NCBI GenBank assembly: GCA_963674945.2
Contig: CAXXWQ010000004.1
Location: 1,184,001-1,248,000, forward strand
DNA: 64,000 nucleotides
From: an uncultured Desulfosarcina sp.
GTDB lineage: Bacteria; Desulfobacterota; Desulfobacteria; Desulfobacterales; Desulfosarcinaceae
Direction: 5' to 3'
A model generated the notes under the pieces. That model had not been told where the DNA came from and did no database searches. It worked only from the letters and a program-made list of their open reading frames with translations. Made by a program: the position numbers and the translations under genes. This document shows, piece after piece, positions 1 through 64,000 of the stretch. Position 1 is the stretch's first letter. Each line of letters begins with the position of its first letter.

Positions 1-46
1 CCGCCGAGAGCATAGCCCAATAGAACCAACCAAACGAATTTGTCAT
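1..46 (-). CDS. N-terminus of probable EamA/DMT-family membrane protein (runs off the window edge)
   Basis: ATG at 46 preceded by GGGAGG RBS; translates MTNSFGWFYWAMLSA, resembling the W..WAxLSA start of small EamA transporters. Only 15 codons visible. Confidence 0.5.
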   Translation of the reverse strand, partial: MTNSFGWFYWAMLSA

Positions 47-533
47 ATGCCTCCCTCTGTATGTAAATCCTATAATATCACCTTTGCAAATCTGGACTTT
101 TTATTTTTGACCCAAAAAACAGACTTTAGGATAATCTGTATGAAGGAAACAACCCTTTTTTATATCACCATTTTTCATTGTAACTTTTATGCTGCATTTA
201 AAAATGATAGGAAATTTTGGCAGCCACACCGAGTGGAGCAAACGGATCGATTGTTCCCGTGTTGCCCGTATTCCTTTCGGTGACTTCATATTTCCGGAAA
301 GTCTGATCGAAACAGCCAAAATCCAAAATCTCAAGTTTGATTTTAACCGCATTTCTTCCTCCTTGCCGTCAATTTGATTTCACAACCATTGCATTAACAT
401 TAGCGATGCTTAGCAACAATATCACTAATATTGTTAAAAGATCCTGCCACGCAAGACGACATTAAATATTGTGTGGTCCTCCTTTATAAAGATAAAAAGA
501 GTAGGTAATTTTACAATTAAATAGCAGTAAAAG

Positions 534-549
534 ATGAAGAAAGGATGAA
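534..549 (-). promoter_or_regulatory. Direct-repeat box TTCATCCTTTCTTCAT (putative OmpR/PhoB-family regulator site, copy 1)
   Basis: TTCAT-N6-TTCAT; TATTTA follows after 10 nt on the minus strand; four more copies in the window. Confidence 0.65.
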
Positions 550-755
550 GATGAACATTTCAGTCCGACTATGAAAGCCCTCGCACCCAAGGTGTCAGCC
601 AGAAACAATGGAAGCAGGCTGTGGGTCATTTCGGACGAGATGTCCATTTGGCAATGTATGAAAAACTGATGCGGAACCCCATCGCCCGGATGACGCAATA
701 CAGCCAAAGACCGTCAGCCAAAAAGCATGGCGCCTGTTCATAAAAGCACTGTGTT

Positions 756-2813
756 TTACCATGCCAGTAGTACCTCGCCCCGCCATCGAGACCATTGATG
801 CTCTCGGTCGCTTCGAAGCTCTTGATCCGTTCGACGAACCCATAGTACAGAGAACCTCTCACGGAATGTTTGTGCCAAAATGCCCAATGGTCGTTCATAG
901 TCGCCGGTATCTATTGCTGTGGTGATCAAGCCTGCCAGGCTTCGGCCCTGCTGCTTTTCTATGGTTCCCATGAAAAGATGAAGAACGCTGTTCCCCTCGA
1001 TTTTGACATCAGGTGACCACAGGCGAATTACGAGACGGCTGTCGCCATCCATCCGGACAAGACGCAAACGCTCCTCTCTGCCGTCGTGGAGCCGAGGCAA
1101 AACCGGCAGCTGTTCAATCGGCGTGTTCGGAGAAAACATTCCAAGGACACTTTTCAGGCTCAGCGGCTGCGGTTGCCGCCAGCCTTCATCCGTGAGAAAA
1201 CGGACCAGCTCGGCAGACAGCCCGACCCACTGAACGGTGAGCGGCTGCTCGAGATCACCTCCCATGTCAATTCGCCAGGCTGGCAGGCCTCGCCATCCAT
1301 CGGTTTGCCAAAGAGAGAGCGTCATGGTTTTCTCCTCATGGCGAGGGGCGTAAAACACCAGATCCTTCTCGTGTCGCTGGGCCACATGCCAGATCCCGGC
1401 AACGGCGATAACAAGGACAACCGTTGATGACAGCAAACGACGTGGAATCTTCTCATCAGCCGTCTTCAGCCAGGCGATTCCCATGAACGCCGTCCAGCTT
1501 ATGCCGATGAAATAGCCTCCCAGGACATCGGAGAGCCAGTGCGCGCCCAGATAAAGGCGGGAAAAACCAATCATAAATGAGATAAAAAGAACCCCTGAAA
1601 ACAATCCCAACCGCCACGCCCCGGACAGCTTCCTGGCCAGCAAGATGGCAAGGAAGCCATAGAGAATCAAACTCATGGTCGTGTGGCCGCTGGGAAAACC
1701 AAAGGCCGAAGCGCCATGGTATATCGCTACAGGGCGCGGTAAATGGATGGCCCATTTGAGCAACTGAACGCCCAACAGCCCGCCCAGTGCGGTCATCACC
1801 CAGAAACCCGCTGTGCGGTAGCATCGCTTGACAAGAAGAACAATCAACACCGTACCGGCAAGTGACAGGTTCACAAAGGAATCGCCCAGTTCGGTTATGG
1901 CCACAAAAGCGCTGTCGCCCCATACGGTCCGAAGAGACTGAAAAAAATGGTAAACGGACTGGTCGGCAAGCACCAGGGGGTCTTTGGCCAGAACATCCTG
2001 CAGGACGCCTAAAAAACCCCATGCGGTGATAAAAAGCGTAACGGCCAAAAAGGCGACTGGTAACGCCTCTCCCTGCTCCCGGAAAAGCAGAAAGCGAAAA
2101 AAGCGTTGAAAAGGACGCGCAAGCCGGTGAGACGGTCTTTTCGTGGTGGCCCACTGCTTGAGCGCACAAAGCCAGACGGGCCCTTTTCGTGCAAACAAAG
2201 AGACCACCCGGTGACACCCCCAGATGAGACCCCATATGGCGGCCGCCAGAACTAAAGCGACCACGGCCAGTCGCGTGCTGACCGCTCCGGCCACCGTCAG
2301 TGAGGTTCCGAAAAAAAGGCCGGGGAGAATATAAACCAAAGCCCAGCCGATGGCCGAAAACAAATTAACGACGGTAAATTGGATTGGCCGCATGCCCAGC
2401 ATTCCGGACACAACCGGGATGACCGGACGCACCGGTCCCACGAACCGTCCAAGCAGGACGCTTTTGCCCCCGTGCCGGTAGAAAAAGGCAGCTCCTTTGG
2501 TTAACATTTCAGGATAGCGGCAAAAGGGCCAGATATCTTCAAGGCTCTCTTTGTAGTGGCGCCCCAGCCAGTAACTGACGCCATCGCCGGCAATGGCTCC
2601 GGAGATGGCCAGCAGCAAAACAGGCACGAGCCTTAAACTGCCCGTCGCCACGATGGCCCCGACGCCGAACATGATGACTGTGCCGGGAACCAGCAGGCCG
2701 ACCAAGGCCAGGGACTCGGAGAAAGAAACCAGGAAAACCACACCGTAGGCTATTCCAGGATATTGGTCTATATGGGCCAGCAAGATATTTAGGTAATGCA
2801 TCACGGATAGCAT
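756..2813 (-). CDS. DedA / PAP2 phosphatase / LssY-like C-terminal domain fusion membrane protein
   Basis: N-terminal DedA motifs (SFSES..GLLVPG, GRFVGPVR); PAP2 motifs PRP, FPSGH, SRLYLGAHWLSDV; soluble C-terminal domain; 685 aa. Confidence 0.85.
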   Translation of the reverse strand: MLSVMHYLNILLAHIDQYPGIAYGVVFLVSFSESLALVGLLVPGTVIMFGVGAIVATGSLRLVPVLLLAISGAIAGDGVSYWLGRHYKESLEDIWPFCRYPEMLTKGAAFFYRHGGKSVLLGRFVGPVRPVIPVVSGMLGMRPIQFTVVNLFSAIGWALVYILPGLFFGTSLTVAGAVSTRLAVVALVLAAAIWGLIWGCHRVVSLFARKGPVWLCALKQWATTKRPSHRLARPFQRFFRFLLFREQGEALPVAFLAVTLFITAWGFLGVLQDVLAKDPLVLADQSVYHFFQSLRTVWGDSAFVAITELGDSFVNLSLAGTVLIVLLVKRCYRTAGFWVMTALGGLLGVQLLKWAIHLPRPVAIYHGASAFGFPSGHTTMSLILYGFLAILLARKLSGAWRLGLFSGVLFISFMIGFSRLYLGAHWLSDVLGGYFIGISWTAFMGIAWLKTADEKIPRRLLSSTVVLVIAVAGIWHVAQRHEKDLVFYAPRHEEKTMTLSLWQTDGWRGLPAWRIDMGGDLEQPLTVQWVGLSAELVRFLTDEGWRQPQPLSLKSVLGMFSPNTPIEQLPVLPRLHDGREERLRLVRMDGDSRLVIRLWSPDVKIEGNSVLHLFMGTIEKQQGRSLAGLITTAIDTGDYERPLGILAQTFRERFSVLWVRRTDQELRSDREHQWSRWRGEVLLAW

Positions 2814-2842
2814 CCTTTATTGACGCTACTATAAAAAACATC

Positions 2843-2858
2843 ATGATGAAAGCATGAA
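2843..2858 (-). promoter_or_regulatory. Direct-repeat box TTCATGCTTTCATCAT (copy 2) with TATAGT -10
   Basis: Box followed 9 nt later by TATAGT (2833-2828), just upstream of the DedA-PAP2 start at 2813. Confidence 0.7.
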
Positions 2859-3134
2859 CAGAATCGTGCTGAATTCACTTTTTTCTCTACCCCAACGGCT
2901 TTGACTACGGTAGGCGTTATCGTCTAAGTCCTCCAAGTCATCGACGAAGCCGATGCACATGGGACTCCAATCAATGTAACAAACCAATTCTAAGAGTTAG
3001 AAATTGTCTCTGAACATGATTGACTGATACAGGTTTGGAAACAAGCGGCCGTGGAGCTGATTCCAACGGTTGAAGATTACTGTTTATCCCGTCAACAAGC
3101 GGCGTATGACTGTAATAAATCAAAATCAGGCAAA

Positions 3135-3701
3135 TTACCACTCAATATTGATGTTTATGCCGTAGCATCCTGCGTCCGCAAATGGACTTACTGTGACCGC
3201 GTCATAGGGAGTCGTAAGAAATATGGTACTCAAGATCCCGACAGCGGCGCCTCCCAAAACGTCGGTTAAATCGTGTTTGTCTGATTCACCTTCGACTCTA
3301 CTCCACCCAACGTAGGAGGCGCCGATATATGCCGGTAGGCCATATTTCCAGCCGTACCTTTTCTGGATAAACGTAGCACCCTGAAATGCCGCCGATGTAT
3401 GACCCGAAGGAAACGAATAGTCGCCATGCGCTTCCGGACGAGGTTTGTTTATGGCGTACTTCAACCCGTAGGTAACGGCAAGGTTAGTGAAGAATGAATA
3501 GTAAAATTGTGTCCTTCCCTCATCATCATCCATATAAAAAGTAGACAAGCAGGCCGTGGCGGGAATCGCAATCTGTAAAATATCTCCCGTTAGCTCAAAG
3601 TTGCTTTCTGCGGCACTGGCAACCGATACTTTTAACCATATCATTATCAAGAAAAAAATGAACACTATCCGTTGTGATGCTACGATCCATTTTTTTTTCA
3701 T
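3135..3701 (-). CDS. PAP2-family phosphatase, lipid A 1-phosphatase (LpxE)-like
   Basis: KPRP, FPSGH and SRV....H...DV motifs; N-terminal signal peptide; ATG at 3701 with AGAGG RBS preferred over the track start 3734. LpxE activity is inferred from family and context. Confidence 0.75.
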   Translation of the reverse strand: MKKKWIVASQRIVFIFFLIMIWLKVSVASAAESNFELTGDILQIAIPATACLSTFYMDDDEGRTQFYYSFFTNLAVTYGLKYAINKPRPEAHGDYSFPSGHTSAAFQGATFIQKRYGWKYGLPAYIGASYVGWSRVEGESDKHDLTDVLGGAAVGILSTIFLTTPYDAVTVSPFADAGCYGININIEW

Positions 3702-3797
3702 GTTGATACCTCTTATTGATGGATAATCCGGCAACTACATCTCTAAGATGAGTGACATGATGTCCCTGTCATTTAACACCACTATAGAAAAACCTTC

Positions 3798-3813
3798 ATG
3801 AAGAAAGAATGAA
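3798..3813 (-). promoter_or_regulatory. Direct-repeat box TTCATTCTTTCTTCAT (copy 3) with TATAGT -10
   Basis: Box followed 11 nt later by TATAGT (3786-3781), upstream of the PAP2 gene. Confidence 0.7.
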
Positions 3814-4199
3814 CAATATGGAAGTAAAATATTACTTCTAAACACAAATATTTTTGTTGATATATCTGCATGTTATCGTAACACAACCGAGGATTCATCA
3901 TTTTAAATCCTTCTCGATTGGTAAATCTTCAATTCATTTATTGATGGGCCGTTGGGTTTTGAAAAACAATAAAAGTCCGCCGTTGCATAACAACGGATAA
4001 GGGGATATTTCTCCAGATCATTTGTAAGTTCTTAATGGCCTGAATAGTTGGAAGGAGCGGGGTCGTTGATAAGTCGATCCGCCAGTAGACGTAGCGGATA
4101 TGTGTTCATGGAAGCAGCCGTGCCGAACTAAGATATTTTTAGGAATCGGATCGGCAAATGATTGATGATCAGCCGTCCTGCAAAAAAAAACGGTGTTGT

Positions 4200-5591
4200 T
4201 TATTTTGGAAGCGTAACCCAAACCCGGGTCCATTCTCCCGGCCGGCTTTCCATCTTGACCGTTCCACCGTGCAACATGATGATCCGCTTGACTATGGCCA
4301 GCCCAAGCCCCGACCCGCCGTGCTCGAGCGACCTGGATTTCTCGACCCGGAAAAATTGATTGAATACCTTGTCAATGTCTTCCTCGGTGATACCCGGACC
4401 GGAATTGGTAACGGATATGCTCACCCGGCCATCCGTATGATCACCTTCAATAGTAATAAAGCCGTCTTCTGAGTTGTATCTGATGGCGTTATCCAGAATA
4501 TTTGAGAAGGCCCGGGTCAGTTTTACCACATCACCCAGGACCGTGCAGGATTCGGGTAGACGGCAATCTACATGAATGTGTTGTGCTTCAGCGATAAACC
4601 GGTACTCATCAACCAGCGGGGTAATGATCGACGCCACAGACAACGGCCTCTGCTCGATCGAATCCGACATCTCCAGCGCCGACAGTTTGAGCAGGTCTTT
4701 CACCAGCCGATCCATTCGCCGAACCTGGGCGTTCAAGCGCAGCAAGTTCTCGCGTGTGGAATCGGGCAAATTTTCAATATCATTTGTGCAGACCTCATCG
4801 ATGGCAAGGCGCATGGTGGTCAACGGAGTTTTCAATTCATGGGAAGTGTCAAAAAGAAAATTCCGTTGGTTATCAAAAGAATGTTGCAGGCGATCCAGCA
4901 TTCGGTTGATGGTTCTGGCCAGTTCATTGAATTCATCCTGCTCCGATCCGGCGGGCAGGCGTTGATCAAGATTCTTCTCACTGATGTCCTTGGCCATGTC
5001 CTTCATCTTGCCGATCGGTTTGAGGATCTTACCGGCGATAAAATGGCTGATCGCGACGAGAACCAGGCTGGAGAGGACCAGCCCTGCGATCAGACTGAAA
5101 ACAAGCTCCCAGATTTCTTCCTGCAGTTTTTCAATGGGGCGGGCGATTTGAACGTTGAAATCTTTCCCTTTCAGACCAAATGCAAAGCTTTTAATTCGAA
5201 AAGGGGTTTTGCGGCTGCTGCTCTTCCCTTGTGATAAAAGTCCGGTGGGGATCGCTACCCTGATGGTCGTGCTGGTACCTGGAGCGAGCAGGGGAAGGCT
5301 CACTATATGTGTCAATCCGGACTGGTGAAGCAATTTTCCCGAATCCTGCTCAACAATCTTGAGCCAAAAGGAGTAAATTTCATTTGCTGCAGGGTCGGGA
5401 TGCGTTTTCCCCGGTTCCTCCTCTCTTGCCACAATCGTTCTCAGAGCTCTTTGCGCCTCCATTTCGAGCTCCATATCCAGAATTTCGAAAGGCTGTTCTA
5501 TCAGCTCAAAAAAAACCGCGATGGAAAACACCAGACTCGCAACAAAGCCGGCCCCGGCAACCAGCAGAGAAATTCTTCTTCTAACGGTCAT
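4200..5591 (-). CDS. Sensor histidine kinase (HAMP-HisKA-HATPase)
   Basis: Two TM segments, HAMP, SHELKTPL H-box, NILDNAIRY N-box, GSGLGL G2 box. Confidence 0.95.
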   Translation of the reverse strand: MTVRRRISLLVAGAGFVASLVFSIAVFFELIEQPFEILDMELEMEAQRALRTIVAREEEPGKTHPDPAANEIYSFWLKIVEQDSGKLLHQSGLTHIVSLPLLAPGTSTTIRVAIPTGLLSQGKSSSRKTPFRIKSFAFGLKGKDFNVQIARPIEKLQEEIWELVFSLIAGLVLSSLVLVAISHFIAGKILKPIGKMKDMAKDISEKNLDQRLPAGSEQDEFNELARTINRMLDRLQHSFDNQRNFLFDTSHELKTPLTTMRLAIDEVCTNDIENLPDSTRENLLRLNAQVRRMDRLVKDLLKLSALEMSDSIEQRPLSVASIITPLVDEYRFIAEAQHIHVDCRLPESCTVLGDVVKLTRAFSNILDNAIRYNSEDGFITIEGDHTDGRVSISVTNSGPGITEEDIDKVFNQFFRVEKSRSLEHGGSGLGLAIVKRIIMLHGGTVKMESRPGEWTRVWVTLPK

Positions 5592-6271
5592 TCGTTTTTA
5601 TCCTTGATGGTGTAGCCCACGCCTCGGATGGTCTGAATCGTGTTCCCACCGCCTGTGTCCCCGATCTTTTTGCGTAAGTTTTTGATGTGAACATCCATGA
5701 AATTAGACATGTTAAATGGATCAAAGTCATCTCCCCATACATGCTCGGCCAGGCTGAATCGGGAAACCACCCTGTTTTTGTTATATAGCAGAAATTCCAG
5801 GATGGAAAATTCCCTTGGCGTCAGTTCCATCGGATTGTCCTTGTGCTTGACTTGACGGCTGACGGTGTCCAACTCTAAGTCTTGGGCTTTGAGCACTACG
5901 GTGGCCTGACTGCCGGATCGCCTAAGCAAGGCCCGGACACGTGCCATTAACTCTTCGGCGGAAAACGGTTTGGCCAGATAATCATCCGCACCTAAATCGA
6001 GGCCTTTGACTTTGTCTGCCGCGTCTCCCTTGGCGGTGAGCATCAGCACCGGGGTTTCGATCCCGCCTTCGCGCAACCCTTCGAGAACCGTCAGCCCATC
6101 GATGGTCGGCATCATAATGTCTAATATGATGAGATCGAAAGCGTTGTCGAAAATCTTATCCAGCGCAACCTGGCCATCGCCGGCCGTCTCCACTGTGTAT
6201 TTCTGATTGAGGAAAAGTTGCTGCAGTTGGTTGAGCAACGAGATATCATCATCTACTATCAGGATTTTCAT
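5588..6271 (-). CDS. OmpR/PhoB-family response regulator
   Basis: MKILIVDDD, LDIMMP, GADDYLAKPF, winged-helix TIRGVGY; 4-nt overlap with the kinase. Confidence 0.95.
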   Translation of the reverse strand: MKILIVDDDISLLNQLQQLFLNQKYTVETAGDGQVALDKIFDNAFDLIILDIMMPTIDGLTVLEGLREGGIETPVLMLTAKGDAADKVKGLDLGADDYLAKPFSAEELMARVRALLRRSGSQATVVLKAQDLELDTVSRQVKHKDNPMELTPREFSILEFLLYNKNRVVSRFSLAEHVWGDDFDPFNMSNFMDVHIKNLRKKIGDTGGGNTIQTIRGVGYTIKDKNE

Positions 6272-6277
6272 AAGCGC

Positions 6278-8029
6278 TCACTCTTCTGGTGTTTGCCCAG
6301 ATATCACACCAATTGGCCACTTCTGGATGGGGACGACCGAATATCTCCAGATCGTATACCCATCAGCCCCATTGCTATCCACCCTGTCCGGTCTGGGCAG
6401 CTGTGTTTTCCATCGCTCGAGGCTTTTCGATCGTGCAATCAACACCAGTTTTCCTCGATGCCACCCGATGAAATCCTTCACGGTATCCAGGGATATCAGG
6501 CGTTTTGAGGCATCGGGATATTTCATCCCATAGTGGAGTTCACCGGCACCGCCGAAAACATATAAATCATCCCGCTTCAGATACCAGCAATTGGCTCTGA
6601 CCGAATCTTCGTCGGAGAGAACCACCGTATCAGGCCCAATCTCCGATCGCCAGCGATCGATAAATGGCCCCGGAGCCTTTGACACCAGTGTCTGGTCTGG
6701 CAGCGTAAAATGGCCGACGAAAAACAGCAGCAGCGGTGAAAGACCGAATAAGATCATTTTTTTCATATTCGGCCGGCTTTTGAAAGCCAAAAAGCAGAAC
6801 AACATCATGAAGAGAAGCCCATTGACCACCATCAGCACCTTCCACGGGTGGATGTAAGGTCGAAATCCATGGTATCCCAGCCATTGGACACAGACAAAGG
6901 TCGCGAATACCGATGCAAACAGGATTCCGGTGCCGGAAATGCCCCATCGGATCGGCCGCCACATTCCCTTCACGATGGCGATTTCAAGGCCCATGGCCAC
7001 AAGAATGGCAAAAGGAGGAAAACAAGGCAGAATGTAGGTCAGCAACTTTCCTTTGGAGACCGAGAAGAACACGAATGGAAGAACCAGCCAGCAAATGCAA
7101 AAGCGGATCAGGTGGCGCTGCCGCCTCCCGAGATCGGACGACTGCCGGAGCCCCTTAAACGCAGCCGGCACCAGAAATGTCCATGGCAGGAACATGGCCG
7201 GTGCAACCATTAAAAAGTACCAAAGCGGCTCCTTGTGTTGTGCGGCGGCCCCCATGAATCGACGAATGTGTTCGTTCCAGAAGAAAAAATGCCAGAAATC
7301 CGGTTCCTTCAAACCGATTGCCACGCTCCAGGGCAAAGCCACCAGAATGGCGATAAACACCGGAAGCCAGCCCATTCGCAAGATGTCCAGGATTCGCCGT
7401 TGCCAAATCAGAAAAGGAACGAAGGCAAGAAACGGCAATGCAACGGCCAAAAACCCCTTGGTCAAAAAAGCCAGACCGGCCGCTGCTCCGGCCACTACCA
7501 GCCAACCGTTTTCAGCGATCGATCCCGCAGATTCTTCGGTGGCGACAAACAAAGCCATGGTGGACGCCGTTATGAAAAAAGCGAACAGATTGTCCAGCAC
7601 GGCAGTGTTGCCCACACCGAAGACTTCGAAGCAGGTGAGGAAAATGATTGTCGCCAGCACGGCGGTTTCCTGTCGCAAGCTGTTTTCCTTGCCGGCTCCG
7701 CGGGCGGTCAGCAGAAAGATCAGGATGGCCGACAAACCGACCGCCATGGCAGAGGGCAATCGAACGGCGAAGTTGTTTTCACCGAAAATCAGTATGGCCG
7801 CCGCATGCGCCCAATAGCCCAAAGCCGGCTTTTCAAAATACCGGACGCCATTGAGGTGGGGAACGACCCAATCGCCGGTTTCTATCATCTCACGGGGGAT
7901 TTCGGCATAGCGTGTCTCGTCTGGAACGATCAGATCCCTGGCGCCCAAAGGCAGGATGTAAACAACAACAAACACGGTCAAAAGAAGGCATTTGGCACGA
8001 TTAAATCTTAACATTGCTAGCGGCTCCAT
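6278..8029 (-). CDS. arnT: Lipid IVA 4-amino-4-deoxy-L-arabinose transferase (GT83)
   Basis: PDETRYAEIPREM...W..P...G.RYFEKP N-terminal motif, LTKG, KL.TYILP; multi-TM; arn operon adjacent. Confidence 0.9.
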   Translation of the reverse strand: MEPLAMLRFNRAKCLLLTVFVVVYILPLGARDLIVPDETRYAEIPREMIETGDWVVPHLNGVRYFEKPALGYWAHAAAILIFGENNFAVRLPSAMAVGLSAILIFLLTARGAGKENSLRQETAVLATIIFLTCFEVFGVGNTAVLDNLFAFFITASTMALFVATEESAGSIAENGWLVVAGAAAGLAFLTKGFLAVALPFLAFVPFLIWQRRILDILRMGWLPVFIAILVALPWSVAIGLKEPDFWHFFFWNEHIRRFMGAAAQHKEPLWYFLMVAPAMFLPWTFLVPAAFKGLRQSSDLGRRQRHLIRFCICWLVLPFVFFSVSKGKLLTYILPCFPPFAILVAMGLEIAIVKGMWRPIRWGISGTGILFASVFATFVCVQWLGYHGFRPYIHPWKVLMVVNGLLFMMLFCFLAFKSRPNMKKMILFGLSPLLLFFVGHFTLPDQTLVSKAPGPFIDRWRSEIGPDTVVLSDEDSVRANCWYLKRDDLYVFGGAGELHYGMKYPDASKRLISLDTVKDFIGWHRGKLVLIARSKSLERWKTQLPRPDRVDSNGADGYTIWRYSVVPIQKWPIGVISGQTPEE

Positions 8030-8076
8030 CGATCAGTTTTGGAGAATGTAACAGATTCTTTCACACATCTTCCTGA

Positions 8077-8643
8077 TCAACGCGGTATCGCTTTATTACG
8101 CCCGACGCTTTGTCGCCTGCGTTTGGTTTTGTTGAAGCCCATCCACCCTAAAATCAGGAGCGGAATCGTTGCGGCCACGACCACCACACGTCCAGACTGG
8201 AGAACAGGTTTTTGCCGAACATGAAACTGAATGGTCGGGCTGCTGTATATCTGGCGACCGCCGCGGTCGGCGGCGCTGACCACCACCTGGTAATCGCCAC
8301 CTTTAATCAACCGCATGGGCCAATCGGTACGCAGGAATTCGCCGGGTTTCAAGGTCGCTCCAGCGACAGCTTTGTGCGCGCTCCAGTCTTCCAGGTCCAC
8401 CGACTGTTCATTGCCCGGATCGATCTCCACCAAGCTGATCCAAGCCACCAGCCCCTCAATTGGCATTGTCCCCGTGTTGGTGATGGTGCTCCAAAATTTT
8501 AGGTGGTCTCCCATGACTGGAAGTGTCGAATTTTTTCCATCGGGCTGAAAATTGAGGGCCAAAGGGGCTTGGGCCGCCAATGAAATGGATGCGGCCAGAA
8601 GCATTGATGCAATGATGAACACCATGATTCTCCATATTCTCAA
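8077..8643 (-). CDS. Hypothetical exported protein with C-terminal membrane anchor
   Basis: Signal peptide (ASISLA), beta-rich soluble domain, C-terminal TM followed by a basic tail; lies within the operon. Confidence 0.7.
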   Translation of the reverse strand: MRIWRIMVFIIASMLLAASISLAAQAPLALNFQPDGKNSTLPVMGDHLKFWSTITNTGTMPIEGLVAWISLVEIDPGNEQSVDLEDWSAHKAVAGATLKPGEFLRTDWPMRLIKGGDYQVVVSAADRGGRQIYSSPTIQFHVRQKPVLQSGRVVVVAATIPLLILGWMGFNKTKRRRQSVGRNKAIPR

Positions 8644-8655
8644 AACGAAATCCCC

Positions 8656-9414
8656 CTATTGGAAGTTGGGATGGACAGCGCTGCGCCGGGCCGCGAACAG
8701 GCAAAGCAACAACCATGCGGTGACAAGGATCAGTCGTGTCGTCTGGGTCAAAAACGGATCACTGTCGATAATGACGCTATCGAAGGTGTTGAGTGCTCCG
8801 GCAAACGGGTTGATCGCATCCAGGATGCGGCCAATGGTGGTTCCGCGCAGGCCGGGTCCGATGATCAGCGGACTTGCGGCCAGCATCAACAGGGTGACCG
8901 AACTGAGCAGCGATGTCATGACGCTGCCTGTGCGGGCAGACAGCGCCATGGCCAGATAACCGAACCCGAGTACAACCGGGGTTCCGAAAAGGGCCAGGTT
9001 AAACAGGGCTGAGCCAAGGTTTTGTCCGCTCGCGCCCACGGCCCAAAGATAGGGTACACTCGTCATGAACATGACTCCCCAGGATGCCAGCATGCCTGTT
9101 GCCTTGCCAGCCAGCAAGGCATTCGGAGCGATGGGCGCGCACAAAAGGGGCACCAGGGTGCCGCGCTCCTTTTCTCCGGCATAGGCGTCGCTTCCTAAAA
9201 TGGCAGCCGATAACGCTCCTGCCGCCATGACGGCTCCAACCATCATATAGACTACCTGTGCGTTGTCGAGAAGACTCAGTTCGGTGTTGCTCACCAGCAG
9301 CAGACTAAACGCTGACAGCAGGCCGCTGAATGACAGCAACCACACCATGCCTCTTTGACTGAGCAGCATCTGGAAACTCTCTTTTCGGGCAATGGTCAAA
9401 GATGTGTTCATCAC
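8656..9414 (-). CDS. ABC-2 type transporter permease
   Basis: IARKE at the N-terminus, GEKERGTL..LL..P motif, six TMs. Confidence 0.9.
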   Translation of the reverse strand: MMNTSLTIARKESFQMLLSQRGMVWLLSFSGLLSAFSLLLVSNTELSLLDNAQVVYMMVGAVMAAGALSAAILGSDAYAGEKERGTLVPLLCAPIAPNALLAGKATGMLASWGVMFMTSVPYLWAVGASGQNLGSALFNLALFGTPVVLGFGYLAMALSARTGSVMTSLLSSVTLLMLAASPLIIGPGLRGTTIGRILDAINPFAGALNTFDSVIIDSDPFLTQTTRLILVTAWLLLCLFAARRSAVHPNFQ

Positions 9415-10373
9415 GTCACCTCCCGCGTTTGTTTCCGCTCCCGACCGGTATGACGTATATACATTTCCTCCAGATTGGATGCCTCGGAACGGATTTCAAG
9501 AATTCTCCAACCACGCCGCCACAACTCATCCCATAACGCAAACGGCCCTTCGGATGGCGTGATGTTGACCTGAACGTGCACCCATTCACCTTCTTGGGCA
9601 AGTACGACGACTTCATCCGGCCAGTTGCCTGAAATCAACTCATTTTGCAGGCGCAGACGGTAACGCTGACCACCCCTTTGATCCACCAACAGATCGCTAA
9701 GAGAACCTTCAATCTGGGTATGGCCGTTGTCGACAATCCCAATTCGGTTACACAACCGGTCCACATCATCCAACAGATGGGTGCACAACAGTACCCCGGT
9801 GTTTTTTTCAGCGACAAAACCGATCAAAAGGTCGTGAATCTCACACCTGCCCTTTGGATCGAGGCCATTGGTGGGTTCGTCCAAAATCAACAACCTGGGA
9901 TGGGTTATAAAAGCCCGTGCTACTGAAAGGCGCTGCTTCATTCCCCTGGAGTAAGTACCAATTAGACGGTGCCCATATTCGTCGAGTCCCACTTTTTCCA
10001 GTATGATTTTCAGATCCCGATCCGTCGATTCCAAACCATAAAGACGACCAAACCATTTAAGATAATCAGAGGCCGTCATCCATTCGTAGAATCCAGCCTT
10101 TTCAGGTATTATTCCTAACGAACGGCGAATGGAGACAGCGTTTTCCACTGGGTCCCCGCCCAAAACGCAGATACGCCCGCTTTGGTAAGCGTACAGCCCC
10201 AACAGCGCGAAAATCATAGTGGATTTGCCGGCTCCGTTCGGTCCCAGCAGACCATAGATATCGCCGGGCCGAAGGTGCAGCTCAATGCCCTTGAGAATTT
10301 CCTTACCCTCAATGCGTAAGTGCAGATTTTCGATGTCGATCATGCGATAAGCCTCAAATGGCAAACTGTTCAA
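9411..10373 (-). CDS. ABC transporter ATP-binding protein
   Basis: GPNGAGKST, YSRGMKQR, ILDEPTNGLD; start uncertain (TTG 10373, ATG 10343, or ATG 10487 across a TAG). Confidence 0.92.
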   Translation of the reverse strand: MNSLPFEAYRMIDIENLHLRIEGKEILKGIELHLRPGDIYGLLGPNGAGKSTMIFALLGLYAYQSGRICVLGGDPVENAVSIRRSLGIIPEKAGFYEWMTASDYLKWFGRLYGLESTDRDLKIILEKVGLDEYGHRLIGTYSRGMKQRLSVARAFITHPRLLILDEPTNGLDPKGRCEIHDLLIGFVAEKNTGVLLCTHLLDDVDRLCNRIGIVDNGHTQIEGSLSDLLVDQRGGQRYRLRLQNELISGNWPDEVVVLAQEGEWVHVQVNITPSEGPFALWDELWRRGWRILEIRSEASNLEEMYIRHTGRERKQTREVT

Positions 10374-10586
10374 ATCGTGGCCTTTAGCGGTCTTGCCGTG
10401 TGACAGCTAGCCCCAAGACAGTCTGATAAAAGGATTCCGAAGTGGCCGGGTTGTATCAATCCTTATCGCTCCGGTCGTTTTTTTCATGTTAATACCTCTC
10501 TTTCCCAGGTTTATCTGGAAGTGAGATCATAAGGACGCTTCATGGTCTTGGTCCCACTGTTTCGACGCCACCATAGTCCACTAAAA

Positions 10587-10602
10587 ATGAAGAAAGCATG
10601 AA
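10587..10602 (-). promoter_or_regulatory. Direct-repeat box TTCATGCTTTCTTCAT (copy 4) with TATGGT -10
   Basis: Box followed 11 nt later by TATGGT; faces the ABC-arnT-RR-HK operon. Confidence 0.7.
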
Positions 10603-10663
10603 CAGAATCGCGCTGAACGATTTTTTTTACCCCAAAACATACTCTTTTTTTGGAACACCCGCC

Positions 10664-10679
10664 TTCATCCTTTCTTCAT
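10664..10679 (+). promoter_or_regulatory. Direct-repeat box TTCATCCTTTCTTCAT (copy 5)
   Basis: Opposite orientation to copy 4; followed 11 nt later by TATTCA; faces arnB. Confidence 0.7.
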
Positions 10680-10841
10680 ATTTGGGGTGTTATTCATTGT
10701 TCCAATCGGCGCCTTGAAACTCCTTTGAATCGAGTGTGAACCAATGAACCATCAAGGCAAGATAGCGACTATTGGAACCTCAATTACGTTGCGGAAATGG
10801 TTGTCCATTAAATTATCTCCGGTGGTAGTGAGGAGGAAATT

Positions 10842-12020
10842 TTGAAAAACGAACCGAAGCCAATGCGCAACAACTTTCTTCCATTCTCCCGCCCATCGAT
10901 TGTTGAAACGGAGATCGCAGCGGTGGCCGAGGTGCTGCGCTCCGGCTGGATCACCACCGGTCCGAAAAATGCCGAGTTCGAAGCGCGCTTTAGCGAGTAC
11001 ACGGGCTGCCGGGCGGCGGTGTGTGTCAACTCGGCCACGGCGGGCATGCACATCGCCCTCAAAGCGCTGGGCATCGGGCCGGGTGACGAGGTGATCACGC
11101 CCTCCATGACCTGGGTCTCGACGGTCAACCTGATTGTCCTGTCCGGAGCCACGCCGGTTTTCGCCGATGTGGACCGGGAGACGCTCATGGTCACCGCCCA
11201 AACCATCGAGGAAAAAATCACCGCGCGCACCCGCCTGATCGTTCCGGTACATTTTGCCGGTGCCGCGGTGGACATGGATCCCATCCGCCGGCTGGCAGTC
11301 CGGCACGGCAATATTGCAATCATCGAGGATGCAGCCCATGCCGTGGGTACCGATTACCGGGGTATACCCGTGGGCCGGACGGGCACGGCCATTTTCTCCT
11401 TTCACCCCATCAAAAATATCACCACCGGCGAAGGCGGCATGGTCTGCACCGACGACCCTGAATTCGAGGCACGCATCCGCCGTCTCAAGTTTCACGGATT
11501 GGGAGTGGATGCCTTTGATCGCGAGACCCAGGGCCGTGCGCCACAGGCCGAAGTAATCGAACCCGGCTACAAGTACAACCTGCCCGATGTCCTTGCCGTG
11601 CTGGGACTGGGCCAGTTGGCGCGGCTTGATGAAATGAACGCGAAGCGCGCGATACTGGCTGAATACTACCAGCAGCAATTGAAGGATATACCCGGAATCC
11701 GGCCCCTGGCGATTCCCGACTACCCGATAAAGCACGCCTGGCACCTGTTTATCGTGCGGGTCGATGGCAAGTCGCCGGCCTTTGACCGGGATCGGTTCAT
11801 GGCTGCGCTAAAGGCGCGCAACATCGGCACCGGCCTGCATTTCCGCGCCGTCCATCTTCAAAAATACTACCGAGATGCCTTCCCCGAAGTTGTGGGAACC
11901 CTTCCCCACACCGAATGGAACACGGCCCGCATCTGCTCGCTACCCCTTTTCCCGGACATGAGGAGAGAAGATGTGGACGATGTTGTCGATGCCATCAAGG
12001 AGGTGATGGTCGATGAGTGA
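10842..12020 (+). CDS. arnB: UDP-4-amino-4-deoxy-L-arabinose aminotransferase
   Basis: [35 protein letters not shown] (PLP lysine), PGYKYNL; GAGGAGG RBS before TTG. Confidence 0.93.
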
Positions 12021-12978
12021 TTTGGCGATGCTGTCGGTGGTGATTCCCGTTTTCAACGAAGAGGCCAATCTCGACGAATTGATCCGCCGCTGTCTGGAGG
12101 CCTGCCGCAAGGCCGACCGGCCCTTTGAAATCATTATGGTGGATGACGGCAGCCGCGATCGCTCCGCCGAAATACTGGAAGCCGCGGCCACGGACCATCC
12201 GGGTGTGATCGTGGCCGTTTTCCTGAACCGCAACTACGGCCAGCATGCAGCCGTCATGGCCGGCTTCGAACAGGTGCGCGGCGACATCGTGATCACCCTG
12301 GACGCGGACCTTCAAAATCCCCCGGAGGAGATCCCGCGTCTGGCATCGACCATGGACCAGGGATTCGATGTGGTGGGCACTGTGCGGTCCAACCGCCAGG
12401 ACACCCTGTTTCGCCGGGCGTCATCGGCCCTTATCAACCGATCGATACAGAAAGCCACCGGCGTCATGATGCATGACTACGGATGTATGCTCAGAGCCTA
12501 CCGTGGCAAAATTGTGCAGGCCATGCGCATGTGCCGTGAACACAGCACCTTCATCCCGATTTTGGCCAACAGTTTTGCCCGCCACACCACCGAAATCGAG
12601 GTTGGGCACGACTCCCGCATGAATGGTAACTCCAAATACAGTTTGCCGAAGTTGATCTCCCTCATGTTCGACGTGGTGACCTCAATGACTACCTATCCCT
12701 TGCGATTGCTCAGCCTCCTGGGATCGATCGTATCGGCCATGGGCATCGGCTTCGGTTGTTTCCTGTTGTTCATGCGCCTCATTTTCGGGGCCACCTGGGC
12801 CGCCGAAGGGGTTTTCACCCTCTTTGCCATCCTGTTTATCTTTGTCGGCGTCCAGTTCGTGGGCATGGGCCTTCTGGGAGAATATCTCGGGCGGGTGTAT
12901 CACGACGTCCGTGCCCGGCCGCGCTTTTTTGTCCAGAGGGTGATCGCCGCCCATCAATGGGAGGAGGAAATGCGATGA
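12013..12978 (+). CDS. arnC: Undecaprenyl-phosphate 4-deoxy-4-formamido-L-arabinose transferase (GT2)
   Basis: [44 protein letters not shown]; two C-terminal TMs. Confidence 0.92.
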
Positions 12979-15018
12979 AAGCGATTGTACTGGCTTATCA
13001 CAACATCGGTTGCGCCGGAATCAAGGCGCTCGTCCGCCACGGGATCGACATCACGGCGATCTTTACCCACAGGGATGATCCGGCCGAGGCGGTGTGGTTT
13101 GACTCGGTGGCCGAACTGGCGTCCAATCTCGACATCCCGGTCTTCGCCCCGGACAGCATCAATCATCCCCTGTGGGTGGAGCGCATCCGTGCCCTTAAGC
13201 CGGACATTCTCTTCTCGTTTTACTACCGGGACATGGTAAATAAGGAAGTCCTGGACGTGCCCCCCAATGGGTGTCTGAACCTGCACGGCTCGCTTCTGCC
13301 GCGTTATCGTGGCCGCTGCCCGATCAACTGGGTGCTGGTCAACGGAGAATCGGAGACTGGCGTTACGCTGCACTACATGACCCCCCGGCCCGACGACGGA
13401 GACATCGTCGGTCAACGCCGCATCCCCATCACCGACGACGACACGGCCCTGTCCCTGCATCGCAAGGCGGCTTCGGCTGCATCGGCGCTGTTGGACGACC
13501 TTTTGCCCGGCCTCATCGACGGCAGCGCCCCGCATACGCCCCAGGATAAATCCCAGGCCTCTTATTTCGACGGCCGACGACCGGTGGACGGAAAAATCGA
13601 CTGGAATCAACCGGCAGCCACGGTGAGAAATCTCGTACGCGCCGTCACCCGGCCCTATCCCGGTGCCTTCAGCCATATCGGCAACCGCCAGTGCTTCTTC
13701 TGGTCGGTTTGCGAAACCAATGCCGACAGCGGTGTACCGGGAACGATTCTCTCCGTGGCGCCGCTTACCATAAAATGCGGCCGTGGTGCCATCGAAATCC
13801 TCTCGGGGCAATGCAACGGCAGCATTACCCATAGCGGCTCGCAATTGGCCGAGGAATTGGGGTTGGTCGCCGGCATGCGCTTCGGCGGCCTCCCCAATAT
13901 CCATATCCAGAAGATACGCAAAAAATGCGTTTTAATTCTCGGCATCAACGGATTTATCGGCAACCACCTCAGCGAACGCCTTCTGGCCAGCGGAAGGTAT
14001 GAAGTCCACGGCATGGACTTGAATGCCGACTCCCTGGAGCGGCTCATGGACCACCCTGATTTTCACTTTTTGAAGGCGATATCGCCATTCACCGGGAGTG
14101 GATCGAGTACCATGTGCGCAAATGCGATATCGTCCTGCCGCTCGTGGCCATCGCCACCCCCATCGAATATGTACGCAACCCGTTGCGGGTCTTCGAGCTG
14201 GATTTCGAAGAGAACCTACGCGTGGTGCGTTACTGCGCCAAGTACGGCAAGCGGATTATCTTCCCTTCCACTTCCGAAGTCTATGGCATGTGCGCCGATG
14301 AGCGCTTTGACGAGGATCACTCTCGCCTGGTATTGGGTCCGATCCGCAAACAGCGCTGGATCTACTCGTGCAGCAAGCAGCTCCTCGACCGTGTGATCTG
14401 GGCCTATGGTGCCACCCGGTCGCTGCCCTTCACCCTGTTCCGGCCCTTCAACTGGATCGGCCCGCGCCTGGACAGCCTGGAATCGGCACGCATCGGTAGT
14501 TCGCGGGCCATCACCCAGTTGATTCTCAATCTGACCGAGGGGACCCCCATCAAGCTTGTGGACGGAGGTCGCAGATGCGCTGTTTCACCGATGTCAAGGA
14601 CGGTGTGGAGTGCCTCTTCCGGATTATCGAAAACCACGGCAATGCCTGCGACAGACGAATCTTTAATATCGGTAACCCGGACAATGAAGCGTCCATCGAA
14701 GCGCTGGCCATTATGCTCACCGACCAATTTGCGCAGCATCCCCTAAGAGACCACTTTCCGCCCCTGGCCGGCATCCGAAAGGTGGAGAGCCGCACCTATT
14801 ACGGATCCGGCTACGAGGATGTTCAGCATCGCCGACCCAACATCGAAAACGCCCGGCGGCTTCTGGACTGGACACCCCGCATCCCCCTTGAACAATCGAT
14901 CGCAGAGACCCTGAACTTTTTCCTGTGTGATGCCGCCGGCGTCAACAACCAGGCGATGCCTTCAGCGGAGGGTAGAAAAACGATCACAATGGCCCGGTCC
15001 AAGGAGGCTGTTGCGTGA
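12975..15018 (+). pseudogene. arnA: Bifunctional UDP-Ara4N formyltransferase / UDP-glucuronate decarboxylase with two -1 frameshifts (may be sequencing errors)
   Basis: ATG 12975 [30 protein letters not shown]. Frame changes at about 14070 ([13 protein letters not shown]) and about 14571 (DGG|QMRCFTD). Covered by track ORFs 12756-14396, 14114-14746 and 14575-15018. Confidence 0.88.
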
Positions 15019-15920
15019 CGGCACTCGGGTTGCGTGTGGATGCGGACACGCTAAGCGGTACCCGAAAGGGTGTGCCGACCCTGTGCCGCCTCTTCCGCCG
15101 GCATGGCATCCATGCCTCCTTTTTCTTTTCCGTGGGTCCGGACAACATGGGCCGCCACCTTTGGCGGCTGCTGCGCCCGGCGTTTCTCGTCAAGATGCTT
15201 CGTTCACGCGCCGCCAGCCTGTACGGATGGGATATCCTGCTGCGGGGGACGTTCTGGCCTGGACCGGATATCGGCTCCCATGCTGCAAAAATGATTCGTG
15301 ATGCGGCTGACGATGGCCATGAGATCGGTCTGCATGCCTGGGATCATCATGCCTGGCAGTCTCATATCGAGAAGATGGATGGGGCGGCGATCGACAAAGT
15401 GCTCCGTAACGGACTCGACCGGCTGAGCAAGATCACCGGGCGACTGCCGGAGTGCTCGGCCGCCCCGGCTTGGCGCTGTACCCCGCAGGTATTAACAAAA
15501 AAAATTGCATTCCCTTTTGTCTATAACAGCGATTGCCGCGGCCACAGTATCTTCTATCCGGTGGTAGGTGAACGGTACTTGCCCCAACCCCAGATCCCCG
15601 TCACCCTGCCCACCTATGATGAAGTGATCGACCGAAATGGGATTACGAACGCCAACTACAACGACTATCTTCTCGGCCTGATCCAACCCGGCCGCCTCAA
15701 TGTGCTGGCGATCCATGCCGAGGTGGAGGGCGGCGTCTGCGAGGGCATGTTTTCCGCGTTCTTAGACAGCGCCCTGGCCTGTGGAATCAACCCGGTTCCC
15801 TTGCGCGCACTGTTGGATACAGCCGATATCAGTCCGTCGGAGATGGTCCAAACAACCTTTGCCGGTCGTGAAGGATGGATTTCCTGCCAGCTTAAAAAAC
15901 AGAAAGCAATCCATGAATAA
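15015..15920 (+). CDS. arnD: 4-deoxy-4-formamido-L-arabinose-phosphoundecaprenol deformylase
   Basis: [44 protein letters not shown]. Confidence 0.92.
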
Positions 15921-16284
15921 ATATCTACCCCTGATCATTACCGGAGTCTTGCTCAACGCTGCGGCCCAGATCGTCCTCAAGCGGGGCATGCTGGCCATTG
16001 GTAAATTCTCATTCACTATAGACAACTTGATTCCCATCGGCCTGCGGGTCGGGTCGAACCCTTTTGTATTACTCGGTATCGGTTTCTATGGTATCAGTGT
16101 TGTGGTTTGGCTACTGGTGCTTTCCCGTGTTGATGTCAGCTATGCCTACCCAATGTTGAGCATCGGTTATATTGTCGCAGCATTGGCTGGAAAAGTGTTT
16201 TTCGGAGAACCAGTGGACATCGTCCGGTGGTTAGGCATTTGTACCATCTGTTTGGGTGTATACTTGATTACGCGCACGGCATAA
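15913..16284 (+). CDS. Small DMT/EamA membrane protein, ArnE/ArnF-like flippase subunit
   Basis: ATG 15913 MNKYLPL; AQIVLK, LSRVDVSYAYP, GEPV; 123 aa, 4 TMs. Confidence 0.8.
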   Translation: MNKYLPLIITGVLLNAAAQIVLKRGMLAIGKFSFTIDNLIPIGLRVGSNPFVLLGIGFYGISVVVWLLVLSRVDVSYAYPMLSIGYIVAALAGKVFFGEPVDIVRWLGICTICLGVYLITRTA

Positions 16285-16315
16285 TTCTTATCATTAAGGA
16301 GCTAATGCCTCCATT

Positions 16316-17161
16316 GTGTATTCGGGCAAAAAGGAGCAAATCCTGTTGGAAAACACTGTATGTGTTCACAGTCAGGTTTCATGGCGGTTTGCCTGTTGGA
16401 TCGCTTTTGCCCTTTTCCTCATCTTCCCCATGCCCTGTGGTGCGGAGGGTAAAACCACCGTCGAAGCCTTTCGGCCGGGTGAACGCCTGACATTTTCCCT
16501 CAAATGGACCATCGTTCCAGCGGGTGAGGCCGTACTGGAGGTTCTTCCAAGGGAATCGGTGGCCGATTACAGTGATGCTCACCACTTCGTTCTAACGGCA
16601 CGATCCAGTGCATTTATCGATTCCATTTACAAGGTTAGGGAGCGTATCGAGTCCTGGGCTGATTCCGACATGTACCGATCGGTGAGATACCGAAAAAAAC
16701 AGATTGAAGGGGGGACAAAGCGGGATATCAACATTGTTTTCGACTGGCAGAAGATGACCGCCCAATACAGCAACTATGGAAAGATGCAGGAACCGATCCC
16801 CATTTCCGAGGGCACCCTAGATCCGCTTTCTGTATTTTATTGGGTTCGAGCCGCTACACTGGTAGCGGGCAGCCACGTTCAGCGGTTGGTGACCGATGGG
16901 AAAGAACAGGTATTGGGCGTGGCCCATGTGATTCGAAATGAACGGATAAAGGTACCTGCCGGAACCTTCGATACGGTTCTCATTGAACCGGATCTTTCCC
17001 ATGTTGGCGGGGTCTTCGAAAAGAGTCCGGACGCAAAAATTCAATTGTGGATTTCTGCGGATCATCGGCGATTGCCGATAAAACTCACGAGCAAGGTAAT
17101 CATTGGCAGTTTCACTGGAGAGTTGGTCGAGATGGTCGGGGTGGTACCTCTATCAAAGTGA
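16316..17161 (+). CDS. DUF3108-like exported protein
   Basis: Signal peptide, F.PGE.L.F, DPLS, E.I.VPAGTFDT, W.S.D..RLP; true start uncertain. Confidence 0.7.
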   Translation: MYSGKKEQILLENTVCVHSQVSWRFACWIAFALFLIFPMPCGAEGKTTVEAFRPGERLTFSLKWTIVPAGEAVLEVLPRESVADYSDAHHFVLTARSSAFIDSIYKVRERIESWADSDMYRSVRYRKKQIEGGTKRDINIVFDWQKMTAQYSNYGKMQEPIPISEGTLDPLSVFYWVRAATLVAGSHVQRLVTDGKEQVLGVAHVIRNERIKVPAGTFDTVLIEPDLSHVGGVFEKSPDAKIQLWISADHRRLPIKLTSKVIIGSFTGELVEMVGVVPLSK

Positions 17162-17454
17162 TCTTTTATTCAATGGTCCCATATCGGCCGAGCACTATTG
17201 CCAATCAGTGCTCAGTTCCTAATCAAGGTTGTCAACTCAAGACTATTTTCAGTATCCCCAATGAAAATTTTCGGTTGGCGAATCGAGATTGGATCTATTG
17301 AAAAATCTGGTGCAAGATAGATCGTATGAACCGAATTTCAGGTTTTTGCGGTACCGGACAAAAAAACACTTGGTTATGCAGGCAAGGTTTCATAAAATCA
17401 GACCACTGGCAACCTATACGTGATCACTTTGAATTTCTGACGGTGCATTAGAAA

Positions 17455-18354
17455 ATGGTAAATGATACGGAAAATCAGAAACAATCCGTGTCCCTGGTAT
17501 TGGGCAGTGGAGGTGCGCGGGGGCTGGCACACATCGGTATTATCCGATGGTTGCAGGAGAATAACTATAACATCCAGTCGGTGGCGGGCTCCTCCATGGG
17601 GGCAGTGGTGGGTGGCATTTTTGCGGCAGGGAAGCTGAGTATTTACGAGCAGTGGGTCAAGAAGTTGAGCAAAGCTGATGTACTGCTATTGCTTGACTTT
17701 TCCTTCAGCAAGTCTGGTTTGTTTAAGGGCGATCGGATTATCGAACAGCTCAAGGAGTTAATTGGTGAATGCAATATTGAAGATTTGCCCATATCATTTA
17801 CAGCCGTAGCAACAGACATCGTAGCCGGCAAGGAGGTCTGGCTCAGCCATGGGCCATTGTTCGATGCCATCCGGGCGTCTTTCGCCATACCTACCCTGTT
17901 TACACCTTATCATTACCGTGGTCGCCGGCTAGTGGACGGTGGCCTGATCGATCCCATACCCATTGCGCCAACACTCAAGGATTTAACCGATCTAACCATT
18001 GCAGTGAATTTAAATGGCACCGTACAACATCAACCGGGAGGCAGTGGCGACGATGAAATCGAAAAAAGCCAAGAGAACCACTACAGGAATCCTATCAGAA
18101 AACTCATCAAGGAACATTCTTCACGAACAAAAAGCAAAGACGATGAATGGGGCTTTTTCGATGTGATTCACCACTCTCTGGAGACCATGCAAAGCACTAT
18201 CTCACGTTTAAAACTGGCGGCCTACTCCCCGGATGTGATCATCGATATTCCCAACAATGCCTGCGGTCCCTTTGAGTTCTATAGGGCCACGGAGATGATC
18301 GAATTAGGCCGTACCATGGCTCAGAAAGCGCTGGGGGGCAGATCAACGAATTAG
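17455..18354 (+). CDS. Patatin-like phospholipase
   Basis: LGSGGARGLAHIG, GSSMG (GxSxG), DGG motifs. Confidence 0.92.
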   Translation: MVNDTENQKQSVSLVLGSGGARGLAHIGIIRWLQENNYNIQSVAGSSMGAVVGGIFAAGKLSIYEQWVKKLSKADVLLLLDFSFSKSGLFKGDRIIEQLKELIGECNIEDLPISFTAVATDIVAGKEVWLSHGPLFDAIRASFAIPTLFTPYHYRGRRLVDGGLIDPIPIAPTLKDLTDLTIAVNLNGTVQHQPGGSGDDEIEKSQENHYRNPIRKLIKEHSSRTKSKDDEWGFFDVIHHSLETMQSTISRLKLAAYSPDVIIDIPNNACGPFEFYRATEMIELGRTMAQKALGGRSTN

Positions 18355-18560
18355 TCCTTTCAGCCACTGTTATCTGCTCGTTTGCGGCAGCCATATGGGT
18401 ACTTGTTTGACCCCAACCGAAAGATTTCTTACAATCGGCCTACCTACGAATACGCGACGAGTTTTTTTTGTACAGGCAATCACATGTTTTTTTAAGGTCG
18501 CCAAAAATGTACGGCATCTTGCAATTCTGAAGATTTCACAGCAAAAAAAACATTGCTGAA

Positions 18561-19190
18561 TTAAAGGGCCATGGCCCATTTGAAAACGTTGTCCAGAAAC
18601 TTCTGGGTCTTCTTGACCACGCCGTATCCGGCATGGACCTCCGGGTCCAGGGTGGTCGCCAGAATCCGGCCTTTGAAATTTCTTGAATCCAAATAGATGA
18701 TATCACCGTCGTCCCCGTATCTCAGAAGCACTTCGGCATTGGCAGGGGCCTTGAACATGCCGTGAAAATGCCATTGCAGGTCATCGATGGTCAGGTTCTC
18801 AAACAAGGGATGCTCGGGCTTCAGTATCCGATAGGGATCCGTGACCAGTTGCCCTTTGTCCCATATACATTCCTTTGTGCCGTCCTCCTTGTATACAAAG
18901 TCCGGATACCGGTCCTCCCACTGACAGAGGGGAAGCCAGGGCCTGGTAACCTCTCCGAATGAAATCAGCAAGTTGCCCTGATTCAGAAATTCCTTGATCA
19001 TGGGTTTTGTCTGAAGCAAGACCTCCTGGTTGGATTCACGGGGAACAATCAGAACATCAAATGCCAAGATGTCCGTTGCCGGGAAATCACAGGCGTGAAT
19101 CACATGGTTTATCCATTTACCGTATTTATCGGATGTAAATAGATCATGCTGCCATTGGGAACCTGAATAAAATACACCGATCTCAGCCAT
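18561..19190 (-). CDS. Hypothetical protein, possible class I glutamine-amidotransferase-like fold; paralog of the next gene
   Basis: 209 aa; YSG...QH, FDVLIVPR..NQE, FL..G....SFGE, HPLF, HG.F, LDPEVH; overlaps its neighbour. Confidence 0.75.
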   Translation of the reverse strand: MAEIGVFYSGSQWQHDLFTSDKYGKWINHVIHACDFPATDILAFDVLIVPRESNQEVLLQTKPMIKEFLNQGNLLISFGEVTRPWLPLCQWEDRYPDFVYKEDGTKECIWDKGQLVTDPYRILKPEHPLFENLTIDDLQWHFHGMFKAPANAEVLLRYGDDGDIIYLDSRNFKGRILATTLDPEVHAGYGVVKKTQKFLDNVFKWAMAL

Positions 19191-19830
19191 TTGTTTTCCC
19201 CTTTTTGATTTTTATGGATTCCTCTTTGGCCCATCGTAAGATATTATTCAGGAGGACGTCCGCACCCTTTATCAAATGATAGGAGTGGCAGATGGCATCC
19301 AGTTGGCTGGCGGCCAGAATGACGCCCTTTGTGGAGTGCCGGTCGATATACATGACCGGATCTCCCAACATGTTGGTGACCAGAATCTCGGCCCCTTCGG
19401 GCGCAATGAAATGGCCGTGACAACACCATCCTGTCGCCCCCTTATGCCAGTGAAGGTCATCCGGTTTCAGATTATCCAGAATGACCGGATGCCTGTGATG
19501 GATCGTTAACGGCTCGTCATCCTCAGGTTTTACCCCGTCCCATGTGCAGGCGGGCAGCCACTTGTTTGTCACCTCCCCGAAGGAGATGACGATTTTCCCC
19601 GAATCCAGATACGCGGCAATTTTATCGCGTACCCGGTACAAGATCTCCTGATCCGTGCCCCTGGGCAGGATCAGCACGTCATAGACGAAAAGATTGGTTT
19701 CAGGCAGGGTGCAAACCGGCAGTATCTCCAGTCGCTTCCTGAATTTTTCCCGGTCCAGTACGCCATGCTGGTAACTTAAGCCAGAGTAAACAGCGGCCAT
19801 CCTGACTTCGGCCGGATCCATAGCATTCAT
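19183..19830 (-). CDS. Hypothetical protein, paralog of 18561-19190
   Basis: 215 aa; YSG...QH, YDVLILPR..DQE, YL..G....SFGE, WCCHGHF, LDAICH; AGGGAG RBS. Confidence 0.75.
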   Translation of the reverse strand: MNAMDPAEVRMAAVYSGLSYQHGVLDREKFRKRLEILPVCTLPETNLFVYDVLILPRGTDQEILYRVRDKIAAYLDSGKIVISFGEVTNKWLPACTWDGVKPEDDEPLTIHHRHPVILDNLKPDDLHWHKGATGWCCHGHFIAPEGAEILVTNMLGDPVMYIDRHSTKGVILAASQLDAICHSYHLIKGADVLLNNILRWAKEESIKIKKGKTNG

Positions 19831-19917
19831 TTACGTATCTCCCTTTTATCTTGGTGGAGCGGCATCTTATCATTTACTGATCCAACGCTCATATTCGTGC
19901 TGTATTTGCCAGCCCGG

Positions 19918-20712
19918 TTAACTGTTTCTCAGCGGAACGACTGTCCTGCCATCCTGGCCGTCTTGCTCAAACGAGAGAATTCTGACATTCATCTCAAATA
20001 CATTTTTCATATTCTCTTCTGTAATCACGGATGCCGGACATCCGGTCACAACGGTTTTGCCTTTTCCCATTAACAGGGCCTTATGGGAAACGGACAGGGC
20101 ATGGTCCGGAAAATGGGTGGTCATGATGGAAGCGATGTTTTTCTCCCTGGACAGCTTTTCGAGTACATCGAGAATGACCATCTGTTTGTTGAAATCCAGG
20201 TGTGAAGTGGGTTCATCAAGCAACAGCACCATGGGCTGTGCGGCCAGTGCCCGGGCGATGAGGACAAGCTGGGCCTCTCCGCCGCTCAGGTGGGGATACG
20301 GTCTATCCACCAGATGCCCGATACACAAGGTTTCAATGGCCTCCCGGGCGATTTTCTCGTCCCTGGCCGAGGGGGAAGAAAACAATCCCATATAGGGCGC
20401 TCTTCCCATGAGAACCATTTCAAATACGGTATAGGGAAAGGTCAAATCGCTGGTCTGCGCCACGTAGCCCACTTTTTTACCGATATCCATCTTTTTCAAG
20501 GTCTCCAGATTCCTGCCCCCGATCCGCACCTGCCCCTGCCTGAGACAATGCAACCCGTTGATGCATTTGAGCAGGGTGGTTTTACCGGATCCATTGGGGC
20601 CGAGAATGCTGAAAATTTCACCTTGGGCCACTGAAAAACCGATCTCCCGAAACACATATTCGCCGCCATCATATCCGAAAGCCGCATTTTCCACCTCTAT
20701 GATCATGTCCAT
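19918..20712 (-). CDS. Metal-chelate/cobalamin ABC importer ATPase (FecE/BtuD-like)
   Basis: GPNGSGKTT, LSGGE, LDEPTSHLD, TTHFPDHA. Confidence 0.92.
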   Translation of the reverse strand: MDMIIEVENAAFGYDGGEYVFREIGFSVAQGEIFSILGPNGSGKTTLLKCINGLHCLRQGQVRIGGRNLETLKKMDIGKKVGYVAQTSDLTFPYTVFEMVLMGRAPYMGLFSSPSARDEKIAREAIETLCIGHLVDRPYPHLSGGEAQLVLIARALAAQPMVLLLDEPTSHLDFNKQMVILDVLEKLSREKNIASIMTTHFPDHALSVSHKALLMGKGKTVVTGCPASVITEENMKNVFEMNVRILSFEQDGQDGRTVVPLRNS

Positions 20713-21719
20713 CGACCTCCTGTTTTTCGTAATAACACGGCAAAAAACGGTGCCCCGATAATAGCGGTGAGGATACTCAGGGGAATCTCCGCGGAAGTCG
20801 CGGCCCGGGCCAGGTCATCGATGATGAGCAAGGAAAAAGCCCCGATGGAAACACAGGCCGGCATCAAGGCCTTGTGGTTGGGACCCACCAGCATTCTGCC
20901 GATATGGGGAATAACCAGCCCGACCCAGCCCACGATGCCGCACAGGGAAACGGCTGCGGCCGTTATCACGGTGGCCGCCGTAATAATGATCCACCGAAGC
21001 CACCGAGTATTGATGCCCAGGGCCTGAGCTTCTTCCTCGCCCAAGGACAGGATGTTGATCTTCCATCGCAACAAAAGAAGTAAGACGCTGCCGATCAGAA
21101 TGGGCGGCCCCCCCCACAAAAGGTCCTTGTAAGAACTCCCGGCCATGCTCCCCATGAGCCAGTAGACGATGGTGGGCAGTTGTTCCTCCGGATCGGCCAC
21201 GTATTTCGTGAGCCCGATAAGGGCCGTAAAAAAGGCTCCCACGATCACGCCGGCAAGCACCAGCATGAGGAGGGATGTCCCTGTCTTGAGCCGGCTGATC
21301 AAGCATGCCAGCACCACGGCCAGAATACCAAAGGCAAAGGCGAACAATTGAATGGCAATGGCCTCTCCGGAGGTCAGGATGCCGATACAGGCCCCGAATC
21401 CGGCCCCAGCGGAGACGCCGAGGATGTCGGGGCTTACCAGGGGATTTCGAAAAAGGCCCTGAAATGCGGCACCGGCCACTGCCAATCCCGATCCCACCAG
21501 AACGGCCAGTAGCAAGCGCGGCAACCGGATTTGAAGCACCACGGATTCCTCTATGGCGGTCCAGGTGGCGTCAACCGGTAAGAAGCGCGAAATAAAAATG
21601 TCAAACCCCGTACCCGGGGAGATGCTATATCTTCCCATGTATACGGAAAGCCCAAAGGCCAGGATCGGCAATATAATCAGCACCGGCGTGGTGATCCGTA
21701 TTCGCTCTTTTTTCAACAT
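20703..21719 (-). CDS. FecCD/BtuC-family ABC permease
   Basis: IRLPR, FQGLFRNPLVSPDILG, EEEA..LG, G.VGWVGL..PH, EIP..ILT..IGAP. Confidence 0.93.
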   Translation of the reverse strand: MLKKERIRITTPVLIILPILAFGLSVYMGRYSISPGTGFDIFISRFLPVDATWTAIEESVVLQIRLPRLLLAVLVGSGLAVAGAAFQGLFRNPLVSPDILGVSAGAGFGACIGILTSGEAIAIQLFAFAFGILAVVLACLISRLKTGTSLLMLVLAGVIVGAFFTALIGLTKYVADPEEQLPTIVYWLMGSMAGSSYKDLLWGGPPILIGSVLLLLLRWKINILSLGEEEAQALGINTRWLRWIIITAATVITAAAVSLCGIVGWVGLVIPHIGRMLVGPNHKALMPACVSIGAFSLLIIDDLARAATSAEIPLSILTAIIGAPFFAVLLRKTGGRWT

Positions 21720-21774
21720 ATCGCTTCCTTTTCAAAATCGGCCCTGCGCATAGAAAAGGTCTTCTTTCACACAT

Positions 21775-22941
21775 TCACATTCGGGATCCTTTGGCAGCTG
21801 AACGCACGGGATGAAGAATCCGTTCCACCTGCTCATCGGAAAGTTGGTAATGATAGAATCGAGAATAAAATTTCTTAATCTCTTCTTCTATGGTGAAGTC
21901 ACGAAACAATTCCGGATGATTTTTCTGGGCCATCCATTTCAGCATGAGCGGCGCATCCGGATTCGGAGGATACCATCCGTATATCCCCAGGGGAATCTTA
22001 TAGACCTTTCCCTTTTTCACCGCGTTCACGATGCTCCAGTTCTGTCCTTCCACGGTGTTTTGTAACAGCGCCTCGGGCAGTGTGTCGCTGAAATTACTGA
22101 TGTAGATGATGTCCGGATTCCACTGGTAGATCTGCTCCATATTCACGGAAACCCGGCCCGACACGCACGCCGCCATATTGACCGCGCCGGTGGACGTGAT
22201 CCAGAAATGGCCATAGTGACCGGTTCCGGGGATATTGATTTCCTCTGCACTGTGGTAGTAGAGAATAAGCACCTTAGGCCGTCGTTTCTGGGGCACGCCC
22301 CGCAGCCTGGATGCGATCATCTCCATGGTCGCAAGATTGTATGCGATCAGTTCGGCCGCCTTTTCTTCCTCTTGAAAAATGCTGCCCACCAGGGTGATCC
22401 ATGTATTCAGGGTTTCCATGGCGTTTCCGCCGCTGATGGTGTGAACGGCCACGGCGGGGATGTCGATGGCGTCAAACTGCTGCCGCTGCCTGGGATACAA
22501 TCCCCAGAAGATAAAGAGGTCCGGCTCCAGTTTGAGGGCCTCTTCGATGTTCAGGTCCTTGCCCTTGACAAAGCCCGCAGCCATGTTCATCAGTTCCGGT
22601 GCCAGGACACCCAGCATGGAGATTCTTGCCTTGCTTTTGACCGCCGGGTGTATGCCCACGATTTTTTTGCATGAGCCGGTCACCGCATAACAGACCGCCG
22701 GAAGCGGAAAGGAGGTAACAATCACCCGATCGATGGATTCGGGGAGCCGGACCCGTCTGTTGTCCTGATCCGTTACCGTCCGCCAGGTACGATCCTGTGC
22801 CGCCGGTATGTCGGACACGGCAGCCCCTGACGGAAACGCACCTTCCGTGTTGTCACATCCGGTCATCACCATAAAGGTCAGGACCGGAATCAGCATCAGG
22901 GCATTACCAAGGGTACGTTTTGTTGCATACGTCCTTTTCAT
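21775..22941 (-). CDS. FecB/BtuF-type substrate-binding lipoprotein
   Basis: ATG 22941 overlaps the upstream TGA (ATGA); lipobox MTGC; VTDQ..R.V..P...R, NIEE.L.L.PD, VNMEQI..WNPD, AVK.GKVY..P. Confidence 0.88.
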   Translation of the reverse strand: MKRTYATKRTLGNALMLIPVLTFMVMTGCDNTEGAFPSGAAVSDIPAAQDRTWRTVTDQDNRRVRLPESIDRVIVTSFPLPAVCYAVTGSCKKIVGIHPAVKSKARISMLGVLAPELMNMAAGFVKGKDLNIEEALKLEPDLFIFWGLYPRQRQQFDAIDIPAVAVHTISGGNAMETLNTWITLVGSIFQEEEKAAELIAYNLATMEMIASRLRGVPQKRRPKVLILYYHSAEEINIPGTGHYGHFWITSTGAVNMAACVSGRVSVNMEQIYQWNPDIIYISNFSDTLPEALLQNTVEGQNWSIVNAVKKGKVYKIPLGIYGWYPPNPDAPLMLKWMAQKNHPELFRDFTIEEEIKKFYSRFYHYQLSDEQVERILHPVRSAAKGSRM

Positions 22942-24140
22942 CCTCTTATCCCGTTTGCACAGGTCCTTACCTTTTCCTGAAAATACCATGCCCCTTCCGG
23001 GCCGATGAAACTCGGGCCGTCATCCCAGTACAGACGGCTGGACAGGGCGATATGGGGAAAGGCGATGAATTGCCCCTTTCCGGACGAAGCCGTTAGACCC
23101 CGATATAAGGGATCTCCCACAATGACGGAATACGGATGCCTTTGTGTCAATGTAATCAGATCATCTTCCCCCTCAAGACGAATATCACATTCCTCTGAAA
23201 GCCATGGATCCATGTCAAAAAAAGAGGCCACGGTCACCCTGGAAAACCCCAAATCCAGACGCAGGCAGTTGCGGACGGCATTTGCCGTCACCTGTTCGCC
23301 CAGCACGAGCACTTCTCGTGTATCCAGTACGGGAAAAGAAGACGGTGGCTGTCCCATGCCCGACGTCTTGTCCAGATCAAGTAAGAAACGAACGTCGTTG
23401 ATAAAATGTTCAGTGGGTTTGCTTCCGATGGGTAAGCCCACCAGAAAGGGAATACCCTGTTCGCGCTCAAGGAAACGAGCGGCTGCAAGACCCGTACGGG
23501 AAACAACGATATTGAGCCTGGCTTCGGCCGACGCCGCAATCTCATCGAGGGAGGAACCCATGGCCCAGCATGAAACGATTCTGCAGCCGGCATTGGTGAG
23601 AAGGGTAAAAAACCGTTCCTTGTGCAGACCGTATCCGAAATCAAGGGGGGTCAGACCGATAATATTGACACCGATCTCATGGGTCGATAGGCGCGGTTTT
23701 ACAAAGCGGCGCGCCAATTCCAAAAAGGCATCGGAGGCCCCGTGATCGTAAGTATTGAGTCCATTGGTGTCAAACACCAGGATCGGCAGTTCTGTCCGTT
23801 GAGAAAGGATATGGCCCAGAGCCCGAAAGTCCGTTCCGATCACCATGGGGGCAGGGCTGCCCACGAGGGCGATAAAGTGCGGATGGATGGTTGTAAGGGC
23901 GTTTTCGATCTTGGTGAGCAGCTTTTCATCATCCCCCACAACCGCATCGATTTCTCGCAGACCACTGCTCATGACCGCGCTGGTGCTGCCGTACCAGCGG
24001 GGCTCGTCATAGGCGGTGAAATTACCGATGCACCCGCCACCATCATGGATCACCACCAACCCGCCCAGATCGAAGAGCGCAGAACACACGCCCGAATAGT
24101 CGGGTGCAAAGGGCGGTAATATGGAGTAGAGTCCTTTCAT
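22938..24140 (-). CDS. Nitrogenase component 1-like oxidoreductase, K/B-like subunit (Nfl)
   Basis: PDYSG, IHDGGGC, L.E.D.V.GD..KL, GSPAPMVIGTD, VNIIG, A.LNIV; 400 aa. Confidence 0.82.
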   Translation of the reverse strand: MKGLYSILPPFAPDYSGVCSALFDLGGLVVIHDGGGCIGNFTAYDEPRWYGSTSAVMSSGLREIDAVVGDDEKLLTKIENALTTIHPHFIALVGSPAPMVIGTDFRALGHILSQRTELPILVFDTNGLNTYDHGASDAFLELARRFVKPRLSTHEIGVNIIGLTPLDFGYGLHKERFFTLLTNAGCRIVSCWAMGSSLDEIAASAEARLNIVVSRTGLAAARFLEREQGIPFLVGLPIGSKPTEHFINDVRFLLDLDKTSGMGQPPSSFPVLDTREVLVLGEQVTANAVRNCLRLDLGFSRVTVASFFDMDPWLSEECDIRLEGEDDLITLTQRHPYSVIVGDPLYRGLTASSGKGQFIAFPHIALSSRLYWDDGPSFIGPEGAWYFQEKVRTCANGIRG

Positions 24141-24152
24141 TTATGATGATCC

Positions 24153-25463
24153 TTATAAAACCATGCCGGAGGCATACATCTGTTCCCGGTGATTCCGGGG
24201 ATGCTCGAGGGCATGATGCATTTCACTCAACAAAAAAGTGACCGCCTGAAACCCGAAAGGCTGTTTCTCCAGGCCCAGGGGAACGGTCACGGCATTCCGG
24301 CAAAAGTATCCGGCGTCAAATCCGATGGCCACATCCGCCGTCAACGCCTCATTGATCAGGCCAGCCATGGTCGGATGCAAGTTGGTAAAAACCTTTATTC
24401 CCAACCGTCGACGCCGGAGCCATTGAATGTGCTCCAAGTCAATATCCAGGATCTGATCCGCAATGATGTAGCGGACCCGAAAGCCGAATTCACTTAAAGC
24501 CCGGGCAAGCTCGAAAGGCGTTGCATTGGCCGTGGATCCAACGGCCATGTCCAGCGGGCCCAGGATTTTTCCATATGCCCGAATCGTGTCCAGGGCCGCT
24601 TCGCGATAAGTATGCGTATTCAGCTTCACATCCAGGGCCTGTTCCAGCAGGCCGTAATTGCGGGCAATAATGTCCGGGGTATAGGATACGGGTGCGTAAC
24701 AATAAGGCGTTCCGAGTTTTCTGTGCAGGTGTTCCACGGCCAGCCGACCGGCCGGCCGGATCAGCAGGTTATGGGCCGAACGACTCATTTGTTGAAATTC
24801 CGCCAACGTGGCACATGCCCCCACATGGCGAATGTGATTGATGCCTGCCTCTGCCATCAACGGATACAACTCACTCTCCGCATCAACAGGGACAAAATTC
24901 CCCATGACATTGACCGCCCTCTCTTGCTCAACAGGCGGTTCAAGAAAATCATACAAGGCCCGCTGGACGGTTAACAGAGGCGGTGTTTTTCCGTCCGTGG
25001 CGATGGGATCCATGTGACAGATGCGAATTGGAACGCCGTGTACCGCCTCCAAATGCCGAGCAAGCCCGTCATAGTCCGAGCCCAGCAGATCATCCAGACA
25101 GGAGGCACAGATGAGCATCGCCTTTGGCTGCGGCTGACGCATTGCCAGGATTTCACCGACGGCCAGGGGTATTTTTTCCATATGGTTCCCGGTTACGATA
25201 TCCGTTTCGGTTACGTGCAGCAGGAACAGGCGTTCCTTGAAGCCCAGTTGAAGGGCTGCAATGGCGCCGTGACGACCGCAGCCGGCCGGTGCGACCAGGA
25301 GCAGTACGGATTCGGGAACCAAAAGCCCCACCCGAACGATTCCCCATCCCCCGGCGCTTGCCGGACAGTAATGGAGGCAATCCGGCGATATCAACCGGTG
25401 CCGCTGAATCGCATCCGTATGTTCCAGTTCACTTACCGGGATGCAATAGGCCGTCATGTTCAC
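24153..25463 (-). CDS. Nitrogenase component 1-like oxidoreductase, D/N-like subunit (Nfl)
   Basis: APAGC (C62), [19 protein letters not shown] (C122), VNVMG, PFGF near the C-terminus; 436 aa; overlaps the H-like gene. Confidence 0.82.
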
Positions 25464-26218
25464 AAATCCCCCCGGGCTTGGGATATGCGGCGGGCGATAG
25501 CGAAAAGGGTTTGTGACACAGCGAGTTCCGGATTTCCCTGAATGACCGTTTGGTGCTGTTGCTCAAAGTACTGGATCTGACGATCCCGGGGAATGTCACC
25601 CATGATTTCCGTGTTTATCTCTTGTGCGAATCGTGTCACAATGGTTTCCTCATTTTCTACGTCGCGCCGGTTCAGAATCAGACCACGCAACCGGGCATAA
25701 TTCCGGTCGGCAAAGCTATCGATGGCCGTCTTGATGTTGTTGGCGGCAAACAGAGCCATCTTCTCCCCTGATGTTACAATAATGACCTCGTCAGCATAGC
25801 CCTCCCGCAGGGGCATGGCAAACCCGCCGCATACCACGTCGCCCAGCACATCAAATAGGACGAAATCCGGACGATAGACATCAAAGGCATGCAGATCCTC
25901 GAGTATAGTAAAGGCCGTAATAATCCCCCTGCCCGCGCAGCCGCGGCCCGGGGTGGGGCCGCCTGCTTCGACACATAGAATACCGTTAAACCCCTCAACA
26001 ACAATGTCCGAAAGAGAGGAACACGACCCGTGTTCCTGAAGAAATGCCATGACCGGCGTGACGGCCCTGCCATTTGTCAGATTAACGGTGGAGTCCGCCT
26101 TTGGATCGCAGCCGATTTGCATGACCTTAAATCCCAGCATGGAAAGTGCGGCGGACAGGGAGCCGGTAATGGTTGATTTACCGATTCCCCCTTTGCCGTA
26201 AAAAGCGATTTTTCGCAT
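25460..26218 (-). CDS. NifH/BchL/CfbC-family Fe protein (nitrogenase reductase-like, NflH)
   Basis: [47 protein letters not shown] (both 4Fe-4S Cys retained); 252 aa. Confidence 0.93.
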
Positions 26219-26244
26219 GTTTCATCTCTGTTGATATTTGGGTT

Positions 26245-26275
26245 GCCCATCCATCACCCTCGGTGATGGATGGGC
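26245..26275. other. Perfect 14-bp intergenic hairpin without a U-tract
   Basis: GCCCATCCATCACC-CTC-GGTGATGGATGGGC between the TonB receptor stop and the nifH-like start. Confidence 0.7.
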
Positions 26276-26281
26276 GTGTGT

Positions 26282-28477
26282 CTAAAATCTGGACGTCAAG
26301 GAGACGGATACACACCGGCCTGGTTCCAGCAGGGGATTGGTATCGCTCCTATCATAGGATATATCTTCTGTTGTGGTCGGATTGCGGTATTTCTCGTCCA
26401 GGATGTTCTCTACTGCCATGCGCAACTCCATGTCCGGAAGACGAGAGGACAGTTTCCTGATGTCAAACCCCATATAGAGGTTCCATATGAAGTAGGCGTC
26501 GGTCTCCCGTTCCTGGGTGTCATCGATGCGGTCCTTTTCGGCCGACCATTTATTGGTGGCTTCAATGTAAAAATCCTTGCTGTCGGGCGTATAACGGACG
26601 CCCACAAGACCATTGAGGGGCGCGATATAAGGCAGTGGTGTATCGGTTTTGGTGTCCGTGCCGTGCAAGTAGGCAGCATTCATGAAGGCCTTCCAGTTTT
26701 CGTTCGCCACCCAGGAGGCGTCCAGTTCAAGGCCTTTGATGCGGGCTTCGCCCACGTTCTGTCGCTGCGTGGCGGTTGTTCCTGCGTAGATGGTGGAGTC
26801 CACGGTCTTTCTGACGATCAGGTCTTCATACTCACTCCAAAACCCCGTCAGATTGGCGGTCACGATCGGCAAGCGCAATCGTATGCCCACCTCGTGAGTC
26901 ATTCCCTTTTCCGGATCAAGGTCGGGATTGGGTTCAAAACCGGAGCTCATCTCGAATTTCTCAGTACTCGTGGGCGCGCGGTAAGTGGTGCTGGAGTTTG
27001 CCGTGAAATGCAAGATGGGGATCGGTCGGTAGATCACCCCCGCACTTCCGGTAACGGGGTAGTCGCTCGACTCGGTGGAGCCCGTGTAATTGGGGACATC
27101 GTCCTTTGCTTCGGAACGGAAATAATCCAACCGGCCGCTTGCAGAAATCGTCCACTTCTCCGACGGATCCCAGTCATCATGCACGAACAGCCCCACATTG
27201 AGCTGGGAAGAATCGATTCCGGATTTTTTTCGGGCGGAGTAAGACGTCAGATTTCCATCCGCATCATACTTGGCTACCTCTTGCTCCGAGGCGTCGCGGT
27301 CCTCATAAAAGAAATCCGTGCCGATGGTAAGGGAATTGGTGGCCCCCCATGATTGAACACCGAACAATTTGCCCCCTGTGATCAACGGGCCGTCCACATA
27401 GACGTCGGCCTTGGTCAGACTCGAGGCGGGATCATCCTTGGGGCGTTTTTTCACGATCATATGCGTATACAGATCCCTTGCATACAAACTGGCCTCGATG
27501 TGCTCAAGCCCCAGGGTCCTCTCGCCTTGGTAATGGATCTTTGCCATTTTTTCCTTGAACGGCTCCTGCCTCCGTACATTATAGGGATAACCGGGCACGG
27601 CATAGATGCCTCCTGCCTGCCCCTGTTCCACTTCCATGTATTTTGCGGACAGTTCGATTCGATGATCTTGGGCCAGGGTATATCCGAGTTTCAGATCCGT
27701 GGACCATGACTCCATGTCGCTGTTGGCAATCTCCCCATCCGGACTTTCATAATCGTCCGACTTGCTACCGGAGAGCCCTATAAGCATATCAAAACCGTTT
27801 CCCACCCCCTGAACTTCAAGGGAACCCTTTCGAAGATTGCTGGCGCTGGAATAGGATAGCGATCTTAACCGGGGGGACAGTGTAAACGGTCCGTCAATGT
27901 CGCCTTCGGCCTTTCGGGTGATGACGTTGATCAGACCGGCCATGGAGTCGGTGCCGTACATGGAGGCGGCAGGACCGCGGATGACTTCAATGCGTTCAAT
28001 GCGGCTCGGGTCAAGGGCAATATACTCAAAGGTATTGCGACCCCGAAAACGATCCCCGTCAATGAAGAGGGGAGAGCGTGAATCATTGGAGTTGAATCCC
28101 CGTAAGTTGACCTGTCCGCCCAAGGGGCCTGCCCGGGAAAAGGATATTCCCGGAATCTCATCCAGTAATTCCAATATGGTGGCGGGATTGCGGGTCTCGA
28201 TGGTCTCTTTGTCGATCACGCTGACCGGCTTTGGTGTCAAATCCACGGCCCGTTCCGTCCGTGTCGTGGTCACCACCATTTCTCCCAAATCGATGGGCGC
28301 TTTTATTTGGCTCGTTTTCTCTCCGTTTTTTTCCTCCTTTTCCAGGGTCTGTTCGATTTCCGTACTGCTCAGGGTCGTCTCATCCATTTTTTCCGCAGCC
28401 GAGGTCTGCGATTGTTCAAGAAAGACAAGGGCGATCATCAGACTCAACAAACAACTAGCTCTTCGTACACCTTTCAT
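26282..28477 (-). CDS. TonB-dependent outer-membrane receptor
   Basis: Signal peptide, EMVVTTTRTE TonB box, plug motif IERIEVIRGPAASMYG...AG.IN.IT, YRAP and NPDL loops, C-terminal Phe; 731 aa. Confidence 0.93.
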   Translation of the reverse strand: MKGVRRASCLLSLMIALVFLEQSQTSAAEKMDETTLSSTEIEQTLEKEEKNGEKTSQIKAPIDLGEMVVTTTRTERAVDLTPKPVSVIDKETIETRNPATILELLDEIPGISFSRAGPLGGQVNLRGFNSNDSRSPLFIDGDRFRGRNTFEYIALDPSRIERIEVIRGPAASMYGTDSMAGLINVITRKAEGDIDGPFTLSPRLRSLSYSSASNLRKGSLEVQGVGNGFDMLIGLSGSKSDDYESPDGEIANSDMESWSTDLKLGYTLAQDHRIELSAKYMEVEQGQAGGIYAVPGYPYNVRRQEPFKEKMAKIHYQGERTLGLEHIEASLYARDLYTHMIVKKRPKDDPASSLTKADVYVDGPLITGGKLFGVQSWGATNSLTIGTDFFYEDRDASEQEVAKYDADGNLTSYSARKKSGIDSSQLNVGLFVHDDWDPSEKWTISASGRLDYFRSEAKDDVPNYTGSTESSDYPVTGSAGVIYRPIPILHFTANSSTTYRAPTSTEKFEMSSGFEPNPDLDPEKGMTHEVGIRLRLPIVTANLTGFWSEYEDLIVRKTVDSTIYAGTTATQRQNVGEARIKGLELDASWVANENWKAFMNAAYLHGTDTKTDTPLPYIAPLNGLVGVRYTPDSKDFYIEATNKWSAEKDRIDDTQERETDAYFIWNLYMGFDIRKLSSRLPDMELRMAVENILDEKYRNPTTTEDISYDRSDTNPLLEPGRCVSVSLTSRF

Positions 28478-28740
28478 ACCTCAATCTTCCTCCTGATTTC
28501 GGGGCCTGCGCGAAGCCCGTGGAGTCGTGATAAAAAATGAACTGTCTTTGAAATCAACGACCCTTGTTTACTGTTGACAATACCCCCGATCCGTCTGAAA
28601 GAGGTGCGCATTGAATCCGGTCGAATTGCTTTTTTCTCTCCGGAGGATAATTCTTTCCCGGCCCGGGATTTTTCCTGTTACTGCCTCACCCGGGTCTTGT
28701 TTTGCGAATCATGATAAACTGACACCCATGCGGCATGCGC

Positions 28741-29316
28741 CTATTCTCCGCGTATTACGCCCTTTACGGCGGTAATGGTCTTTTCTGGTTTCAGAAGGCC
28801 TGCCGGCGTCAAATTCAGACCGGGGATATCCGACCCGATCATTTCAAGAAAGACGCTTTGGGCCTTAAGGGAAAAATCCTGATACCCCGGGCTGTATCGC
28901 CGGGTGGTACTGCTTTTCTCCCGCTCACATTCCCGAACAATTTTTTTGTCCAGGTTCCTCATCTCCCCTTCCACGAGATAGCTTCCCATGCGGTCCAGAA
29001 TGTACCCGGAGAACGTCTCGTTTTGTGCAAAATAATCCCGGGAACGTCGTTCCAGGTCATCCCCCAGGCTCACGGCCATGAGCCAAACCTGATGGGCCTC
29101 GGCCAGCAGCCGGGTAATGGCCTTGTTTTGCCGGGCGTGTGAATGAAAAAGGAGAAAAAATTCATTCACGGGAAGCAGATGGCGCCAACGCCGCACATCA
29201 AGCAACTGATGGGCCTCGTTCCAGAGTCGTGCGGTCTGTTCCATGGCGAGAGAGTCCTTTTCAATCTGAAGATATTTCAGGACTTTTTCCGTGAGTCGCG
29301 GTATCTCCCCTGCCAT
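28741..29316 (-). CDS. Stand-alone B12-dependent methionine synthase activation-domain-like protein
   Basis: AVSLG..LE, YILD..GS..VE, RYSPGY.DF.L..Q, LT...LL.PEKTITA. Confidence 0.78.
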   Translation of the reverse strand: MAGEIPRLTEKVLKYLQIEKDSLAMEQTARLWNEAHQLLDVRRWRHLLPVNEFFLLFHSHARQNKAITRLLAEAHQVWLMAVSLGDDLERRSRDYFAQNETFSGYILDRMGSYLVEGEMRNLDKKIVRECEREKSSTTRRYSPGYQDFSLKAQSVFLEMIGSDIPGLNLTPAGLLKPEKTITAVKGVIRGE

Positions 29317-29325
29317 GACGCCCTC

Positions 29326-30924
29326 TTACCCGTTGGTTTTTCCCAAGATGTCCTTGACCAGTTTTACGGCCCCCACGGCATCGCGGGCATACCCCTGCGT
29401 TCCGATGGAAGCGGCGATCTGCGGGTTGACCGCTGCCCCGCCCACAATAATGGAAACCGGACGGACATCGGACCGGTTGAAGTTGTTGACAATCTCGACC
29501 AATTGCTTGCGGGCGCCGGTGATAAAAGCGGATAATCCTACCACAGGTGCCTCATAAGTGTTGACGGCCGCAAGAAAGTCCCCGGCCGGGACATTGACGC
29601 CCAGGTCAAGCACCTTTACACCATTGGTTTCCAGAATGATCCTGACCAGATTCTTGCCGATCTCGTGGAAATCCCCCTTGACCGTTCCGAGAATCACCTG
29701 GGGCGGCCGGTCTCCCGCGGCGCCCAGGTGCGGTTCCAATGTGCGGAATCCCTGGTAAAAGGCATCCACCATCAAAAGAATCTCCGGCAGGAAGGACTGC
29801 CGTGACTCATAACAGGCACTGCCTTTGCGCACCGCCCGCATCAGGGCTGAATTGACGATCATGAGAGGGTCTGTCTCTTCTTTCAGGGACGTTGAGACCA
29901 ACGCCGACACGGTTTCGCGTTTTCCCCGGTGGACCGCGTCGGACAGCCGGGAAAGGGTTTGGGCATGGGGCGTAAGTTCGGACAAGGCCCTTTTGCCCGT
30001 CTCAATGAAACGCACTACATTTGCAATGGGGGTTCCCGGCGGAAGGGCACAACCGGTGCTCAAGATAAAATTATCCTTTACGCCCATGGTGGCCACCAGG
30101 TCCTTCGTACTTGCCGCCACCTCTTCGGGCGGGGCCAGTTCGATGATCTCCACTGGATCGATATTGCCGACAATGCCCACCGATTTCGGAACAATGTCTT
30201 CATAGGCCAGAAGGTCCATACACTGATCAAAACTGATGGCCCGGACTCCGGTCTTGACCATGTCCTTGAGGATCTGTGAGGTGTCCCCACAGATATGAAG
30301 GACCGTGGGTTCCGTTGGATGGATGTCATAAAGACGGGCCAAAAATTCTCCTGCAAACCGCCAGAAGCTGTCGGGCGGCAGCAGGGCCGCCAGGGGGTCT
30401 GAAATCCAGAAGACCTCGGCCCCCGCGTCCAGAAGATAGCGGCCGTAATCCCGGGCGCAGGCCAGGCATTTTTCCATCAGATCAAGGACTTCTCCCGGCC
30501 TTTCCACAATTCCCCGAAGAAGTTCCTGTTCCCCGGCCAATTGCCCGGCCACGGTGAAGGGGCCGTACACCATGGTGGACAGGGTCCTGTCCGGAAACTC
30601 CTTTGCCATACGCTTCAGGACCTGGGCATTGACCGCCATCCTGGGAACCGTTGCAGGTGGGACAACATTAACGGAACTGCCGGGCATCTCCACGGACGGC
30701 ATGGCATCGGGTGAAAAACACACCTTCGCACCCATGGCCTCCGCCTGAATGGCGATATCGCTGAAGTAGAACAGGATATCGGCATCCACCTGCTGATAAT
30801 ACTTTTTTACGGCCTCAAATTTGATATCGGCATTCCAGGAAATGTCGTCGATCCCGGCCTCAACCATTTGAAAAGAGGGGAGCGCATTGATGGGAAACAC
30901 CTTGTTCCGTAAGGAATGTTCCAT
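29326..30924 (-). CDS. Fusion of UroD/MtaA-family methyltransferase and corrinoid-binding protein (CmuA-like architecture)
   Basis: EAMG, GPFT.A, LHICG and STGC Zn-site motifs; C-terminal GTVKGDFHEIGKNLV (DxHxxG), VGLS and VGGA; ATG 30924 with AAGGA RBS (532 aa). Confidence 0.85.
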   Translation of the reverse strand: MEHSLRNKVFPINALPSFQMVEAGIDDISWNADIKFEAVKKYYQQVDADILFYFSDIAIQAEAMGAKVCFSPDAMPSVEMPGSSVNVVPPATVPRMAVNAQVLKRMAKEFPDRTLSTMVYGPFTVAGQLAGEQELLRGIVERPGEVLDLMEKCLACARDYGRYLLDAGAEVFWISDPLAALLPPDSFWRFAGEFLARLYDIHPTEPTVLHICGDTSQILKDMVKTGVRAISFDQCMDLLAYEDIVPKSVGIVGNIDPVEIIELAPPEEVAASTKDLVATMGVKDNFILSTGCALPPGTPIANVVRFIETGKRALSELTPHAQTLSRLSDAVHRGKRETVSALVSTSLKEETDPLMIVNSALMRAVRKGSACYESRQSFLPEILLMVDAFYQGFRTLEPHLGAAGDRPPQVILGTVKGDFHEIGKNLVRIILETNGVKVLDLGVNVPAGDFLAAVNTYEAPVVGLSAFITGARKQLVEIVNNFNRSDVRPVSIIVGGAAVNPQIAASIGTQGYARDAVGAVKLVKDILGKTNG

Positions 30925-31224
30925 TTTTATCGATCCTTTTCGATGATGGCGAAGAGGCGGCGACGTCAGTCCCCCTTCGGTGTGACAGCCATTGTCTATG
31001 GACACGGCACATCGCCAGGGCACCATCACACCTGCGGCATCACCTTCCGAATCTTTAATGGAACGAGGTGGACCGGAACTTAATTAAAAGTGTTTAAAAG
31101 GATAAACTCGTTGAGGATATCAATTTCTCAGTCTGCCCTCCGTCTATCAACCCGGATAGCTCTTCGCATGTATTATCATGTAAAACCGAAAAATCGATAC
31201 ATCTTGGAAAACCTCTGAAAGGTC

Positions 31225-31277
31225 AAATCATATAATATGATTTTGGCACCATTAGTCCCGAAACGGATTCATGTCAA
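31225..31277 (-). promoter_or_regulatory. Putative sigma70 promoter with a perfect 19-bp palindromic operator over the start site
   Basis: TTGACA (31277-31272)-N17-TAATGG (31254-31249); AAATCATAT-A-ATATGATTT at 31225-31243. Confidence 0.55.
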
Positions 31278-31580
31278 GAAAAAATTTTACGCACTCATTC
31301 GGGGAAAATACCCATATGGTAAGATCAAAAACCTTCTGCATAGTTCGTTATATAGGATGTAGCTTTATCAGGCTGCTTTTTTTTGAAGAATTGAATTGCG
31401 AGAATTTGGTGAGAAGAAAAGTTTTTTCAACAGAATGCCAAACTGAGATATCATGCAATTGCCTGCTCCAAAAATCTTGAAGCACGCCAACATATTGAAG
31501 CCGGAGGAGATATCAACAATGATGGAATTACATACCATGCGGATTGAACAGCAACGCAGCGACAACTGATAAGACCGCTT

Positions 31581-32096
31581 CTATTGTTTCCGATTCTTCT
31601 GAATGGCACGACGCACTTTTTCCCGCTGGTCCGGCGTAAGCTGTTGCCAGCGCCGGTACTGACGCATGAGTTTTTGTCTTTGTGCCGGCGTTAGATTTTT
31701 TAACCTTTTGTTCAGCTGCCGTATACGCTCTTTCTCCTTTACCGGCAATCGTTGCCAGCGACTGTATTTCTCTCTTACGGCCGCTTTTTGCTTTTCATTC
31801 AAATTCGTAAAACGCTTGTAATTTTCCCTGATGCGACTGCGCTCGTCATCCGGAAGGGCTTTAAATGCCTTGACCTTCTCATGAAGTGCATTCCGTTGAT
31901 CCTCACTCAAAGACTCCCATTTCGAAAACCGTTGTCGTAGCTGTTCTTTTTCCTCCGGACTGAGCTTCTGCCAGCGTGAAGCGGCGTCCTCTTCGGATGA
32001 TTTGGCTTCGGTCGTCTGGGCAAATCCCATGGCCAGCCCCAGCAAAAGCGTGGCCAGAAAGAATAATATTGTCAGATTAGTTCGTGGCGTGTTCAT
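31581..32096 (-). CDS. DUF3106-like exported helical-repeat protein
   Basis: Signal peptide; repeated W/F..L(S/T/P)P.(Q/E)(R/K)..L units of about 18 aa. Confidence 0.8.
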   Translation of the reverse strand: MNTPRTNLTILFFLATLLLGLAMGFAQTTEAKSSEEDAASRWQKLSPEEKEQLRQRFSKWESLSEDQRNALHEKVKAFKALPDDERSRIRENYKRFTNLNEKQKAAVREKYSRWQRLPVKEKERIRQLNKRLKNLTPAQRQKLMRQYRRWQQLTPDQREKVRRAIQKNRKQ

Positions 32097-32310
32097 CGCG
32101 ATCGTCCTCGGTTAAATACTCCAGGTCTTTGATCATGTCCATTGTCTCGACCAAATCCCAATTCTCTAAGATTTCCATCACCTCGATGACTTTCATATCA
32201 GCCGGACTGGGAGGTGCCGCCTCTTTTTCCATTTCACTCCCTTCCCCCCATGCCGCGGCAGCGCTCAATGCAAACAAAAAGAGTAAAACCCATACGACGC
32301 GCCTTTCCAT
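32077..32310 (-). CDS. Small exported/membrane protein of the ECF operon
   Basis: ATG 32310 overlaps the anti-sigma stop; hydrophobic N-terminus; acidic MEILENWDLVETMDMIKDLEYL tail. Confidence 0.65.
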   Translation of the reverse strand: MERRVVWVLLFLFALSAAAAWGEGSEMEKEAAPPSPADMKVIEVMEILENWDLVETMDMIKDLEYLTEDDRDEHATN

Positions 32311-32789
32311 CAGGACCGCTCTTCCATGGCTTCCAGAATTTCCCATGATTCCAGAATATCCAGGTTGTGGATCACTTCAAAATCATCCAGAAGCTCGATA
32401 TTTTCGGCGATGAAAGCCTCTTCGGGTGTCGGGGATGACTGGTGTCCAACGGCAAAGATCGCAAAAACGGCCAGCCCTGCCATACCGCCTACCAGTATGG
32501 GCCGCCAACCGGAAAGCAGACAACGCCACCCCCCTCGGCGTCGTTTCCGGTCCTCCAGCAATTCCACCTTTTGCCAGAAGGTACGGTCGAAGCTTTCCGA
32601 CGGGTCCGCTTTCGGCAGCCGTCGCATGAAATCATCGGCCTGTTCGAGCCGCCGCAACCTTCGACGACACGCCGGGCAGTGTCGAAGATGACCGGTAACA
32701 TACGCGGCGTCTTCTGGTGAAAGCTCGCCGTCTATCATAAGGTCGAGCCAATACGGCTCCTTACAAGGATCGATTTCTTTCTTTTTCAA
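32310..32789 (-). CDS. Zinc-binding (ZAS, zf-HC2) anti-sigma factor
   Basis: DGEL, HLRHCPAC (Hx3Cx2C), one TM; overlaps the sigma gene. Confidence 0.88.
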   Translation of the reverse strand: MKKKEIDPCKEPYWLDLMIDGELSPEDAAYVTGHLRHCPACRRRLRRLEQADDFMRRLPKADPSESFDRTFWQKVELLEDRKRRRGGWRCLLSGWRPILVGGMAGLAVFAIFAVGHQSSPTPEEAFIAENIELLDDFEVIHNLDILESWEILEAMEERS

Positions 32790-33369
32790 AGTAGTCTCCC
32801 AGTATCTCTTTCAAACGTTTGCGGCCCCTGTGAATCAATGTTTTGACGTGGTTTTCCGACCGCTTGATCTGCACCGAGATCTCCCGATAGGAGAACTCCT
32901 CGTTGACACGAAGCAGAAGCGCCAACCGCTGTTGATCCGGCAACTGGCGGATGGCCCGTTGAACCAGTTGATGCCGCTCCAAAGACTCGTATAATCCGTC
33001 TGGTGCAGTACTTTCCGGCCTGGCGGCAATTTCCGGAACGGCCGTTTTTTTCTCCATATCCGGCAGAGGATCCATGGATTCGATCTTTTCCCGATAGACC
33101 GGTCTCCGAATCTCGTTTCGGCACACGTTGGCGGCAATGGTAAAGAGCCAAGTGGAAAAACGGGCATTGGGTCGATATCGGGGTGCCGCCGTGTAAACCC
33201 GCAAAAATGTTTCTTGTGCCAGCTCTTCTGCAACGGATCGGTCACCACAGAATCGAAGGCAAAAATTGATCACCCGATTTTTGTATTTGTCAAACAAATG
33301 CTGGAATGCCCGTTGGTCCCCCTTTTTGAAATCCAGCATCAATTGAATGTCAGGATCGTTTCGCATCAA
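32761..33369 (-). CDS. ECF RNA polymerase sigma factor
   Basis: GD..AF..L, AEELAQETF, FSTWLFTIA.N, LP..QR, SY.EI, VKTLIHRGR; start 33369 (TTG) or 33366 (ATG). Confidence 0.93.
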   Translation of the reverse strand: MMRNDPDIQLMLDFKKGDQRAFQHLFDKYKNRVINFCLRFCGDRSVAEELAQETFLRVYTAAPRYRPNARFSTWLFTIAANVCRNEIRRPVYREKIESMDPLPDMEKKTAVPEIAARPESTAPDGLYESLERHQLVQRAIRQLPDQQRLALLLRVNEEFSYREISVQIKRSENHVKTLIHRGRKRLKEILGDYFEKERNRSL

Positions 33370-33374
33370 TAAGG

Positions 33375-33402
33375 TAAACCCTGAATCCGTAAAAAAGTTT
33401 CA
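33375..33402 (-). promoter_or_regulatory. Putative ECF promoter TGAAAC-N15-GGGTTTA (autoregulatory, probably leaderless)
   Basis: Ends a few nt before the sigma start codon; matches the copy at 34826-34853. Confidence 0.7.
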
Positions 33403-33429
33403 CGACCTGCAATTTGGGCATTCATGGTG

Positions 33430-34698
33430 TTAAAAAGCCGCACTGATCCCGACGACCAATTGCGTCGCCGGGTCAATGGACTCATCGAGCAGCGACGCGA
33501 AGTAATCTCCATGCCAGAACCGGGCGAGTCGCGCATATAGGGTATAGGCTGAAAAAAGGGAATAGGAGACATCCAGATCCGCTTCCCAGCCATACCAGTT
33601 GCTATCGCCCGCCAGCCCTTTGTGGGCATAGAAGTTGGCGGCCGCTGCCTCGATGGTCAAATTTTTGGATATCACCCTGGTCATGGAAAGGCCGGGTGCA
33701 ATCACGCCCCCAAAGGTTCCGGCGCCGATGGTCAATTGGTATTCGCTGTCGTAATCGAAGAACTCGGGGTCGAAAAAGATGGCGGCTCTGGGATTGAAGG
33801 ATTGAACGGAAGTAAAAACCGTCAGGTCGCCGGAAACGGGTGTATCGTCTCCACTTGCGACCACGCAAAAGGCTTCCATCGACCATGTGCTCGACCAATT
33901 GATGCCGATGCCAAGATCTAAAAAATAGGCTGAAATATCGAACTCATTTGTACGAAATCGGTTTGCGGTGCGAACCTGCCCGAACTGGTAGGCACCGATC
34001 ATGGATAGAAAGGCCGGACCGATGAACAGGTTTGCGGTGGTCCCTACCCAGAAAAGATCACTCTCACTCTCTGCATCGAGCAGAATCTGCTGGATCAGGG
34101 GAAGGGATTGAATAAAATGGTCATCTTCTTCATGAAACCAGAGGCCGAAAAGGGATATGTGCTCAAAGAAACCGGGTTCGTATCCCAAGGTGACACCAAC
34201 CGTCGGCCATTGGTCCCATACCCGGGCCATGGTGAAATCCAGATAACCGTGGGCGCTGTCTGCGCGGATCTCTACTGCAGGGGCTTCATCGGTCAAAATC
34301 CGTCCATCTCCGAAATTCACCGGCAGAATGCCTGCAACCAACCGAAACCAGTTATTGGAGAAACTTGCATAGGCGGCGGCAAAGTCGAGATCGATACAAT
34401 CGTCAAAGACGTCATCGAAGTGATGCTCTACTGTGAAGTCCCCCAGTACAACGACATCCACATTGTCTGCAAGGGAAATGGAAAGCGAAGGGTAGATGCC
34501 GATCCAGTTAAAGGCGAGGTCTTTGGAAAAATACATCTCATCACCACTCTCCAGGACTCCCCGGTCCAGGTAACCGTTCTGTAAATAAAACGATTCGATA
34601 ATGTCGGCCCCCAGATGAATTTTCGGCGGATCGGCCGAAACGGGAAGGGCCAGGTGAATCGTACAATAGACGATCGTTAGGAGAAATAATCGACGCAT
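33430..34698 (-). CDS. Putative outer-membrane beta-barrel protein
   Basis: Signal peptide from ATG 34698 (MRRLFLL..PVSA); alternating amphipathic strands, ASGDD, YGWEADL; C-terminal Phe. Confidence 0.7.
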   Translation of the reverse strand: MRRLFLLTIVYCTIHLALPVSADPPKIHLGADIIESFYLQNGYLDRGVLESGDEMYFSKDLAFNWIGIYPSLSISLADNVDVVVLGDFTVEHHFDDVFDDCIDLDFAAAYASFSNNWFRLVAGILPVNFGDGRILTDEAPAVEIRADSAHGYLDFTMARVWDQWPTVGVTLGYEPGFFEHISLFGLWFHEEDDHFIQSLPLIQQILLDAESESDLFWVGTTANLFIGPAFLSMIGAYQFGQVRTANRFRTNEFDISAYFLDLGIGINWSSTWSMEAFCVVASGDDTPVSGDLTVFTSVQSFNPRAAIFFDPEFFDYDSEYQLTIGAGTFGGVIAPGLSMTRVISKNLTIEAAAANFYAHKGLAGDSNWYGWEADLDVSYSLFSAYTLYARLARFWHGDYFASLLDESIDPATQLVVGISAAF

Positions 34699-34825
34699 GC
34701 AATGAGAATCGCTGTGGGAAGGTTTCTTTTCCCGGGTATGGGCACAGGTAAAAAAGACGTCCAACATCCTTTGTGGAAAAATCGCCTTTTACTTCAATGA
34801 TTTCTTATCTTTTTTCCCATTCGTT

Positions 34826-34853
34826 TGCAACCTTTTCGACGACAAAGGGTTTA
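34826..34853 (+). promoter_or_regulatory. Putative ECF promoter TGCAAC-N15-GGGTTTA
   Basis: About 80 nt upstream of the lipoprotein ATG; same spacing and TTTT tract as 33375-33402. Confidence 0.7.
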
Positions 34854-34931
34854 AGCCGGTAATCGCGATGAAATTTGTTCGAAACAAAAAGAAAAAACAC
34901 GCAGTCAAAACTTAGGAAAACAGGGGGTATC

Positions 34932-36785
34932 ATGAAAACCATTCGGCAACGGTTTGAATTCTTTTCAATCATTTTGTTCTCACTTTTTTTGCTCTTCGGT
35001 TGCGGAGGAGGAAGCGACGCCACGGTCGGTGATGCCGATACCCAGACGGGAGAGGTGGCCATCAGTCTCACGGATGCGCCTGGAGATTTCTATTGCTATG
35101 CCGTGGACGTGACATCTGTGACCCTGACGAAAGCCGACGGCACGGAAATCTCCGTCCTTCCCCTTGCCACTCGCATCGATTTCTCACAATACACCGATAT
35201 GACAGAGTTTCTGACCATCGGAACGGTTCCGTCGGGCGTGTACGTGGCGGCTGCTCTCACCCTTGACTACGGCAATGCGGGCATCCAGGTGGAAGATGAT
35301 AATGGTGACACGGTTCCGGTAGATCAAATCGTCGACGGTGATGGCAACCCGGTTGGAGAGTTGACGATGACGGTGCAGTTGGAAAACCGGAGCCATTTGG
35401 CCGTTGTCGCCGGTGTTCCCGTTCACCTTCTGCTCGACTTCAATCTGGAAGTCACCAATCAGGTCAGCTTCGACGAGGGGATCCCGACCCTGACCGTAGA
35501 GCCGTTCCTCGTGGCCGATATCAATCGAACCGGAAACAAATTCCACCGCGTTCGGGGCCTTCTTGACGATGTTTCCATTGATGATGGTTCCTTCTCGGTT
35601 CTGCTCCGCCCTTTTTACGGGTCACTTTCAGGAAATCATCACCATTTCGGCATCCGATCGGTGGATACCGGTGCGGACACCCAATTCGAGGTTGACGGAA
35701 TCCAGTATACGGGTGAGGAAGGCCTCGCCGCCATGGCACAATTGAACTCCCTTTCTCCCGTGGTGGCATTGGGAGACCTTCGCTTCGATCCGTTGCGGTT
35801 CGAGGCGACCCAGGTCTATGCAGGGACGAGCGTCCCTGGCGGCGATATGGATGTGGTAGAGGGAAATGTCATCAGCCGGGAGGACGATCTTGTAACCATT
35901 AAAGGTGCCACCTTGTATCGTGCCGGCAGCAGCGTAATCTTCAGCGATCGGCTGACCGTTCAATTGGGCGACGAAACAATCGTCACGCACCAATTTTCCG
36001 CCGATACATTCGACATCGACGACATCTCCGTTGGCCAGCGGGTGGTCGTTTTCGGCCAATTGACCGAGACGGATCCCGAGGTGCTCTCTCTCGATGCCGA
36101 TCCGGGTTTCGTACGGATGCAGATCACCACGGTCTGTGGCCGTTTGAACGCGGTAAATCCATCGGATCCCATCGCCCAATTGTCCGTGGACTTACACGCG
36201 ATCAGTCATCTTCCGGCGACCACCTTCGATTTTACCGGTACCGGCAGTGATCCGGCAGACGATGCCGATCCATCCGATTATCAAATCGATACATCCGGTA
36301 TGGACTTGACTTCGTTTAATGTGGACGCCCCGGTCAAGGTGCGGGGATTTGTCCAACCTTTCGGTCAGGCACCGGCCGACTTTGCCGCACAGACCATCAT
36401 CGGCATTGCGGATGTTCGCGCCTTGATGCGCATCAACTGGCGGCTGCCCGCACAAACCCAATTCAGGGCCATCACGGCTGCAGGTCTCGTGCTCGATCTT
36501 TCGGAGACGGGCAGGTTTCATCACCTGGTTCGCAACCGGTTCGTCGCTGATTTGACCACATATGGCCAACCGATCAACATTTTCCCCCAGGACAATAATA
36601 CCGGGACGTTCGTCATCCGTCTCAAAGGCGCCGTTCAGGTTTATATCTCCTTCGACGAATTTCGGCATGCCCTGGAAGGTTACGTGGAAGATGGTGCAAT
36701 TGCCGCTAAAATGGGGGCGGTGGGCACTTTCGATGACGCGACGGCGACACTGACCGCCGATCGGATCGAAATCTGCCTGAAATAG
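34932..36785 (+). CDS. Large acidic beta-rich lipoprotein (DUF4382-like)
   Basis: Lipobox LFGC-GGG, V.ISLTDAPG, P.G.Y, LLLDFNL; ATG 34932 with GGGGG RBS. Confidence 0.75.
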   Translation: MKTIRQRFEFFSIILFSLFLLFGCGGGSDATVGDADTQTGEVAISLTDAPGDFYCYAVDVTSVTLTKADGTEISVLPLATRIDFSQYTDMTEFLTIGTVPSGVYVAAALTLDYGNAGIQVEDDNGDTVPVDQIVDGDGNPVGELTMTVQLENRSHLAVVAGVPVHLLLDFNLEVTNQVSFDEGIPTLTVEPFLVADINRTGNKFHRVRGLLDDVSIDDGSFSVLLRPFYGSLSGNHHHFGIRSVDTGADTQFEVDGIQYTGEEGLAAMAQLNSLSPVVALGDLRFDPLRFEATQVYAGTSVPGGDMDVVEGNVISREDDLVTIKGATLYRAGSSVIFSDRLTVQLGDETIVTHQFSADTFDIDDISVGQRVVVFGQLTETDPEVLSLDADPGFVRMQITTVCGRLNAVNPSDPIAQLSVDLHAISHLPATTFDFTGTGSDPADDADPSDYQIDTSGMDLTSFNVDAPVKVRGFVQPFGQAPADFAAQTIIGIADVRALMRINWRLPAQTQFRAITAAGLVLDLSETGRFHHLVRNRFVADLTTYGQPINIFPQDNNTGTFVIRLKGAVQVYISFDEFRHALEGYVEDGAIAAKMGAVGTFDDATATLTADRIEICLK

Positions 36786-36835
36786 GGTAAATCCAACGTG
36801 CAGCCATTCGGCCCAAGACGGGCCGTGTGGCTGCA

Positions 36836-39343
36836 TCAATTGGGTGTTTCCATCAGCGCAATCTTCAGCGCATACCCCAAATCCCTGATGGCATACGGCT
36901 TTTTGACAAAATGCCCCACCCCCATGTCCAGGGCCATTCTCACCCGCTCGGTCTCGGCGAATCCACTGGCAATGATCGCTTTCTGGCCGAAACGGATTTT
37001 CAGGATCTCTTCGTACGTGGTGAGGCCGTCCATACCCGGCGGCATCAACATGTCCAGAATCACCAGATCCACAGCGGTTTCCCTTAAATAGGAAATCGCA
37101 TCCTCTCCACTGTCGGCGGTAACGACCGCGTAGCCCAGTTCGGTCAGGATGTTGGTGGCAATTTCCCTTTGTTCTTTGACATCATCCACGATCAGTATGG
37201 TTTCGCCGTTTCCCTTGTAGTGGAAGGGCTCCATGTCCCGTTCGGTCGATTGAACCGGTTCATCCGAAACCGGGAAGTACAATCGAAAGGTCGAACCCGT
37301 CTGGCCGTTGCTTTCCACTTCAATATGACCATGATGATCCATGACCGTTCCCCAAACCACGGCAAGTCCCAATCCCGTGCCGCTTCTTCCCATGGCTTTC
37401 TTGGTATAAAACGGATCGAAGATTTTCTTCAGGTCATCTTTCGAAATGCCCATTCCTTCGTCGGAGACTTTCAGTAATACATTTTTTCCTGGGATGATAT
37501 TGTCGCTTGCGATCATCGAAGGATCCAGGTCGAGAATTTTCGTCGATATGGAAATACCGCCACCGTCGGGCATGGCTTCTGCGGCATTGGAGACCAGATT
37601 CATAATGGTTTTCGACAAATGGACCGCCGAACCGTTTATGGGTATCGGCGCGTCGGCCAAATGGGTATGAATACGTACGTTTGGATGGAACGTCCGGATC
37701 TTCTCCCACTCCGGGCTCTTCACGAAAGAATCGATGATATCGTTGAGGTCGACGATTTGGATATTCGTTACGCCCCTGCGTGTCAGGGTCAACAGATCCT
37801 GAACGATGACGGCGGCCCTCTCCCCTGACTTTTTGATTGTTTCCAAGGGCTCTCGGATGAGGCTATCCTGGGGAAGCTGCAACAGCAACAATTCCGGATA
37901 ACTGACGATGGCCGACAGGATATTGTTCAAATCATGGGCCACGCCACCTGCAATGGTGCCCATCAACTCCATCTTCTGGGCATTTTCCAACCGGTTTTCC
38001 AACTCGTGCCGCTCGGTGATGTCCCTCGAAATGACGACACAACCGGCGATATCTTTATTCGACTGCCTGTAGGGCGTAAAGACAATATCCACATATCGTT
38101 TTCCCAGTTCAGGAAAATCCAGCCACTCCCGGAGTTTTACCACCTGACCGGCAAAGGCGCGATCAAAATGATACAGCCGTATTTCTGCGGAGAGGGACTC
38201 GTCGATGACCTGCAGTATTGTTTTTCCGATAACCGACTCTCTGGATCTGCCAAACGCCAGTAAAGAGGCATCGTTAATCGCCTGAACCCGATAGGACAGA
38301 TCCACCAATGCCATGAAGTCGGTGGACGAAGAGACAATTGTTTCATACTTGCGCAGCCCCTCTTCTGCCTTCTCCCGAATGCGCATCTCCTCTTTCAGTT
38401 TCTCGTTGGTACAAGACAGCTCATTGGTGCGTTTTTTTACCTTGATTCGAAGCGTAGCCGTCATGGCGCTAAAAAAGAGGGCCAACAGTCCGGCACCGAT
38501 AATTAAATATCGTATGGCATCCGGCAGAATCCATTCGGTTGGAGCGACCAGCCAATTGTTGATGGTTTGATGCAAGAACGAATCCTGGGCCGCATGCATG
38601 CGAGACAGGTGTTTGTCGATGGCCGCCAGCAGGTCCGTGTTTGTTTTTTTGGGCGTCGCGAAACGAACTTCGATGGGATTGAACATAACAGGCGTCTCGT
38701 GAGCCCGAAAACTGCCTTTGTTCTGAATGCCATAGAGTCGATTCACCACCCCGGCCGCGACCCTTCCGGCCGCGACCATCTCAAAAACGGTATCGTAATC
38801 CTCCGCCTCGATGAACCGGCAGTTCATATTGAATTTTGTGATAAGTTCGCGAAACCGATGGAAATGGATATCCTCCATTTTGACGCCGATCTTTTTCCCG
38901 TCCAGATCCAGCACCGATACGATTTTCGAATCTTCCGTGTCGAAAACCTGGCCCCAATTGGTTAGCACCGTTTGATGGGTAAAATTGAATTTTTTCGCCC
39001 GGTCCTTGGAATAGGCGATGGCGGCGAGCAGGTCGATTTGCCCCGATTCCAGACGGTCCAGGCAGTCGACCCAGGTTCCATGAACGAAGGAGATGTCCCA
39101 TCTTTCCCGGCTTGCGATGTACCGCAAAAGATCGATAAAAATGCCATCGGGACGGCCGTCATCATCCAGGAAAACCAACGGCTTGTTGTCATAGATACCG
39201 ATTTTCACCGGGCGGTTCGCCCATGCCGACCGATTGAGCAGGAGACCAGATAACGCGAAGAAGAAGATCAGAAGGAATATACTACGACGTACAAGCAAGA
39301 TAAATGTTTGACCAAAAACCATGTACCGTTCCAGAATGTTCAT
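36836..39343 (-). CDS. Hybrid sensor kinase (periplasmic SBP family 3 - PAS - HisKA - HATPase - REC)
   Basis: KIGIYDNKP..G...D SBP domain, PAS/PAC ending RDITE, GGVAHDLNN, GTGLGL, ILIVDD receiver. Confidence 0.92.
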   Translation of the reverse strand: MNILERYMVFGQTFILLVRRSIFLLIFFFALSGLLLNRSAWANRPVKIGIYDNKPLVFLDDDGRPDGIFIDLLRYIASRERWDISFVHGTWVDCLDRLESGQIDLLAAIAYSKDRAKKFNFTHQTVLTNWGQVFDTEDSKIVSVLDLDGKKIGVKMEDIHFHRFRELITKFNMNCRFIEAEDYDTVFEMVAAGRVAAGVVNRLYGIQNKGSFRAHETPVMFNPIEVRFATPKKTNTDLLAAIDKHLSRMHAAQDSFLHQTINNWLVAPTEWILPDAIRYLIIGAGLLALFFSAMTATLRIKVKKRTNELSCTNEKLKEEMRIREKAEEGLRKYETIVSSSTDFMALVDLSYRVQAINDASLLAFGRSRESVIGKTILQVIDESLSAEIRLYHFDRAFAGQVVKLREWLDFPELGKRYVDIVFTPYRQSNKDIAGCVVISRDITERHELENRLENAQKMELMGTIAGGVAHDLNNILSAIVSYPELLLLQLPQDSLIREPLETIKKSGERAAVIVQDLLTLTRRGVTNIQIVDLNDIIDSFVKSPEWEKIRTFHPNVRIHTHLADAPIPINGSAVHLSKTIMNLVSNAAEAMPDGGGISISTKILDLDPSMIASDNIIPGKNVLLKVSDEGMGISKDDLKKIFDPFYTKKAMGRSGTGLGLAVVWGTVMDHHGHIEVESNGQTGSTFRLYFPVSDEPVQSTERDMEPFHYKGNGETILIVDDVKEQREIATNILTELGYAVVTADSGEDAISYLRETAVDLVILDMLMPPGMDGLTTYEEILKIRFGQKAIIASGFAETERVRMALDMGVGHFVKKPYAIRDLGYALKIALMETPN

Positions 39344-39450
39344 TCGAACCCTGTTTGGGTCCGATGGTCATATCGGCATTTCTTCCTGGATTCTTGAGTC
39401 GGCGGCAACGGATATGGAAGATCGTTTCTGAAATTGACGGCGCTTTCCGA

Positions 39451-40011
39451 TCATTCTTCATCGAACAGCGTTACCTCACCCGGTTTGCCGGCCGCTTTTT
39501 GTGTTTGTTTCAATTTGAACGCCTCCTCCTGGGCCAGGCGCTTTTGATACGTGGCCGAGATCCGTTTCAGGTATACGTTCCCCGTGTCCGTATGAAAGTA
39601 GATCTTGCGGGTATCGGTCCCGCCGACATCCTTTTTCAGGACCCGGATCCCTTCGAGGCGCAGAAATTCGAGGACGAAATCGACATTCTTTTTTCCGATT
39701 GCGTTGTAACCGGAGATGGAAGCGATCACATTGCCCCCGCCAAAAACCTTGGCCGCCAATTGTCTGCGGTCGCCGCCCAGGGCCAGGATGCGGTTGATCA
39801 GCAGTTCCATTGCATTAATCCCGTAGCGGGCCGAATCGTCGAAATGGCGTAAGTCCGCCTTTCCGGGCAAAAGGATGTGATTCATCCCTCCGATGCACCG
39901 TTCCCGGTCTATGAGGCAGACCGACACACAGGAACCCAGAAGCGTATAGATCACGGCAGGCTCTTTGCTGGCATAGCACTCGCCAATGTGGATACTGATC
40001 TGTTTTTTCAT
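39451..40011 (-). CDS. cheD: Chemoreceptor glutamine deamidase CheD
   Basis: TLLGSCVSV, GGMNHILLP, AKVFGG, IG.KN, DVGG...RKI; ATG 40011 preferred. Confidence 0.88.
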   Translation of the reverse strand: MKKQISIHIGECYASKEPAVIYTLLGSCVSVCLIDRERCIGGMNHILLPGKADLRHFDDSARYGINAMELLINRILALGGDRRQLAAKVFGGGNVIASISGYNAIGKKNVDFVLEFLRLEGIRVLKKDVGGTDTRKIYFHTDTGNVYLKRISATYQKRLAQEEAFKLKQTQKAAGKPGEVTLFDEE

Positions 40012-40037
40012 CTTTCCGGCCTCATAGCTAACCAGAT

Positions 40038-40053
40038 AGCAAACCGCGTGCCA
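40038..40053 (-). promoter_or_regulatory. Sigma54 promoter TGGCAC-GCGGT-TTGCT upstream of cheD
   Basis: Exact -24/-12 consensus 26 nt before the cheD ATG. Confidence 0.85.
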
Positions 40054-40382
40054 GACGCATGGAGCAGGCAAAACATGATAATATTTCAATATCAAATAGT
40101 TATAAACAATATGGGACTGTGTTGCCCAAGGCGGAAAAAGCCTGCCCGCCAAAAAAAAATAGACATCCGGGCCCGCCAGGAAAGAATTGTTCCATGGATT
40201 CGAGCCCGAATCCACTGTCGGAATAACAGGGATCACCGGACAATTCGTAATAATCTTTACACGAATATTGAAATACGTTATAAAATCGAACATCTACAGA
40301 CAATGTGGTTGATGACGCAACGGGGTGTGGTCGGTCGCGCCGCCTGCGCGTCGTCAAAAGAATGACGTAAAGGGAATTTTCC

Positions 40383-41423
40383 ATGACTGGCGCATCCACA
40401 GATTTGCTCGCCGGCCAGCGACTGATGGTGGGCTTTGACGGCATCGATCTCAACGAAGACCTGAGATTTTTGATTGAAAAACGAAAGATCGGGGGGATTA
40501 TCCTCTTTGCCCGGAACCTGGCGGCACCGGATCAGATCACCGCCTTGTGCCGGGATTGCCAGTTGGCCGCCACCAAAGCAGGGCTGCCGCCCCTTTTCAT
40601 TGCCATCGACCAGGAGGGTGGGCCGGTGGCCCGACTCAAACCGCCCTTTACGCAGTTTCCTGGAAATCCGACCATGACCGGTCTTCAGGATGCCATCGAT
40701 TTCGCCCGGGTGACGGCCGCCGAACTCAAGCGGATCGGGGTGAACATGGACATGGCACCGGTTCTGGATGTCGCAACGGCCGACGGTCAGAGCATCATGG
40801 CGAGCCGAGCCTTCGGCAGTGATCCCGAGTGGGTCGCATCCATGGGAAACGCCGTCATCGAACACCTCCAACAAAACGGGATCATGGCCGTTGCCAAGCA
40901 CTTTCCCGGTATCGGGCGAACGGTGATCGACAGCCATCTGACCCTTCCGGATCTTGCAATTGACAGGAAGACCTTGACCGAAACCGATCTGATACCCTTT
41001 GCCGCCGCCATCGCCGGCAATGTCGCCGGTGTAATGCTCTCCCACATCCGGTATCCGAAAATCGACCCGGACTGGCCGGCAAGTCTGAGCCCGTCCATCA
41101 CGGCCGGACTGCTGCGCCAAGCCATGGGATACGACGGCGTGGTGATGACCGACGACCTGGATATGGGTGCCATCAAACCGGCCTTCGATATCACCACCGC
41201 CATGGACCAGATTCTTCTTTCCGATGTGGACATCGCTCTCATCTGCCATAAAGGACCGGATATCGAAACGGCCTGGGAACGAATCAGAAGGTCAATGACG
41301 GATGATTCCCGGCTTCTACAGATGGGTGATCGTTCCATTGAACGGATACTCAGATTGAAGCGAACCTATCTGAAAGGCGAGTGGGAATTCGATCATAACC
41401 CAAAGGAAGCGGTTGGCAATTAG
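40383..41423 (+). CDS. nagZ: Beta-N-acetylhexosaminidase (GH3)
   Basis: GGIILFARN, IDQEGG.V.R, KHFPG.G....DSH, TDDLDMGA. Confidence 0.9.
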   Translation: MTGASTDLLAGQRLMVGFDGIDLNEDLRFLIEKRKIGGIILFARNLAAPDQITALCRDCQLAATKAGLPPLFIAIDQEGGPVARLKPPFTQFPGNPTMTGLQDAIDFARVTAAELKRIGVNMDMAPVLDVATADGQSIMASRAFGSDPEWVASMGNAVIEHLQQNGIMAVAKHFPGIGRTVIDSHLTLPDLAIDRKTLTETDLIPFAAAIAGNVAGVMLSHIRYPKIDPDWPASLSPSITAGLLRQAMGYDGVVMTDDLDMGAIKPAFDITTAMDQILLSDVDIALICHKGPDIETAWERIRRSMTDDSRLLQMGDRSIERILRLKRTYLKGEWEFDHNPKEAVGN

Positions 41424-41501
41424 CTGTTGGCGCTTGTCCGTTGCGCTTTTTTCAGTAATTTGTCTTTCGTAAAATGACGTTACCCCCCAACCGGACGATC
41501 C

Positions 41502-42143
41502 ATGAAAATTTTCGACGCATCCACCATAAAGAAACTTCCGTTTGTAAACTTGTTTTCCGTATCCTACGAGGATCGCAAAGGCAGGCGCAGAGGCTGGCAG
41601 ATGGTCAGCCGCCACGATCATCCGAAATGCCTGACCGGCAAAATCCAGCACCCCGACGCAACGATCATCGTCCCCTATCATGGGGAAGAAAAAAAGCTGG
41701 TGGTGATCAAAGAGTTTCGGATTCCCGTTGGTGGTTACATGTATGGGTTTCCGGCAGGACTCATCGATCCCGGTGAAGCATTATCACAAACCGCAGGCAG
41801 GGAACTTTACGAAGAGACCGGGCTGCGACTGGTCCGGGTGTACCGCCACAGCCCGGCCGTTTTCTCCTCAGCCGGCATCACGGACGAAGCCATCTCCATG
41901 GTCTTTACCGAGGTTGCCGGCACCCCAAACATTCGCAACACTTCGGATTCGGAAGATATCGAAATCTTTCTGATGGACCGGGCCGAAGTGCGTCGACTTT
42001 TAAAAAGAGCCGATATTGTCTTCGGCGCCCGCGCGTGGCTGGTCATGGACGCCTATGTTCGCATGGGTAACGGCTATTTCACGGATAACGGCGATAATAA
42101 ACCGGCAATCACCGACCACACGCTGAGCGGGCGGTTTGATTAA
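41502..42143 (+). CDS. NUDIX hydrolase (ADP-ribose pyrophosphatase-like)
   Basis: PAGLIDPGE......RELYEETG Nudix box; SSAG.TDE. Confidence 0.88.
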   Translation: MKIFDASTIKKLPFVNLFSVSYEDRKGRRRGWQMVSRHDHPKCLTGKIQHPDATIIVPYHGEEKKLVVIKEFRIPVGGYMYGFPAGLIDPGEALSQTAGRELYEETGLRLVRVYRHSPAVFSSAGITDEAISMVFTEVAGTPNIRNTSDSEDIEIFLMDRAEVRRLLKRADIVFGARAWLVMDAYVRMGNGYFTDNGDNKPAITDHTLSGRFD

Positions 42144-42145
42144 GC

Positions 42146-42184
42146 CCCCTCCGAAGGTCGCTTGAAACATAATTGATGAACGTC
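42146..42184 (+). repeat. 39-bp intergenic dispersed repeat, copy A
   Basis: 32/39 identical to 50377-50415 by manual alignment. Confidence 0.6.
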
Positions 42185-42245
42185 TAAAAGATAGTTCCAT
42201 CCTCAAGGCTCCGGTTTATAGTGGTATACAACAATACTGATTTGA

Positions 42246-42533
42246 TCAACGCTGCGTAAGGTGTGCATCCAAAGCCGCTTCGATCTCTTTTTCCTTGAAC
42301 CCCACGATGATTTTCTCGCCGATCACAAGCGTCGGAAAGGAAACAGAAGGGTTGATGCCTTTGAGTCTTCGCAAGGTATCGCTTCGTTCATCGCCCACCA
42401 GCATATCCACGAATATGGTCCGAAACACCACATCGCGTCCTTGCAAAAGGGCTCTGACGGCCTTGCAGTGACTGCAGGTTTGAAGACCGTAGAGAACGAT
42501 GGCAGGCGGTTGGGTCTCGGGACGGGTCGTCAT
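42246..42533 (-). CDS. Glutaredoxin/NrdH-like protein
   Basis: LYGL.TCSHC, SFPT, IVGF. Confidence 0.85.
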   Translation of the reverse strand: MTTRPETQPPAIVLYGLQTCSHCKAVRALLQGRDVVFRTIFVDMLVGDERSDTLRRLKGINPSVSFPTLVIGEKIIVGFKEKEIEAALDAHLTQR

Positions 42534-42560
42534 GGGTACGTTCCATGTGGATTGGGAGAT

Positions 42561-42599
42561 AAAAAGGGCCGGCCTGCCGAAGCCCTCTGGCAGGCCGGC
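42561..42599 (-). terminator. Rho-independent terminator of adh
   Basis: 11-bp GC stem GCCGGCCTGCC/GGCAGGCCGGC followed by CCTTTTT on the minus strand. Confidence 0.75.
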
Positions 42600-42628
42600 G
42601 ATGCGTCATGATATCGGCAGGAACCCGG

Positions 42629-43795
42629 CTACAGGGCGTTTTTGTAGATACCGATCACATCATCAAGGGTGGGACAGCGCGGATTGGTGAGTCCACAGGC
42701 GTCCTTCTGGGCGTTCTCGGCCATGATCTTGAGGTCGGCCTCCTTTACGCCCAGTTCCGTCAGTCCCGACGGAATCCCGATATCCGTGGAAAGGGTCTGA
42801 ATCGCATCAAGGGCGACGTCGGCGGCCGCACGGGTGGAGAGGCCCTCGATGTTTTCTCCCATGGCCACGGCGACATCGGCGAACCGCTCCATCTTTGCGA
42901 TGAGGTTGAACCGGCTCACATGGGGAAGTAAAATGGCATTGCAGACGCCGTGGGGAAGATCGTAGAATCCACCCAGCTGGTGGGCCATGGCGTGTACGTG
43001 GCCCAGGCTGGCGTTGTTGAATGCCATGCCTGCCAGGTACTGGGCGTAGCACATCTTGTCACGGGCTTCCATGTCGTTGCCGTTGGCCACCGCGGCCCGC
43101 AGGTAACCGGCCACCAGTTCGATTGCTTTCAGGGCACAGGCGTCGGTGACGGGCGTGGCCAGGGTGGATACATATGCCTCCACCGCGTGGGTCAGTGCAT
43201 CCATGCCGGTCGCGGCGGTCAGCGACGGCGGCATCCCCACCATCAACAACGGATCATCGATGGCAACGTTGGGCGTGACCCGCCAGTCGACGATGGCCAT
43301 CTTAACCTTCCGGCTGGTGTCGGTGATGATGCAAAAACGGGTCATCTCGCTGGCCGTACCGGCCGTGGTGTTCACGGCAATGAAAGGCGGCATGGCCGTG
43401 CTCGATTGATCCACACCCTCGTAATCCCTGATGTTTCCACCGTTGGTGGCGATGATGCCGATTCCCTTGCCACAGTCGTGGGAGCTTCCGCCCCCAAGGG
43501 AGATAATCAGGTCGCAACCGGATTTTTTGTACATGTCATACCCTTCGTGGACATTGTCATCGGTGGGATTTGGGTGGGTACCATTGTAGATGACCGGATC
43601 CACTTCACATTCAGTCTTGATCACTTGGGCAACCTGATCGGCGATGCCGGCATCGGTGATCCCCTTGTCCGTGCAGATGAACGGCTTGGTTCCTCCGAGC
43701 ACCTTGATCTGGTTTCCGATCTCCTTATGGGCGCCCACGCCCATCAATGTAACCGTTGGAATGAAAAACCCGAATACTTGTTCTTGTACGGCCAT
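42629..43795 (-). CDS. adh: Iron-containing (type III) alcohol dehydrogenase
   Basis: ATG 43795 with AAGGAG RBS; GGGSSHD, NTTAGTASE, DALTHAVE, HAMAH, PHG. Confidence 0.92.
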   Translation of the reverse strand: MAVQEQVFGFFIPTVTLMGVGAHKEIGNQIKVLGGTKPFICTDKGITDAGIADQVAQVIKTECEVDPVIYNGTHPNPTDDNVHEGYDMYKKSGCDLIISLGGGSSHDCGKGIGIIATNGGNIRDYEGVDQSSTAMPPFIAVNTTAGTASEMTRFCIITDTSRKVKMAIVDWRVTPNVAIDDPLLMVGMPPSLTAATGMDALTHAVEAYVSTLATPVTDACALKAIELVAGYLRAAVANGNDMEARDKMCYAQYLAGMAFNNASLGHVHAMAHQLGGFYDLPHGVCNAILLPHVSRFNLIAKMERFADVAVAMGENIEGLSTRAAADVALDAIQTLSTDIGIPSGLTELGVKEADLKIMAENAQKDACGLTNPRCPTLDDVIGIYKNAL

Positions 43796-44082
43796 GTCTC
43801 TCTCCTTATGGTTAAAGTAAGTAAAATCCGGGTCCAGAGAACCCGACGTTGGGCTCCCCCTTGGAAGGGGGATGCATTGCGAGCGCTTGATACCCCAGGA
43901 GCCAGTATGAATCTCGTGTCGCTTCGCTCCGTCGATTTGATATGATGGATTGAGCCGCAGGCGAATGCCTGATTCTGGGTTCTTGGAACAATCATACGGC
44001 ACAGCCGATGAACGCCGGCCCGGGTCAAGTGGACCAGGCTTTCTAAACCGCAACAAATCGTGAACGGCTGGCCATCATACTT

Positions 44083-44098
44083 GGCAAGTAGCGGGCCA
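44083..44098 (-). promoter_or_regulatory. Sigma54 promoter TGGCCC-GCTAC-TTGCC upstream of adh
   Basis: GG-N10-GC spacing; a sigma54 activator is encoded divergently. Confidence 0.7.
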
Positions 44099-44240
44099 AG
44101 TGGCGCGTGCTGTTTTTCGCAACGCACCTGTCCTGGTAAAATAGCTATTTGATTTCAGGTTGATCGCTTCACTCATTTTTTTTTGCCGTGGTGGAAACCG
44201 TCTTTTTTTGATACTCTTTTGTTATGCTTGATAAAACAGA

Positions 44241-44290
44241 TGGGGCTTTTTGACTCGCCGTGAATCGCCGTCTTGGGTCGAAGTGACACA
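44241..44290. promoter_or_regulatory. Two candidate enhancer (UAS) sites
   Basis: TGGGTC-N5-GACACA at 44274-44290 and degenerate TGGGGC-N5-GACTCG at 44241-44257; 33 bp apart, about 145-190 bp upstream of the sigma54 site. Confidence 0.5.
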
Positions 44291-44372
44291 ATGGCGAATC
44301 GCTCCCATGCACCAATCGCCGTACCGAGGGATTGGCACACCCTTCGCAGCGTTCGAGGCAGGAGGGCTTTCC

Positions 44373-45515
44373 ATGGATGTTCGCAAATTTTCCATTCCCG
44401 AGATTCTTTTCGGTCAAGGCAGTCTGGACTACGCGGCCCTCTGCGCCAAACGAATGGGGGGAGAAAAAATCTTCCTGGTAAGCGACACCGGCCTGGAAAA
44501 GGTCGGTTGGGTCGACCGGGTTCTTTCCATATTACGGGAGGAGCATCTCGCGTGGTACTACTTCAATGAGATCGACTCCAATCCCCGTGACTACCAGGTA
44601 AGCCGGGGCGCCGAACGCTACCTTGCCGAAGGCTGCGATGTGGTGATGGCGTTAGGCGGCGGCAGCCCCATGGATGCGGCCAAGGGAATCGCCATGGTGG
44701 CCAGCAACGGCGGTAACGTTCAGGATTATGAGGGTGCCAACCAAATCCAGCGTCCCCTGCCGCCCATGGTGTTCATTCCATCCACGGCCGGCAGCGGCTC
44801 AGACATTTCCCAGTTCGCCATCATTACCGACATCGAGCGACAGGTGAAGATGTCCATCATCAGCCGAACACTGGTGCCCAATATTTCCATCACCGACCCA
44901 CAGCTGTTGACCACAAAATCGGAGGAGTTGATCATCTCTTCGGCCATCGATGCACTCTCCCATGCCGTCGAGGCCTACGTTTCGACCATCGCCTCCACTT
45001 TGACCGAAATACAGTCCCTGAAAGCCATCGATCTGATCTTAAAATACCTGCCCATTGTGCTATCGGATCGGTCACTGGCATCCTTGGAAAAATTGTCCAG
45101 CGCCGGCACCTTCGCCGGCATGGCCTTCAGCAATGCCAGTCTGGGACTCGACCACGCCCTGGCCCACAGCCTGGGTGGAAAACTCGATGTCGCACACGGA
45201 CTGATCCATCCGGTGCTCCTGCCCCATGTGATGCGTTTTAACCTGCCCGCCTGTGTGGACAAAATGGCGGCCGTTGGTGAAATCATCCTGGGAACACGAA
45301 AATTCAGCGCAGAGTCGACGGCGCATGGCGGTATCGAACGGCTGGAAACCTTTTTCGGCGATCTTAAGATTTCCACACGATTGCGGGATCTGGTTCCCGA
45401 TTCCGATTTACTGCCCCAGATCTGCGAGATGGCAGTCTATGACTCCTGCCTGGTGACCAATCCCAGGGAAGCGACGGTCGAAGACATGATCGACATCTGC
45501 AAGGCCTGCTGGTGA
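44373..45515 (+). CDS. Fe-ADH-like regulatory protein (ErcA-like)
   Basis: MDVRKFSIPEILFG, SNPRD, GGGS, DALSHAVE, HALAH; overlaps the downstream kinase. Confidence 0.78.
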   Translation: MDVRKFSIPEILFGQGSLDYAALCAKRMGGEKIFLVSDTGLEKVGWVDRVLSILREEHLAWYYFNEIDSNPRDYQVSRGAERYLAEGCDVVMALGGGSPMDAAKGIAMVASNGGNVQDYEGANQIQRPLPPMVFIPSTAGSGSDISQFAIITDIERQVKMSIISRTLVPNISITDPQLLTTKSEELIISSAIDALSHAVEAYVSTIASTLTEIQSLKAIDLILKYLPIVLSDRSLASLEKLSSAGTFAGMAFSNASLGLDHALAHSLGGKLDVAHGLIHPVLLPHVMRFNLPACVDKMAAVGEIILGTRKFSAESTAHGGIERLETFFGDLKISTRLRDLVPDSDLLPQICEMAVYDSCLVTNPREATVEDMIDICKACW

Positions 45516-46723
45516 TGAAACAAAAACCGAAAATCGAAGACCTGATCGGGCTTGGCCACAGCAAACTGGGTTTTTTCAAGGAAGTTCAGGAAAAGATCGG
45601 CGAACTGCAAAAATCCAACCGGGCCTTGGATCTGCAGCGACAGCACGTGCAGGCCATCCTGGACGGGATTACGGATATCGTCGCCGTGATTTCGCCTACC
45701 TACCGAATCCGTTCGGTGAACCACAGCTTCTTCGACATTTACTCCCACCACCAGCCTGAGCAGGCCCGTTGTTACGAAATATTCAGGCATGGGACCGAAC
45801 CCTGCACCACATGCCCCCTGCGCGATGCCCTGGCCGCCAACCGGTTTTGCCGGCACAGCACGATCATACCGGTAAACGGTCGCAACCGCCATTTTTCTAT
45901 CACCGCATCCCCCCTTCGGGATAGAAAGGGACGGCCCACGGACATCCTGGTGGTCAAGCGAGACGTCACGCTGGAAAAAGAGTTCCAGGCCAAGTACTAC
46001 CACGCCGAGAAGATGGCCACCATCGGACTTCTGGCGGCCGGCGTGGCCCATGAGATCAACAACCCCTTGACATCCATCCACGGATTCGCCGAAGGGATAC
46101 AGCGCCGACTGGACCGGGTATTCGATGTTTTGGAGGATTCCTCCCTTTCCGATGACCTTGCGGAGTATATCGAGATCATCCTAAGTGAATGCAAACGATG
46201 CAGCGGCATCGTCCGCAGCCTTCTCACCTTCAGTCCACGTCAGTCAAACGACTTCTCCCCCATCGGATTGAATCCACTGGTCCGTAACGTGCTCCGGTTG
46301 TTACACCACAGGCTGAAGCACTACCCGGAAGACTTGATCCGGCTGGATCTTTCCGGCGCACTGCCGGCAATTTCCGGCAATGCGGCGGAACTGGAACAGG
46401 TGATCTTGAATTTGATCCTCAATGCCTTAGATGCCGTGGGCGGCGATGGATTCATCGGAATTCGCACCCGGACAAAAGGGAAAAACCAGGTAATCCTGGA
46501 AGTGACGGACAATGGGTGCGGCATCGATCAACAAGACCTGCCCAAATTGTTCGAACCGTTTTTTACCACCAAACCCGTGGGGCAGGGAATCGGTATCGGC
46601 CTTTCCACCTGCTATCACATCATCCATGCCCATGGTGGAGACATCCAAGTGAAGAGCCATCTGGGGAAAGGTTCCCGATTCACCGTGCGCCTTCCCGTTC
46701 TGGCGGATTCGGAGGCTCCATGA
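45512..46723 (+). CDS. Cytoplasmic PAS histidine kinase
   Basis: PAS with CY...C..CP, AHEINNPL, FFTTK..G.G.G.GL; no TM segment. Confidence 0.92.
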   Translation: MMKQKPKIEDLIGLGHSKLGFFKEVQEKIGELQKSNRALDLQRQHVQAILDGITDIVAVISPTYRIRSVNHSFFDIYSHHQPEQARCYEIFRHGTEPCTTCPLRDALAANRFCRHSTIIPVNGRNRHFSITASPLRDRKGRPTDILVVKRDVTLEKEFQAKYYHAEKMATIGLLAAGVAHEINNPLTSIHGFAEGIQRRLDRVFDVLEDSSLSDDLAEYIEIILSECKRCSGIVRSLLTFSPRQSNDFSPIGLNPLVRNVLRLLHHRLKHYPEDLIRLDLSGALPAISGNAAELEQVILNLILNALDAVGGDGFIGIRTRTKGKNQVILEVTDNGCGIDQQDLPKLFEPFFTTKPVGQGIGIGLSTCYHIIHAHGGDIQVKSHLGKGSRFTVRLPVLADSEAP

Positions 46724-48078
46724 CGAACCTGGAAACCATGCACGTACTGGTGGTCGATGACGAGCCATCCATCCGCCGACTCATCGAGAAAGAACTGGGC
46801 AGCGAGCGGCGGAGAATCACGACGGTGGGAACCGTATCATCCGCAGATCAAGCATTCAGCCAGGAGACCTTCGACCTGGTTTTGTTGGACATGAAACTGC
46901 CGGACGGCAACGGAATGGATCTTCTCGCCCGATTCCAGGACCTTGCCCCCGAGGTCCAAGTGATCATCATCACCGGATATGGAGAGGTGGACAACGCAGT
47001 CCAGGCAATGAAGCTGGGGGCCTACGATTACATTACCAAGCCCTATGCCCTGGACCGCCTGACACTGGTCATGGAGAAGGCCTACCAGAGAACCTGCCTG
47101 CAGCGGGAAAACCGCCTTTTGCGCCAGGCCCAATCGGCTGAGATGACGCCGAAGCTGGTGGGGCAGTCCGAAGCAATGGAAAACGTACGGTTTTTAATAC
47201 GGAAAGTGGCGCCCACCCAGGTTCCGGTACTTTTAACCGGTGAAAGCGGTACGGGAAAAAACGTGGTCGCCCAGCTGATCCACGCGCTGAGCAATCGAAG
47301 CGAGTTGCCGCTGATCACCAAAAACTGCGGCACCTTTCAAAAGGATCTGCTGCGCAGTGAGTTGTTCGGCTACCGAAGGGGGGCGTTTACCGGCGCAAAC
47401 GACTCATATGAGGGCCTTTTGTCCCTGGCTCATCGAGGAACCATGTTTCTGGACGAAATCGGTGAACTCTCCGTGGAGATTCAAAGTTCTCTGTTGCGTG
47501 TGATCGAAAACCAGACATTCAGACGACTGGGAGAAAAAGAAGAGAGAAAGGTAGATGTCCGCTTTGTCTGCGCCACCAACCGTGATCTTAAAAAAGAGGT
47601 GGAGGCGGGACGATTCAGCGAGGCCCTGTATCATCGTCTCAATGTTTTCAAGATCGCCCTGCCCCCGCTTCGCAATCGGAAAGACGATATCCCGGCCCTC
47701 ATCGAATATTTCCTCGGTCGGCTTCGTCCGGGAGAGCGAATGGCCCGCATCACCGACGGCGCGCTCGTGTGCCTGATGGCCTATGATTGGCCGGGAAACA
47801 TCCGTGAACTGCAGAACGTACTGGAACGGGGCCTGATTCTGTCCGAGGGAGGGGTGATCACCGAACAGTCACTGCCCCGGGAGTTGGTCGATACAATGGC
47901 TTCATCCACAGCCAACGGACCGTTTTTGCCACTAAAGGAGATCGAGCGGCAACACATCCTGGCCGTTATCGAATATGTGAATGGCAGTCGCACGCGGGCA
48001 GCACAAATCCTGGGTATCGGCCGCAAAACCCTGTATCGCAAGCTTCAAGCGCTGGAAACGGTGCGTTCGACGCGCTGA
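46720..48078 (+). CDS. Sigma54-dependent response regulator (NtrC family)
   Basis: ATG 46720 (ATGA overlap); VLVVDDE, GESGTGK, GAFTGA, FLDEIG, WPGNIRELQN, Fis-type HTH. Confidence 0.94.
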   Translation: MTNLETMHVLVVDDEPSIRRLIEKELGSERRRITTVGTVSSADQAFSQETFDLVLLDMKLPDGNGMDLLARFQDLAPEVQVIIITGYGEVDNAVQAMKLGAYDYITKPYALDRLTLVMEKAYQRTCLQRENRLLRQAQSAEMTPKLVGQSEAMENVRFLIRKVAPTQVPVLLTGESGTGKNVVAQLIHALSNRSELPLITKNCGTFQKDLLRSELFGYRRGAFTGANDSYEGLLSLAHRGTMFLDEIGELSVEIQSSLLRVIENQTFRRLGEKEERKVDVRFVCATNRDLKKEVEAGRFSEALYHRLNVFKIALPPLRNRKDDIPALIEYFLGRLRPGERMARITDGALVCLMAYDWPGNIRELQNVLERGLILSEGGVITEQSLPRELVDTMASSTANGPFLPLKEIERQHILAVIEYVNGSRTRAAQILGIGRKTLYRKLQALETVRSTR

Positions 48079-48167
48079 TGACAACGATCATTCGCGTCGA
48101 TTGGAAAACCATCAGATTTCTAAGGAACTCGTTCGTCAACACAAATGAAAAGAGACTTCTTACATGT

Positions 48168-48737
48168 TCAATTATCTGCAGGGGGAAATTGCCCTAAAAT
48201 TCGATCCACGATTTCTTGCATTTTCCTGGCTGCGACGTCGGGTGTCGCGAAATCTTCCACCATATAAGTACCGACGCCCCGCCACACCAGTTGCCGTGTG
48301 TCGGCTGCATAGATGTCGATGGTCAATCGGAATTGATCGTACTGGTAGATCCTCGTGGTGGTATCCATGCCACCGTACCATGGATACGCATAGGTGCCGA
48401 TCCCCCAGGAAGTAAAACCGGTATCGCTGCGGATCTTCGATTCGATGGCCAGATGATACGTCAGCAGAATATCCGGAGAGTCCTGGTCAAGAAGGATTTT
48501 TCTCCTCTTCAGATGATCACCCACGGCCCGACGGATCCGTTTGTCGAGAAGCGGGTTGTCAATACGCGGATCACCGGTGGAAGGCCGAACCGATTGCCGC
48601 CAATTCCAAGTCTCATGGGGAACGTCTTTTTTGTCCGAATCGTAGTCCTGGCTGACCTGGACGATGGCGCACCCCGCCATGATCAGAAACACCATCGGCA
48701 AAAAGCGGTATTTCGACGATATCATGGGATCCTCCAT
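48168..48737 (-). CDS. DUF4136-like lipoprotein
   Basis: Lipobox MAGC, V..DYD, L.IDI......LVWRG, IL..FPP. Confidence 0.8.
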   Translation of the reverse strand: MEDPMISSKYRFLPMVFLIMAGCAIVQVSQDYDSDKKDVPHETWNWRQSVRPSTGDPRIDNPLLDKRIRRAVGDHLKRRKILLDQDSPDILLTYHLAIESKIRSDTGFTSWGIGTYAYPWYGGMDTTTRIYQYDQFRLTIDIYAADTRQLVWRGVGTYMVEDFATPDVAARKMQEIVDRILGQFPPADN

Positions 48738-48848
48738 GCAAAGGGCCGATTGACAGCCCCAAATGAACCGGTTACTATTTTTCTATTCTCTTTGGGATAA
48801 AGCAGGCCCAGGACCGATAGTAAACGCCATGCAAAGGACGGATATTTC

Positions 48849-49121
48849 ATGAACTCCCTTCAGGTCAATTTCATCGAATCGTCCCGGTCCATCGAAAAAC
48901 GTGAAGACTGCAATCCGGAACCGTGGAATGAAGTTTGCGATCGATACGACAATGATGTTCATCGCGTGATGGATGTCCCGGGGCACGAAGGCTATTCGGC
49001 CCTTTATGTCTGCTATGATGAGAACAATCTTCCGTTTTATTATCTGGTGGAAGAAGATGATGCATTAAAGCGCATGCGCCGGAAAACACTTCTTAAAAAA
49101 CTCGGCAAGGATTCGCCGTAG
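48849..49121 (+). CDS. Hypothetical protein
   Basis: 90-aa ORF with AAGGA upstream; protein-like composition, no recognised motif. Confidence 0.6.
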   Translation: MNSLQVNFIESSRSIEKREDCNPEPWNEVCDRYDNDVHRVMDVPGHEGYSALYVCYDENNLPFYYLVEEDDALKRMRRKTLLKKLGKDSP

Positions 49122-49266
49122 GGTATAAGGAAAAGAGGGGTGGTATTGTTTCGATGACGAAAAGCGCTGCAAACCAAATGTGCCACCATGAAAATGGAAC
49201 CATCGTGCTGAAAACAGATTAGATGTTCATTCGCCTGTCCGAAGGATACCGTACGGGCGCATCATC

Positions 49267-49548
49267 TCAATCGCCGTTAATCTTACTTCGCAGTTTTCCC
49301 GAACATTTAAAGGTGACCACCCTGCGTTCCCGCAAGGTCAGGTCAGAACCGGTGGCCGGATTTCTACCCCTGCGCGCCTTTTTCTGTTTTACGCAAAACT
49401 TGCCGAAACCCGACACAAGCACATCGTCTCCACTTTCGAGATTACCCTTTATAATTTCCAGAAGGGACTCGACCGTTTCTATGGACTTTTTTTTCGTGAA
49501 ACCAAGGTCGTTTACCTTTGCGACGATATCGTTTTTGGTCAATGCCAT
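49267..49548 (-). CDS. ihfA: Integration host factor subunit alpha
   Basis: MALTK, SGFGKF, R.GRNPATG, RRVVTF..S.KL; GGGAGG RBS. Confidence 0.9.
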   Translation of the reverse strand: MALTKNDIVAKVNDLGFTKKKSIETVESLLEIIKGNLESGDDVLVSGFGKFCVKQKKARRGRNPATGSDLTLRERRVVTFKCSGKLRSKINGD

Positions 49549-49644
49549 TGCGCCTCCCTAAGAGAAGTGTTGCCCAGTGCCTGGATTTTTTATTTGTATC
49601 ACCGAAGAAGTACCAGTACCCTTTGGGTGCGGAACGTAAAGGGA

Positions 49645-49776
49645 TTACTGCTCCTCTGCTTCGGTGTCGGGTCCCTCGTCGGGGATGATCCGGGAGACTT
49701 TTTCCATAATCTTATCCACCCGGGTCATAATCTCGTCGATTTCCGCCTTTAGCCTTTCGTCATCATTTTCGGTCAT
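49645..49776 (-). CDS. 43-aa small acidic protein (below the ORF-track cutoff)
   Basis: AAGGA RBS, then MTENDDERLKAEIDEIMTRVDKIMEKVSRIIPDEGPDTEAEEQ and TAA. Confidence 0.55.
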   Translation of the reverse strand: MTENDDERLKAEIDEIMTRVDKIMEKVSRIIPDEGPDTEAEEQ

Positions 49777-49863
49777 TCTCTATATTCCTTTAGCGAAAGC
49801 GGCCTGTCTGTTCCACATTTCCCATGTGACAGATGATGCCGTGTTCGACCCGATCGGATCGGA

Positions 49864-50226
49864 TCATCGGGGATAGTTGCCATGGATGTAAAGGTAGTCA
49901 TAGCAGTAGGCCTGGTACTCCTTACCGGACTCTTTTTCATTTCCAAGATCGATGGAATCCTCCAAATGGGCCAGCCACTGTGACTTGGCGAAATCGTAGA
50001 GTACGTTCTCAATCAAATCCGGTGTATCGCTGACTTCGGGATTTTCCTGGATAAAACGCTTCACGGAATCGATCACGGCTTTGACGTCACGGATGTACTC
50101 GCTGGCATCCATCCGGTATTCCGTGGCAATTTCCAGGAACTTGATCAGCAGTAACTTCGATGTACCCTCTACGGCATCGATACAATTCATCGGATCCCAT
50201 TTCATCCAATGGGGGCAAGTGGGCAA
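49864..50226 (-). CDS. Hypothetical helical protein
   Basis: 120-aa ORF with protein-like composition; true start probably a downstream ATG. Confidence 0.6.
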   Translation of the reverse strand: MPTCPHWMKWDPMNCIDAVEGTSKLLLIKFLEIATEYRMDASEYIRDVKAVIDSVKRFIQENPEVSDTPDLIENVLYDFAKSQWLAHLEDSIDLGNEKESGKEYQAYCYDYLYIHGNYPR

Positions 50227-50376
50227 TTTTGCAATTTCACCAGTTGTCAGATACAGCTTTGTTCAATAAAATCATACAGCTATTAGAAATATACGATAAA
50301 ACCGGATGATGTCAAGCATCATGTGCGGCAAGGTATGAAATCACCGACCAGCCGATGAGCGGGATGTTTAATGATG

Positions 50377-50440
50377 CCCCTCCGAAGGGGGATTGAAAAC
50401 GGATTGATGAACGTCGAACTTCCAACATCGAACGTTGAAT
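50377..50440 (+). repeat. 39-bp dispersed repeat, copy B, extended by degenerate heptamer tandem repeats
   Basis: Matches 42146-42184; GAACGTC GAACTTC CAACATC GAACGTT GAAT from 50409. Confidence 0.6.
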
Positions 50441-50554
50441 AAGGAATTCTATCCATTTTAAACAACGCCCTCTTTTCTTATCCTGCTTAAAAGATGGGAC
50501 GGCTTCCGTCGGCTCGATTCCCCTTGGGACTTACTCCTGAAGAGGAGTATCTTA

Positions 50555-52408
50555 TTACATCTCCTGCAGCACATCCTCAATCTCGTCGAAAAACCGGCTG
50601 CGCGCATTAAACTGTCCCTTTCGGGAGCCTGCGCAAGTGATGTACAGGTAGCGTTCGGCACGCGTAACGGCCACGTACATGAGTCGGCGTTCTTCCTCCA
50701 AGTCCTCGTATCGCTCCAGGGAACGCCAATGGGGAAAGAGCTGTTCTTCGCAACCGATCACGAAAACCGTGTGGAACTCCAGCCCCTTGGCCCCGTGCAC
50801 GGTTGAGAGGTTGACCCCTGCGGAAGCTTCTTCATCGCCCTTGTCCTCACGAATCAGGGCGGCCTCTTCCAGGTATTCGACAATGGTCTCTTTTTGTGAG
50901 GCGACGTGGATCAATTGATCGATATTTTCCTGCCGGACTGTCAGATCCATGGCATTGGCACGGGTATACTTTTCCAGGTGGTCCATATAGTTGGTTCGAA
51001 AAATGGTCTGGCGGATCGCCTCGTCGGGTTTCAGATCCCGAATTTCGTCCAGCAATGACAACAAGTCGGAAAGAGAGTGGTATAGTTTTGGCGAAAGGAC
51101 CCGTTCGGCAATGGCTTTTCTTGCCGCATCCTTCAGGCTCATATCACCGATTCGCATCTGGGAGATCTTCTTTACGGTCCCTGGCCCGATGCCCCGCTTC
51201 GGCGTGTTGAGAACCCTTTCGAATGCCGTGTCATCTTTGTCGAACACCGCCGCGGTGATGTAACAGTTCAGATCGAGGATCTCCGCCCGCTCGAAAAATC
51301 CCTTTCCTCCCATCATATGGTAAGGGATCTTCGCCTGGCGGAACGCCCGCTCGAACGGCAAGGAGCAGAACTTCGTGCGATACAGCACCGCCATCTTCTC
51401 CAAAGGGATGTCCATTCGGGACAGACTGCGAATCTTGTCCGCCACCCATAGCGCCTCATCCCGGTCATCGTAAAACTCATGGGTCTCCACCACGCCCCCC
51501 GCCTTTTTCGAAAAGCAGTCTTTTTCCATCCGGTTTTCGTTGTGCCCGATGACCCGATTTCCCAGTTGGACGATCTCATCGGCACTTCGATAGTTTTGTT
51601 CCAGACGAAAAATCCGCGCGCCCGCGTACTTTTTTGTAAAAGAGAGAAAGTGGTCCACGTTGCTCATGCGAAACGAGTAGATGGACTGCCAGTCGTCTCC
51701 CACGGCAAAGAGGTTTCCATGATTGAGCAACAGGGCGGTAATCTCCTCGTTCAGGTCGTTGGTGTCCTGATATTCGTCACAAAGGATATACTGAAACCGT
51801 TTTTGATATTGTTTTCGCAACTCGAGATGGTCTCGCAGCAGATTTCGGGTCAACAGCAGGATATTGTCAAAATCCACCGCATTGGCTGCCTTGAGAATCT
51901 CTTCGTATCGCAGGTACACATCGGTCAGCCGGATGTGGCCCAAGTGGGAGTGGCGGTCGAAATAGGCACCGGGATGACCGCTGTTTTTGGCGTTGGATAT
52001 CTGGGCGAGAACGCCCATGGCGTATTTCTTGTCGTAATTCAGTGCCAGCAGCACCTCTTTTACCGTCTTTTGCTGGTGGTATGTCGTGAAGACCTGCAAG
52101 GGTGCGGCATAACCGGCAAGATCCAAGTTTTCCTTCAAGATCCGAAAGCAGGCGCTGTGGTAGGTCCGCACCCAGGGAAATCGGTTGAGCCCCATGCCGG
52201 TCATGCGGATCAGGCGGTTTTTCATTTCATCGGCGGCCTTGTTGGTAAAGGTGATGGCCAGGATTCGTTCCGGCGGTATGCCCGAATCCACGAGGTGGGC
52301 AAACTTGGCAGTCAAGGTACGGGTTTTTCCAGATCCGGCACCGGCCACCACCAGGGCCGGTGAACCTTTGTATTCGACGGCAGCTTGCTGCTCGGGTGAA
52401 AGCTGCAT
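50555..52408 (-). CDS. UvrD/PcrA/Rep-family helicase
   Basis: AGAGSGKT, TFTNKAA, DEYQD, GDDWQSIY.FR, LEQNYRS, TVHGAKGLEF, EERRLMYVA.TRA; ATG 52408. Confidence 0.95.
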   Translation of the reverse strand: MQLSPEQQAAVEYKGSPALVVAGAGSGKTRTLTAKFAHLVDSGIPPERILAITFTNKAADEMKNRLIRMTGMGLNRFPWVRTYHSACFRILKENLDLAGYAAPLQVFTTYHQQKTVKEVLLALNYDKKYAMGVLAQISNAKNSGHPGAYFDRHSHLGHIRLTDVYLRYEEILKAANAVDFDNILLLTRNLLRDHLELRKQYQKRFQYILCDEYQDTNDLNEEITALLLNHGNLFAVGDDWQSIYSFRMSNVDHFLSFTKKYAGARIFRLEQNYRSADEIVQLGNRVIGHNENRMEKDCFSKKAGGVVETHEFYDDRDEALWVADKIRSLSRMDIPLEKMAVLYRTKFCSLPFERAFRQAKIPYHMMGGKGFFERAEILDLNCYITAAVFDKDDTAFERVLNTPKRGIGPGTVKKISQMRIGDMSLKDAARKAIAERVLSPKLYHSLSDLLSLLDEIRDLKPDEAIRQTIFRTNYMDHLEKYTRANAMDLTVRQENIDQLIHVASQKETIVEYLEEAALIREDKGDEEASAGVNLSTVHGAKGLEFHTVFVIGCEEQLFPHWRSLERYEDLEEERRLMYVAVTRAERYLYITCAGSRKGQFNARSRFFDEIEDVLQEM

Positions 52409-52475
52409 GGATGCTCCCTCCCTCAAGAAAAAGGGCTCCCGCAAAAAATGATTGGGGGAACCCGTGAGTCGGTTG

Positions 52476-52551
52476 TGGAGCCGGCGAGCGGACTCGAACC
52501 GCTGACCTGCTGATTACGAATCAGCTGCTCTACCAGCTGAGCTACGCCGGC
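52476..52551 (-). tRNA. tRNA-Thr (anticodon CGT)
   Basis: GCCGGCGTAGCTCAGCTGGTAGAGCAGCTGATTCGTAATCAGCAGGTCAGCGGTTCGAGTCCGCTCGCCGGCTCCA; cloverleaf with encoded CCA. Confidence 0.97.
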
Positions 52552-52787
52552 AAAACCACGAAAAGCCTTGTATCATGGGTGTTTATGGCCGGTCAAGCCG
52601 TTTCTTTCATTTGCGACAATAAGGCTTCATGAGGGCGTTGTGTCCGTCATTCCCGAACACCGTCCAGACGCTAAAACCAATCTGCCGCAAGCCGCAAAGT
52701 GACCATGCGGTGCCAGTGCTTCCCATAAGGCCAGCATGCCCGGTTCCCGGTCGGTTGTGGTGAGGTGATGGGTTGAACAGATACGAA

Positions 52788-54190
52788 GATTCGATCAGTT
52801 TCACCGCAATCTACCCTACAGCGCCCTGGCCGTAGCATTGCGTGACCTGGTGCGCCAGCTTCTGACCGAGTCCGAGGACGCACTGGCCGGATGGCGGGAA
52901 CGCATTTTAAAGGCCGTGGGTGATAACGGCCAATTGATGATCGACATCATTGGCGAACTGGAGCTGATTATCGGTCCTCAGCCTGCGGTGGCCGAGTCGC
53001 CGCCAATGGAGGCGGAGCAGCGCTTTCACAGGATCTTTCTGCGATTCATCCAGGTGTTTTGCAAACCGAACCATCCTTTGGTGATTTTCCTGGATGACCT
53101 GCAATGGGCCGACAGCGCCAGCATGCGGCTGATTGATTTGCTGAGTAGCCAAGAATCCGGCACCGGCCACCTTTTGCTCATCGGGGCCTATCGGGACAAC
53201 GAGGTCCAGGCGGGACATCCTGTCGCGCTCTGGCGCAAGGATCTGCGTGATCGGGATATGTCCCTGGAAGAGCTGCATTTACAGCCCCTTCATCTCGACC
53301 ACTTGATCCAGCTTTTGGCAGACACCCTTGGCACAGATGAACGTGAAGTCGAAGCCCTTGCGGTTATCGTCTCACAAAAGACAGCTTGGATGTCGGATTT
53401 TCACGGGCCAAAACCTTGCTGGACAAGGTCAACCTCCACCTTGTACAGATCTCTGCATTTATGGCACGCGGTCAGTCGCCCGAAGCGATCGATGTCGCCA
53501 AAGCAGTTCTCGCCCAACTGGGACACCGTTATCCGGCCAGACCAAAACCTTGGCATGTCATCATAAAACTCATACAGCTGAAGTGGCTTTTGCGCAAAAA
53601 GAGCGCAGACGACCTTCATAACCTCCCGGAAATGACCGATCCCATGCATCGAGCCGCCATGAGCATTGGTCAGCGTATCGGCGGGGCGGCGATGTTCGCC
53701 CAAGCGAACCTGCTGCCAATGATGATTTTTCATGGCACCAAGATCTCTCTGATTCATGGACACGCACCCGAGTCTCTCAAACCTACGCTGCCTTCGGCAT
53801 GGTATTGGCGGAATCATTGGGCGAAGTCGACCAGGGATTGGCATTTGGTCAATTGGGTCTGGATTTGATGGAACGATTCCACCCCTATCCTTTAAAAGGC
53901 CGGATGTTACATGTTTACAACGGACTGTTGCGCCACTGGAAGGAGCCGATCCGAAACAGCCTAAAGCCGCTGCACCAAGCATTTCTGGCATGCCTGGAGA
54001 CCGGCGATTTCGAGTATGCGGCCCACGCCGTTGCAGTTCGGTTGGGGTATGAATTTTATGCTGGTAAAGATCTTGCGCAGTTACAAAAAGAGCTCGTCGA
54101 ATACCTGTCGGTCATGCGACCTCTCAATCAAGGTCCCCGTATCCATTACCTTCATTGCAGCCTTCAGGCCGTACTACGACGACCTGGGAA
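52788..54190 (+). pseudogene. Fragments of a large AAA-ATPase/TPR sensor protein
   Basis: FDQFHRNLPYSAL...LVRQLLTE, PLVIFLDDLQWAD, IGAYRDNEV, LRHWKE, ETGD.EYA; no N-terminus; frame breaks at about 53385, 53780 and 54175. Confidence 0.75.
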
Positions 54191-55216
54191 ACACCTCACG
54201 CCAGCGTGGATATCGGTTCTCTGATCAAGGCCCTGAAAGCCATTGCGAGTGAGACCGTGCACAGTCGCATGGTAAAGACCATTATCAATACGGCAATGGA
54301 ATTTGCAGGTGCACAGCGAGGAACGCTTTTGCTCATGAAAACCGATGGTGAACTGAAAATCGAAGCCGAAGCAAGTGTGGACGGTGGCGATCCGAAAATT
54401 TTGCAATCCCTTCCGGTGTCAGCGGCCAAATTGCCCCAGGCTGTGATCAACTATGTTTGTCGAACCCTGTCGAGTATCGTGATCCATGATGCCCAGAAGC
54501 CCAATGATCAAATACCCGGTCTTCCTCAGGACCCGTCTGTGATGGTCAAGGGAATTCGTTCCCTGCTGTGCCTGCCGATATTGGCTGAAAATGGTGAGGG
54601 AAACGACCTGATCGGCATGCTTTACCTGGAAAACAATAGAGCCAGCGGCACCTTTACCCAGGAGCGGTTCGAAACACTGGAGATCATTTGCCTGTCTGCT
54701 GCGGGCCGCCTGGAATTATCGCGAAAGGCGGTCATCGACGGCCTGACCGAACTGTACAATCACTACTATTTCCAGAGTATTCTCAGCGAGAATTTCGCCT
54801 CGGCCCGCCGGCATGGCCAACCGCTGTCCCTGGTTCTCATCGACATCGATCACTTCAAGCGTTTTAACGATACCTGGGGACATCAGGTCGGCGATCTGGT
54901 ACTCAAAGAGGTGGCCCAGGTGATCAAATCATCATGTCGTGGCGGTGATACGGTAGCCCGTTATGGTGGAGAGGAGATAGCTGTTATCTTGCCCATGGCC
55001 CAGAACCATAAAGCCGAGATAGTAGCCGAGCGTGTCCGCAAGGCCATAGAGAATCACCGTATCAGTCACGGCGATGAACAGTTGTCGGTCACTATCAGCT
55101 TGGGTCTTGCCATCTTCGATGCCACCATTGCCGATAAAGATGAACTGATTCGGCGTGCCGACGAAGCACTTTACCGTTCCAAAGCCCAAGGGCGCAACCG
55201 GCTTACGATTGGATAA
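54155..55216 (+). CDS. GAF-GGDEF diguanylate cyclase portion (C-terminal remnant, frame intact)
   Basis: GAF (YLEN, FT.ER), DGLT.LYN, DIDHFKRFND..GH..GD, RGGD I-site, RYGGEEI, AD.ALY..K..GRN; start uncertain. Confidence 0.8.
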   Translation: MQPSGRTTTTWETPHASVDIGSLIKALKAIASETVHSRMVKTIINTAMEFAGAQRGTLLLMKTDGELKIEAEASVDGGDPKILQSLPVSAAKLPQAVINYVCRTLSSIVIHDAQKPNDQIPGLPQDPSVMVKGIRSLLCLPILAENGEGNDLIGMLYLENNRASGTFTQERFETLEIICLSAAGRLELSRKAVIDGLTELYNHYYFQSILSENFASARRHGQPLSLVLIDIDHFKRFNDTWGHQVGDLVLKEVAQVIKSSCRGGDTVARYGGEEIAVILPMAQNHKAEIVAERVRKAIENHRISHGDEQLSVTISLGLAIFDATIADKDELIRRADEALYRSKAQGRNRLTIG

Positions 55217-55361
55217 CATCAATTTTTGATGTGAGTAAAAAATTTAGATACAGTGAGTATTTCGGTCCTTCTGCAAAAAAAATAAGTCTTTAAATGTTCC
55301 GGCAAGAAGGCACTTGCAATTATTGAATGAAAATCACTAAGGATATCTCAGGGACAGTGGA

Positions 55362-55727
55362 TTGTTGCATCATCTTATGCGGATTGCCGATCTTGATACC
55401 CTCATGGCCCATCCCATTCGAGGTAAATCCTGGGAGGGAATGGTAACGGAAGAAATTTTACGACGGTTGAACGCGCGCGGTATCAGTTATGATGCCTACC
55501 ATTATCGTACATCCGGTGGTGCTGAAGTGGATCTAATCCTGGAAGGCGAATTCGGCCTCATCCCCATTGAGATTAAATCCTCACAAACGGTTTTGCCACA
55601 GCGATTACGCGCCATTAAAAATTTTGTTCGGGAGTACGGATGTCGTTTTGGTCTTGTTATCAATAACGATGAGGCTGTCCGGCGCTATGCCGACGACATT
55701 GTTGGCATACCGTTTGGGTATCTTTAA
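55362..55727 (+). pseudogene. DUF4143-like C-terminal fragment of an AAA+ ATPase
   Basis: G.SWEG.V, YRT..GAEVDL, IPIEIK; ATPase N-terminal part absent. Confidence 0.7.
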
Positions 55728-55976
55728 CGGAGATGAAATGCAGCTAAAAGACATTTAGGGAAAAAATTGTCTCCAATCTTTCCTTCGAAACCATTTTTGG
55801 ACGATTCCGGATGAATTTATTTTGTAATGACTCCAAATGGAACTTTCACCGGGAATCGCTGTACTGGCCATGGTGTTGGATACACTTTCGGAAAGAACTT
55901 TTTGGTTTATATGAGCTCTGTTGACTTTGTCAAAAAAGGGTGACAGAAACAGTCTTTCGGAAACAATCCGGATACG

Positions 55977-56014
55977 AAAAATCAAGCCCCTGAATTTCAG
56001 GGGTTTTTTGATTT
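55977..56014. terminator. Hairpin flanked by A and T tracts (possible bidirectional terminator)
   Basis: AAAAATCAAG-CCCCTGAA-TT-TCAGGGG-TTTTTTGATTT. Confidence 0.55.
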
Positions 56015-56029
56015 AGGCCGAACGCGTAA

Positions 56030-56066
56030 GAATCAGCTGCGCTACCATCTGGTCTACGCCGGCAAA
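56030..56066 (-). repeat. Degenerate copy of the tRNA-Thr 5' half (att-like site)
   Basis: GCCGGCGTAGACCAGATGGTAGCGCAGCTGATTC versus tRNA nt 1-34; 4 mismatches. Confidence 0.8.
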
Positions 56067-56091
56067 TATAAAAAAACTTCGTATTACGGCT

Positions 56092-59000
56092 ATGGATCAA
56101 ATTCCAGCGAAAAGTGAATCGGACATACTGATTCAGGCCATTTCCCAACGAAATGGACCGGTTGTCATCACCGGTGTGGACGAAAACGCCGGGGCGCTGT
56201 TCATCGCCCGCATGCGCCGCCAACTTCGGTTGCCCATCCTGGTGGTCTGTGCATCCGCCAAGATCGCGGAGAAATGGCAGTCCCACATCGATCTGTTTTC
56301 GGCGCAGACCGACCCGCCCACGGCTCATTTTCCTGCGTATAATATTTCTCCGTTCAAATTCATGTCCTATCACAATGAAACGGCCGCCCGCCGCATCCGC
56401 ACCCTGTATACCATGATCGAGGGGGATCGGGCACAGGTGACGGTAACGACGGCTGCGGCCCTTTGTCAGCGACTGATTCCCAAATCCGTGCTCACCGATT
56501 TCGCCGAATTGATTATCGCGGAAGAGGAGATCGAACCGGACCGGCTGGTGTCCAAACTGGTGGCCGGTGGGTATACCCGTAGCGTGGTGGTGGAGGAACC
56601 GGGAGATTTTTGTGTCCGTGGGGGCATCATCGACGTGTTTTCCCCCTTGTACGAAAATCCCCTACGCATCGAATTGTTCGGCGATTTTGCGGAAACCATC
56701 CGGTTCTTCTCCCCTGCGACCCAGCGCAGTCTGGACCACATCCATGAGGCGGTGATTTTGCCGGCCAGGGAGGCGACCCTGGAAAAATCGAATATGGACG
56801 CCATCGTAGGCCGCTTTCGAACCAGGGCGCTGGAACAGGAACTGCCCCGTACCGCCATGCGGGAATTTGCACGACGCATCAAGGAGCAGGGCGTCTTTCC
56901 CGGCATCGAGAGCCTCACGCCATTGATCTACGAAAAGATGGACACCCTGTTTGACTACCTGCCGGACAATACGGTCATCATCGCCGACAATCCCGGCGAG
57001 CTTTCCCGGGCCGCCGAGAAAAGAGCCCAGGTAGCGCAAACCAACCACGACAAGGCCTTGAGCGACAAGCAGCTTTGCGTGGCGCCGGCGGACCTGTTCG
57101 AAGAATGGCAAGCCGTCGTCCATCGAATGGACGAACGGGCGGCCGTCACCATAACACCCATGGCGGCCACCGACTTTTCCCAACGCCAAGCCATGGACGT
57201 CCGGATCCATGATAACGGACCGCTGGCCATGGCCATGAAACAGGCCAGAAAAACCGATCACCCCACAACCCCCCTGATTCAGTGGATCACAGACCAGCAA
57301 ACAGAAGGTCGGACCGTGGTGGTGGTGTGCGAAGCAAAGCGGCAGATAGGCCGCCTGGATGCCATCTTGGCCCCCTACGACATAAAAACGGATGCAGGGG
57401 CCCCCTTTCCCCAGCGGTATCTCCCGGGCCGCCTTTTCATTTGTCAGGGCCGGCTTACGGCGGGATTCGTCTGGCCGAAGGAACACCTTGCCGTGGCTAC
57501 GGAAGCCGAAGTGTTCGGTCCCCGCGTAAGCCGCCGCAGTACAGGCAAATCCAAGGTACACACGGAACTTCTCAACTTCTCCGATCTCAAACAAGGCGAA
57601 CTGGTGGTCCATGACGAGCACGGCATCGGCCGGTATGAGGGACTCGTAAAACTCTCTCTGGAGGGAACGGTGAACGATTTCTTGCTCATCGTCTACCGGG
57701 GCGACGACCGGCTCTATCTTCCCGTGGATCGTATGGGCCTGATACAAAAATACATGGGAGTGGAAGGGACGATTCCGGTTCTGGATAAGATGGGGGGACG
57801 ATCCTGGGAACGGGCCAAGGCCAAGGTGCGCCAGTCCGCGGAAAAAATCGCCGGGGATCTGTTGGACATTTACGCCAGGCGCAAGGCCAATACCGGCCAC
57901 GGCTACGGCGCCCCGGACCAGCACTTTGCCGATTTCGAGGCGGACTTCGCCTACGAGGAGACCCCGGACCAGCGCAATGCCATTGAAGCGGTAATAGACG
58001 ACATGCGAAATCCCACCGCCATGGACCGACTGGTGTGCGGGGATGTGGGCTACGGAAAAACCGAGGTGGCACTGCGGGCATCCTTTCTGGCCATCAACGA
58101 GGCCAAACAGGTGGCATTGCTGGTGCCGACCACGGTTCTCGCCGAACAACACTTCGCCACCTTTTCCCAGCGTTTCGACCCCTTCCCGGTGAAAGTGGCC
58201 TGCCTGAGCCGATTTCGGTCACGGTCCCAGCAGCGCCGGATCGTCGAAGAGATCAAAAAAGGGACCGTGGACATCGTCATCGGCACCCATCGGCTATTGC
58301 AAAAAGACGTAATATTCAAGGACCTTGGCCTTTTCATCATCGATGAAGAGCAACGATTCGGCGTTCGTCACAAGGAAAAACTCAAGAAGATGCGCGCCAA
58401 CGTGGACGTCCTCGCCCTCACCGCAACGCCCATTCCCAGGACCCTGCACCTGTCCATGATGGGCATTCGGGACATCAGCGTCATCTCCACCCCTCCGGAG
58501 CAGCGCCACGCCATCGTCACCTATGTATGTGAATTCGACGACGGCATCATCGCCGAAGCCATCCGCAACGAGCTTTCCCGCCAAGGCCAGATCTTCTTCG
58601 TTCACAACAACGTGGGCAGCATCGAGCGCATGGCCGACCACTTGCGGACGATCGTCCCCGAGGTCCGCCTGGCCGTTGCCCACGGGCAGATGGCCGAAGA
58701 GGCGCTGGAGACGGTGATGATGCGCTTCATGGAGCACGAAATCGACATGCTGGTGTGCACCACCATCATCGAATCGGGGATCGACGTGGCCACGGCCAAT
58801 ACCATCCTGGTCAACCGGGCGGACCGTTTCGGCCTGGCCCAGATGTACCAGTTGCGCGGGAGGGTCGGTCGATCCGACGAGCAGGCTTACGCCTACCTGT
58901 TCATACCGGAGGAGAGCCGGCTGGGGACCGATGCCCAAAAACGCCTCAAGGTACTCATGGAGCACAGCGATCTGGGCTCCGGATTCCAGATCGCCTTGAA

Positions 59001-59589
59001 CGACCTGAAGATCCGTGGCGGTGGCGCGATTCTGGGCGCCTCCCAATCGGGACACATCGCCGCCGTGGGATATGACATGTTTCTCAAACTGATGGAAGAG
59101 GCCGTGGCCCAGATCAAGGGAGAGCCCATAGTGGAAGGATTGGAACCAGAGATCAACCTTCCCATGTCGGCACATCTGGCCGAAGACTACGTGGCCGACA
59201 TCGACCAGCGCCTCACCCTGTACCGCCGCCTGGCCAAAATGGATGACCTCAAGGAGATATCGGCCATGAAAGCGGAACTGGCGGATCGCTTCGGACCTCT
59301 TCCCGAAGAGACGGAAAACCTGCTGCTCAAGATCCTGCTGCGTGTTTTGTCCGTTCGAGCAGGAGTCAAACGCCTGGATATTATGGGCAATCAGCTCAGC
59401 CTGACGTTCAGCGAAACCCACCAGCGCCATCCACTGGGTATCGTCGAAATGATCTCGTCGGGCAATTCGGACTACCGCTTTACACCGGAACATATTTTCA
59501 AGGCCGGCTTGAACAAGGGGCCGCCACGTGTGCAACTTGCCCAAACGAAAAACATCTTGATAGAAATAGCGCAACATGTTAATTCTTGA
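56092..59589 (+). CDS. mfd: Transcription-repair coupling factor
   Basis: RGGIIDVF, VVH..HGIG.Y, CGDVGYGKTEVA, DEEQRFG, TATPIPRTL, QLRGRVGRS, TRCF domain; 1165 aa. Confidence 0.97.
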   Translation: MDQIPAKSESDILIQAISQRNGPVVITGVDENAGALFIARMRRQLRLPILVVCASAKIAEKWQSHIDLFSAQTDPPTAHFPAYNISPFKFMSYHNETAARRIRTLYTMIEGDRAQVTVTTAAALCQRLIPKSVLTDFAELIIAEEEIEPDRLVSKLVAGGYTRSVVVEEPGDFCVRGGIIDVFSPLYENPLRIELFGDFAETIRFFSPATQRSLDHIHEAVILPAREATLEKSNMDAIVGRFRTRALEQELPRTAMREFARRIKEQGVFPGIESLTPLIYEKMDTLFDYLPDNTVIIADNPGELSRAAEKRAQVAQTNHDKALSDKQLCVAPADLFEEWQAVVHRMDERAAVTITPMAATDFSQRQAMDVRIHDNGPLAMAMKQARKTDHPTTPLIQWITDQQTEGRTVVVVCEAKRQIGRLDAILAPYDIKTDAGAPFPQRYLPGRLFICQGRLTAGFVWPKEHLAVATEAEVFGPRVSRRSTGKSKVHTELLNFSDLKQGELVVHDEHGIGRYEGLVKLSLEGTVNDFLLIVYRGDDRLYLPVDRMGLIQKYMGVEGTIPVLDKMGGRSWERAKAKVRQSAEKIAGDLLDIYARRKANTGHGYGAPDQHFADFEADFAYEETPDQRNAIEAVIDDMRNPTAMDRLVCGDVGYGKTEVALRASFLAINEAKQVALLVPTTVLAEQHFATFSQRFDPFPVKVACLSRFRSRSQQRRIVEEIKKGTVDIVIGTHRLLQKDVIFKDLGLFIIDEEQRFGVRHKEKLKKMRANVDVLALTATPIPRTLHLSMMGIRDISVISTPPEQRHAIVTYVCEFDDGIIAEAIRNELSRQGQIFFVHNNVGSIERMADHLRTIVPEVRLAVAHGQMAEEALETVMMRFMEHEIDMLVCTTIIESGIDVATANTILVNRADRFGLAQMYQLRGRVGRSDEQAYAYLFIPEESRLGTDAQKRLKVLMEHSDLGSGFQIALNDLKIRGGGAILGASQSGHIAAVGYDMFLKLMEEAVAQIKGEPIVEGLEPEINLPMSAHLAEDYVADIDQRLTLYRRLAKMDDLKEISAMKAELADRFGPLPEETENLLLKILLRVLSVRAGVKRLDIMGNQLSLTFSETHQRHPLGIVEMISSGNSDYRFTPEHIFKAGLNKGPPRVQLAQTKNILIEIAQHVNS

Positions 59590-59595
59590 TCATTT

Positions 59596-60429
59596 ATGAT
59601 AAAAATATATGGAAGGGTTGCAATACGTTACGCAGCATTCGCATGGCTGCTCCGCCCATTTCGCCGACCATTGTGCAAAATGGATCACAAAAGGGCGGCC
59701 GCCATTTTTTTTCGTCCTGCCGGTTTGCCCCTGCTGATCCTTATTATGGGATACATGGGCGTTACGGGATGCATGGACACCGATGGCGCCTCCCATTCAC
59801 AGCAGATTTTAATTCGCTGCGACAGGCAAATCGTGACACGCTCCCAGTTTGAACGTGCCTTCGGAGCGGCTTGGATCGCTTACAGCGATGATCCGACGGC
59901 AGGATCGGATGTGGCTGCCAATGCCCGCCTGCGGTTGCTCAAGCAAATGACCGAAGAGGTCATCGCCCATCGGCGCGCCGTGGAATTGGGAATTGTGCTG
60001 CGCGAGGATGAATTGGAAGCGGCAATCGGGGATATCAAGAAAGATTATCCGGAAAACCAGTTTTCCCAGATGTTGCTGGAAAGCGCCATCCCGTTTTCCC
60101 TGTGGCGGGATCGGCTGCGGGCGAGACTTTTGTTGGAAAAGGTCGTTCGCGAGGATCTGGGCCGGTCCATAGACGTTACGGAGCAGGAGGTTCAGGCCTT
60201 CTACGAGGCACACGCCGAAGAATTCGAAGGCTTGGAAACCGAATCACAGACGGATCTTTCCCACCGTATGGTCCAGCGGATCCGGCGGGAAAAAGTGGAG
60301 GCCGCCTATCCGGACTGGATGGACGGGTTACAAAAACGCTACGGGGTCGAGATCAACTGGCAGTTGTGGGATCAAATCCAGGGCTCCGACGATCTATCGG
60401 TGAACCATAAGAGGAACGCATCGCCTTGA
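59596..60429 (+). CDS. SurA N-terminal-domain protein (probable lipoprotein; start uncertain)
   Basis: VTGC lipobox-like site, A.ELGI, V.E.EV.AFY..H..EF; lies between mfd and surA. Confidence 0.7.
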   Translation: MIKIYGRVAIRYAAFAWLLRPFRRPLCKMDHKRAAAIFFRPAGLPLLILIMGYMGVTGCMDTDGASHSQQILIRCDRQIVTRSQFERAFGAAWIAYSDDPTAGSDVAANARLRLLKQMTEEVIAHRRAVELGIVLREDELEAAIGDIKKDYPENQFSQMLLESAIPFSLWRDRLRARLLLEKVVREDLGRSIDVTEQEVQAFYEAHAEEFEGLETESQTDLSHRMVQRIRREKVEAAYPDWMDGLQKRYGVEINWQLWDQIQGSDDLSVNHKRNASP

Positions 60430-61412
60430 AACGAAATTTTACCATCGGTGTTCTCTTCGGGATGTTGATGTTGGTTTTTGCCACCCGGGCCACCGCTTCG
60501 GCTGCGACCGAAGTGCTGGATCGGATCGTTGCCGTCGTCAATGAAGAGATCATTCTTCTGTCCGAACTGAACGAGCGAATGGAACCATATGTGCAGCGCA
60601 TCCACCAACAAGATTTCAGTCTGGAACAAGAACGGCAGATGATTTACAAGGTGCGCGAAGAGATCCTCAACCGTCTCATCGATGAGAAGCTCACCGACCA
60701 GGAGATCAAACGAAACGATATTCAGGTGGACAGCGCCGAGATCGATAACACCATCGAACGGATCAAGGCGGCAAACTCCTTTACCGACGAAGATTTGCGA
60801 AGCTACCTGGAACAGGAGCAGATGACAATGGGTGAGTACCGGGACAAGATCAAGGAGCAGGTACTGCGCACCCGCCTGGTCAATTATGAGGTGAAATCGA
60901 AGATTGTCGTCACCGAAGAAGATATTCGGTCATACTATGATGCGCACCCGGAAATATACGGTGGTAAGATCCGTTACCATTTGCGGAATATCCTGATGCA
61001 GGTACCGGCCTATTCCACCGATGCCGAGAAGTCAGAAATTCGCCGGCAAATGGAAGATCTTCGTGCCCAAGTTCTTTCCGGGAGCGATTTTGCAGCGCTT
61101 GCCCGTGCACATAGCCAGGGTCCGACCGCAAGTGACGGCGGGGATATCGGCATGATCGACAAAAAGACCCTTTCCCCCCAGATTCAGGCGGCATTGGACG
61201 GACTGTCACAGGGCCATCCCACTGAGGTACTGGATACGGATCAGGGGTATCAGCTTTTTTTCCTGGAGGCCATCGACCGGACCCAGGGAATTCCCCTGGA
61301 AAAGGCAAGGGATGAAATTCATCAAAAATTGTTCACGGAAGTCGTCGATAAGAAATTCCTCTCATGGCTGGAAGACCTGCGCAGCCAGTCGCATATAAAA
61401 ATCGTACACTGA
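60426..61412 (+). CDS. surA: SurA-like peptidyl-prolyl isomerase/chaperone
   Basis: DRIVAVVN.E.I.LSEL, parvulin motif F..LA..HS......GGDIG, WL..LR....I.I. Confidence 0.85.
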   Translation: MKRNFTIGVLFGMLMLVFATRATASAATEVLDRIVAVVNEEIILLSELNERMEPYVQRIHQQDFSLEQERQMIYKVREEILNRLIDEKLTDQEIKRNDIQVDSAEIDNTIERIKAANSFTDEDLRSYLEQEQMTMGEYRDKIKEQVLRTRLVNYEVKSKIVVTEEDIRSYYDAHPEIYGGKIRYHLRNILMQVPAYSTDAEKSEIRRQMEDLRAQVLSGSDFAALARAHSQGPTASDGGDIGMIDKKTLSPQIQAALDGLSQGHPTEVLDTDQGYQLFFLEAIDRTQGIPLEKARDEIHQKLFTEVVDKKFLSWLEDLRSQSHIKIVH

Positions 61413-61617
61413 ACCAATGATTGATGAACCCGCAAAAAGCTTTTCCAGGCCACATATGGCCAAACAATCACATGCAAGGAACTCGTTTCTTCTTACCCTG
61501 CCGATAGACGGAAACGAGGGAAAAGCTTTTTATAAAAAGTCCATTTTAATCAGTATTTATAATACTGAGTTCCTTAGAAGTCGGTTTTCAATTGGATAAC
61601 CCAAGGGGCTATTTTCT

Positions 61618-62340
61618 ATGCCTTCGGAAAACACAGCGCACACATTCGGAAGTTACCTGAAGGCGTATCGCATGGAACAGGGACTTTCCATTGAAGATAT
61701 TGCCGAAAGGACGAAGATCGCCGTCCACTGCCTTTTTGCCATGGAGGAAGATGATCACGACCGGCTTCCCCCGACTGCCTATGTGAAAAGTTTCATACGC
61801 ACCTACGCCTTGTCGGTGGGGGCCGATGCCGATATGGCTCTCGATCTGTATTTGTCGGAACTTCGAAAACGGGAAAACGAGAAGAAACGATGGCGCCGGC
61901 GACAGGCCAAACTTGGAACGATGCGCCGGACACTGGCCGCCGCCGGTATCATCGTCGCCGTTTTGCTGCTGGTTCGCTACACCAATTTTTTCCTGGATCT
62001 GTCACCACCGACGCCCATGGCGGCACCGGAACCCACAACCATGGAGACCGTCCCCGTTTCCACGCCCCCTGTGACCGATAGTAGGGCAGACAAAGAGAAG
62101 TCGCAGGAAAAGTTGCGACTTCAAATCCTTGCGGTGGAAGATACCTGGCTAAAGATCATCGTCGACGGTCAAAATGCAAGGTCCTACAACCTGAAACCCG
62201 AAGATCGTTTAGAGTTGGAAGGGTCCATCTCTTTCAATGTAATGATCGGCAACGCCACTGGACTCAAAATTCTACTCGATGGAAAACCGGTAAAAATTTT
62301 CGGCAGCAGCGGCCAGGTCGTTAGCCTGAAAATACCATAA
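61618..62340 (+). CDS. RodZ-like HTH / DUF4115 membrane protein
   Basis: G.YLK..R...GLS...IA..TKI, Y.K.F.R.YA, one TM, W....DG, IGNA.G. Confidence 0.8.
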   Translation: MPSENTAHTFGSYLKAYRMEQGLSIEDIAERTKIAVHCLFAMEEDDHDRLPPTAYVKSFIRTYALSVGADADMALDLYLSELRKRENEKKRWRRRQAKLGTMRRTLAAAGIIVAVLLLVRYTNFFLDLSPPTPMAAPEPTTMETVPVSTPPVTDSRADKEKSQEKLRLQILAVEDTWLKIIVDGQNARSYNLKPEDRLELEGSISFNVMIGNATGLKILLDGKPVKIFGSSGQVVSLKIP

Positions 62341-62351
62341 GGCAAAAAACC

Positions 62352-63704
62352 ATGCACCAGGACCGACAAAGTATTCTAACGGTCACCACAAAGCGACTGC
62401 TTCGTCGAGGGGCCACGAGCCGCCTTGGCAAAATCATCAACAAGACCCATGGCGCGGATCTGTCCATCCTGTTTCGTTCCCTATCCCACCAGGACCGGCG
62501 ATTCTTGTTCGACATGATCAAAGACGTGCACCAAAAAGGGATCCTCTTAAGCGAACTGGATGAGGATATCTTCATCGCCCTGATCGAGGAAATCGATCCG
62601 GATGAGGTGGTCACCATCCTGGAGGCCATGCCAAACGACGATGTCGCCGATCTGCTCAGCCATCTTCCCGAAGAAACCGCCACGAACCTGCTCAAGCGAA
62701 TGGAAAAAGAGGGGTCCGACGAGGTCGAGGACCTGATGCGCTTCGAAAAGGATACCGCCGGCGGTATCATGAACCCCGACTTCATCGCCCTCAACCAGGA
62801 TATTACGGCCAAAGAGGCCATCGAGCGCATCCAGAAGGAGTTCGCCGATGTGGAGATGCCGTTTTACCTTTACGCGGTGGACGAGTACGGAAACCTGGTG
62901 GGTGTCTGTTCGTTGCGTCAACTGGTTGTGGTCAAGCCACACACCCCCTTGAAATCCTTCATGACGACCGATGTCCTCTCCGTGCAGACCCATGTGGACC
63001 AGGAGGAGGTGGCCAAACTGGTCGCCCGATACGATATTCTGGCCGTACCGGTCGTGGATGACAGCAACCGTCTGGTGGGTATCGTCACCGTGGACGACGT
63101 CATCGATATTTTCCGGGAGGAGGCCACCGAGGACATCTTGAAAATGGCCGGTGTCGGTGAAGAATTCATCGAAACCAAAAGCATTTTCAAAAGCACCCGC
63201 ATTCGCCTCCCCTGGTTGTTCGCCAGTTGTCTGGGAGGCATCTTCGCCTTTTACGTCATCGGCCATTTCGAAACGAGTCTGAGCAAGGTCACCTATCTGG
63301 CCGCCTTCATCCCCGTGATCATGGGTATGGGGGGAAACATCGGCACCCAATCCTCCACCATCGTCGTCCGTGGTCTGGCCACGGGACGACTCAATTTCCG
63401 GGATGTGGGACCGGTGGTGGGAAAGGAGCTCTCCGTAGGTGTAATACTCGGCATGGTTTACGGTCTGCTCATCGGCTCGGTGGCCCAATTGCAATACAAC
63501 ATCTTGATGCTGGCGCTGGCCGTTTGCCTTGCGGTGATCTGCTCCATGTCGGTGGCCGCCCTGGTGGGTTCTTGCGTTCCCATGCTTTTCGCCCGCATCA
63601 ATATCGACCCGGCAGTGGCCACCGGCCCTTTCGTAACCACCTCCATCGATATCATCAGCGTCTATTTCTACTTTACCATCGCCACCGGTTTGCTCGGCGT
63701 ATGA
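62352..63704 (+). CDS. mgtE: Magnesium transporter MgtE
   Basis: TAGGIM, CBS pair, GIVTVDD, RLPWL, MGGN.GTQ, DPAVATGPFVTT..D. Confidence 0.95.
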   Translation: MHQDRQSILTVTTKRLLRRGATSRLGKIINKTHGADLSILFRSLSHQDRRFLFDMIKDVHQKGILLSELDEDIFIALIEEIDPDEVVTILEAMPNDDVADLLSHLPEETATNLLKRMEKEGSDEVEDLMRFEKDTAGGIMNPDFIALNQDITAKEAIERIQKEFADVEMPFYLYAVDEYGNLVGVCSLRQLVVVKPHTPLKSFMTTDVLSVQTHVDQEEVAKLVARYDILAVPVVDDSNRLVGIVTVDDVIDIFREEATEDILKMAGVGEEFIETKSIFKSTRIRLPWLFASCLGGIFAFYVIGHFETSLSKVTYLAAFIPVIMGMGGNIGTQSSTIVVRGLATGRLNFRDVGPVVGKELSVGVILGMVYGLLIGSVAQLQYNILMLALAVCLAVICSMSVAALVGSCVPMLFARINIDPAVATGPFVTTSIDIISVYFYFTIATGLLGV

Positions 63705-63708
63705 CACC

Positions 63709-64000
63709 ATGACCACTTTGAGCACGCCTGCCATTTTGCTTCGCAGAATCGATTTTGGCGACTATGATCTCATCGTAACGTTGTTTACGAAAAACCAGGG
63801 GAAAATCAGCGTCATCGCCAAGTCGGCAAAAAAGAGCGTGAAACGGTTTCCCGGTATACTTGAGCCCTTTTCCCGGTTGGATGTTGTCCTGTCCCAACAA
63901 AAAGGGAAAGGGATGCCGGTGCTTCAGGAGGCCACGCTGGAAGAGCCCTTTTTCAGAATCCGGGAAAACGTCGTTAAAACCGCCTATGCCAGCTATTGGG
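63709..64000 (+). CDS. recO: DNA repair protein RecO (partial, runs off the window)
   Basis: MTTLSTPAILLRRIDFGDYDLIVTLFT..QGKI..IAK.AKKS.KRF.G.LEPF, translated by hand. Confidence 0.88.
   Translation, partial: MTTLSTPAILLRRIDFGDYDLIVTLFTKNQGKISVIAKSAKKSVKRFPGILEPFSRLDVVLSQQKGKGMPVLQEATLEEPFFRIRENVVKTAYASYW

Follow-up and report, generated by a model that had tools for sequence, protein, structure and literature searches.

A gene cluster of an uncultured Desulfosarcina sp. encodes a nitrogenase-like (NFL) enzyme, consisting of H, D, and K, together with a TonB-dependent receptor and an ABC importer of the MolA/CeuE type. The enzyme might use ATP-driven reduction to release a metal (Fe or Co) from an imported chelate, a proposal that could equally well prove right or wrong. 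It builds on the observed gene set, the conserved motifs, the absence of FeMo-cofactor ligands, the linkage of orthologous NFL genes to importers, and metal-related signals at some of the orthologs. According to a 2026 review (PMC13474568), what the other NFL clades do is among the main open problems of the field, and gene context has been of little help so far. The context described here gives a testable lead: a widespread clade from anaerobes is tied to chelate importers, some of which appear to be under iron or B12 control.

Organization of the Gene Cluster

The analyzed DNA, referred to as the window, comprises 64,000 nucleotides. Its minus strand carries a run of 11 intact, co-oriented ORFs (18561–30924), and ORF and profile checks confirmed the order that a sequence-only reading had given: a methyltransferase–corrinoid fusion, an activation gene, the TonB receptor, H, D, K, the binding protein, the permease, the ATPase, and two paralogs termed U1 and U2. 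The intergenic distances along the run are 9, 263, 63, −4, 12, −52, 55, −10, 87, and −8 nt. Translational coupling had been claimed for many of the genes; only 4 of the 10 junctions overlap, and the widest gap, of 263 nt, lies between the methyltransferase pair and the receptor. The junction between K and the binding protein is −4 nt (ATGA overlap) if the latter starts at Met17, and −52 nt otherwise. A perfect 13-bp hairpin without U tail (26246–26274, minus strand) between the receptor and the nifH-like gene is likely an mRNA-stabilizing stem.

A palindrome without strand assignment (31225–31243, 18 of 19 positions matched), whose score was equalled by 1 of 200 shuffles, lies some 300 nt ahead of the methyltransferase gene and is a candidate operator for some regulator. 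No exact copy occurs elsewhere in the genome, the three sites with two mismatches have no common theme, and no copy with up to two mismatches was found in the fetched ortholog loci outside the window. A genome-wide regulon was rejected because of the single exact site and the unrelated two-mismatch sites. Neither a Fur box nor a riboswitch was found within the window, where a promoter and terminator scan gave a chance-level result. Between the modules there is no convincing terminator, and the single palindrome heads the entire run.

The GC and GC3 contents of the cluster are unremarkable. A D ortholog and U1 were absent from the 60 relatives examined, and among 350 genomes of the phylum there was no close D ortholog and only four distant matches. 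A native origin was rejected on these grounds, and the cluster was probably acquired from elsewhere.

The H/D/K Enzyme

H (25460–26218, minus strand, 252 aa) was recognized by the Fer4_NifH profile and retains Walker A, the switch motifs, and both cluster cysteines, and it scores under the cut-offs of the nifH, CfbC, BchL, and BchX profiles. It shares 49% identity with the true NifH of the same genome, and its gene may be mistaken for nifH in surveys of nitrogen fixation. The true NifH belongs to a canonical nifHDKENB cluster on contig C2; the reported lack of nifB, nifE, and nifN therefore holds for the 11-gene cluster but not for the genome.

D (24153–25463, 436 aa) and K (22938–24140, 400 aa), both on the minus strand, are PF00148 proteins with conserved cysteines. 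C62 and C122 of D are invariant, and C33 is present in 15 of 28 sequences and replaced by Ser or another residue in 13. Equivalents of the FeMo-cofactor ligands alpha-C275 and alpha-H442 are missing from D. K has one invariant cysteine (C37) and a conserved D14. The structure model of D (pLDDT 90.6), which has 11–21% identity to the listed solved relatives, matches BchN/B and nitrogenase beta chains equally well (Z 24–26). A NifH-type Fe protein combined with PF00148 subunits of nitrogenase fold places H/D/K in the nitrogenase superfamily. For the D–K complex a prediction score of 0.91 was obtained compared to 0.00 for the best control, with runs agreeing in at least 85% of contacts and a partner pLDDT of at least 87; of the solved pairs 116 of 157 reach the mark applied, and of the mismatched pairs 2 of 215 do. 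Resemblance to NFL complexes of known structure can account for this pass. Four cysteines (D-C33, D-C62, D-C122, and K-C37) meet at the modeled interface, where they are predicted to act as ligands. D and K are predicted to form a heterodimer carrying one interface [4Fe-4S] cluster as in COR/DPOR. As had been claimed, H/D/K lies outside the characterized NFL groups, which is borne out by cysteine pattern and profile scores; it is an uncharacterized NFL enzyme. A functional study of this clade was not found in the largely open-access literature searched.

The Importer and Its Accessory Proteins

The TonB-dependent receptor (26282–28477, minus strand, 731 aa) has its best profile in the heme (hemin receptor) family, at 264 bits compared to a cut-off of 316.85, and PhuR as its best PDB match. 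An ortholog with 63% identity precedes H in locus L023, and receptors of the NFL-less importer loci L114 and L119 are 39% identical over about 650 aa. The three ABC genes, all on the minus strand, encode a class III lipoprotein substrate-binding protein (21775–22941 with the likely start Met17, the longest ORF reaching 22989), a type II permease of the FecCD type (20703–21719), and an ATPase assigned by its family profile to the FecE/HmuV type (19918–20712). Solved relatives of the binding protein are 4OVK (E 4e-69), MolA (3e-30), and CeuE (4e-15), and BtuF is absent from the 13 found. The permease is closest to MolB (HI1471; E 2.6e-78), followed by HmuU (4e-47) and BtuC (3e-38). Cut-offs for BtuBFCD/Hmu importers were missed (BtuB 133 vs. 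600 bits, BtuC 233 vs. 461 bits). By sequence, the nearest counterparts of binding protein and permease are MolA/MolB and CeuE rather than BtuF/HmuT. The binding protein (Peripla_BP_2), called FecB/BtuF-type before, belongs to the MolA/CeuE branch. Import of molybdate was rejected, since K221, R264, and Y301, with which MolA binds its anion, do not seem to be conserved in an alignment with an inferred offset of 21.

The cargo could be tetrapyrrole-like, as suggested before, but the importer resembles MolA/MolB more than it does the importers of heme or B12. This bears on the clearly improbable alternative that HDK reduces an imported tetrapyrrole (heme, corrinoid, or F430) in a DPOR/COR-like manner for salvage or demetallation. 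The 3+1 cysteine set resembles BchY/BchZ, the best NCBIfam profile of K is BchB (3e-18), the best matches of the receptor are the heme family and PhuR, and the Fe, Co, and Ni contexts of orthologs would fit metallo-tetrapyrroles. However, binding protein and permease are far nearer to MolA/MolB than to HmuT/HmuU or BtuF/BtuC, the receptor remains below the heme cut-off, D is as close to nitrogenase beta chains as to BchN/B, and among 124 flanking proteins no tetrapyrrole-pathway family was found except in the cobalt region of locus G646.

U1 (19183–19830, minus strand) and its paralog U2 (18561–19190, minus strand; 33% identity) have a class I glutamine amidotransferase-like fold (E 6e-6, TM about 0.5–0.58). 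At what we take to be the nucleophile elbow of U1, the catalytic Cys is absent and an invariant G85-E86 is found; a His/Cys-rich motif is conserved. Both accompany the same importer type in aerobes without NFL, some with Fur boxes and some with C-P lyase, and on such distribution they are best described as an accessory of the importer. U1 was not found in G409, G410, G411, and G646 in a search run without positive control, and viral contigs contained no relatives of it.

The Methyltransferase Module

The first gene of the run (29326–30924, minus strand) encodes a 532-aa fusion of an MtaA/CmuA-type methyltransferase with a corrinoid-binding domain (families UroD/MtaA and B12-binding). Its profile score for the MtaA/CmuA family is 133 bits compared to a cut-off of 235 bits, and the motifs H210-x-C212..C292 and DxHxxG, presumably the Zn and the corrinoid motif, are intact. 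The second gene (28741–29316, minus strand) encodes a 191-aa protein resembling the MetH activation domain; its Pfam match is weak (E 0.011), and it reached 0.97 against Met_synt_B12 clusters of the Atlas, with a recognition value of 2250, slightly below the Atlas mark. It follows the methyltransferase gene also in G154 (51%) and G118 (45%) and is thus a conserved partner. The methyltransferase gene, together with 119 codons from the start of the activation gene, is duplicated at C4:60868–62839 with 99.6% identity. With a contig depth of 43.5, compared to 23.9 and 20.4 on the two sides, the duplicate was judged to be real and an assembly artefact was rejected.

The sequence-only reading coupled the reductase to B12-dependent methyl transfer. 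As a general feature this is not supported: H-D-K with an importer recurs, but fusion and activation gene occur at 0 of 28 non-redundant NFL loci with at least 3 kb of flanking DNA on either side, and in 5 of 5 other genomes the fusion (49–59% identity) stands without this NFL beside TauABC/NitT-type or branched-chain ABC importers. Methyltransferase orthologs also adjoin TauE/TauABC-like and metK/ahcY genes. The coupling is partly rescued by contigs matched by size alone: a methyltransferase (P0283, 77%) and a D sister to that of the window (P0001, 67%) have the same longest contig of 27,085, and so have a methyltransferase (P0152, 70%) and a U1 (P0125, 66%) with 14,191, which exceeds the 12.4 kb of the cluster. 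A relative of about 92% identity covers every gene of the cluster in pieces. Two further size-alone pairings, 3,217 (methyltransferase 52%, D 58%) and 5,628 (methyltransferase and U1), are possibly due to chance and were set aside. These data suggest that the methyltransferase pair was co-retained with NFL in a narrow sister lineage, and the arrangement of 11 genes probably exists more than once. The pair is best read as a separate module and a lineage-specific add-on.

It might also be that all genes form one pathway, in which a corrinoid or cobalt tetrapyrrole is imported, reduced by HDK to Co(I), and used by the fusion and the activation protein. RACE/RamA activators reduce corrinoid cobalt to Co(I). 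The contig pairings, the relative of about 92%, the single palindrome heading a run with no convincing terminator between modules, and the cobalamin riboswitch and corrinoid protein near HDK in G646 are consistent with this pathway. The absence of the pair from the NFL loci, the NFL-less fusions, the lack of BtuF among the solved relatives, and the 12 cobalamin riboswitches of the genome, none of them at the cluster, speak against it, and we consider it rather unlikely.

Context and Regulation of Orthologous Loci

Among the 28 non-redundant NFL loci, an ABC importer is present at 20 of 20 outside hydrogenase-maturation operons, in 16 of them with the binding protein and permease type found here. 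The remaining four carry other importers (three Opp/Nik-type, one sugar-type). Import and low-potential reduction of a metal chelate, as originally suggested, is the best reading of the cluster. Against metal release speaks that other importer families, one of them sugar-type, serve three of the close orthologs or their kin.

The other 8 of the 28 loci lack an importer, are distant forms (29–33%), and lie in hydE/hydF/hypDEF operons; L133 combines hydrogenase-maturation context with an importer. Including L133, these members have 26–33% identity to the D of the window. A hydrogenase-maturation context has also been noted for Coprococcus (Dos Santos 2012, PMC3464626). HDK could assist the assembly of metalloclusters, e.g., in the maturation of [FeFe]-hydrogenase, for which the importer would provide metal or ligand. 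The chance of this is slim, since the three hydrogenase-associated D examined form a separate branch, in a quick tree with long-branch warnings and only the NifD and NifE of the genome as outgroup, and no maturase gene was present among the examined NFL loci with a D of at least 47%.

Upstream regions were scored with what we take to be the Fur box consensus. Fur-like boxes precede H in L065 (16/19) and L069 (17/19), each with 0 of 200 shuffles, and in L030 (14/19, 5 of 200 shuffles). Clear boxes occur in only 2 of 27 NFL upstream regions, and these two are sister lineages. This scarcity, and the lack of a Fur box or riboswitch in the window, count against the metal-release reading. Genes for FeoB, DtxR-FeoA, Fur, ZIP, and CobW neighbor NFL loci. 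In G646 (D 50%), the 3′ end of a cobalamin riboswitch is some 95 nt away from the start of H, amid cbiM and Nik-type genes, and a corrinoid protein is encoded nearby; it is the only riboswitch that Rfam detected at 29 NFL loci scanned. Fur-like boxes were also found at NFL-less copies of the importer and/or the U pair in Brevibacillus (17/19), Paenibacillus (18/19), and Cupriavidus (15/19), each with 0 of 200 shuffles, and in Methylosinus an NFL-less copy is surrounded by genes for siderophore receptors and flavodoxin. In a quick tree with long-branch warnings, the binding protein from Brevibacillus falls within the 21-member clade that contains that of the window (SH-aLRT 100). Such NFL-less aerobic homologs offer a route to the ligand.

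On plasmids of Agrobacterium, Martelella, and Klebsiella, phnGHIJKL follow genes for a related binding protein, permease, and ATPase. C-P lyase on this sister branch speaks for the cleavage of a bond and against the reduction of a metal. HDK would then cleave C-S or C-P bonds of an imported nutrient in an Isr/Mar-like manner, as an anaerobic stand-in for C-P lyase. The TauE/TauABC-like and metK/ahcY neighbors of methyltransferase orthologs fit this, and characterized Group IV DK-type enzymes with known substrate all cleave C-S bonds (PMC13474568). However, the C-P lyase-linked binding proteins share just some 30% identity with that of the window and lie on a different branch, sulfur or phosphate genes do not recur beside NFL loci, the cluster has no radical-SAM B gene, and the signals for Fur and B12 suggest metals, so that bond cleavage appears very unlikely.

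Proposed Function

In the reductive metal-release reading, receptor, binding protein, and ABC transporter would import the intact chelate. The H dimer would spend ATP and deliver electrons singly to the D–K cluster, upon which either the ligand or the metal itself (from Fe3+ or Co3+ to its labile 2+ form) would be reduced and the metal released. U1 and U2 may bind or hydrolyze the chelate, or hold the metal. The methyltransferase module would have joined the operon in one lineage and may be a customer for cobalt or corrinoid instead of a pathway step. A broader and distinctly unlikely idea is that NFL is an exchangeable processing unit on a shared chelate-import chassis (receptor, MolA-type ABC transporter, and amidotransferase-like pair), which would work alone or with C-P lyase in aerobes and with HDK in anaerobes; here, HDK would also reduce cobalt or corrinoid after import and load it directly on the methyltransferase fusion, replacing RACE-type activation. 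If metal release is true, metal acquisition is added to what the superfamily does for nitrogen, sulfur, and pigments, and it would account for the ability of anaerobes to obtain metal from chelates that are inert or of very low potential.

Comparison With Known Systems

Among solved binding proteins and permeases whose ligands are known, the nearest are those of MolABC of Haemophilus and CeuE/FecDE of Helicobacter, and we know of no NFL in those systems. DPOR (BchLNB/ChlLNB) and COR (BchXYZ) of Group V resemble the enzyme in the predicted single interface [4Fe-4S] cluster with 3+1 ligands and in lacking NifB and a second cluster site; they differ in profile scores (BchB 66 vs. 490, BchN 20 vs. 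420 bits) and identity (15–17%), and photosynthesis genes are missing here. Nif/Vnf/Anf proteins have six P-cluster cysteines and alpha-C275/H442, whereas two to three plus one cysteines are found here and scores are far below the cut-offs. CfbCD (Group IV-B) has one homodimeric D subunit instead of two different ones, and its profile cut-offs are missed here (24.6 vs. 268.4 bits; for H, 299.9 vs. 402). Mar/Nfa (Groups IV-C and IV-A) have 3+3 P-cluster cysteines, L-cluster ligands, and a B gene, which is missing here (MarD E 6e-13, 18–21% identity).

Isethionate reductase IsrBHDK shares the four-cysteine interface site, the lack of FeMo-cofactor ligands, and a substrate ABC importer, but has one Cys in IsrD and three in IsrK, opposite to the case here (labels could be swapped), imports a sulfonate, and needs the radical SAM protein IsrB, whose gene is missing from the cluster (PMC11423573). 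Three diagnostic motifs of the clade described here are absent from the supplements of that paper. Type I mlp clusters, like CmuA/MtaA, combine a UroD-fold Zn methyltransferase with a corrinoid partner and have been reported near Group IV-A Mar-like NFL genes; they contain several Mlps with Ram/RACE, whereas here one fused protein occurs with a MetH-type activation gene and the NFL is not Mar/Nfa (PMC10418091).

Also among the closest is the uncharacterized NifHEN-like “red” clade of Dos Santos 2012 (Mlab_1040/1039, Dhaf_1539/1540; PMC3464626), with alpha-C88, alpha-C154, and beta-C95, no FeMo-cofactor ligands, and adjoining ABC transporters, for which metal transport coupled to cofactor assembly was suggested. 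In the literature searched, the four locus tags appeared only in that paper. Cysteine pattern, missing cofactor ligands, and the ABC transporter alongside are found here as well, so that calling the system undescribed was an overstatement: the NFL–ABC link is already in PMC3464626. The TonB receptor, U1/U2, and the methyltransferase pair, which the accessible text of that paper does not mention, are what the cluster adds.

Gene Cluster and Genomic Setting

Reading of the open reading frames in the window bore out the eleven-gene order and the family assignments of the sequence-only reading: 11 intact genes lie on the minus strand (18561-30924), running from the methyltransferase-corrinoid fusion and its activation gene over the TonB receptor, the nitrogenase-like enzyme (NFL; H, D, and K), binding protein, permease, and ATPase to the paralogs U1 and U2. 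The translational coupling suggested for many junctions applies to four, which overlap, whereas the widest intergenic gap (263 nt) sets the methyltransferase pair off from the receptor. Likewise, nifB, nifE, and nifN are absent from the cluster but not from the genome; since a canonical nifHDKENB cluster is present on contig C2, they are missing only locally. Among 60 relatives no orthologs of D and of U1 were found, which suggests that the cluster was acquired. Directly upstream, on the same strand, lie genes for an ECF sigma factor, a zf-HC2 anti-sigma factor, and a DUF3106 protein (31581-33369), which are also covered in a ~92% relative. The window further contains a putative arn-like operon for lipid A aminoarabinose modification (10842-16284), whereby the arnA-like gene is apparently split by frameshifts near 14100-14750.

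Synteny of NFL Loci

For comparison, 97 loci were gathered (80 metagenome, 3 genome-contig, and 1 plasmid loci, and 13 from genome searches), of which 68 carried H, D, and K. Removal of redundant loci left 48, and 28 of these were flanked on both sides by 3 kb or more of sequence. H-D-K occurs with an ABC importer in 20 of these 28, namely with the cluster-type binding protein and permease in 16 and with a different importer in four, which was assigned via Pfam or ORF-start reading as Opp/Nik-type (G646, L127, L047) or sugar-type (L128). A receptor ortholog (63%) lies upstream of H in L023, and in L046 U1, U2, and an incomplete receptor gene flank the NFL module. In one Dehalococcoidia record the D and U1 accessions are three apart, and in a further record D and U1 are on contigs of the same length. 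One NFL subclade (L048, L058, L061, L064, L065, L078, L079) repeatedly has as its neighbour a triad of CobW/HypB-like GTPase, ABC ATPase, and SBP_bac_6 protein, accompanied by a Crp-type regulator.

The eight importer-less loci all lie within hydrogenase-maturation operons and have D identities of 29-33%; that the NFL of the window serves cluster maturation is highly improbable. Distant H-D-K sets lie among hydE/hydF and hypD/E/F genes (L107-L110 from G233, G169, G136, and G343; L129-L132), adjoining [FeFe]-hydrogenase subunits in L107-L110 and present twice in each of L129-L132. ORF-start reading revealed no hydG within 16-20 kb, and these loci are candidates for a HydG-free H-cluster maturation via Hyp proteins and NFL.

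The coupling to B12-dependent methyl transfer proposed earlier did not prove general, as the fusion and activation gene occur at 0 of the 28 loci. In L026, a free UroD-fold gene lies on the opposite strand at a distance of 9 kb, and G646 has a free corrinoid gene. Fusion orthologs (49-59%) were found in five genomes (G009, G041, G118, G154, G270), none with the cluster's NFL, and adjoin TauABC/NitT-type or branched-chain importers; therefore, we regard the methyltransferase pair as a module of its own. The activation gene is immediately 3' of the methyltransferase in two of six ortholog loci. Some observations speak against complete independence. By length match, the longest contig is the same (27,085) for methyltransferase P0283 (77%) and D P0001 (67%), the latter sister to the window's D in the tree (support 99), and likewise (14,191) for methyltransferase P0152 (70%) and U1 P0125 (66%). 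In the ~92% relative every cluster gene is covered, in pieces that do not bridge the 263-nt gap. Together, these data suggest long co-retention of both modules in a narrow lineage; an integrated corrinoid pathway is nevertheless rather unlikely. A second copy (99.6%, contig depth doubled) exists of the methyltransferase together with 119 activation-gene codons, owing to a recent 1,972-bp duplication (28959-30930 in the window and C4:60868-62839). At the C4 site, the activation gene is truncated, a peroxiredoxin gene directly precedes the methyltransferase, and a transposase-like ORF lies ~4 kb off.

Importer, U Genes, and Regulation

The binding proteins of NFL importer loci form one coherent family. 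The closest solved structures are 4OVK, MolA, and CeuE for the binding protein and, far ahead of HmuU and BtuC, MolB for the permease. U1 has a class I amidotransferase-like fold without the catalytic Cys but with a conserved His/Cys patch. Its homologs occur in 24 plasmid records; nine plasmid regions examined carry the cluster's importer family (six) or an Opp/Nik-type importer (three), and none an NFL. NFL-less U1/importer contexts include one iron-starvation island and, at some, Fur-like boxes; a Brevibacillus NFL-less binding protein nests among NFL-linked ones in the tree. The flank of the latter locus (L115:1-4192) carries genes like a binary insecticidal toxin pair, unrelated to the NFL cluster.

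A C-P lyase run follows the importer in Agrobacterium and Martelella and, with U genes absent, on a Klebsiella plasmid; C-S/C-P cleavage by the NFL itself is very unlikely. On these plasmids (L113:11248-18585, L117:10803-18514, L122:6917-14594), phnGHIJKL stands behind a FecB-type importer and a 171-aa protein of unknown function, which replace phnCDE. This arrangement, for which a literature search gave no published description, possibly serves metal-phosphonate chelates. Elsewhere in the window's genome (C3:1579331-1586950, ORF-start reading), a helix-turn-helix regulator gene is followed by another importer of the FecCD type along with a TonB receptor, two class I SAM-methyltransferase-like genes, and one radical-SAM-like gene.

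Upstream of H, Fur-like boxes were detected in 2 of 27 regions (L065 and L069, one lineage) and a cobalamin riboswitch in one of 29 NFL loci scanned (G646). Neither was found in the window, where a unique palindrome precedes the methyltransferase. In the G646 region (L111:7460-13357, L112:9139-9278), four cobalamin riboswitches, each 140 nt long and scoring alike, stand ahead of cbiM, the nifH-like gene, and a cbiX-like gene. Contig C3 of the window's genome carries nine in ~61 kb (2071308-2132719), in a neighbourhood that includes ABC permeases and several TonB receptors; this stretch is a putative large B12-regulated island.

The H/D/K Enzyme and Its Putative Role

H keeps all Fe-protein motifs. 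In the alignment of NFL loci, C62 and C122 of D (28/28) and C37 of K (26/26) are invariant, C33 of D is present in 15 of 28, and the third Cys position of K is Pro; D has neither residue at the alpha-C275 and alpha-H442 positions. The D model (pLDDT 90.6) matches nitrogenase beta chains, BchN/B, MarD/K, and NifEN with Z 23-26 at 11-21% identity. Since D is about equally far from all of them, the D/K labels are conventional; tetrapyrrole ring reduction is unlikely. A D-K-[4Fe-4S] prediction scored 0.91 versus 0.00 for the best of three controls and places all four Cys at the interface. Of 157 solved pairs 116 reached the mark, as did 2 of 215 mismatched ones; the pass may be explained by likeness to solved complexes.

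Taken together, the NFL would be an ATP-driven electron donor that has a single cluster, is linked to an importer, and is controlled by Fe or Co. Such a donor is most simply explained if it reduces an imported chelate and thereby releases the metal, a reading to which we give an even chance. It is established chemistry that reduction makes Fe(III) and Co(III) chelates labile.

Comparison With Known Systems

In a 2026 preprint, as far as available, anion residues of MolA are named that appear unconserved in the cluster's binding protein. The MtaA-like clusters near Mar-like NFL genes noted in the accessible part of Kountz and Balskus are paired differently from the window's cluster. As expected from the first reading, H/D/K fall outside the characterised types, failing the Nif, Mar, Nfa, Cfb, and Isr definitions in the portions available of North and Shafaat 2026 and Morimoto 2024. 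No curated family cut-off was approached in profile searches. The Cys pattern resembles the BchY/BchZ motifs in the part seen of the Morimoto 2024 supplement and equals that of the uncharacterised 'red' clade in the main-record excerpts of Dos Santos 2012 (PMC3464626), where ABC neighbours are already remarked. 'Undescribed' is thus too strong a word for the system: the superfamily is known and the clade's ABC link has been on record since 2012. We found no functional study of the clade in the literature; the 2012 supplements, outside this search, may show similar gene orders. New are the receptor and U-pair chassis shared with NFL-less aerobes, C-P lyase as the alternative on the importer, the B12-riboswitch ortholog inside the window's own subclade, and the methyltransferase add-on of a narrow lineage.
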